Assembly (NCBI RefSeq): GCF_046546335.1
Contig: NZ_JBKGYA010000001.1
From: Thiohalospira sp.
GTDB taxonomy: Bacteria > Pseudomonadota > Gammaproteobacteria > Thiohalospirales > Thiohalospiraceae
Reading direction: 5' to 3' (one strand)
DNA length: 24,000 nucleotides
The notes beneath the pieces were generated by a model, which searched no databases, was not told where the DNA came from, and was given only the letters and a program-made list of their open reading frames with translations. The translations under genes and the position numbers were made by a program. Positions 1 through 24,000 of the stretch are shown here, one piece after another (positions within the stretch are counted from its first letter, which is position 1; every line of letters begins with the position of its first letter).

Positions 1-461
1 AGCAGCCCCGTGAATCCGAGGAAGAGGGAGCCCTTCACCCCGGCGAAGAGGTCGATGTGCAGGTGCTGGAGGATCTCCATGATCCCCTCGCCCACCGGGT
101 AGTCGCTGAGCAGCTCCCCGGTCCGCGCATCGTAGCCCAGGAAGGAGGCCGTCTCCGGATCGGTCAGGCTCTCGCCGGTGCGCACGAACCAGACATCCGG
201 CGCGTGTTCGTCCCGGACCAGGAACTGGACCACCTCCTCCGGCCGCCGCTGGCGGGCATCGGCGAGGATGGTATCGACATCGGCGCGCTGACCGCTCTCC
301 TCCAGGGGCGGGACCTCCGGGGCGTAGCCCAGGGCGTGGTCGATCTCCTCCTGGAAGACGAGAGGCAGGCCGGTGATGAAGAGCAGGAGCATGAAGGGGG
401 TGGAAAGCAGCCCGGTCCACTTGTGGATCCGGTACCACATCCGTAATCGCTGGCCGTTCAT
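1..461 (-). CDS. PepSY-associated TM helix / PiuB-like iron-regulated membrane protein, N-terminal part (3' end runs off the window)
   Basis: Absent from the ORF track because it leaves the window. Minus-strand ATG at 461..459 is preceded by GGAGG with a 4-nt spacer. My translation is MNGQRLRMWYRIHKWTGLLSTPFMLLLFITGLPLVFQEEIDHALGY..., with the WYRxHKWxGL motif and TM helix typical of PepSY_TM proteins. It lies 48 nt downstream of a TonB-dependent receptor, its usual genomic partner. Confidence 0.7.
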   Translation of the reverse strand, partial: MNGQRLRMWYRIHKWTGLLSTPFMLLLFITGLPLVFQEEIDHALGYAPEVPPLEESGQRADVDTILADARQRRPEEVVQFLVRDEHAPDVWFVRTGESLTDPETASFLGYDARTGELLSDYPVGEGIMEILQHLHIDLFAGVKGSLFLGFTGL

Positions 462-509
462 GGGTCCTCCGGGCCGGCGCACCGGCATAGCGGTGCGCCA
501 GCGAGCGGG

Positions 510-2630
510 TCAGTAGGTGAGGTCGTAGGAGAGGGTGATGCTACGACCCTTGCCGGCCGGGGTATACCCGGGCGTGTTGTAGGACTGGGACAGCGGCGTC
601 ATGTACTGCTCGTCCAGCAGGTTGCGGAGGCCGACGCTGACCTTCCCGGGTCCGGCCCCGAAGCGGGCGGTGGCGTCCACCAGGGTATAGCCACTAACCT
701 TGCCCTCGGCGAAGGTCGTGCTGTCCCCGAAGCGCTCGCGATCGAAGACCCGCTTGGCCTGGAGCCGGCCGGACCAGTCGGCATCGGGCTCGTAATCGGC
801 GTGGAGGGTCAGCTCCGGCGGCGTGATCCGGGTCCCGTCCAGGTAGTCATCGGTCTCGCCGTCGTCGTCGGTATCCACCCGCCCCTCCTGCCAGGTAGCG
901 GTGCCCCCCAGGCGCCAGGCGCGGCCGGCCTCCATCTCGCCGGTGAACTCCGCACCGTAGACCTCCTCCTCCTGCCGCAGGACGGCGTAATCCGGCGGAC
1001 CCCCGAAGGTCGCCCCCAGCTCCGAGGTGTTGTAGAAGGCGGTGGCAGTGGCCCGCCAGTCCCGGAAGCGGCCCCGCCAGCCCAGCTCGTAGTTGTCCAC
1101 CACCTGGGCCTCGGGGTTGAGCTCCTCGGCGTCGACGTCGTTGCCCTGGGTGCTCTGAGTGCGCAGGGCGCGTCCGATCTCGGCGACGGTGAAGCCCTGG
1201 CTGAAGCTGGCGAAGAGCTCCTGCTCGGCGGAGAGGTAGCGAACCAGGCCGGCATTGAAGACCGTCTCGTCGTAATCCAGCTCGCCGCCGGTGACGGTGC
1301 CGGAGGTCGAAAAGCCCTCGTCCCGGAAGGTGGGCGCATCGACGGTTACCCGCTCGTGGCGCACCCCACCGCGAACCATCCAGTCCTCCCCCAGCGGGGC
1401 GTTGAGCTGGACGAAGGGGGCGTAGTTGGTCTGGTCGAACTCGCCCATGTTGGTGCGGCCATCGCGGAAGTTCTGGGCCGTGGTCTCCGTCCCGGCGTCG
1501 AGGCCGTAGACGGCGTCCAGCGCCCCGAAGCCGCGCTCGTGGGCCAGGCGCAGGCCGGTGTGCCGGGTCTCCAGGAAGGTCTGGCCGTAGTCGTCGGTAT
1601 AGCCGAAGATGGTCTCGTAGTCCTGGTGGTAGACCTGGGTGGACAGCGTGCCCCCGGCCACGTCCTCCCAGGTGTGGTCCAGGCTGACGTTGAGGTTCTC
1701 GGTCCCCGGGTTGTCCCCCTCGGGCGCTTCGTTCACCGCCGCGGAGGGATTGCCCGGGGAGCCGCCGGATTTCGGGTCCGCCGAATACTCGGCATCCTGG
1801 GTATGGTCGTAGTAGTTCAGGGAGAGGCGCAGGCGCTGATCGGGGGCGACCTGGTAGCCCACCTTGGACTGCAGGTTCAGTTCCGTGGATTCCGCCAGAC
1901 CACCGCCCTGGGAGGGGTAGCCGTCGGAGGGGATCCGCTCGCCGTCGCCGTCGTACCCGACGCCGGTCTCCCCGGCGCTCACGTTGAGGCTGTAGTCCAG
2001 GGCCTCGCTGTTGCCGCGCATGCCCTGGTAGAGCCGGCCCCCGAGGCTGTCGCCGTTCTCGGACTGCCCGGTAAGCTCCACGGCGGTCCGGTTCTCGTGG
2101 CCCTCGGCGTCGGCACCGGACTTGGTGATGAAGTTGATCACGCCGCCGGTGGAGCCGATCCCGTAGGTGGCCACCGCCCCGCGGACCACCTCCACGCGCT
2201 CGATGGCCTCCGGGGCAATGGCGCGCAGGTGCTTCAGACCGTCGCGCAGGACCGCGTTCTGCGGGACCCCGTCGATCATGACCAGAAACTTGCGGCCCCG
2301 GAGCTGCTGGCCGTAGTTGGTGAGGTTCTCCGAGGACTGCCCCATTCCGGGGACCAGGTTGGAGAGGACCTCGCCCAGGTCGTCGGTGGAGCGGGTCTGC
2401 TCCTCGAGGTCCTCCTCTTCAAGCACCGTGACCGAGCCGGGGATATCCGCGATGGAGCGACCCTGGCTGGTCCGGGTGGTGGTGACCTGGACGGCGTCCA
2501 GGCGCTCGGCGCCGCCGTCCTGGGCGGCCACCGGTGCCGAGAGGGCACCGAGGACCAGGGCGGGGACCGCGGCGAGTCCGGAGGTCGTGGCGCCGCAGGA
2601 GCGGGCACCGGAAAGGCGGAAGGTGTTCAT
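510..2630 (-). CDS. TonB-dependent (siderophore-type) outer membrane receptor
   Basis: 706-aa ORF with a signal peptide ending ...SAPVAAQDGG and a TonB-box-like LDAVQVTT. It has plug-domain motifs (IPGSVTVL, RGRKFLVMIDGVPQN, IERVEVVRGAVATYGIGSTGGVINFITK) and a long beta-barrel with an aromatic C-terminus (SITLSYDLTY). GGAG lies 5 nt before the ATG. Confidence 0.9.
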   Translation of the reverse strand: MNTFRLSGARSCGATTSGLAAVPALVLGALSAPVAAQDGGAERLDAVQVTTTRTSQGRSIADIPGSVTVLEEEDLEEQTRSTDDLGEVLSNLVPGMGQSSENLTNYGQQLRGRKFLVMIDGVPQNAVLRDGLKHLRAIAPEAIERVEVVRGAVATYGIGSTGGVINFITKSGADAEGHENRTAVELTGQSENGDSLGGRLYQGMRGNSEALDYSLNVSAGETGVGYDGDGERIPSDGYPSQGGGLAESTELNLQSKVGYQVAPDQRLRLSLNYYDHTQDAEYSADPKSGGSPGNPSAAVNEAPEGDNPGTENLNVSLDHTWEDVAGGTLSTQVYHQDYETIFGYTDDYGQTFLETRHTGLRLAHERGFGALDAVYGLDAGTETTAQNFRDGRTNMGEFDQTNYAPFVQLNAPLGEDWMVRGGVRHERVTVDAPTFRDEGFSTSGTVTGGELDYDETVFNAGLVRYLSAEQELFASFSQGFTVAEIGRALRTQSTQGNDVDAEELNPEAQVVDNYELGWRGRFRDWRATATAFYNTSELGATFGGPPDYAVLRQEEEVYGAEFTGEMEAGRAWRLGGTATWQEGRVDTDDDGETDDYLDGTRITPPELTLHADYEPDADWSGRLQAKRVFDRERFGDSTTFAEGKVSGYTLVDATARFGAGPGKVSVGLRNLLDEQYMTPLSQSYNTPGYTPAGKGRSITLSYDLTY

Positions 2631-2675
2631 GGATGCTCCTCATGCTTGTTATGGCTCTGTGCGTACGGGGAACGC

Positions 2676-2712
2676 GAGAACGGATCGTTATGCGAATCGT
2701 TCTCATTGTCAA
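2676..2712 (-). promoter_or_regulatory. Candidate Fur box overlapping a sigma70-like -35 element upstream of the TonB-dependent receptor
   Basis: The minus strand reads TTGACA (2712..2707), and GACAATGAGAACGATTCGC (2710..2692) matches 13 of 19 positions of the classical GATAATGATAATCATTATC consensus. An imperfect palindrome GAGAACGGATCG/CGAATCGTTCTC spans 2676..2704. The site is 46-80 nt upstream of the receptor ATG. Confidence 0.4.
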
Positions 2713-2795
2713 CAACACGAGGAGCAGGGTCGTTGCGCCCGGCGTGCGGATACGGGATCATCCCCTACCGGATAACTCAGGAATGGAGCGGCAAC

Positions 2796-3266
2796 ATGGC
2801 CTACTGGCTGATGAAGTCGGAGCCCGACGTCTTCGGCATCGACCACCTGGCGGCGATGCCCGGAGGCACCGACCACTGGGACGGGATCCGCAACTATCAG
2901 GTCCGCAACATGATCCGGGACCGGATGCGGCCCGGGGACCAGGCGCTCTTCTACCACTCCAACACCAAGCCGCCGGGCATCGCCGGGCTCATGGAGATCG
3001 TCAGCGAGCCCTACCCCGACCACACCGCCTTCGACCCGGAGGCGAAGTACTACGACCCCAGGTCGGACCCGGACAACCCGCGCTGGTACATGGTGGATGT
3101 CCGCTACATCCGCCACCTCGACCGCTACATCCCGCTGGACGAGCTCAAGGCGCGGCCGGAGCTGGCCGAGATGAAGCTGGTCCAGAAGGGCAACCGGCTC
3201 TCCATCATGCCGGTGACCGAGGACGAGTGGCAGACCATCCTGGCCATGGAGAAGGAGGGGGCGTGA
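2796..3266 (+). CDS. EVE (PUA-like, DUF55/THYN1-like) domain protein
   Basis: This is the C-terminal 156 codons of the artefactual 801..3266 ORF, starting at the ATG at 2796. MAYWLMKSEPDVFGIDHL...WDGIRNYQVRNMIRDRMRPGDQALFYHSN...IAGLMEIVSEPYPD...RWYMVDVRY is the canonical EVE-domain pattern. Confidence 0.88.
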   Translation: MAYWLMKSEPDVFGIDHLAAMPGGTDHWDGIRNYQVRNMIRDRMRPGDQALFYHSNTKPPGIAGLMEIVSEPYPDHTAFDPEAKYYDPRSDPDNPRWYMVDVRYIRHLDRYIPLDELKARPELAEMKLVQKGNRLSIMPVTEDEWQTILAMEKEGA

Positions 3267-3937
3267 TCACCGCCTACCACCAGTGGTCGGTCCCCGAGTC
3301 CCAGCGGCTTCGCCTGGCGCTGGCCGCCAAGGGCGTGGACTTCGAGGCCGTGGCCGTCGCCCCGGATGACGACGCCACCTTCTTCGACCTCGGGATCGCC
3401 CGCACCCTGCCGGTGCTGGTAGACGACCAGGGCACGGTGCACACCGACTTCCCCGCCACCCTCTTCGAGCTGGACGGGATCGCGGGCGGCGAGCCGCTGG
3501 TGGAGGGCGCCATCGACCAGGGAGCCTGGGATGCCCTGCTGGACTGGCGGGAGCAGGCCGAGCCGCTGCTGCAGCGGCTCTACGCGCCGGTGGTCCCCGC
3601 CTTCCGCGACGTGGGCGACGACGACGCCGCCTTCGAGGCGTGGAAGCGCGAGGCCGAGCACCGCTTCGGCATGGGGCTGGAGGCGCTGGCCAACGACCGC
3701 TACGCCGCCTACGAGCAGTTCGCCACCCTCTCCCGCCTGCCGGAGCTGGGGAGGTATCTCGAACAACGACGCTTCTACACCGGCACCCTCTCCGTCGCCG
3801 ACTGCCTGCTCGCCGCCGATCTGGCGCCGCTACAGCAGCTGGACGGCGTGAGCCTGCCGGTGAGTATCATGTACTACATCCAGCGGGTGGAGGCCGCCTG
3901 CGGGGCGGCCACCGCCGATGGCCTGCTGGCCGCCTGA
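3263..3937 (+). CDS. Glutathione S-transferase-like / thioredoxin-fold protein
   Basis: GTG at 3263 overlaps the EVE stop (GTGA). The N-terminus (ITAYHQWSVPESQRLRLALAAKGVDFEAVAV...LPVLVDD) looks like a GST N-terminal thioredoxin fold and is followed by a helical C-terminal half. High GC3 throughout. Family assignment is by motif only. Confidence 0.6.
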   Translation: MITAYHQWSVPESQRLRLALAAKGVDFEAVAVAPDDDATFFDLGIARTLPVLVDDQGTVHTDFPATLFELDGIAGGEPLVEGAIDQGAWDALLDWREQAEPLLQRLYAPVVPAFRDVGDDDAAFEAWKREAEHRFGMGLEALANDRYAAYEQFATLSRLPELGRYLEQRRFYTGTLSVADCLLAADLAPLQQLDGVSLPVSIMYYIQRVEAACGAATADGLLAA

Positions 3938-3961
3938 CCCATCCGAACAAGGAGGCAGATC

Positions 3962-4309
3962 ATGACCCTTGGAGAGCTCCTGCAGTTCCTCGATGCCAAT
4001 ACCAAGCACGACTTCCTCGCCGGCGGGGTGGCCGAGTCCCTGACCAGGGCCCAGAACGGCGAGCACCCCGACCCCATCGCCGGGGAGATCCTCGCCGGGA
4101 TCGCCGAGGGCTGCGGCGCCGCCGATACCGACGCCGAGGTGGAACGCGCCCAGGTGGTCAACAGCATCGGCCCCCTGCGCCTGAAGTACCAGGCCGACGA
4201 CGCCCCGGTGGAGGGCTTCCGCCTCATGCGCGAGACGGTGCTGGCCATCGACGAGGCCTTCGACCAGGAGGCCATCCGGCAGAAGACCGGGGAGGCGCCG
4301 TCGAGCTAG
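3962..4309 (+). CDS. Hypothetical acidic protein (115 aa)
   Basis: Strong SD GGAGG 6 nt before the ATG, GC3-rich codons, and a stem-loop plus T-tract terminator immediately downstream. I recognise no family. Confidence 0.7.
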   Translation: MTLGELLQFLDANTKHDFLAGGVAESLTRAQNGEHPDPIAGEILAGIAEGCGAADTDAEVERAQVVNSIGPLRLKYQADDAPVEGFRLMRETVLAIDEAFDQEAIRQKTGEAPSS

Positions 4310-4335
4310 GGCTGGCAGGTAAGCCAGCCTTTATT
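4310..4335 (+). terminator. Rho-independent terminator
   Basis: GGCTGGC (4310..4316), loop aggtaa, GCCAGCC (4323..4329), followed by TTTATT (4330..4335), directly after the stop at 4309. Confidence 0.65.
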
Positions 4336-4362
4336 GGCGGCGAAGGAGCTGCCGGCGGGCCC

Positions 4363-4842
4363 TCACAGGCCCTCCAGCCGTCGAAGGGCTCTTTCCCAGG
4401 GTAGCCGGCTGCCGCGAGATCGCATGCGCTCGTAGGCGGCCCTGGCTTCGTCTTGAGAGAGCAGCTGCTCGCCAAGCATCTGTTCGACGAGCCACAAGGT
4501 ACCGTGAACCTCCACCCCCTGCTCGCTGGCCAGCTTGCGCAGCGGATTATCCCCCGTCAGCAGCACGCACCCCTGCTCCCGTGCCAGAACGAGCGCAAGC
4601 ATGTCGTATCGACTCGGTGCGGAGTAAGCCGCGGCCTGACGGCCGGCCTCATCGATCAAGTCACCGGACATCGGCAGCAATTCAAGCCCGGCCTCGGGCA
4701 AATCCGGGTGGTGGGATTCCAGCTCGTCGAAGAACAGGATGTCCGGCGTCGCGATACGATGGGGTAACCGAAACAGGACGGAAACCAGTTCCCCCTCCTC
4801 GATATCGATCAGCACATTCGCATCACTGATCAGCAGGCGCAT
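4363..4842 (-). CDS. PIN-like nuclease domain protein (DUF3368/COG2405-like pattern), putative toxin/effector
   Basis: 159 aa with N-terminal MRLLISDANVLID (first PIN Asp). Further acidic positions lie in FFDELE, RYDMLAL and LLTGDNPLRKLA, followed by GVEVHGTLWLVEQML, as in PIN-like COG2405 proteins. The start overlaps the upstream gene by 20 nt, and GGAAG lies 6 nt before the ATG. Confidence 0.7.
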   Translation of the reverse strand: MRLLISDANVLIDIEEGELVSVLFRLPHRIATPDILFFDELESHHPDLPEAGLELLPMSGDLIDEAGRQAAAYSAPSRYDMLALVLAREQGCVLLTGDNPLRKLASEQGVEVHGTLWLVEQMLGEQLLSQDEARAAYERMRSRGSRLPWERALRRLEGL

Positions 4843-5887
4843 GCGCCACTTCCAGATTGCGCTGTGCCCGCAGCTCGGCTAGTGGCACTGCCAGCAGCTC
4901 GGCCGCCTTGGATTCGGAAATCCGGTCCTCACCCAGCGCGCGATAGACCATCTGCGGGAACAGATGCGCCTTTTCGGCGGGGTAGGTACGTGGCTCCTCT
5001 CTCCGCCAGCCATGCTTGCTGAAGTAGCGCGCCATGCGCTCGTAACTCGACGCCTGGAGTATCCCCAGCTGCCGCGCACGGATGACCCACCCCAGCATGC
5101 TCAGGCCATACTCTTCTTTCAGGAGCGCCAGCTCCTGCGGCTCCAGCCAGGTTCGTTTCTGGCCCAGGGATTCCAGCACCGACATCCGGGGAGCGAGAAA
5201 TGCCCCCGCGAAGCGATTGCAGGCCTTTTCTTCTTCCAGGCTTTCCTCGGACAGCCGCCCAGCCAGGATCCGATGGCCGAGTTCGTGAGCCAGGGTGAAG
5301 CGCTGACGATCCCCCGGCCACTCCCTACCCACTACCACAACCGGGTGGCCACCCACCTCCGCGGTCAATCCATCGAAACGGGCAGACGGGTCCACATCCA
5401 CCATCACCACGCGGAAGCCCTGGCCTTCGAGGATATCCACCATGTCGGCAATCGGGCCAAGCCCCAACCCCCAGGCCTGGCGCAGGAGAATGGCCAGCTC
5501 CTCGACATCCTCCTCGCCGGCCACCTCCCCCGGCAGATCGGAGGGGGCCTCGAATCCCCGGGCAAGAGCCGGGAACAACCCCTCAAGCTCCAGTCGACGC
5601 TCGATCTGATCCAGTACGTCGGCCCGGATCCGCTTCTCATCCCGAACGCGCAGGTTGGAACGCTTGCGAAACTCCAGACCCTCGAGGGAGTACGCCGCCG
5701 GGCGCAGGAAATATTCACTCCGCACCCCCAGGGCGCGCCCGAGCCCGATCAACTGTCGGGAATCGGGGGTCTTCTGCCCCTTCTCGAACTGGCTCAGGAG
5801 GGTGTGGCTAATCTCGACCTGTGCGGCCAGGCTGCGCAGGCTGAGACCCGCCGCCTCACGAGCCCGCTTCAAGCGCTCTCCAAGCAT
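4823..5887 (-). CDS. XRE-family HTH fused to an ImmA/IrrE (COG2856, M78-like) zinc metallopeptidase domain
   Basis: 354 aa. The N-terminal HTH is LKRAREAAGLSLRSLAAQVEISHTLLSQFEKGQKTP. The HEXXH motif is TLAHELGHRIL, followed by EEEKACNRFAGAFLAP (the E..AN.FA..LL.P signature of ImmA/IrrE). GGAGG lies 5 nt before the ATG. Confidence 0.9.
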   Translation of the reverse strand: MLGERLKRAREAAGLSLRSLAAQVEISHTLLSQFEKGQKTPDSRQLIGLGRALGVRSEYFLRPAAYSLEGLEFRKRSNLRVRDEKRIRADVLDQIERRLELEGLFPALARGFEAPSDLPGEVAGEEDVEELAILLRQAWGLGLGPIADMVDILEGQGFRVVMVDVDPSARFDGLTAEVGGHPVVVVGREWPGDRQRFTLAHELGHRILAGRLSEESLEEEKACNRFAGAFLAPRMSVLESLGQKRTWLEPQELALLKEEYGLSMLGWVIRARQLGILQASSYERMARYFSKHGWRREEPRTYPAEKAHLFPQMVYRALGEDRISESKAAELLAVPLAELRAQRNLEVAHAPADQ

Positions 5888-5897
5888 GGCCGCCTCC

Positions 5898-5934
5898 GTT
5901 TACAGAATTCATTAATAATTTCCATATTGTAAAC
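5898..5934. promoter_or_regulatory. Perfect 7-bp inverted repeat in the AT-rich divergent control region (candidate XRE operator/promoters)
   Basis: GTTTACA (5898..5904) N23 TGTAAAC (5928..5934) flanks gaattcattaataatttccatat, the most AT-rich stretch of the window. Each arm gives a TTTACA -35-like hexamer on its own strand. It lies immediately upstream of the XRE-ImmA SD. Confidence 0.4.
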
Positions 5935-6047
5935 AGCCTGCGCCCGGAGCGCACCACCCAAGACAGACATCGGCGCCATTGAGGCCCTGGGCTGCCCCCG
6001 CCTGATCGCCCATACTGCGAAGAGGGCAACCCAGAACCGAGAGTGCC

Positions 6048-6290
6048 ATGAAATCGATTTCCGTTTCCCGGGCATCGGGGGAGCTGGAACAGCTGATGGA
6101 TGAGGTCGCCGAATCCCACTGCCCGGTGCTGATCACCGGCTCACATAGCAATGCCGTGCTGATCGGCCAGGATGACTGGGCCGCCATGCGGGAAACGCTG
6201 TTTCTGGAATCGGTCCCCGGGATGGGTCACAGCATCCGCGAGGGGATGGCGACCCCGCTCGGTGACTGCGAATCCGAGCTGGACTGGTAG
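6048..6290 (+). CDS. Phd/YefM-family type II antitoxin (no cognate toxin gene present)
   Basis: 80 aa, MKSISVSRASGELEQLMDEVAESHCPVLITGSHSNAVLIGQDDWAAMRETLFLESVPGM..SIREG. This follows the YefM/Phd pattern (IS.SEAR..L...v.....PvlIT......vL.s.eey..l.ETl.L...P). Confidence 0.85.
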   Translation: MKSISVSRASGELEQLMDEVAESHCPVLITGSHSNAVLIGQDDWAAMRETLFLESVPGMGHSIREGMATPLGDCESELDW

Positions 6291-6333
6291 GGCCGTTACG
6301 AGTCCCGGGCTCCGCATTCCCGGGAGCACCCCC

Positions 6334-7848
6334 TCAGCGCAGGAACAGCTCGTACGCCGGGTTCTCCGTCTCCTCCTCCCAGGCGTAGCCCAGCTCCTGG
6401 AGGAACTGCTGGAAGGCGGGCTCTTCCTCCTCGGGGACCTGGAAGCCGGCGAGGACGCGGCCGTAGTCGGCGCCGTGGTTGCGGTAGTGGAACAGGGAGA
6501 TGTTCCAGTCGGCGTGGAGGTGGCTCAGAAAGCGCAGCAGCGCCCCGGGCCGCTCGGGGAATTCGAAGCGGTAGAGGGTCTCCCGGCCGGCGTGGGGGGC
6601 GCGGCCGCCCACCATGTGGCGGACGTGGAGCTTGGCCATCTCGTTGTCGGTGAGATCCACCACGCCGTAGCCGGCGGCCTCCAGCTTCTCGCGGAGCTCT
6701 TCCTTCTCCGGGGCGCCGGCGTTCATGCGGATACCGACGAAGATGTGGGCCTCGTCTGGGCCGGCGTAGCGGTAGTTGAACTCGGTGATGGAGCGGGTGC
6801 CGATGGCGTTGCAGAAGGCGCGGAAGCTGCCGGGGCGCTCGGGGATGGTCACGGCGAAGAGCGCCTCGCGCCGCTCGCCCAGCTCGGCGCGCTCGGCCAC
6901 GTAGCGCAGCCGGTCGAAGTTGATGTTCGCACCGCTGACCACGGCGGCGAGGTTGGCCCCCTCCAGCCGATGGTCCTCCACGTACTGCTTGAGGCCGGCC
7001 ACGCTGAGCGCCCCGGCCGGCTCGGCGATGGAGCGGGTGTTGTCGAAGATGTCCTTGATGGCCGCACAGATGGCATCGGTGGAGACCAGCACCACCTCGT
7101 CCACGCTCTCGCGCAGGATGCGGAAGGGCTCCTCGCCGATCCGGCGCACGGCCACGCCGTCGGCGAAGATCCCCACCTGTTCCAGCTGGACCCGCTCGCC
7201 GGCGGCCAGGGCGGAGTGCAGCGTGGGGGCGTCCGACGGCTCCACACCGATGATCCGCACCCCGGGGTAGAGGGCCCGGAAGTAGGCGGCCATCCCGGCC
7301 AGGAGGCCGCCGCCACCGACGGGTACGAAGATGGCCTCCAGCGGCTGCGGCGCCTGGCGGGCCAGCTCCATGGCCACCGTCCCCTGCCCGGCGATGACGT
7401 CGGGGTCGTCGTAGGGCGGGATGAAGGCCATCCCGGCCTCCTCCGCGATCTGCATGCAGTGGGCGAAGGCCTCGTCGTAGGAGCTGCCGTGGAGGACGAT
7501 CTCCGCCCCCAGCGCCCGCACCGCCTCGATCTTGATGTCCGGCGTGGTCTTGGGCATGACGATCCGCGCCGGGATCCCCAGCTTGCGCGCCGACAGCGCC
7601 ACCCCCTGGGCGTGGTTGCCGGCGGAGGCGGCGATGACGCCGCGCTCGCGCTGCTCCGGTGCCAGGTGGATGATCTTGTTGTACGCCCCGCGCAGCTTGT
7701 AGGAGAAGACCGGCTGCAGGTCCTCGCGCTTGAGGAAGACCTGGTTGCCCAGCCGCTTGGAGAGGCCGGTAGCCGGGTCCAGCGGCGTCTCCCGGGCCAC
7801 GTCGTAGACCCGGGCGGTGAGGATGCGCTTCAGGTAGGCGTCGAACAT
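6334..7848 (-). CDS. ilvA: Biosynthetic threonine dehydratase (threonine ammonia-lyase)
   Basis: [23 protein letters not shown]...[21 protein letters not shown] (PLP lysine motif), [15 protein letters not shown], and two C-terminal ACT-like regulatory repeats. I chose the ATG at 7848 (504 aa) over the track start at 7962, because the conserved N-terminus begins there and GGAGG lies upstream. Confidence 0.95.
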
Positions 7849-7940
7849 GGCCGTTACGGTACCACCTCCCCCGGGGGGTGTCAGTTGGAGCGATTCGAGG
7901 CAACGGCGACCGGATCTGGCCGCCGCCGCCGATACGCCCC

Positions 7941-7946
7941 TATAAT
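7941..7946 (+). promoter_or_regulatory. Candidate -10 hexamer for rpiA
   Basis: Perfect TATAAT 34 nt upstream of the rpiA ATG in an otherwise GC-rich spacer. No convincing -35. Confidence 0.3.
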
Positions 7947-7979
7947 CGTTCGGATATCCCAAGATCTCCGGAGGAGCCC

Positions 7980-8636
7980 ATGAACCAGGACGAGATGAAG
8001 CGCGAGGTGGCCCGGGCCGCCATCGAATACGTGGAGACCGACACGGTGATCGGCGTGGGCACCGGCTCCACCGCCAACTACTTCATCGACGAGCTGGCGA
8101 AGATCAAGGGCCGCATCGACGGCACCGTGGCCAGCTCCAACGCCAGCGCCGAGCGGCTCCAGGGCCACGGGATCCCGGTCTACAACCTCAACGACGTGGG
8201 CGACATCGGCCTCTACGTGGACGGCGCCGACGAGACCACCCGCCACCTGCAGCTCACCAAGGGCGGCGGCGGCGCGCTGACGCGAGAGAAGATCGTCGCT
8301 GCCGCCAGCGAGAAGTTCGTCTGCATCGTGGACGACACCAAGGTGGTGGACATCCTGGGTGCCTTCCCGCTGCCCATCGAGGTCATCCCCATGGCCCGCA
8401 GCTTCGTCGCCCGCCAGGTGGTCAAGCTCGGCGGCGAGCCGGTCCTGCGCGAGGGCTTCACCACCGACAACGGCAACCTCATCCTGGACGTCCACGGCCT
8501 CTCCATCCTGGAGCCGTCCAGGCTGGAGGCGCAGCTCAACAACATCCCCGGCGTGGTCACCAACGGCCTGTTCGCCATGGACCCGGCGGACGTGCTGCTG
8601 GTGGGCTCCTCCAGCGGGGTCGAGACCGTCCGCTAG
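7980..8636 (+). CDS. rpiA: Ribose-5-phosphate isomerase A
   Basis: [36 protein letters not shown]...YVDGADE...[16 protein letters not shown]...FVCIVDDTK is the canonical RpiA motif set. The start at 7980 follows the GGAGGAG SD. The upstream part of the track ORF (7878..) lies in the promoter region. Confidence 0.95.
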
Positions 8637-8644
8637 GAGGCCCC

Positions 8645-8848
8645 ATGGGGCGCTGGCTCATCGGCATCGGGCTGGTCCTGGTCGTCCTCGGCCTGCTCTG
8701 GCCCTGGCTCGCCCGGCTGGGGCTGGGCCGGCTGCCGGGGGACATCGCCATCCAGCGGGAGGGGTTCCACTTCTACTTCCCGCTGACCACCTCCATCCTG
8801 GTGAGCCTGGTGGCCTCGCTGCTGCTGTGGCTCTTCTTCCGGCGCTGA
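8645..8848 (+). CDS. DUF2905 family small membrane protein
   Basis: 67 aa, MGRWLIGIGLVLVVLGLLWPWLARLGLGRLPGDIAIQREGFHFYFPLTTSILVSL... matches the DUF2905 signature (GRLPGDI...FYFP.TTSI). AGGAGG lies 4 nt before the ATG. Confidence 0.85.
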   Translation: MGRWLIGIGLVLVVLGLLWPWLARLGLGRLPGDIAIQREGFHFYFPLTTSILVSLVASLLLWLFFRR

Positions 8849-8849
8849 C

Positions 8850-9929
8850 GTGGGCCGCCGGCACGACCCCCACAAGGGCCGCGGGGCCGTCTCCAGCCCC
8901 GACAACCGCTACGCCGCCTGGCAGCGCGAGGCCGTCGACGACGGCTGGCGTGACGAGCCGGACCCGGATACAGACTGGGAGCCGGCCCCGGCCACCACCC
9001 TCATCCCGCACAAGACCCGGCGGATCGTGACCTACAACGACTCCCCGGATCTCGCCTTCGACCGCACCGTGAACCCCTATCGCGGCTGCGAGCACGGCTG
9101 CATCTACTGCTACGCCCGCCCCACCCACGCCTGGCTGGACGAGTCCCCGGGCCGCGACTTCGAGACCCGGATCCACTACCGCCCCGACGCCGCCGAGCGG
9201 CTGCGCGCCGAGTTCGACCGCCCCGGCTACCGGCCGGAGACCATCGCCCTGGGCATGAATACCGACGCCTACCAGCCGGCAGAGCGGCGGCTGGAGATCA
9301 CCCGCGCCCTGCTGGAGGTCTGCCGACAGACCCGCCACCCGGTGAGCCTGGTGACCAAATCGGCCCTGGTGGAGCGGGATCGGGATATTCTGGGGCCCAT
9401 GGCGGAGGCCGGCCTGGCCACCGTGGCCGTCTCCATCACCACCCTGGATAACGACCTCAACCGCCGGCTGGAGCCCCGGGCCGCCGGCCCGCGCCGGCGG
9501 CTGGCCACCATCCGGCGGCTGCGCGAGGCGGGGATCCCGGTGGGGGTGCTGGTGGCGCCGGTGATCCCGGTGCTCACCGAGGCGGAGTTCGAGGCGATCC
9601 TGGAGGCGGCGGCGGAGGCCGGGGCGAGCTGGGCCGGCTACGTCCTGCTGCGCCTGCCCCACGAGCTGGGCGACCTCTTCCGGGACTGGCTGGCCGAGCA
9701 CGCCCCCGGCGAGGCCGACCACATCCTCTCGCGCGTGCAGCAGGCGCGGGGCGGGAAGGACTACGAGCCGCGCTTCGGCCAGCGCATGACCGGGGAGGGC
9801 CCGTGGGCGGATCTGCTGGCCCAGCGCTTCCGGCTGGCGCGGCGGAAGTTCGGGCTGGAGTGGCCACCGGTGCTGGACACCGGCGCCTTCACGCCGCCGG
9901 GCGGGCGGCAGGGGGATCTCTTCGACTAG
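8850..9929 (+). CDS. PA0069-family radical SAM protein
   Basis: GTG start 1 nt after the preceding stop. N-terminal KGRGAVSSPDNRY, a CxxxCxxC cluster (CEHGCIYCYAR), and a C-terminal region conserved in this family. Confidence 0.85.
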   Translation: MGRRHDPHKGRGAVSSPDNRYAAWQREAVDDGWRDEPDPDTDWEPAPATTLIPHKTRRIVTYNDSPDLAFDRTVNPYRGCEHGCIYCYARPTHAWLDESPGRDFETRIHYRPDAAERLRAEFDRPGYRPETIALGMNTDAYQPAERRLEITRALLEVCRQTRHPVSLVTKSALVERDRDILGPMAEAGLATVAVSITTLDNDLNRRLEPRAAGPRRRLATIRRLREAGIPVGVLVAPVIPVLTEAEFEAILEAAAEAGASWAGYVLLRLPHELGDLFRDWLAEHAPGEADHILSRVQQARGGKDYEPRFGQRMTGEGPWADLLAQRFRLARRKFGLEWPPVLDTGAFTPPGGRQGDLFD

Positions 9930-9944
9930 CCGGTGAGCGGGGGT

Positions 9945-10859
9945 TCAGACGTAGAGATTGATGCCGCTGTCCGGCGCGGGCGCCTGGCGGCCGTCGCTCG
10001 CGCCGTATCCCCCCTCGGCCCGATTCGCCGCCCCGGCGGTCCCGCTACTGGCCATGCTGGGGGCGCCCTCCCCCGGGCGCCTGTCGCCGGGCTCGCTCCG
10101 CTCGTTGCCCTCGGCCCCCGGCCGTTCGGCTGCCAGAGGATCACCGTCGAGGGACTCCGGCTTCAGGGGGTCGCGGCGACCCCGGCCACTGTCGCCCGCC
10201 TCCTCGCTGACTTCCTCCCGCTGCTCCTCCTGGCGCTCCTGACGCAGCTCCATGCGCGCCTCCTGGGCCATCTGCGCCGCCTCGGCAGCGATCTGGCGAT
10301 CCTGCGGGGAGGGATTGGCCGGCGCCAGGGCGGCGGCGCGGACCTGGCGCGCCTTGTCCAGGGTGGCCTCGGGGTCGTCGCGGACGGGCGTGGTGTCCAC
10401 GTCGACATTGCCGCCGATGGCGTAGCGCTTGCCGTCGGGCCCGACGACGAAGCTGTAGGAGACCGAGGAGGTGTACTGGCCGCCGGCGGCCAGGTGGGCC
10501 TGCTCGTGAGACCGGACCTCGCGATCGCGGTTGCGCAGCTCCTGCAGCGCCAGGTCCCGGCGCTGCTGGTCCACCTGGTCGCGAACCCGCTGGCCCTGCT
10601 CGTCCAGGCGGGCGGAGCCGGACTCGCTCCGCTCCCCTTCCCGGGTACGCCGGAGGCCCTCCAGCGCCCGCGAACGGCCCTCCCCGCCGGCGCGCGCCGT
10701 CTCGCTGGCGGCCCGGTCGCGGCTCGACGGTGAATCGGTGGCCTCATCCCCGGCCTGCTCCACCGACTCCGGCACCCGGGCACCACCCATGCCGGGCCGT
10801 CCCACGGGATTCAGGGAGGCAAAAGCGGCGCTGAGGCTGGGGGAGGCATCGGTGGCCAT
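9945..10859 (-). CDS. SprA-related / putative metalloprotease CJM1_0395-family protein
   Basis: Core LQELRNRDREVRSHEQAHLAAGGQYTSSVSYSFVVGPDGKRYAIGGNVDVDTTPVRDDPEATLDKARQVRAAALAPANPSPQDRQIAAEAAQM matches my recollection of the SprA-related family. It is flanked by low-complexity acidic/Arg-rich segments. The start is uncertain: ATG 10859 is preferred, and the track start at 10916 would read through AT-rich promoter-like DNA. Confidence 0.65.
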   Translation of the reverse strand: MATDASPSLSAAFASLNPVGRPGMGGARVPESVEQAGDEATDSPSSRDRAASETARAGGEGRSRALEGLRRTREGERSESGSARLDEQGQRVRDQVDQQRRDLALQELRNRDREVRSHEQAHLAAGGQYTSSVSYSFVVGPDGKRYAIGGNVDVDTTPVRDDPEATLDKARQVRAAALAPANPSPQDRQIAAEAAQMAQEARMELRQERQEEQREEVSEEAGDSGRGRRDPLKPESLDGDPLAAERPGAEGNERSEPGDRRPGEGAPSMASSGTAGAANRAEGGYGASDGRQAPAPDSGINLYV

Positions 10860-10916
10860 GGCCGTTCTCGATGATGATAGGGGTATAGTGCAAGTATGTA
10901 TCAGCGCCTCGCCCAT

Positions 10917-10931
10917 GAGTCAAATTGACTC
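10917..10931. promoter_or_regulatory. Perfect palindrome GAGTCAA-a-TTGACTC (candidate operator)
   Basis: Two 7-bp arms around a single central base, in the divergent spacer between the SprA-related gene and the RND adaptor gene. Confidence 0.3.
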
Positions 10932-10956
10932 GCCCCCGAAGGCTGCCAACTGGACA

Positions 10957-10985
10957 TTGACCATACAGTCAGCCCGGCCAAGAAT
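10957..10985 (+). promoter_or_regulatory. Candidate sigma70 promoter of the RND efflux operon
   Basis: TTGACC (10957..10962), 17-nt spacer, AAGAAT (10980..10985). This would place the TSS about 20 nt before the 11011 ATG and its GGAGG SD. Confidence 0.3.
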
Positions 10986-11010
10986 GGGGGAAGTGCCACG
11001 GAGGTCCCCC

Positions 11011-12087
11011 ATGCCGCACCTGCCCCGCCGCCCCCTCATCATCGTCATGATCATCACCCTGGCCATCGCCTGGATCGCCTCCGGGGTACTGACCCGGCCG
11101 GAGCCCACCGACGACCAGGCCCGAGAGAGCGAAAAGATGACCGTGGGCGTGGCCGAGCGCCGGGCCGAGCCGGTGGAGGAGCTGCTCGTCCTCCAGGGAG
11201 AGGTGGAGCCGGACAGCCGCATGGTGGTCCGCGCCGAGACCGCGGGACAGCTCGCCGAGTGGGCCGTCTCCCGCGGTGCCCGGGTAGACGAGGGCGAGCT
11301 GCTGGCGCGGCTGAAGATGGACGACCGCCAGGCGAAGTTGCGCCAGGCCGAGGCGCGGGTGGCGGGGGCCGAGAGCGACTTCGAGGCCACCCGGACCATG
11401 GCCGAGGACGACTTCACCGCCGAGCTGCAGGTGGACGTCAAGCGCGCCGAGCTGGAGGCGGCCCGGGCGGAGCTGGAGGCGGTACGCCAGGATATCGAGA
11501 ACACCGAGCTGCGCGCCCCCATGGCGGGCATCGTCAACCGCCGCATCGCCGAGCGCGGCGACTTCCTCGCCGTGGGCGGCCAGCTGGCCGAGATCGTGGT
11601 CAATGACCCCCTCCTCGCCGTGGTCCGCGTCCCCCAGCACCGGATCCGCGAGGTGGAGCCGGGGCAGGAGGCGCGCATCCGCTTCCTGGACGGCTCCACC
11701 GCCACCGGTGAGGTCACCTTCGTCGCCCCGGTGGCCGATCCGGCCACCCGCACCTTCCGGCTGGAGGCGACCTTCCCCAATCCCGAGGGCGACCTCCCCT
11801 CCGGGATCAGCGCCGAGGTCATCATCCCGGTGGCGGAGACCGAGGCCCATCGCGTCTCCCCGGCGCTGCTCAACCTCGACGACGACGGCCGGCTGGGGCT
11901 CAAGGCGGTGGCCGACGGCGAGGTGGTCTTCCACGAGGTGGAGGTCATTCGCGCCGACCGCGACGGCGTCTGGGTCACCGGGGCACCCCCCGAGATCGAC
12001 CTCATCACCGTGGGCGGCGGTTTCGTCCGCCCGGGCGAGGCGGTGGCCACCGAGTCGGCCGCGGCGCCGGGCGAGGGCCGGCCGTGA
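11011..12087 (+). CDS. RND efflux periplasmic adaptor (membrane fusion protein)
   Basis: N-terminal TM anchor (RRPLIIVMIITLAIAWIASGVL), a coiled-coil hairpin (KLRQAEARVAGAESDFEATR...LEAARAELEAVRQDIENTELRAPMAGIV), and beta-barrel/MP domains. The ATG at 11011 follows GGAGG with a 5-nt spacer. The track ORF start at 10531 is an upstream read-through. Confidence 0.85.
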   Translation: MPHLPRRPLIIVMIITLAIAWIASGVLTRPEPTDDQARESEKMTVGVAERRAEPVEELLVLQGEVEPDSRMVVRAETAGQLAEWAVSRGARVDEGELLARLKMDDRQAKLRQAEARVAGAESDFEATRTMAEDDFTAELQVDVKRAELEAARAELEAVRQDIENTELRAPMAGIVNRRIAERGDFLAVGGQLAEIVVNDPLLAVVRVPQHRIREVEPGQEARIRFLDGSTATGEVTFVAPVADPATRTFRLEATFPNPEGDLPSGISAEVIIPVAETEAHRVSPALLNLDDDGRLGLKAVADGEVVFHEVEVIRADRDGVWVTGAPPEIDLITVGGGFVRPGEAVATESAAAPGEGRP

Positions 12088-15000
12088 GGGCGCTCATCGC
12101 CGCCGCGGTGGATCGCGGCCGCGCCGTCCTCCTGCTGCTCGGGATCCTGCTGATCCTCGGGGCGGTGGCCTACGCCACCATCCCCAAGGAGGCCAACCCC
12201 GAGATCGACGTCCCCATCTACTTCGTCACCGTCCCCTACCCCGGGATCACCTCCGAGGATGCCGAACGGCTGCTGCTGCGTCCCCTGGAGCGGGAGCTGC
12301 AGTCGGTGGAGGGGCTGGACGAGATGCGCGCCTGGGCCGGCGAGGGCTTCGCCATGCTGCGGCTGGACTTCGAGCCCGGCTGGGACAGCCGCCAGGCCCT
12401 GGCCGATGTCCGCGAGGAGGTGGACCAGACCGAGCCGGAGCTCCCCGAGGAGGCCGAGGAGCCCCGGGTGAACGAGGTGGACGTCTCGCTGTTCCCGGTG
12501 CTCACCGCCACCCTCTCCGGACCGGTGAGCGAGCGCTCGCTGCTGGAGACCGCCCGCGACCTGCGCGACCGGCTCGAGGCGAGCCCCGGCGTGCTGGAGG
12601 TGGACATCGGCGGCGAGCGCGAGGATGTCATGGAGATCCTGGTGGACCCGCTGGTCATGGAGTCCTACCGGATCTCCTACGCCGAACTCACCCGCGCCAT
12701 CCAGCGCAACAATCAACTCGTCACCGCCGGGGCGGTGGATACCGGGGCCGGCCGCATCGCCATCAAGGTCCCCGGCACCATCGAGGATACCGAGGCGGTG
12801 GAGAATACCGCCCTGCGCGCCGAGGACGGCACCGTGGTCCGCGTGGGGGATGTCGCCGAGGTCCGCCAGACCTACAAGGACCGGGACAGCTTCGCCCGCA
12901 TCGACGGCAACCCCGCGCTCTCCCTGGAGATCCGCAAGCGCACCGGGGCCAACATCCTGGAGGTGGTGGGCGAGGCGCGCCGCACCATCGAGAGCGCCCG
13001 GCAGTCGGGGCCCGAGGCGCTGGAGGTCCGCTACCTCCAGGACGGTGCCGAGGATGTCGCCGACTTCCTGGGCGACCTGGAGAACAACGTCATCACCGCC
13101 GTGCTGCTGGTGGTCCTGGTCATCGTCGCCGCCCTGGGGGTGCGCTCCTCGCTGCTGGTGGCGGTGGCCATCCCCGGCGCCTTCCTGGGCGGGATCCTGG
13201 TCATCCAGCTGCTGGGCTTCACCCTCAACCTGGTGGTCCTCTTCTCCCTCATCCTGGTGGTGGGGATGCTGGTGGACGGCGCCGTGGTGGTGGCGGAGCT
13301 GGCCGACCGCTACATCGCCGAGGGGCGGGCGCGAGCCGCCGCCTACCGCGACGCCGCCATCCGCATGGGCTGGCCGGTGACCGCCGCCATCGCCACCACC
13401 CTGGCAGTCTTCTTCCCCATGCTCTTCTGGCCGGGCATGGTGGGCGAGTTCATCATCTACCTGCCGGCGACGGTCATCATCACCCTGCTGCTCTCCCTGG
13501 CCATGGCGCTGGTCTTCGTCCCCGCCCTGGGGTCGTTCATCGGCCCGCGGCGGGCCACCAACCCGGAGCTGGTGCGCCAGATCCGGGCCGCCGAGACGGG
13601 CCGCTGGGCCGAGCTGGGACGGGCCACCCGCGCCTACACCGACGCCCTGGCCACCGCCTGCCGCCGACCCGGCCTCACCCTGCTCATCACCGCGGTCATC
13701 ACCGCCACCCTCTACGCCGGCTGGGCGGTCCACGGCAAGGGGACCTCCTTCTTCCCCGACATCGAGCCGCGCTTCGCCCAGATCCAGGTCCAGGCCCGCG
13801 GCGACCTCTCGGTCCGGGAGGCGGACGACCTGGTCCGCCGCGTGGAGGAACGCATCGGCGGGACCGACGGCGTAAAGACCCGCTACGCCCGGACCATCGC
13901 CTCCCAGCAGCGCCGCCTGGAGGGCGACTTCGCCGAGGATGTCATCGGCATCGTCCAGCTGGAGCTCACCGACTGGCGCACCCGGCGCCCGGCCGCGGAG
14001 GTCCTGGCCGAGCTCCGCCAGCGCACCGCCGACCTCCCCGGCCTGAAGATCCAGGTGCGGGAGCAGGAGCGCGGCCCCACCGCCGGCAAACCGGTGGCGG
14101 TGGAGGTCCGCGGAGAGCGCGGGGCATCGCTGGACACCGGCGTGGAGCGCGTCCGCGCGGCCATGGAGGAGCTGGGCGGCTTCGTGGACGTGGAGGACGA
14201 CCGGCCGCCGCCGGGGGTGGAGGTGGAGCTGCGGGTGGACCGCGAGGAGGCGGCCCGTCACGGCGTGGATATCGCCCTGCTGGGCCAGGGACTGCAGACG
14301 CTCACCGACGGCGTCCTGCTGGGTACCTACCACCCCGACTTCAGCGACGAGGCGGTGGACATCCGCATGCGGCTGCCGGCGGACGCCCGCCACCTCCAGC
14401 AGCTGGCTACCCTGAACCTGCCCACCGAGCAGGGGCTGGTGCCGCTGCGCAACTTCGCCACCCTGGAGCCGGTGGAGGCCACGGGCCTCATCAAGCGCCG
14501 GGACGCCCGCCGCGCCCACACCGTGGAGGCCGACGTCGCCGCCGACGAGCTGGCGGAGGAGCGCACCAGCGCCCTCCGGCAGGCCCTGACCGGCGCCGAC
14601 CTACCCGAGGGGGTCAGCGTCGCCTTCCGCGGCGAGAGCGAGGACATGGCCGAATCCAGCCAGTTCCTGGTCCGCGCCTTCCTCTTCGCCCTGGCGCTGA
14701 TGGTCGTGATCCTGGTGGTCCAGTTCAATCGCTTCACCCAGGCGGCGCTGGTCCTCTCGGCCATCCTCTTCTCCACCGCCGGGGTGCTGGCCGGGCTGCT
14801 ACTCCGCGGCGAACCCTTCGGAGTCGTCATGAGCGGCATCGGCACCCTCGCCCTGGCCGGCATCGTGGTGAACAACAACATCGTCCTCATCGACACCTAC
14901 AACGTCCTGCGCCGCGACGACGGCCTGGACCCCGTGGAGGCGGCCCTGCGCACCGGCGCCCAGCGCGCCCGGCCGGTGATCCTCACCGCCGTCACCACCA

Positions 15001-15209
15001 TCCTCGGCCTGTCGCCCATGGTCCTGGGCTGGACCATCGACTTCATCGGCCGGGACTTCTACATCGGCGCCCCCTCCACCCAGTACTGGATCCAGCTGGC
15101 CACGGCCATCAGCGGCGGCCTGCTGGTGGCCACGCCGCTGACCCTCTTCTTCACCCCGGCGATGCTGGTCTGGCTGGACCGACGCGCCACCACCCCGACC
15201 ACCGAGTGA
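12084..15209 (+). CDS. RND (AcrB/AcrD/AcrF-type) efflux permease
   Basis: 1041 aa with the 12-TM, two-large-periplasmic-loop layout. N-terminus is AVDRGRAVLLLLGILLILGAVAYATIPKEANPEIDVP. Its GTG overlaps the adaptor stop (GTGA). Confidence 0.93.
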   Translation: MRALIAAAVDRGRAVLLLLGILLILGAVAYATIPKEANPEIDVPIYFVTVPYPGITSEDAERLLLRPLERELQSVEGLDEMRAWAGEGFAMLRLDFEPGWDSRQALADVREEVDQTEPELPEEAEEPRVNEVDVSLFPVLTATLSGPVSERSLLETARDLRDRLEASPGVLEVDIGGEREDVMEILVDPLVMESYRISYAELTRAIQRNNQLVTAGAVDTGAGRIAIKVPGTIEDTEAVENTALRAEDGTVVRVGDVAEVRQTYKDRDSFARIDGNPALSLEIRKRTGANILEVVGEARRTIESARQSGPEALEVRYLQDGAEDVADFLGDLENNVITAVLLVVLVIVAALGVRSSLLVAVAIPGAFLGGILVIQLLGFTLNLVVLFSLILVVGMLVDGAVVVAELADRYIAEGRARAAAYRDAAIRMGWPVTAAIATTLAVFFPMLFWPGMVGEFIIYLPATVIITLLLSLAMALVFVPALGSFIGPRRATNPELVRQIRAAETGRWAELGRATRAYTDALATACRRPGLTLLITAVITATLYAGWAVHGKGTSFFPDIEPRFAQIQVQARGDLSVREADDLVRRVEERIGGTDGVKTRYARTIASQQRRLEGDFAEDVIGIVQLELTDWRTRRPAAEVLAELRQRTADLPGLKIQVREQERGPTAGKPVAVEVRGERGASLDTGVERVRAAMEELGGFVDVEDDRPPPGVEVELRVDREEAARHGVDIALLGQGLQTLTDGVLLGTYHPDFSDEAVDIRMRLPADARHLQQLATLNLPTEQGLVPLRNFATLEPVEATGLIKRRDARRAHTVEADVAADELAEERTSALRQALTGADLPEGVSVAFRGESEDMAESSQFLVRAFLFALALMVVILVVQFNRFTQAALVLSAILFSTAGVLAGLLLRGEPFGVVMSGIGTLALAGIVVNNNIVLIDTYNVLRRDDGLDPVEAALRTGAQRARPVILTAVTTILGLSPMVLGWTIDFIGRDFYIGAPSTQYWIQLATAISGGLLVATPLTLFFTPAMLVWLDRRATTPTTE

Positions 15210-15215
15210 AGCCCC

Positions 15216-15590
15216 ATGGAATTCTTCGCCACCGTCGACCGCCCCCTCACCGCCGAGGAGCTCACCCGGCATCTCACCGTGGGCACCCTCCCCGACTGGT
15301 GCGACGCCTTCGCCGAGGTCACCGCCGACAGTGAGGACGAGGGCGCCGGCGACACCCTCTGGGGCCACTTCCGGGTGGTCCGCACCCCCATCCGCGGCGG
15401 CGTCCGCTTCGCCCTCACCGACTGCCCCAACGCCCTGGCCTGGACGGTCACCGCCGGCTACCCCCCGGCCCCGGAGGGCGTCGTCATCCACGCCACCATC
15501 GCCCGCACCGAGGCCGATACCGACCCCGACTTCGCCGAATCCATCCAGGAGTTCGTCGAGGCCTGGCAACGCGGCCTGCAGGGCGGCTGA
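15216..15590 (+). CDS. Hypothetical acidic protein (124 aa), family unknown
   Basis: Starts 6 nt after the RND permease stop. GC3-rich codon usage like its neighbours. I recognise no motif. Confidence 0.6.
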   Translation: MEFFATVDRPLTAEELTRHLTVGTLPDWCDAFAEVTADSEDEGAGDTLWGHFRVVRTPIRGGVRFALTDCPNALAWTVTAGYPPAPEGVVIHATIARTEADTDPDFAESIQEFVEAWQRGLQGG

Positions 15591-15609
15591 CCGGATCGAC
15601 CCGACCGGG

Positions 15610-15629
15610 TTGCACAATCTTTGTATAAT
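15610..15629 (+). promoter_or_regulatory. Distal TGyAyAA direct-repeat pair containing a TATAAT hexamer (candidate pyp promoter/operator)
   Basis: TTGCACAA (15610..15617) tct TTGTATAA (15621..15628), 11-bp register. TATAAT lies at 15624..15629. The segment is AT-rich in a GC-rich genome. Confidence 0.4.
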
Positions 15630-15653
15630 TTCTAATCTTCATGGCAGGGCCAG

Positions 15654-15694
15654 ATAGGGCAGTTCCGATACAGCCCTATTACAAACCCGATACA
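15654..15694 (+). repeat. Inverted repeat ATAGGGC-N12-GCCCTAT plus direct repeat CCGATACA x2 in the pyp leader
   Basis: ATAGGGC 15654..15660 pairs with GCCCTAT 15673..15679. CCGATACA occurs at 15665..15672 and 15687..15694, 22 bp apart. Confidence 0.5.
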
Positions 15695-15736
15695 AGCCCC
15701 GCTGGCGAGCCGCAGAGCCGGCACCGCGGGAGACGC

Positions 15737-15754
15737 TGTACAACCCCTGCACAA
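15737..15754 (+). promoter_or_regulatory. Proximal TGyAyAA direct-repeat pair abutting the pyp SD
   Basis: TGTACAA (15737..15743) cccc TGCACAA (15748..15754), 11-bp register, ending 2 nt before the GGAGAG SD of pyp. Confidence 0.4.
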
Positions 15755-15768
15755 TGGAGAGACCAACC

Positions 15769-16146
15769 ATGGAATTCGTCCAGTTCGGCACCGACGACAT
15801 CGACAACACCCTGGCCAAGATGAAGGACGGGGACCTGAACAACCTCGCCTTCGGTGCCATCCAGCTCGACGCCGACGGCAACATCCTCCAGTACAACGCC
15901 GCCGAGGGCGACATCACCGGCCGCGACCCCAAGGCCGTCATCGGCAAGAACTTCTTCAAGGATGTCGCCCCCTGCACCGACTCCCAGGAGTTCTCCGGCC
16001 GCTTCAAGGAGGGCGTCAAGAACGGCGACCTCAACGCCATGTTCGAGTACACCTTCGACTACCAGATGCAGCCCACCAAGGTGAAGGTCCACATGAAGAA
16101 GGCGCTCACCGGCGATTCCTACTGGATCCTGGTCAAGCGCGCGTAG
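15769..16146 (+). CDS. pyp: Photoactive yellow protein (PAS-fold blue-light photoreceptor)
   Basis: 125 aa from the ATG at 15769, with SD GGAGAG 7 nt upstream. [18 protein letters not shown]...[46 protein letters not shown]...[35 protein letters not shown] is roughly four-fifths identical by eye to the Halorhodospira halophila PYP sequence as I remember it. Tyr42, Glu46, Thr50, Arg52, the chromophore Cys69 and Met100 are all present, and the length is the same. Confidence 0.95.
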
Positions 16147-16155
16147 GACCCCTTC

Positions 16156-16176
16156 CGGCGGGGCGAGCCCCCGCCG
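16156..16176 (+). other. GC-rich intercistronic hairpin between pyp and pcl
   Basis: CGGCGGGG (16156..16163), loop cgagc, CCCCGCCG (16169..16176): an 8-bp perfect stem. No T-tract follows, and the pcl SD GGAG comes shortly after. Confidence 0.45.
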
Positions 16177-16194
16177 TCCACCCGGAGAACGAAC

Positions 16195-17376
16195 ATGCAA
16201 CTCGATGCAGATACCCTCCTGCCCGCCGTCATCTCCCTGGTTCGGGACGAACTGCGGCGACTGCGCGGCGATGCCGGAGCGGCCGTCGACGCCACGACCT
16301 GGGAGGCCTCCACCACGCTGGGCGGCGAGGCCATCGGCGCCGACTCCATCGAGCGACTGACCCTCGCCACGGCCGTGGCGGAACGCTTCGGCCTCCACGA
16401 ACTCGACGCCGGCGACTACCTCCTGCGCCGGCACAGCCTGGGCGAATGGGCCGGGATCGCGGCCGAGGGGATCCGGCAGGCGGCGGGCATGACCTTCCGC
16501 TCCTCCGGCACTACCGGGGAGCCGACACCGCACCGCCACCCCCTGGCCGACCTGGAGCAGGAGGTCTCCCACCTCGCCCGTCTCTTCCCCGGAACGCGGC
16601 GGGTAATCAGCCTGGCCCCCGCCCACCACATCTACGGCTTCCTCTTCGGAGTCCTGCTGCCCCAGGAGCTGGGCTGCCCGATCCGCCACGACCGCAGCCG
16701 CTCCGGCCTGCCGCCGGCGGACCTGGACCGCGGCGACCTGGTCGTCGGCTTCCCCCTGCGCTGGCGCCAGCTCGCCACCCTCTACCCGGCCTTCCCGCCG
16801 GGGGTCACCGGTGTCACCTCCACCGCGCCCTGCCCGCCGGCCCTGGCCCGGGAGCTGGCGCAGCGGGGGCTGGAGCGGCTCGTCGCCATCTACGGCGCCA
16901 CCGAGACCGCCGGCATCGGCTACCGCGAGGGTCCGGACGAGCCCTTCCGCCTCTTCGACCACTGGGAGTCGGACGGCTGCTACCTCTATCGCCGGCGCCG
17001 CGACGGGATCGGCGAGGCGGTGACGCCGCCGGACCACCTGGAGTTCCGCGACAGCCGCCACTTCATCCCCGCCGGGCGGCGGGACGGGGCGGTCCAGGTC
17101 GCCGGGGTGAACGTCCACCCCGAGCAGGTGGCGGAGAAGCTGCGCCACCGGCCGGGCGTCGCCGAGGCGGCCGTCCACCTCGACCGCAGCGAGGAGCCGC
17201 GGCTCGCCGGCTGGGTCGTGCCGGAATCCGGTACCGATCCGGAGGCACTCAAGGCCGAGCTGCACACCTGGATCCGCGAGCATCTGACCCCGCCGGAGCG
17301 GCCGATCTCGCTCACGCTGGCCGAGGAAATCCCGCGGGGCCCCCTGGGCAAGCCGGCCGTGGGCCTCTCGGCATGA
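16195..17376 (+). CDS. pcl: 4-hydroxycinnamate (p-coumarate)-CoA ligase of the PYP-activation family
   Basis: 393 aa with adenylate-forming core motifs FRSSGTTGEPT, YGATETAG, GRRDGAVQVAGVNV and a C-terminal PRGPLGKP. The compact size and the position directly downstream of pyp match the known pyp-pcl arrangement. Confidence 0.85.
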   Translation: MQLDADTLLPAVISLVRDELRRLRGDAGAAVDATTWEASTTLGGEAIGADSIERLTLATAVAERFGLHELDAGDYLLRRHSLGEWAGIAAEGIRQAAGMTFRSSGTTGEPTPHRHPLADLEQEVSHLARLFPGTRRVISLAPAHHIYGFLFGVLLPQELGCPIRHDRSRSGLPPADLDRGDLVVGFPLRWRQLATLYPAFPPGVTGVTSTAPCPPALARELAQRGLERLVAIYGATETAGIGYREGPDEPFRLFDHWESDGCYLYRRRRDGIGEAVTPPDHLEFRDSRHFIPAGRRDGAVQVAGVNVHPEQVAEKLRHRPGVAEAAVHLDRSEEPRLAGWVVPESGTDPEALKAELHTWIREHLTPPERPISLTLAEEIPRGPLGKPAVGLSA

Positions 17377-17750
17377 GCGTCCTCCTGGACGGGCGGCGAC
17401 CGAGCATTGCCGAGGTCGAGGCCCTGGCCGACCGGGGCTGGGCGCCCTGGGAGCCGGCCGCCAAGGATGGCCTGGCCCTGGTCAACGGCACCGCCGCCAT
17501 GACCGGCATCGCCGCGCTGAATGCCGCCGGCGCGCGCCGGGAGGCGTGGCGGCCGGAGCTGGGGGAGCTGCGCCCCCATCCGGGACAGCAGGCCACCCAC
17601 GCCCGGCTCAACGAGCTGGCCACCGGCAGCCGGCGGCTGGTGGCGGCGGGACCGGCCTTCCTCCCCGACGACCGCCCCCTGCAGCCGGCCATGGCCGCCC
17701 TCACGGCACGGCTGCGAGACCCCGCCGACCCGCTGCACCACCTGCCGTGA
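17373..17750 (+). pseudogene. tal: Severely truncated tyrosine/histidine ammonia-lyase (TAL/HAL family) relic, 125 codons, lacking the MIO-forming core
   Basis: The ATG overlaps the pcl stop (ATGA). AKDGLALVNGTAAMTGIAAL matches the HAL/TAL motif (K/R)(E/D)GLAL(L/V)NGT. ELRPHPGQ matches the TAL RPHPGQ motif (HAL has RGxxGQ). The N-terminal VLLDGRRPSIAEVEALA and C-terminal DDRPLQPAMAALTARL resemble the family termini. No Ala-Ser-Gly (GxSGDL) segment is present, and the length is about a quarter of the ~500 aa expected. Confidence 0.6.
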
Positions 17751-17852
17751 TCCGGCGCCCCCCCCGGCGCCGACTCAAGTTTTCCCCGCCGCCGCCGCTA
17801 TCGATACGACGGCTCGTCCCCGGCAGGCGGGCGCCGGCCGACGCCGGGAAGG

Positions 17853-17861
17853 TGCTATAAT
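17853..17861 (+). promoter_or_regulatory. Extended -10 promoter element TGcTATAAT
   Basis: A perfect TGnTATAAT at 17853..17861, about 80 nt upstream of the small membrane ORF and yheU. No -35, as is tolerated by extended -10 promoters. Confidence 0.4.
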
Positions 17862-17943
17862 CCGGGGCGGCAAAGGCGGGCCGGTGGCAAGGGAGTGGCC
17901 GGGGCCCGGATCGGCGAAATCCATTCCGGAACGGGGGGGGAAC

Positions 17944-18099
17944 ATGCTGCTTGCCGTGGCCATCATCATCAGTCTGGCGCTGCTGGTACTGCTGTTCATC
18001 CATGTGGCGAGCCTGCTGGGATGGCCGCTGCGCCAGCGCATCGTGGAGCGCCACGAGCGCCAGCGCCAGCAGTACTACAGCCGCCAGCCCTGGGAGTAG
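17944..18099 (+). CDS. Small single-pass membrane protein (51 aa), hypothetical
   Basis: MLLAVAIIISLALLVLLFIHVASLLGW, then a basic tail RQRIVERHERQRQQYYSRQPWE. A G-rich SD precedes the ATG and the codons are GC3-rich. A GTG-start yheU-like gene begins 2 nt after its stop. Confidence 0.45.
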   Translation: MLLAVAIIISLALLVLLFIHVASLLGWPLRQRIVERHERQRQQYYSRQPWE

Positions 18100-18101
18100 G
18101 G

Positions 18102-18338
18102 GTGCCCGTACGCGTTCCGCCCGGGAGCCTGGAGCCGGCCACCCTGGAGGCCGTCCTGGAGGAGATCGTCACCCGGGACAGTACCGATTACGGCGAGACC
18201 CCGGTCTCCGTCGACAGTCGCCGGGAGCAGCTCCGGCGCCGCCTGGACCGCGGCGAGGCGGCCCTGGTCTTCGACGAGGAGAGCGCGACCCTCGACGTCG
18301 TTCCGGCCGAACACGCACCCCGAGAGCCGACGGAGTGA
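18102..18338 (+). CDS. yheU: YheU (UPF0270) family protein
   Basis: GTG start. VPVRVPPGSLEPATLEAVLEEIVTRDSTDYGE...REQLRRRLDRGEAALVFDEESATLDVVP follows the E. coli YheU pattern (IPWQ.[22 protein letters not shown]...VKRQL..GEAVLVW). Confidence 0.7.
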   Translation: MPVRVPPGSLEPATLEAVLEEIVTRDSTDYGETPVSVDSRREQLRRRLDRGEAALVFDEESATLDVVPAEHAPREPTE

Positions 18339-18411
18339 GAACTCCGTCACGGAAACGAGAGGCTGGATACCCCACAATGGACCTGCTTTTATTCAACCTA
18401 GGTAGTCGCTC

Positions 18412-19266
18412 ATGGGCGCGCTCAGCATCGAAGAACTGATCCGTCAGAGCCCGCGGCTGGGCTCCCTCCCGGACATCGTGGGGGAACTCAACGCCGCGGC
18501 CGACGACCCCCAGAGCTCGGTAGCCGACCTGGCCGGCATCATCCGCCGCGACCCCGCCCTCTCCGCCCGCCTGCTGGCCATCGTCAACAGCCCCTGGTAC
18601 GGCCTGCGCGGGGAGGTAGCCGACATCGAGCGCGCCGTCTCCCTGGCCGGCACCCAGCAGCTGCGCTTCCTCGCCCTGTCCACCGTCATCGTCCGGCAGT
18701 TCACCAACCTGCCCAATGCCCTGGTGACCATGGACACCTTCTGGAAGCACAGCTTCACCTGCGCCGTGGCGGCCCGCGCCCTGGCCGAGAGTGCCGGCGA
18801 GCGCGATCGGGAGCGCTACTTCCTGGGCGGCCTGCTCCACGACATCGGCAGCCTGCTCATCTACACCACCCTGCCGAGCCTGGCCAAGGAGGCGATCCTC
18901 CACGCCCGCTCGCAGAACCAGCCCATCTACCAGGCCGAGCAGCTCATCTTTGGCTTCGACCACGCCGAGGCGGGCGGGGCGCTGCTGCGCCACTGGGGTC
19001 TGCCGGAGAGCCTCGCCGCCACCGTGGAGGGCCACCACGAGCTGGGCGACACCGGCCACTTCGGCCGCGAGAAGGCGCTGGTCCACCTGGCCAACGGCAT
19101 CGCCAACGCCATCCACCCGAGCAACACCCTCTTCCGCCAGCCGCTGAACTCCGATCCGGCGGCCTGGGGGCTGGCCGGGCTGGATACCGACCAGCTCGAC
19201 GCCACCCTCGCCGCCATGGACGAGCGGGTGGCCGAGGCCATGGGCGTCTTCTACTTCGCCGCCTGA
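18412..19266 (+). CDS. HDOD domain signalling protein
   Basis: 284 aa with LPDIVGELNAAADDPQSSVADLAGIIRRDPALSARLLAIVNSPWYGL, AVSLAGTQQL, GGLLHDIGSLLIY and GFDHAEAGGALLRHWGLPE, the typical HDOD signature. Confidence 0.9.
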   Translation: MGALSIEELIRQSPRLGSLPDIVGELNAAADDPQSSVADLAGIIRRDPALSARLLAIVNSPWYGLRGEVADIERAVSLAGTQQLRFLALSTVIVRQFTNLPNALVTMDTFWKHSFTCAVAARALAESAGERDRERYFLGGLLHDIGSLLIYTTLPSLAKEAILHARSQNQPIYQAEQLIFGFDHAEAGGALLRHWGLPESLAATVEGHHELGDTGHFGREKALVHLANGIANAIHPSNTLFRQPLNSDPAAWGLAGLDTDQLDATLAAMDERVAEAMGVFYFAA

Positions 19267-22200
19267 AGGCCGCGCCCCTTCCAGAGCCAGAAGACCGCCG
19301 GCACCACCAGCAGCGCCAGCACCCAGGCGCTGAGCATGCCCCCCATCATGGGGGCGGCGACGCGGCGCATCACCTCCGAGCCGGTACCACCGCCCACCAT
19401 CACCGTGGCCAGCCCCAGGATCACCGAGACCGCCGTCATGGTGATGGGCCGGACCCGGCGCAGGGCGCCCTCCTCCAGGGCCGCTGCCAGATCGCCGCGA
19501 TCCGGGGACCGCCCCGCGGCCTCCGCGGCGCCCCGGGCGGCCGCCCAGGCCTGGCCGAGGTAGACCACCATGAGCACGCCCAGCTCCACGGCGACCCCGG
19601 CCACGGCGATGAAGCCGACCCCGACCCCCACCGAGAGGTTGTAGCCGAGCCCCCACAGGAGCCAGACGCCGCCCACCAGGGCCAGCGGCAGGGTGGCGAG
19701 GATGAGCAGGACCTCGCCGGCGGCACGGAAGTTGAGGTAGAGCAGCAGGGCGATGAGGACCAGGACCAGCGGCCCCACCACCAGCAGGTGGCCCCGGGCG
19801 CGCTCCATGTTCTGGTACTGGCCGGCCCAGTCCAGGGAGTAGCCCGGGGGCAGCTCCACCTCCTCGGCGACCACCTCCTGCGCCCGCTCCACCCAGCCGG
19901 CGAGGTCGCCGGTGGTGAGATCCACGTGGACCCAGCCCACCGGCCGCGCCTGCTCGCTCTTGACCATCCCCGGGCCCTCCCGGATCCCGATATCGGCCAC
20001 CTCCCCGAGGGCCACCCGCCGCCCGTCGCCGGCGACCACCGGCAGGGAGCGCAGGTCCTCCAGGCTGGTCCGCCGATCGGCGGGGAAGCGCAGGTTCACC
20101 GGGTAGCGCTCCCGGCCCTCCACCGTCTCGGTGACCGGGGCGCCGCCCACGGCCAGTCGCAGGAGCTCCTGGACCTCCGCCATGTCCACGCCGTGGCGGG
20201 CCAGGGCGCGGCGATCCACGTCCACGTCGATGTAGCGCGCCGCCGCCACCCGCTCGGCGAAGGCCGAACGGGTCCCGGGAAGGTCGGCCACCGCCTGCTC
20301 GATCTCCCGGCCGAGGGACTGGATGGTTTCCAGCTCCGGACCGGTGACCCGGATCCCCACCGGCGTACGCACGCCCGAGGAGAGCATGTCGATGCGGGTC
20401 TTGATGGGCATCACCCAGGCGTTGGTCAGCCCCGGCACGTCCACCCGATCGTCGAGTTCCGCCTTGAGCTTCTCCAGGGTCATCCCCTCGCGCCACTCGT
20501 CCCGGGGCTTCAGGGTGATGGTGGTCTCGATCATGGTCATGGGGGCGGGATCGGTGGCCGTCTCCGCCCGCCCGATCTTGCCGAAGGTCCGCTCCACCTC
20601 CGGCACCTGCTGGATGAGCCGGTCGGTGACCTGCAGCAGCTGCTGCGCCTTGCCGGTGGAGAGCCCCGGATCGGTGGTGGGCATGTACATGAGATCGCCC
20701 TCGTCCAGCTCCGGGATGAACTCCGTTCCCAGCTGGTTCAGCGGCCAGACCGTGGCCACCACCAGTAGCGCCGCGGCGGCCACCGTGGCCTTCGGCCAGC
20801 GCAGGACTCCCCGCAACAGGGGGCCGTAGACGCGACCCAGCCACCGCGTCACCGGATGATCACCCTCCCCCCGGACCCGGCCGCGGACGAACAGGGCGAT
20901 GAGCACCGGCACCAGGGTGATGGCCAGCAGCGCGGCGGCGGCCATCGCCCAGGTCTTGGTCCAGGCCAGGGGGGCGAAGAGCCGCCCCTCCTGGCCCTGG
21001 AGGGTGAAGACCGGCAGGAAGCTCACCGTGACGATGAGCAGGGAGAAGAAGAGCGCCGGCCCCACCTCGGCAGTGGCCCGCGCCACCGCCTCCCGCCGGT
21101 CGCCGCCGCGGCCCAGGTGGCGGTGGGTGTTCTCCACCATGACGATGGCCGCGTCCACCATGGTCCCGATGGCCAGGATGATCCCGCCCAGGGACATGAT
21201 GTTCAGGGTCACCCCCTGGAGGTTCATGACGGCGATGGCCGCCAGCACCCCCAGCGGCAGGCTCACGACCACCACCAGGGTGGACCGCAGGTGGTAGAGG
21301 AAGACCGCACAGATGAGCGCCACCACCACCAGCTCGATGCCCAGATGCTTGCCCAGGGTCGCCACGGCGCGGTCGATGAGCCCGGAGCGGTCGTAGGTCT
21401 CCACTACCTCCACGCCGTCGGGGAGGCTGTCGCTCAGCTCCTCCAGCCGCGCCTCCACCCGTTCGATGACCTCGCGGGTGTCGGCGCCGTAGCGGGCGAC
21501 CACGATGCCGCCCACCACCTCGCCCTCGCCGTCGAGTTCGGCGATCCCGCGGCGCGGCGCGGGGCCGCGCCGGATCTCGGCGACATCGGCCAGGCGCACC
21601 GGCGTCCCCTCGTCGGTGGTGGCCACCGAGACCTCGGCCAGGTCGTCGCGATCGCGGAGGTAGCCGCGGCCGCGGACCATGTACTCCGCCTCCGCCAGTT
21701 CCACCACGGAGCCGCCGGACTCCTGGTTGGCCCGCTCCAGGGCGGAGCGGACCCGGTCCACGGAGAGGTCGTGGACGGCCAGCGCCTCCGGGTCCAGGAC
21801 CACCTGGTACTGGCGCTCCATGCCGCCCACCGTGGCCACCTCGGCGACCCCCTCCAGGGCGCCCAGCTCGTACTGGAGGAACCAGTCCTGGAGCGCCGTG
21901 AGCTGGCCCAGGTCGTGGTTGCCGCTGCGATCGGTGAGGGCGTACTGGTAGACCCAGCCCACCCCGGAGGCGTCCGGCCCCAGCTCCGGCTGCGCCCCCT
22001 CGGGGAGATCCCCCTCCACCTGCGCCAGGGATTCCAGCACCCGGGAGCGGGCCCAGTAGGGGTCGGTGCCGTCCTCGAAGACGACGTAGACGAAGGAGTC
22101 CCCGAAGTAGGAGAAGCCGCGCACCGTCTCCGCCCTGGGCACCGAGAGCAGACCGGAGGTCAGGGGGTAGGTGACCTGGTCCTCCACCACCTCCGGCGCC

Positions 22201-22367
22201 TGCCCCGGCCAGGTGGTCTGGACGATGACCTGGGTATCCGAGAGGTCGGGGATGGCGTCCACCGGGGCGCGGTCGGCGGACCAGGCACCCCACGCCGCCA
22301 CAAGCGCGGCCAGGGTCAGGATCAGGAAGCGGTTGGCGAGCGACCAGCGGATGACGGCGGCGATCAT
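19251..22367 (-). CDS. cusA: CusA/CzcA-family heavy-metal efflux RND permease (Cu(I)/Ag(I) type)
   Basis: 1038 aa, MIAAVIRWSLANRFLILTLAAL...IPDLSDTQVIV. By-eye alignment to E. coli CusA keeps the three methionines of the metal site (DLMYMPTT, APMTMIETT, RIDMLSSG). Confidence 0.9.
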   Translation of the reverse strand: MIAAVIRWSLANRFLILTLAALVAAWGAWSADRAPVDAIPDLSDTQVIVQTTWPGQAPEVVEDQVTYPLTSGLLSVPRAETVRGFSYFGDSFVYVVFEDGTDPYWARSRVLESLAQVEGDLPEGAQPELGPDASGVGWVYQYALTDRSGNHDLGQLTALQDWFLQYELGALEGVAEVATVGGMERQYQVVLDPEALAVHDLSVDRVRSALERANQESGGSVVELAEAEYMVRGRGYLRDRDDLAEVSVATTDEGTPVRLADVAEIRRGPAPRRGIAELDGEGEVVGGIVVARYGADTREVIERVEARLEELSDSLPDGVEVVETYDRSGLIDRAVATLGKHLGIELVVVALICAVFLYHLRSTLVVVVSLPLGVLAAIAVMNLQGVTLNIMSLGGIILAIGTMVDAAIVMVENTHRHLGRGGDRREAVARATAEVGPALFFSLLIVTVSFLPVFTLQGQEGRLFAPLAWTKTWAMAAAALLAITLVPVLIALFVRGRVRGEGDHPVTRWLGRVYGPLLRGVLRWPKATVAAAALLVVATVWPLNQLGTEFIPELDEGDLMYMPTTDPGLSTGKAQQLLQVTDRLIQQVPEVERTFGKIGRAETATDPAPMTMIETTITLKPRDEWREGMTLEKLKAELDDRVDVPGLTNAWVMPIKTRIDMLSSGVRTPVGIRVTGPELETIQSLGREIEQAVADLPGTRSAFAERVAAARYIDVDVDRRALARHGVDMAEVQELLRLAVGGAPVTETVEGRERYPVNLRFPADRRTSLEDLRSLPVVAGDGRRVALGEVADIGIREGPGMVKSEQARPVGWVHVDLTTGDLAGWVERAQEVVAEEVELPPGYSLDWAGQYQNMERARGHLLVVGPLVLVLIALLLYLNFRAAGEVLLILATLPLALVGGVWLLWGLGYNLSVGVGVGFIAVAGVAVELGVLMVVYLGQAWAAARGAAEAAGRSPDRGDLAAALEEGALRRVRPITMTAVSVILGLATVMVGGGTGSEVMRRVAAPMMGGMLSAWVLALLVVPAVFWLWKGRGLQAAK

Positions 22368-23659
22368 CAGTGCATCCCCCCGTGACCGCTGTGATCACCT
22401 CCACCCTCGTCTTCGTCGGCGCCCTCCATGCGGCCGCCGCCGGCCCCGGTATCCGCCTCGCTGTCCAGGAGGAAGTGGCCGGAGGTGACCACCCGCTCAC
22501 CCGCCTCGACGCCCTCGAGGATGGCGGTGCGCCCGTCGGCGGTGAGGCCGAGCTCCACCGAGCGGGGCGTGAAGCCGCCGTCATCGTGGGCGATGACCAC
22601 CCGGGCCGCCTCGCCGGTGCGGATCACCGCCTGACGCGGGACCGTGATCACCCCCTCCCGCGCCGGTCCCCGGATGGTGGCCCGACCGAAGAGGCCGGGG
22701 GTCAGGCGGCCGTCGCCGTTGGCCAGCGGGATGCGCGCGGTGACGGTGCGACTATCGGGATCCGCCTCGGGGAGGATCCGCTGGACGGAGCCCTCCCGCC
22801 GGTCCCACGGCCGCTGGTGAGGGACCACTTCCGCTGCGAGCCCCTCGCGCAGAACGGGGACGTCCCGGGGGAAGACCTCGGCCAGGGCCCAGAGGGGATC
22901 CAGGTCGGCCACGGTCACCAGGCGACCCTCGGCGGAGACCGCCTCGCCCGCGCGGACCGGCAGCTCGGTCACCACCCCCTCCGCCGGCGCGGTGATCGGG
23001 ACCGCCTGCAGAGGTTCTCCGGCCTCCGCGATGTCGCGGCGCACGGAGTCTGACACGCCCAGGGCGCGCAGCCGTTCGGCCGCCGCCGCCTCGCCATCGG
23101 TCCCGCGGGCCCGCAGGTACTCCCGCTGGGCGTTGACCAGCTCGGGGCTGTAGAGGGTGAGCAGGGGATCGCCGGCGGCCACCGGCTCGCCCTCCCCGGC
23201 CACGTGGAGCTCGCGGACCCAGCCGCGCACCCGGGCGTGGAGCCGGTGCTCCTGGGCCGGCGGGATGGTCAGCCGCACCGGGGCGCGCACCCGGGGTTGC
23301 AGATCCTCCCGACGCGCCGCCTCGGTGCGGATCCCCAGGGCCTGGGTGAGCCGACCTCCCAGCTCCACGGCGGGGCCCTCGGGGGTATCGCCCTCCCCGT
23401 CCCCCTCCTCCACCTCATCCACCGGCTCCAGATCCATGCCGCAGATGGGGCACTGGCCCGGCTCCTCCTCGCGGACGTCGGTGTGCATGGGGCAGGTGTA
23501 TTCGGGGTCGGCGTGCTTCTCCGCATGCTCCAGGGCGGTCTCCTCCGCCCCATCGCCCTCGTCGGCCGACTCCTCGCTGCAACCGCCGAGCGGCAACAGG
23601 AAAAGGAGGACCACGCCGAGGGCCAGCGCCTTCCGGGGGATGACATTGCCGATTCTCAT
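22367..23659 (-). CDS. cusB: CusB-type periplasmic adaptor with N-terminal Cys-pair metal-binding module and His/Met-rich tail
   Basis: Lipobox-like signal (LLPLGGC). YTCPMHTDVREEEPGQCPICGMDLEP is the heavy-metal-binding zinc-ribbon seen in CusB-like adaptors. An MFP core follows, then the C-terminal DEDEGGGDHSGHGGMH. There are ATGA overlaps with both cusC and cusA. Confidence 0.88.
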   Translation of the reverse strand: MRIGNVIPRKALALGVVLLFLLPLGGCSEESADEGDGAEETALEHAEKHADPEYTCPMHTDVREEEPGQCPICGMDLEPVDEVEEGDGEGDTPEGPAVELGGRLTQALGIRTEAARREDLQPRVRAPVRLTIPPAQEHRLHARVRGWVRELHVAGEGEPVAAGDPLLTLYSPELVNAQREYLRARGTDGEAAAAERLRALGVSDSVRRDIAEAGEPLQAVPITAPAEGVVTELPVRAGEAVSAEGRLVTVADLDPLWALAEVFPRDVPVLREGLAAEVVPHQRPWDRREGSVQRILPEADPDSRTVTARIPLANGDGRLTPGLFGRATIRGPAREGVITVPRQAVIRTGEAARVVIAHDDGGFTPRSVELGLTADGRTAILEGVEAGERVVTSGHFLLDSEADTGAGGGRMEGADEDEGGGDHSGHGGMH

Positions 23660-24000
23660 GAGTCCTCTCCCAGCAGTTCCAGCAGGGCAGCGCGCGCCCG
23701 CAGGCGGTCACGCCGGACGGCCAGATGGTTGGTCCCGGTCTCCAGCAAGGCGACCTCGGCACGCAGGACGGCGTAGGCGTCGCCGGCATCGCTGCGGTAG
23801 CTGTCGCGGGCCGCCTCCCGGCGCGCCCGCGCCCGGGGGAGCAGGTCCTCCCGGTAGGCGACATCGCGCTCCTCCAGGGTCTCGAGGCTGGCCCGCTCCA
23901 CCGCCAGGCGGCGTTCCAGCCGCCGCCGGGTCTCGGCGACCGCGGCCTGACCGGCGCTCACCCCGGCGCGGGCGGCGGCCAGCTCGCGGTCCTGGCGGTC
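23656..24000 (-). CDS. cusC: TolC-family outer membrane factor, C-terminal end (5' part outside the window)
   Basis: The frame stays open to the window edge (...DRQDRELAAARAGVSAGQAAVAETRRRLERRLAVERASLETLE...YRSDAGDAYAVLRAEVALLE...). This is the coiled-coil repeat typical of OMF C-termini. The stop overlaps the cusB start. Confidence 0.65.
   Translation of the reverse strand, partial: DRQDRELAAARAGVSAGQAAVAETRRRLERRLAVERASLETLEERDVAYREDLLPRARARREAARDSYRSDAGDAYAVLRAEVALLETGTNHLAVRRDRLRARAALLELLGEDS

Follow-up and report, generated by a model that had tools for sequence, protein, structure and literature searches.

Operons that join a fused Xre-COG2856 protein to a PIN toxin were predicted by Makarova et al. 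in 2009 (PMC2701414), and Matelska et al. in 2017 described COG2405/DUF3368 PIN proteins that are co-transcribed with an HTH plus DUF955 partner, with Geobacillus sp. Y412MC61 as an example (PMC5499597). RmrA-type proteins are validated antitoxins: attempts to obtain an rmrA deletion mutant failed, perhaps owing to toxicity (Millman et al. 2022, bioRxiv 10.1101/2022.05.11.491447), and both the RmrTA pair of Gordonia phage Kita (PMC10440598) and the RipAB pair of S. pneumoniae (spr1629/spr1630; PMC12795458) have been validated. RmrA behaves as a hub antitoxin that is combined with many unrelated toxins, for which NetFlax (node D25, Ernits et al. 2023) notes PIN-like partners (PMC10440598). Among nucleases of the PIN type, one PDC-S70 representative protected E. 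coli B from T4, T5 and T7, with phage plating reduced 100-1000-fold (PMC12881386). A literature search for experimental work on a pair formed by an RmrA/ImmA fusion and a DUF3368 or DUF4411 PIN protein returned none, and neither did a search for experiments on the mechanism of the RmrA peptidase.

Here we describe a locus of this kind, found in a stretch of 24,000 nucleotides of Thiohalospira sp. DNA (the whole of which is called the window), with the following features:

4363..4842, minus strand: PIN/DUF3368 gene, 159 aa, ATG start, predicted toxin/effector (ORF; homologues, AlphaFold2)
4823..4842, minus strand: 20-nt overlap of the 3' end of the rmrA-like gene with the start of the PIN gene
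4823..5887, minus strand: rmrA-like fusion gene, 354 aa, ATG start (ORF; Pfam, PADLOC, AlphaFold2)
5273..5287, minus strand: HExxH codons H201-E-L-G-H205 of the fusion gene (read from the sequence)
5893-5897: Shine-Dalgarno GGAGG of the rmrA-like gene
5898..5934, no strand: predicted operator GTTTACA-N23-TGTAAAC, an inverted repeat (motif match)

A sequence-only reading of this DNA had proposed two overlapping reading frames in an AT-richer islet. Both frames and their 20-nt overlap are present on the minus strand, in a layout that suggests translational coupling of the PIN gene to the rmrA-like gene. The islet is also there, in modest form, with a GC content of 0.63-0.65 over 4501-6500 against 0.68-0.75 in the surroundings. 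Around 4200-6450 no tRNA genes were found and the flanking direct and inverted repeats are short chance repeats only, so that there is no evidence of an integrase-type island, and an integrative element around the cassette was rejected. The divergent Phd/YefM-like gene (6048-6290) was also rejected as a third component, as tblastn against 86 related loci gave no real match; this gene is missing from the closest relatives of the cassette.

Three Pfam domains are found above the gathering cut-off in the fusion protein: HTH_31 (residues 2-55, E 5e-11), HTH_3 (residues 6-60, E 1.4e-9) and Peptidase_M78 (residues 177-264, E 4.1e-11, 43.2 bits against a cut-off of 22). The HELGH motif occupies residues 201-205 and is followed downstream by the EEKACNRFAGAFLAP motif, while the third zinc ligand is likely E220, located within EEKACNRFAGAFL. 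All 74 PIN-linked partner proteins have H201, E202, H205 and E220, and the same four residues are invariant in a further alignment of fusion proteins. The AlphaFold2 model has a pLDDT of 89.5, and the chain begins with an XRE helix-turn-helix (residues 1-62), followed by a linker that holds a conserved strand (69-73, E-[FY]-R-K-R) and a long helix (81-104), by a zinc-peptidase domain of the M78/ImmA-IrrE type (approximately 125-275) and by a C-terminal helical region (279-343). A region of about 75 residues that is C-terminal to the peptidase domain is conserved in the fusion-protein alignment, with ExKAAELL invariant. In Foldseek searches the peptidase part resembles PprI/IrrE (8sln, 3dte) and CapP (7t5t), the best structural match being 8sln, which is PprI bound to ssDNA, and the HTH part resembles CapH, P22 c2, SinR, ImmR and DdrO. 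Sequence searches of the PDB revealed no close solved relative, but generic HTH matches and IrrE at E 0.009.

The suggested link to RosmerTA is borne out by PADLOC, where 14 RmrA models match the fusion protein over its full length. The best of these, RmrA PDLC03949, aligns residues 4-341 with positions 5-331 of a 363-position profile (E 2.6e-50). The pair is a predicted new member of a RosmerTA-like family, in which the fusion protein would serve as autorepressor and antitoxin.

The PIN protein is recognised by Pfam only below the gathering thresholds, with DUF3368 at residues 112-152 (22.2 bits against 27.3) and PIN at residues 50-105 (21.5 bits against 23.6). Nearly all of the approximately 120 PIN homologues listed carry a precomputed PF11848 assignment, and many also carry PF01850. 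An exact-sequence search of public assemblies gave no record of the PIN protein of the window, and the best match in the genome collection has 56% identity. The AlphaFold2 model is of high confidence (pLDDT 94.7, pTM 0.87), and essentially all of its 50 listed Foldseek matches in the PDB are PIN-like (uncharacterised PIN proteins, VapC, HARP and Nob1), including the COG2405 representative 2mdt (SSO1118). The 159-aa protein therefore has the PIN fold on which the earlier proposal depended, and the domains named there (an XRE-HTH, an M78 peptidase whose HExxH is intact, and PIN/DUF3368) were rightly assigned, as judged from Pfam, the homologues and the PIN-fold model. The PIN core comprises residues 1-110 and is followed by a helical DUF3368 extension (112-159, GTLWLV ... 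RLPW). In an alignment of 27 diverse homologues at 39-80% identity, D7, D13, E40 and D80 are invariant and D98 is conserved in at least 90%; D7, E40, D80 and D98 are the putative acidic active-site residues. Also invariant are G114, W117 and L147-P148-W149, and S77 is nearly so. A sequence search of the PDB gave no close solved relative, with weak PIN/HARP matches. The PADLOC RmrT models do not match the PIN protein at E<=1, nor any of the 27 family members at E<=0.01, which agrees with the expectation of a toxin different from that of RosmerTA.

To see how far the two genes travel together we compared 80 PIN-anchored loci from different species, distributed over Gamma- and Betaproteobacteria, Chlamydiota, Verrucomicrobia and Desulfobacterota. 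An RmrA-like gene lies directly upstream of the PIN gene, on the same strand, in 79 of them, the single exception being cut by the end of a contig. Of the 79 loci, 76 show a gene overlap of 17-26 nt (20 nt in 36, 17 nt in 33 and 26 nt in 7), and in the other 3 the genes abut without overlap. Starting from the fusion protein, a DUF3368 gene was the next gene for each of three randomly chosen homologues of about 53% identity, and the same cassette layout recurs across hundreds of species of bacteria. Co-occurrence of the two families extends well outside the source genome, and the recurrence of the gene pair is far beyond chance. The description of this pairing as atypical, also made in the sequence-only reading, is not supported, because all 79 evaluable members of the PIN subfamily have the RmrA-like gene upstream and earlier literature exists on Xre-COG2856/PIN operons; for the latter reason, the novelty implied for the pairing was too high. 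The PIN gene never occurs without the partner gene in the 79 evaluable loci, and the partner is intact where a truncation at residue 44 interrupts the PIN, next to a ccdAB pair (L090/L091). The PIN thus needs its partner and the partner outlasts the PIN, an asymmetry like that of toxin-antitoxin pairs.

Even in the closest relatives the pair is found in different neighbourhoods (L081, and L087-L089 with a DNA methylase upstream), which together with the local GC dip points to a horizontally mobile cassette. The neighbouring genes are mostly housekeeping genes, and about 8 of 66 immediately downstream genes encode type I RM subunits or a TOTE conflict-system primase domain (e.g. L082/L083). Among 2.9 million viral contigs of IMG/VR only 9 relatives of the fusion protein were found; the cassette is therefore not typically phage-borne, and phage carriage as its usual state was rejected. 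Given these housekeeping neighbours and few viral relatives, the defence-island signal is modest.

A conserved motif, GTTTAYA-N(19-26)-TRTAAAC, is present upstream of the rmrA-like gene, in its strict form in 56 of 75 relatives and in a loose form in 73 of 75. Elsewhere in the same loci (546 kb) it occurs 0 times in the strict and twice in the loose form, and in the window it has a single match, at 5898-5934. Its near-exclusive association with the operon and its single occurrence in the window favour self-regulation over a wider regulon, and the fusion protein is predicted to be an XRE/Cro-C1 autorepressor with its own palindromic operator. The half-site variant tracks the type of recognition helix (34/38 against 0/36, among 74 partner proteins), a correlation that is confounded by phylogeny. 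The predicted operator abuts the Shine-Dalgarno GGAGG, ending 10 nt before the ATG, and its distal arm holds a -35-like TTTACA. A scan with the sigma-70 consensus detected one promoter-like site (TTTACA-18-CATATT, 5899-5928), located on the plus strand and pointing away from the operon, and thus yielded no sigma-70 promoter for the operon itself. On the minus strand, the -10 that comes after the TTTACA arm inside the predicted operator is poor by consensus, so the assignment of the operon promoter is inferential.

We consider it likely that the locus is a self-contained, mobile two-gene toxin-antitoxin module of the RosmerTA / Xre-COG2856 type, working as a switch in the following way. The RmrA-like protein, probably as a dimer, would bind GTTTACA-N23-TGTAAAC through its XRE HTH, as the conservation of the operator suggests, and since this element spans the promoter and the ribosome-binding region, the operon would repress itself. 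Translational coupling of the PIN gene to the rmrA-like gene would ensure that the two proteins are made together, and the PIN nuclease would be kept inactive by its partner, most likely by direct binding. The M78 domain, with its invariant active site, could act as the switch, by comparison with ImmA/ImmR, IrrE/DdrO and CapP/CapH: a signal from stress or from phage, perhaps ssDNA, would lead to cleavage, in cis or in trans, of the polypeptide that carries the HTH, and this proteolysis would derepress the operon and free the PIN domain. The freed PIN would be a Mg2+-dependent RNase of the COG2405/DUF3368 type that cuts cellular or phage RNA and causes growth arrest, and the module may serve to stabilise a genome island or to defend against phage by abortive infection. 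Toxicity, neutralisation, contact between the two proteins, proteolysis and phage protection are proposed here by analogy with relatives that carry unrelated toxins.

Other explanations share part of this evidence. The fused protein could be a transcriptional switch only, equivalent to a joined ImmR and ImmA (or CapH and CapP), that sets the amount of PIN protein and never binds it, the nuclease being harmless at the repressed basal level and effective after proteolytic derepression. Such a role agrees with a conserved operator that overlaps the promoter and Shine-Dalgarno region and with HTH and peptidase folds that match CapH/CapP, ImmR and IrrE/DdrO, which are purely transcriptional switches; furthermore, for Gordonia phage Kita, AlphaFold was unable to predict an interface between RmrA and RmrT (PMC10440598). 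However, the overlap conserved in 76 of 79 loci couples translation of the PIN to that of the regulator, so that each burst of regulator would also yield PIN protein, and this fits better with a stoichiometric complex. In addition, the conserved stretch of about 75 residues on the C-terminal side of the peptidase domain may serve to bind the toxin, and RmrA-type proteins neutralise toxins in trans when expressed from separate promoters (PMC10440598, PMC12795458). We consider control by transcription only unlikely.

It is less probable still that the PIN protein is not a toxin, but a benign RNA-processing or nucleic-acid-binding protein (HARP-like), or a quiet COG2405 member resembling SSO1118, beside a stress regulator with other targets, the pair then forming a small regulon and not a toxin-antitoxin or defence module. 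The Foldseek scores are as good for HARP RNase P proteins as for VapC toxins, the Pfam scores for PIN and DUF3368 are below threshold, the flanking genes are mostly housekeeping, and COG2405 has been assigned 2-5 active-site residues with a variable (+/-) status by Matelska et al. (PMC5499597). In the present subfamily, however, D7, E40 and D80 do not vary and D98 hardly does. The spread across phyla is patchy and cassette-like, with different neighbours even among close relatives, the dependence of the PIN on a partner that survives its loss is strict (79/79), and the confinement of the operator motif essentially to the operon argues for self-regulation and not for a regulon. A reversal of the roles, with the zinc peptidase as toxin, the fused Xre as antitoxin and the PIN as accessory, follows the 2009 proposal of Makarova et al., where COG2856 is listed as a predicted toxin and Xre as antitoxin (PMC2701414), and the peptidase catalytic residues are indeed invariant. 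Later experiments point the other way, since HTH-M78 proteins proved to be antitoxins: rmrA could not be deleted (10.1101/2022.05.11.491447), and the partner toxin is neutralised by RmrA in phage Kita and by RipB in S. pneumoniae (PMC10440598, PMC12795458). The fusion gene also persists alone where the PIN is truncated, which is unexpected for a toxin that needs an accessory, and we judge this assignment to be very improbable.

A more specific version of the switch is conceivable, though doubtful, in which the fusion protein cleaves itself in the manner of LexA and unites the roles of sensor, repressor and antitoxin in a single chain. The linker strand 69-73 would lie on the beta-sheet of the peptidase as a built-in substrate, as suggested by DSSP analysis of the model, and ssDNA or a phage product on the M78 domain would trigger cleavage in cis, by analogy with PprI (8sln) and CapP. 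A single cut would then lift the clamp from the operator, whose half-sites are about 30 bp apart and would bracket the whole promoter, and the same cut would free the DUF3368-type PIN RNase, leading to abortive-infection immunity. If true, this would be the first mechanism for the gating of toxins by an RmrA-type peptidase, for the whole RosmerTA family.

Returning to the two-gene toxin-antitoxin module that we favour, the locus itself is unsurprising, as predictions of the pairing date from 2009, 2017 and 2023. Its interest lies in the place of RmrA-type HTH-peptidase proteins as the hub antitoxin of a combinatorial toxin-antitoxin and defence network, for which this subfamily, with its strict linkage, well-understood nuclease fold and confident models, appears to offer a clean model to study the role and trigger of the RmrA peptidase. 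With an operator that is sharply defined and conserved in different phyla, DNA binding and derepression can be assayed directly. For annotation, we propose RosmerTA-like Xre-M78/PIN toxin-antitoxin module in place of XRE regulator plus hypothetical protein.

Compared with RosmerTA, the locus has the same large protein with an N-terminal Xre HTH and an M78 zinc peptidase, and the same bicistronic organisation, with the antitoxin gene first and the genes overlapping in the present subfamily. The difference is in the effector, which here is a DUF3368/COG2405-type PIN nuclease outside the PADLOC RmrT models, whereas the RmrTs that have been validated comprise a protein whose function is unknown, one that depolarises the membrane (Gordonia phage Kita) and one that targets DnaN (RipA). 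The locus has exactly the layout predicted for the three-component systems of Xre-COG2856(DUF955) and PIN, in which a PIN-like gene follows a fused HTH-DUF955 gene. Those reports are predictions that do not include experiments, an operator, a linkage analysis of the subfamily or structural models, and the present subfamily is mainly proteobacterial, chlamydial and verrucomicrobial.

The VapBC-like UPF0175(COG2886)-COG2405 pairs and PDC-S70 share with our locus the COG2405/DUF3368 PIN subfamily with its C-terminal helical extension. In contrast to the former, the partner here is a 354-aa HTH-peptidase and not a small DNA-binding antitoxin; no UPF0175/COG2886 antitoxin ORF was found, and in the window, as in 79 of 79 related loci, the upstream gene is the HTH-M78 fusion. 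The PADLOC profile of PDC-S70 matches the PIN protein of the window only weakly (E 0.0039, 15.3 bits), though over nearly its full length, and matches 12 of 27 PIN relatives at E<=0.01 (best E 4.5e-7), but PDC-S70 is defined as a single-gene candidate, unlike the present pair. Finally, ImmR/ImmA of ICEBs1, DdrO/IrrE-PprI of Deinococcus and CapH/CapP of CBASS also combine an XRE repressor and an M78 metallopeptidase of the same folds, and the proposed logic would be similar, in that a DNA-damage or mobile-element signal leads to site-specific proteolysis that inactivates the repressor. [quoted passage not shown] In those systems the two functions are on separate proteins, and ImmR, DdrO and CapH control an ICE, a repair regulon and a CBASS operon, respectively, whereas here they are fused in one polypeptide and the controlled gene is that of a co-translated nuclease.

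The gene pair lies on the minus strand, in the following setting:

4823..5887, minus strand: rmrA-like gene, 354 aa, ATG start with GGAGG in front
4363..4842, minus strand: PIN gene, 159 aa, ATG start
5898-5934: predicted operator GTTTACA-N23-TGTAAAC, directly 5' of the rmrA-like gene and abutting its Shine-Dalgarno sequence
6048-6290, plus strand: Phd/YefM-family antitoxin gene, 80 aa (Pfam PhdYeFM_antitox, E 9.5e-12; NCBIfam phd_fam)
3962-4309, plus strand: 115-aa ORF, convergent with the PIN gene

The two reading frames overlap by 20 nt, and the GC content is 0.63-0.65 across 4501-6500 versus 0.68-0.75 for the remaining window. ORF, Pfam and GC checks confirmed all that the sequence-only reading had observed, namely the ORFs, their overlap, the domains, the HELGH motif and the AT-richer stretch.

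In the large protein, Pfam places HTH_31/HTH_3/HTH_19 at residues 2-61 and, at 43.2 bits (cut-off 22; E 4e-11), Peptidase_M78 over 177-264; HELGH occupies residues 201-205 and is followed by EEKACNRFAGAFLAP. It is matched across essentially its full length by 14 RmrA models of the defence-system library PADLOC (best E 2.6e-50), and weakly by the NCBIfam 'spr1629 family repressor/antitoxin' (85.9 bits, cut-off 335). The block WPGDRQRFTxAHELGH...EE.AC.RFAG.FL is invariant across 26 homologues, and H201, E202, H205 and E220 are shared by every one of the 74 fusion-type proteins encoded beside a PIN homologue. The AlphaFold2 model (pLDDT 89.5) comprises:

Residues 1-62: HTH
Residues 69-73: short strand
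Residues 81-104: long helix
Residues about 125-275: alpha/beta peptidase domain
Residues 279-343: helical C-terminal region, within which the motif ExKAAELL is invariant

Foldseek matched the peptidase part to PprI/IrrE (8sln, bound to ssDNA; 3dte), CapP (7t5t) and the M. tuberculosis XRE-DUF955 regulator (6cz6), and the HTH to CapH, P22 c2, SinR, ImmR and DdrO. The 354-aa protein is an RmrA-type HTH-peptidase.

For the small protein, the Pfam matches to DUF3368 (112-152) and PIN (50-105) are both sub-threshold. Searching 5.8 billion proteins yielded 126 homologues, each ~160 aa long, nearly all of which carry PF11848 and many additionally PF01850. Among 27 aligned homologues (39-80% identity), D7, D13, E40, D80, G114, W117 and L147-P148-W149 are invariant, while conservation at S77 and D98 is 90% or higher. 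AlphaFold2 modelled the 159-aa protein with very high confidence (pLDDT 94.7, pTM 0.87). Nearly every PDB structure that matches the model is PIN-like, among them VapC toxins, HARP RNase P, PIN proteins from Pyrococcus and Pyrobaculum, and SSO1118 (2mdt), which represents COG2405 structurally. PDB sequence searches returned no solved structure for any close relative of either protein. As modelled, the 159-aa protein is a PIN fold of the COG2405/DUF3368 type, whose acidic residues probably cluster, judging from their positions at strand ends and helix starts. The PADLOC candidate PDC-S70, a single-gene PIN candidate (PMC12988326), is matched by 12 of 27 relatives; one PDC-S70 representative lowered T4, T5 and T7 plating 100-1000-fold (PMC12881386).

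Relatives of the PIN protein are encoded in 357 stretches, found by scanning a single genome for each of 185,579 species. Among the best 80 of these, a full-length fusion homologue (42-53% identity) lies directly upstream on the same strand in 79, and the contig of the single exception extends only 135 nt upstream. Sources of the paired loci include Gamma- and Betaproteobacteria, Chlamydiota, Verrucomicrobia and Desulfobacterota-type MAGs, with stop/start overlaps of 20 nt (36 loci), 17 nt (33) or 26 nt (7) and abutting genes in 3. A DUF3368 gene comes next after each of three arbitrarily picked fusion homologues of ~53% identity, from Ferrovum, Paraburkholderia and Marinospirillum. The HTH-M78 and PIN pairing is a conserved cassette, and the rule for this PIN subfamily. 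The sequence-only reading had proposed a possible protease-gated toxin-antitoxin (TA) or anti-phage module; this is partly supported, and the two families do co-occur well beyond this genome. Its premise that the pairing is atypical was wrong, given the 79 of 80 loci and earlier predictions: COG2856-Xre fusions often share operons with RelE and PIN toxins, for which a three-component TA was proposed (Makarova et al. 2009, PMC2701414), and COG2405 (DUF3368), DUF4411 and PIN_14/20/26 are co-transcribed with HTH and DUF955, including a cited Geobacillus HTH-DUF955 and COG2405 pair (Matelska et al. 2017, PMC5499597).

The pair moves as one unit. In a relative with 79% PIN identity, the cassette stands beside a ThiF/JAB pair and prmC-prfA-hemA. 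The 91%-identity relatives (L087-L089) keep the PIN-side synteny (115-aa ORF, GST-like, EVE), their DNA homology to the window spans 2728 to 5907 only, and upstream an N6 DNA methylase (Pfam N6_Mtase, E 1.5e-64) replaces the phd-like gene and ilvA. The interval from ilvA to the 115-aa/GST-like/EVE genes (about 4310-6334) behaves as a variable hotspot. An integrative element was rejected, as the cassette is flanked by neither a tRNA gene nor repeats that would mark one.

The phd-like gene, divergent from the rmrA-like gene, has no toxin partner: only 44 nt separate its stop codon from that of ilvA, which converges on it. Neither the related loci nor the closest relatives carry the gene, which resembles an orphan antitoxin sharing the variable interval with the cassette. 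The 115-aa ORF has no Pfam or NCBIfam match. The closest relative retains it, flanked by the same genes (L087, 2193-2540); in other genomes it does not accompany the cassette. The remaining window looks like ordinary core or accessory genes of a high-GC gammaproteobacterium, many long opposite-strand ORFs being high-GC artefacts. Read by eye, the putative genes are:

510-2630, minus strand: TonB-dependent receptor
12084-15209, plus strand: RND-type efflux pump
18412-19266, plus strand: HDOD protein
19251-22367, minus strand: RND-type efflux pump
22367-23659, minus strand: efflux adaptor

One of the pumps reads as CusA-like, and its CusB-like adaptor has a His/Met-rich tail.

The operator motif occurs once in the 24-kb window. 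Its half-sites lie ~30 bp apart (centre to centre) around an AT-rich spacer, and the distal arm holds a -35-like TTTACA. Among the 75 related loci with enough sequence 5' of the fusion gene, the strict motif is found upstream of that gene in 56 and nowhere else in 546 kb of the same loci, and the loose motif in 73 with two occurrences elsewhere; the repeat is often longer (GGTTTAYA...TRTAAACC). Where the recognition helix starts S-A-N, at least one half-site is GTTTATA (34 of 38 proteins), and with other helices GTTTACA stands on both sides (36 of 36), an association that protein-DNA co-evolution predicts, counted here without phylogeny correction. Since the operator is conserved and associated with the helix, we read the HTH domain as a predicted functional autorepressor, with good computational evidence. 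A consensus promoter scan of the window gave no convincing minus-strand -10. Owing to its palindromic form, the operator also offers a sigma-70-like TTTACA-18-CATATT on the plus strand (5899-5928), reading towards the phd-like gene, and the repressor might also control this divergent orphan antitoxin in this genome.

Among the best 80 of the 357 loci, the PIN gene never occurs without its partner gene (79/79). In two metagenomic loci the fusion gene is intact (81% identity) and the PIN gene is cut off after residue 44, with ccdAB adjoining:

L090, 1277-1410: truncated PIN, convergent ccdA-ccdB
L091, 1244-1423: truncated PIN, convergent ccdA-ccdB

This constant partnership, the likely translational coupling and the truncation beside an intact partner fit TA logic, and we consider the module probably a TA-type pair, in which the PIN protein is the effector and the fusion the cognate partner that represses and neutralises it. 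A purely transcriptional switch, free of protein-protein neutralisation, is unlikely; a non-toxic PIN protein inside a small regulon is less likely still, and reversed roles are highly improbable. Near the L090 cassette lies a MazE-Fic/Doc pair, making a small TA cluster with a decayed PIN toxin.

An anti-phage role specifically is more tentative, somewhat less likely than not, and the defence signal from context is modest. To it belong the PDC-S70 matches of the PIN relatives and the DNA methylase gene that directly precedes the cassette in the closest relatives. About 8 of 66 directly downstream genes encode type I restriction-modification (RM) subunits (HsdR/ResIII, HsdM) or a TOTE conflict-system primase domain, and the others are mostly housekeeping. 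Type I RM genes (hsdM, hsdS, hsdR/ResIII) lie directly 3' of the cassette on the same strand in ~7 of 66 loci, with hsdM-hsdS directly after the pair in Ferrovum:

L082/L083 (Ferrovum myxofaciens), 4571-7068: type I RM genes
L008, 1372-4293: type I RM genes, as are about five more downstream ORFs among the 66

The cassette is rare on viral contigs (9 relatives in IMG/VR). One IMG/VR contig (L098, 2989-6090) encodes a 42%-identical fusion homologue with no PIN gene downstream; it adjoins a convergent pair that, by eye, resembles an AAA-ATPase (426 aa) with an RloB/TOPRIM-like protein (240 aa), a combination that would make a PARIS/Gabija-like defence pair.

The computations establish the anatomy, linkage, conserved active sites and operator of the pair, and from here we infer its operation. 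The fusion protein would repress its own operon via the operator and keep the co-translated PIN nuclease inactive. Upon a stress or phage signal, the peptidase domain may cut the HTH-bearing chain, by analogy with ImmA/ImmR, IrrE/DdrO and CapP/CapH, which would lift repression of the operon and release the nuclease to degrade RNA, so that growth would stop.

The strict linkage statistics, confident models and conserved, co-varying operator make this subfamily well suited to studying what the RmrA peptidase does; literature searches found no experimental work on that function or on an RmrA and DUF3368-PIN pair. As defined, RosmerTA combines a Zn-peptidase antitoxin and a functionally uncharacterised toxin, and an rmrA deletion mutant was not obtainable (Millman et al., 10.1101/2022.05.11.491447). 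The ImmA/RmrA node is a hub antitoxin with many toxins, PIN-like domains included, and a phage-encoded RmrTA was validated (Ernits et al. 2023, PMC10440598); S. pneumoniae RipAB is an experimentally supported member (PMC12795458). The locus is an uncharacterised new case of this known, literature-predicted kind of pairing. Its large protein qualifies as RmrA, whereas its small protein does not qualify as RmrT, the PADLOC RosmerTA profiles matching the RmrA component only; from these profile matches, the locus would work like RosmerTA and belong to the broader Xre-COG2856/PIN class.

Follow-up and report, generated by a model that had tools for sequence, protein, structure and literature searches.

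The pyp–pcl–tal operon of Halorhodospira halophila encodes the biosynthesis of the chromophore of photoactive yellow protein (PYP) (Kyndt et al., 2002/2003, as cited in PMC12826048). Published surveys place a gene for tyrosine ammonia-lyase (TAL) inside 5% of the 113 pyp operons covered, or no more than five genes away from at least 10% of pyp genes, and other lyases or uptake of pCA have been suggested as the source where the operon holds no TAL (PMC12826048; PMC9664959). Where the TAL lies outside the pyp operon, the source of the chromophore is described as unsettled, with a gene elsewhere and uptake both under consideration (PMC12826048).

We analysed a window of 24 000 nucleotides from Thiohalospira sp. 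in which pyp, pcl and a short third ORF follow each other on one strand in the order of the H. halophila operon. Both pyp and pcl are intact, and the closest operons, L001 and L002, keep all three genes with the same overlap and encode TALs of 528 and 530 residues directly after pcl. Unlike the H. halophila operon, the tal of the window is cut to 125 codons and every catalytic element is missing. As judged by sequence comparison, ORF 17373–17750 is very probably a non-functional and recent tal pseudogene (hereafter the relic), the last gene of an ancestral pyp–pcl–tal operon. The locus contains the following features.

15216–15590, + strand: ORF of 124 codons without a family match
15769–16146, + strand: pyp, photoactive yellow protein, 125 residues from MEFVQFG (Pfam PAS, E = 8e-15)
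16195–17376, + strand: pcl, p-coumarate:CoA ligase (pCL), 393 residues (Pfam AMP-binding and AMP-binding_C), with its TGA stop inside the ATGA of the relic
17373–17750, + strand: putative tal relic, 125 codons plus stop (PF00221, E = 6.8e-15), collinear with full-length operon TALs
17943–18098: membrane-like ORF of 51 codons, 3′ of the relic

An alternative ATG upstream of pyp, at 15754, is also open. The PYP of the window is 87% identical to that of L001, and its chromophore-site residues (an 11-residue stretch and DVAPCTD) can be read directly in the sequence. The length of pcl is the same in the window and in L081, L082, L085 and L086. The ATG of the relic at 17373 overlaps the stop codon of pcl as ATGA (17373–17376) and its own TGA lies at 17748–17750; the frame is that of TAL throughout and is open, with no frameshift or premature stop, so that the intact overlap and frame described in the initial annotation can be read directly from 17373–17750. 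Since no frameshift or stop is present as yet, automatic annotation calls the relic a gene, and the NCBI entry for the exact protein is 'aromatic amino acid lyase [Thiohalospira sp.]' (RefSeq WP_411063796.1). A six-frame profile scan of the 24-kb window matched the relic alone, and no second lyase was found there. Genes for UPF0270 and HDOD proteins are also located downstream of the relic.

The relic matches Pfam Lyase_aromatic (PF00221) with 55 bits (cutoff 27.3), at the E value given above. The best match among solved structures is Rhodobacter sphaeroides TAL (2o6y; E = 2.7e-10), a member of the MIO-dependent HAL/PAL/TAL enzymes of PF00221, so that the similarity to a characterized TAL is significant; relic residues 17–56 fall on residues 180–219 of the 2o6y chain, 57–90 on ~240–273 and, weakly, 94–114 on 493–515. 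The relic is about one-fourth as long as 2o6y and, in contrast to it, lacks the Ala-Ser-Gly segment, the N-terminal Tyr loop and QDxYxxRC. Alignment of relic residues 16–99 to residues 173–276 of the operon TAL of L002 (530 residues) gives 70 identities in 84 positions with a single clean gap of 20 residues. Against a profile of 35 full-length operon TALs the overall E value is 3.8e-27, with relic residues 4–95 matching positions 165–274 (E = 8e-23); residues 96–120 match positions 492–516 weakly (conditional E = 0.0017), yet in collinear order and with Asp497, Arg498 and Leu500, near-invariant residues of the DRPL motif, preserved. The proposal that the short ORF is an in-order, one-frame mosaic of TAL pieces is thus upheld by Pfam, by 2o6y, by L002 and by the 35-TAL profile. 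The four collinear pieces named in the initial annotation also stand, with borders that shift by a few residues to those given here.

Segment A, 17373–17432, + strand: codons 1–20, TAL N-terminus (DNA alignment to L086)
Segment B, 17418–17540, + strand: codons 16–56, TAL 172–212 (EALADRGW...GLALVNGTAAMTGIAALNAAGARR; 93.5% nucleotide identity to L086 and 85% to L002; R. sphaeroides TAL 180–219)
Segment C, 17541–17673, + strand: codons 57–100, TAL 233–277 (EAWRPELGELRPHPGQQ...AFLPDD; alignment to operon TALs)
Segment D, 17674–17750, + strand: codons 101–125, TAL C-terminal DRPL helix (RPLQPAMAALTARL...) and stop (profile match 492–516)

L086 (ERZ10759744) is a 2-kb contig of a congener that shows 88% nucleotide identity with the window over a stretch that starts at the end of pyp, spans pcl and takes in the first ~29 codons of the ORF, where the DNA alignment that runs from pcl ends at window position 17460. 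An internal stretch of L086 (1853–1975) resumes the alignment at window position 17417. Directly after pcl, L086 has an intact N-terminal half of tal (VSLLLDGRRPTIAEVEAVADG ... YGVTTGYG ... GTVGASGDLTPLAH ... GEALAVRGWEPWEPAAKDGLALVNGT), in which GTVGASGD is kept; at codon 226 of this tal a TAG stands 2 nt before the contig ends, so that the gene may be complete or already broken there. That the predicted N-terminal piece of the relic is the TAL N-terminus is proven by this contig, whose tal starts VSLLLDGRRPTIAEVEAVADG. Assignment of relic residues 13–15 (AEV) to a fourth fragment from TAL ~161–163 was rejected, as the L086 N-terminus reads IAEVEAVAD.

Three junctions suffice to explain the relic. 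Deletion 1 comprises about 156 codons, with its junction at 17418–17432 (GAGGCCCTGGCCGAC), and removed L086 codons 17–172, including GTVGASGDLTPLAH with the MIO motif; the imperfect direct repeat GAGGCCnTnGCCG is found at both L086 sites and encodes E-A-x-A at each. Deletion 2 (20 codons, 17540|17541) is flanked on both sides by a short similarity (CGC...TGG). Deletion 3 comprises about 218 codons (17673|17674) and its right side maps to G-D-R-P-L of L001 and L002. The repeats at the junctions measure only ~6–13 nt. Together, the three in-frame deletions account for about 394 of ~520 codons, leaving 125 residues; at the 35 loci with a tal that could be delimited from end to end, the TALs have 510–547.

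The retained pieces cover only 14 of the 92 columns that are conserved in at least 34 of the 35 operon TALs, and 78 are lost. Within the 125 residues of the relic, the Ala-Ser-Gly that forms MIO is absent, as are the Tyr loop YGVTTGYG and the Tyr/Arg motif QDxYxxRCxPQ. The predicted product cannot be an ammonia-lyase, as the initial annotation had concluded from the loss of Ala-Ser-Gly and of most of the helical core.

The 90% protein cluster of the relic has five members, the contigs of which were fetched and are 98.4–99.5% identical to the window. The window allele (also L085), L081, L083 and L084 share the same 125-codon structure, although they originate from distinct assemblies made with distinct pipelines; the amino-acid polymorphisms among the 125-codon alleles are E14K, R56L, T75A and P98A. 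Five further assemblies carry the junctions: three NCBI MAGs and the Logan assembly of SRR19844287 have all three and MAG L082 has only the first two, so that deletions 1 and 2 are common to all six population copies and deletion 3 is polymorphic. L082 (P0003), with flanks 99.3% identical, equals the window up to 17673, after which the TAL sequence continues (LDGVGEAAEVPQDPYTLRCAPQ...); in P0003, ...AFLPDD is followed by LDGVGEAAEVPQDPYTLRCAPQLFG...GGNFYGQHV... up to the end of the contig, and two substitutions, E321A and L356Q, fall on positions that hardly vary among the 35 TALs. Comparison with relatives, where tal is full length in L001 and L002 and its N-terminal half is intact in L086, completes a series of decay from an intact N-terminal half (L086 lineage) through deletions 1 and 2 (L082) to all three (window).

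Searches for protein homologues with the relic, P0003 and P0021 gave no 125-residue orthologue outside the population among the matches listed, which comprise the cluster from this one population, P0021 and remotely similar PF00221 fragments and include no PF00221 protein longer than ~400 residues. In the P0003 and P0021 searches and a metagenome scan, nothing exceeded 59% identity except P0021, P0001 and the 37-residue fragment L145 (68%); in the metagenome scan with P0003 for a complete allele carrying deletions 1 and 2 and for the right-hand break-point of deletion 3, all matches were at or below 52% identity apart from the L145 fragment. The conserved 125-residue orthologue that would have spoken against a mere relic was found only as cluster members whose flanks are at least 98.4% identical in nucleotide sequence.

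Parallel loss is seen at one other locus. Among 80 PYP loci fetched from reference genomes, tal adjoins pcl in 42, pcl is present with no tal within 10 kb in 31, and a relic occurs in one (L010). In L010, pyp and pcl are intact and are followed by an independent tal relic, and the sister locus L009 has a TAL of 541 residues. Codons 1–25 of the L010 relic are in the frame of the start, with TAL 189–319 and 444–539 in another frame, as one deletion is out of frame and one in frame; the break-points differ from those of the window. The stretch LALVNGT...RPHPGQQ is kept in both relics. The tal-free pyp–pcl loci (Idiomarina and many Halomonas/Vreelandella loci) resemble the end state towards which the window is heading; unlike the window, where the loss is caught midway, they show no trace of tal.

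Decay of bacterial pseudogenes by deletional bias proceeds through deletions between short direct repeats. The window resembles such decay in its several microhomology-flanked deletions, which are stepwise and polymorphic, and in the parallel loss in L010; unlike typical cases, the relic has as yet no frameshift or stop. In the mechanism that we propose, three deletions between short imperfect direct repeats would have followed the split of the Thiohalospira lineage from the congener, probably by replication slippage or microhomology-mediated recombination. With deletions 1 and 2 the gene lost the Ala-Ser-Gly from which MIO forms, together with the catalytic Tyr loop; with deletion 3, still polymorphic, it lost the substrate-binding Tyr/Arg motif and the greater part of the helical core. 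The frame would have been kept by short repeats of the same phase at a GC3 of 84–92%, and the start by its overlap with the pcl stop, deletions into pcl presumably being selected against. The relic is perhaps still translated by coupling to pcl, giving a product without lyase activity that is probably functionless.

The initial annotation offered two readings, a decaying tal and a remnant retained with a new role. Decay is borne out by the polymorphic deletion 3, the intact tal of relatives and the relic of L010; retention as a small protein is not. We consider it very unlikely that the remnant has been retained as a small protein with a new, non-catalytic role, acting for example with pCL or PYP and translated through its coupling to pcl. 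This reading would account for three in-frame deletions, a coupled start and an ORF that is open in five alleles, but the in-frame outcome is expected from a bias in codon phase, because repeats in these GC-rich tal genes mostly share it: in the full-length tal of L001, L002 and L009 (GC3 0.84–0.92), 71–86% of exact direct repeats of 7–10 nt are in the same phase, and at such a bias the chance that three of three deletions are in frame is ~0.4–0.6. The ATGA overlap, which includes pcl's own stop codon, is ancestral; relatives have ATGA (L002 and L010) or GTGA (L086) at this position. The absence of stops says little, because DNA of ~70% GC leaves long ORFs open in several frames; several of these overlap the relic on both strands, and stops are rare in any frame. 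With codon-phase bias, an ancestral overlap and rare stops, none of the three features that make the ORF look alive needs selection on the relic, and the in-frame state, the start–stop coupling and the lack of stops lose their force as arguments for retention. The Shine–Dalgarno-like GGGAG that precedes tal in L001, L002 and L010 is missing before the relic, which also counts against a retained protein.

Divergence and polymorphism bear on the same question. The retained segments have a dN/dS of 0.15 relative to L086, and the 14 conserved positions that the relic retains are unchanged in all five 125-codon alleles (14/14), which would fit a retained protein; very recent deletions, with most of the divergence older than they are, would lead one to expect the same two results. 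Against retention, the short form is conserved only inside one population (at least 98.4% identity), the 125-residue form is not fixed, as deletion 3 is polymorphic, and alleles that are otherwise nearly identical show seven amino-acid polymorphisms over the 125 residues. These seven nonsynonymous changes stand against six synonymous ones, giving a pN/pS of 0.46 that is the highest of 13 neighbourhood genes (pcl, 0.27; pyp, 0.20; RND pump, 0.07), although with 13 polymorphisms neither an MK-type table that sets the relic against the functional genes around it (Fisher p = 0.22) nor a binomial test against neutrality (p = 0.21) is significant. Relative to L082, the pN of the relic is 0.023, compared with a pN of 0.003 and a pS of 0.015 for the pooled neighbours. 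The direction of the polymorphism fits relaxed selection, which is not demonstrated by it. The stretch kept in both relics would fit retention, but in L010 the relic does not continue in the frame of its start codon. No confident fold was obtained with AF2 (mean pLDDT 49, pTM 0.25), a run on a single sequence that makes the low confidence weak evidence; the relic does not allow a deep alignment. The retained pieces are presumably core helices of the subunit of a ~500-residue HAL/PAL/TAL tetramer, which we also count against a free-standing small protein.

A narrower form of retention, which we hold to be quite unlikely, would be a selected micro-protein in the Thiohalospira population that combines an N-terminal tag with the LALVNGT and RPHPGQQ helices and the C-terminal DRPL helix. 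The role of such a micro-protein might be to bind pCL or apo-PYP, or to sequester p-coumarate. If this were true, the conversion of an enzyme to an adaptor would have been caught at birth, and the central helices shared with L010 would be more than coincidence.

It is very unlikely that the DNA is kept rather than the protein, in which case it would close the operon on its 3′ side, whether as a termination context for pcl, as a spacer or by stabilizing the mRNA 3′ end before the downstream genes. The first four nucleotides are certainly constrained by the pcl stop, and the block that reaches from the relic as far as HDOD shows no or almost no differences among four copies, where pcl differs by 2.3%, but this low diversity is equally explained by recent recombination or a sweep. 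No terminator- or promoter-like sites were found in 15100–18500, an Rfam search around the relic gave no match, and deletion 3 shows that ~650 bp of the stretch are dispensable. An overlapping gene or RNA that keeps the frame of the relic open was also considered and was rejected, as the promoter/terminator scan and Rfam were empty and Pfam gave no family match for the antisense or overlapping long ORFs at the relic.

Collapse of a full-length tal through an error in sequencing or assembly, which the initial annotation had allowed for, is extremely unlikely: the junctions do sit at short repeats, but these are far below read length, and the junctions recur in the five further assemblies (in L082, the first two only).

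With a recent tal pseudogene as the preferred reading, the supply of the chromophore has to be accounted for differently. The dN/dS of pcl is 0.255 between the window and L086 and 0.24 between L001 and L002. As pcl evolves at its usual rate, the photoreceptor system does not look abandoned, and both pyp and pcl are under normal constraint. Because these two genes stay constrained while the relic cannot be a lyase, the p-coumarate would have to be external in origin or be made by a different lyase that the genome encodes elsewhere. The loss of tal with constrained pyp and pcl in two separate halophilic lineages predicts p-coumarate uptake or a substitute lyase in these organisms.

The case is of an ordinary kind, a tidy example of gene decay, and it bears on annotation in two respects. 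An ORF that is in frame and without a stop is weak evidence of function in GC-rich genomes. Counting WP_411063796.1 as a lyase would wrongly credit these genomes with p-coumarate synthesis.

A second tal relic (L010:5199-5955), located downstream of intact pyp and pcl genes in an Ectothiorhodospiraceae MAG, is independent of the relic in the window (17373-17750, + strand). It is split between two frames, with the 25 N-terminal codons in the first and the segments corresponding to TAL 189-319 and 444-539 in the second; its product, P0018, is described in the NCBI annotation as a 226-aa 'aromatic amino acid lyase'. Searches for homologous proteins returned only PF00221 matches shorter than about 400 aa despite the presence of full-length TALs in the fetched loci, and the lack of full-length matches is thus not evidence of absence.

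In the congener contig L086, which retains the N-terminal half of tal, the ORF (L086:1341-2018) reads ...GARRAVELAQRDRKSVV before being closed by a TAG (codon 226); the contig itself ends 2 nt further on. The match to TAL is lost from about codon 219, a few residues past the ARR that marks the start of deletion 2 in the window, so that the sequence diverges from the TAL consensus within the stretch removed by this deletion. The divergence could be an error at the contig end or a separate lesion.

The tal start codon of L086 is GTG. A Shine-Dalgarno-like GGGAG is located 6-9 nt upstream of the tal start in L010 and in the two closest loci with full-length TAL (L001 and L002), and is absent before the start in the window (17360-17372) and at the equivalent positions of L086. 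Judged from these start regions, translation of tal in the Thiohalospira lineage may be driven by coupling alone.

Comparison of window 16195-19266 with the same-population contigs L085 and L081 revealed mosaic divergence. The pcl gene differs from both at 26-27 nt (2.2-2.3%), whereas 0-1 nt differences were counted for the relic, the intergenic stretch that follows it and HDOD. This pattern of nucleotide differences suggests that the relic-to-HDOD block has recently undergone recombination or a sweep.

Three further regions of the window contain the following ORFs.

10920-15334, spurious ORFs of 1199 and 1243 aa in other frames and on the opposite strand of the RND gene
15216-15590, 124-codon ORF without a Pfam match, located between the RND pump gene and pyp
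17943-18338, 51-codon hydrophobic ORF (MLLAVAIIISLALLVLLFIHV...), followed by a UPF0270 gene

The genuine RND transporter gene occupies 12084-15209 and is overlapped by both spurious ORFs. Such very long ORFs are typical at about 70% GC and caution against any argument within the window that is based on an open frame. The 15216-15590 ORF, called as 139 aa in L082 (the same-population contig without deletion 3), shows two synonymous and no non-synonymous polymorphisms in the population. The UPF0270 gene carries many amino-acid polymorphisms (10N:10S) in the population.
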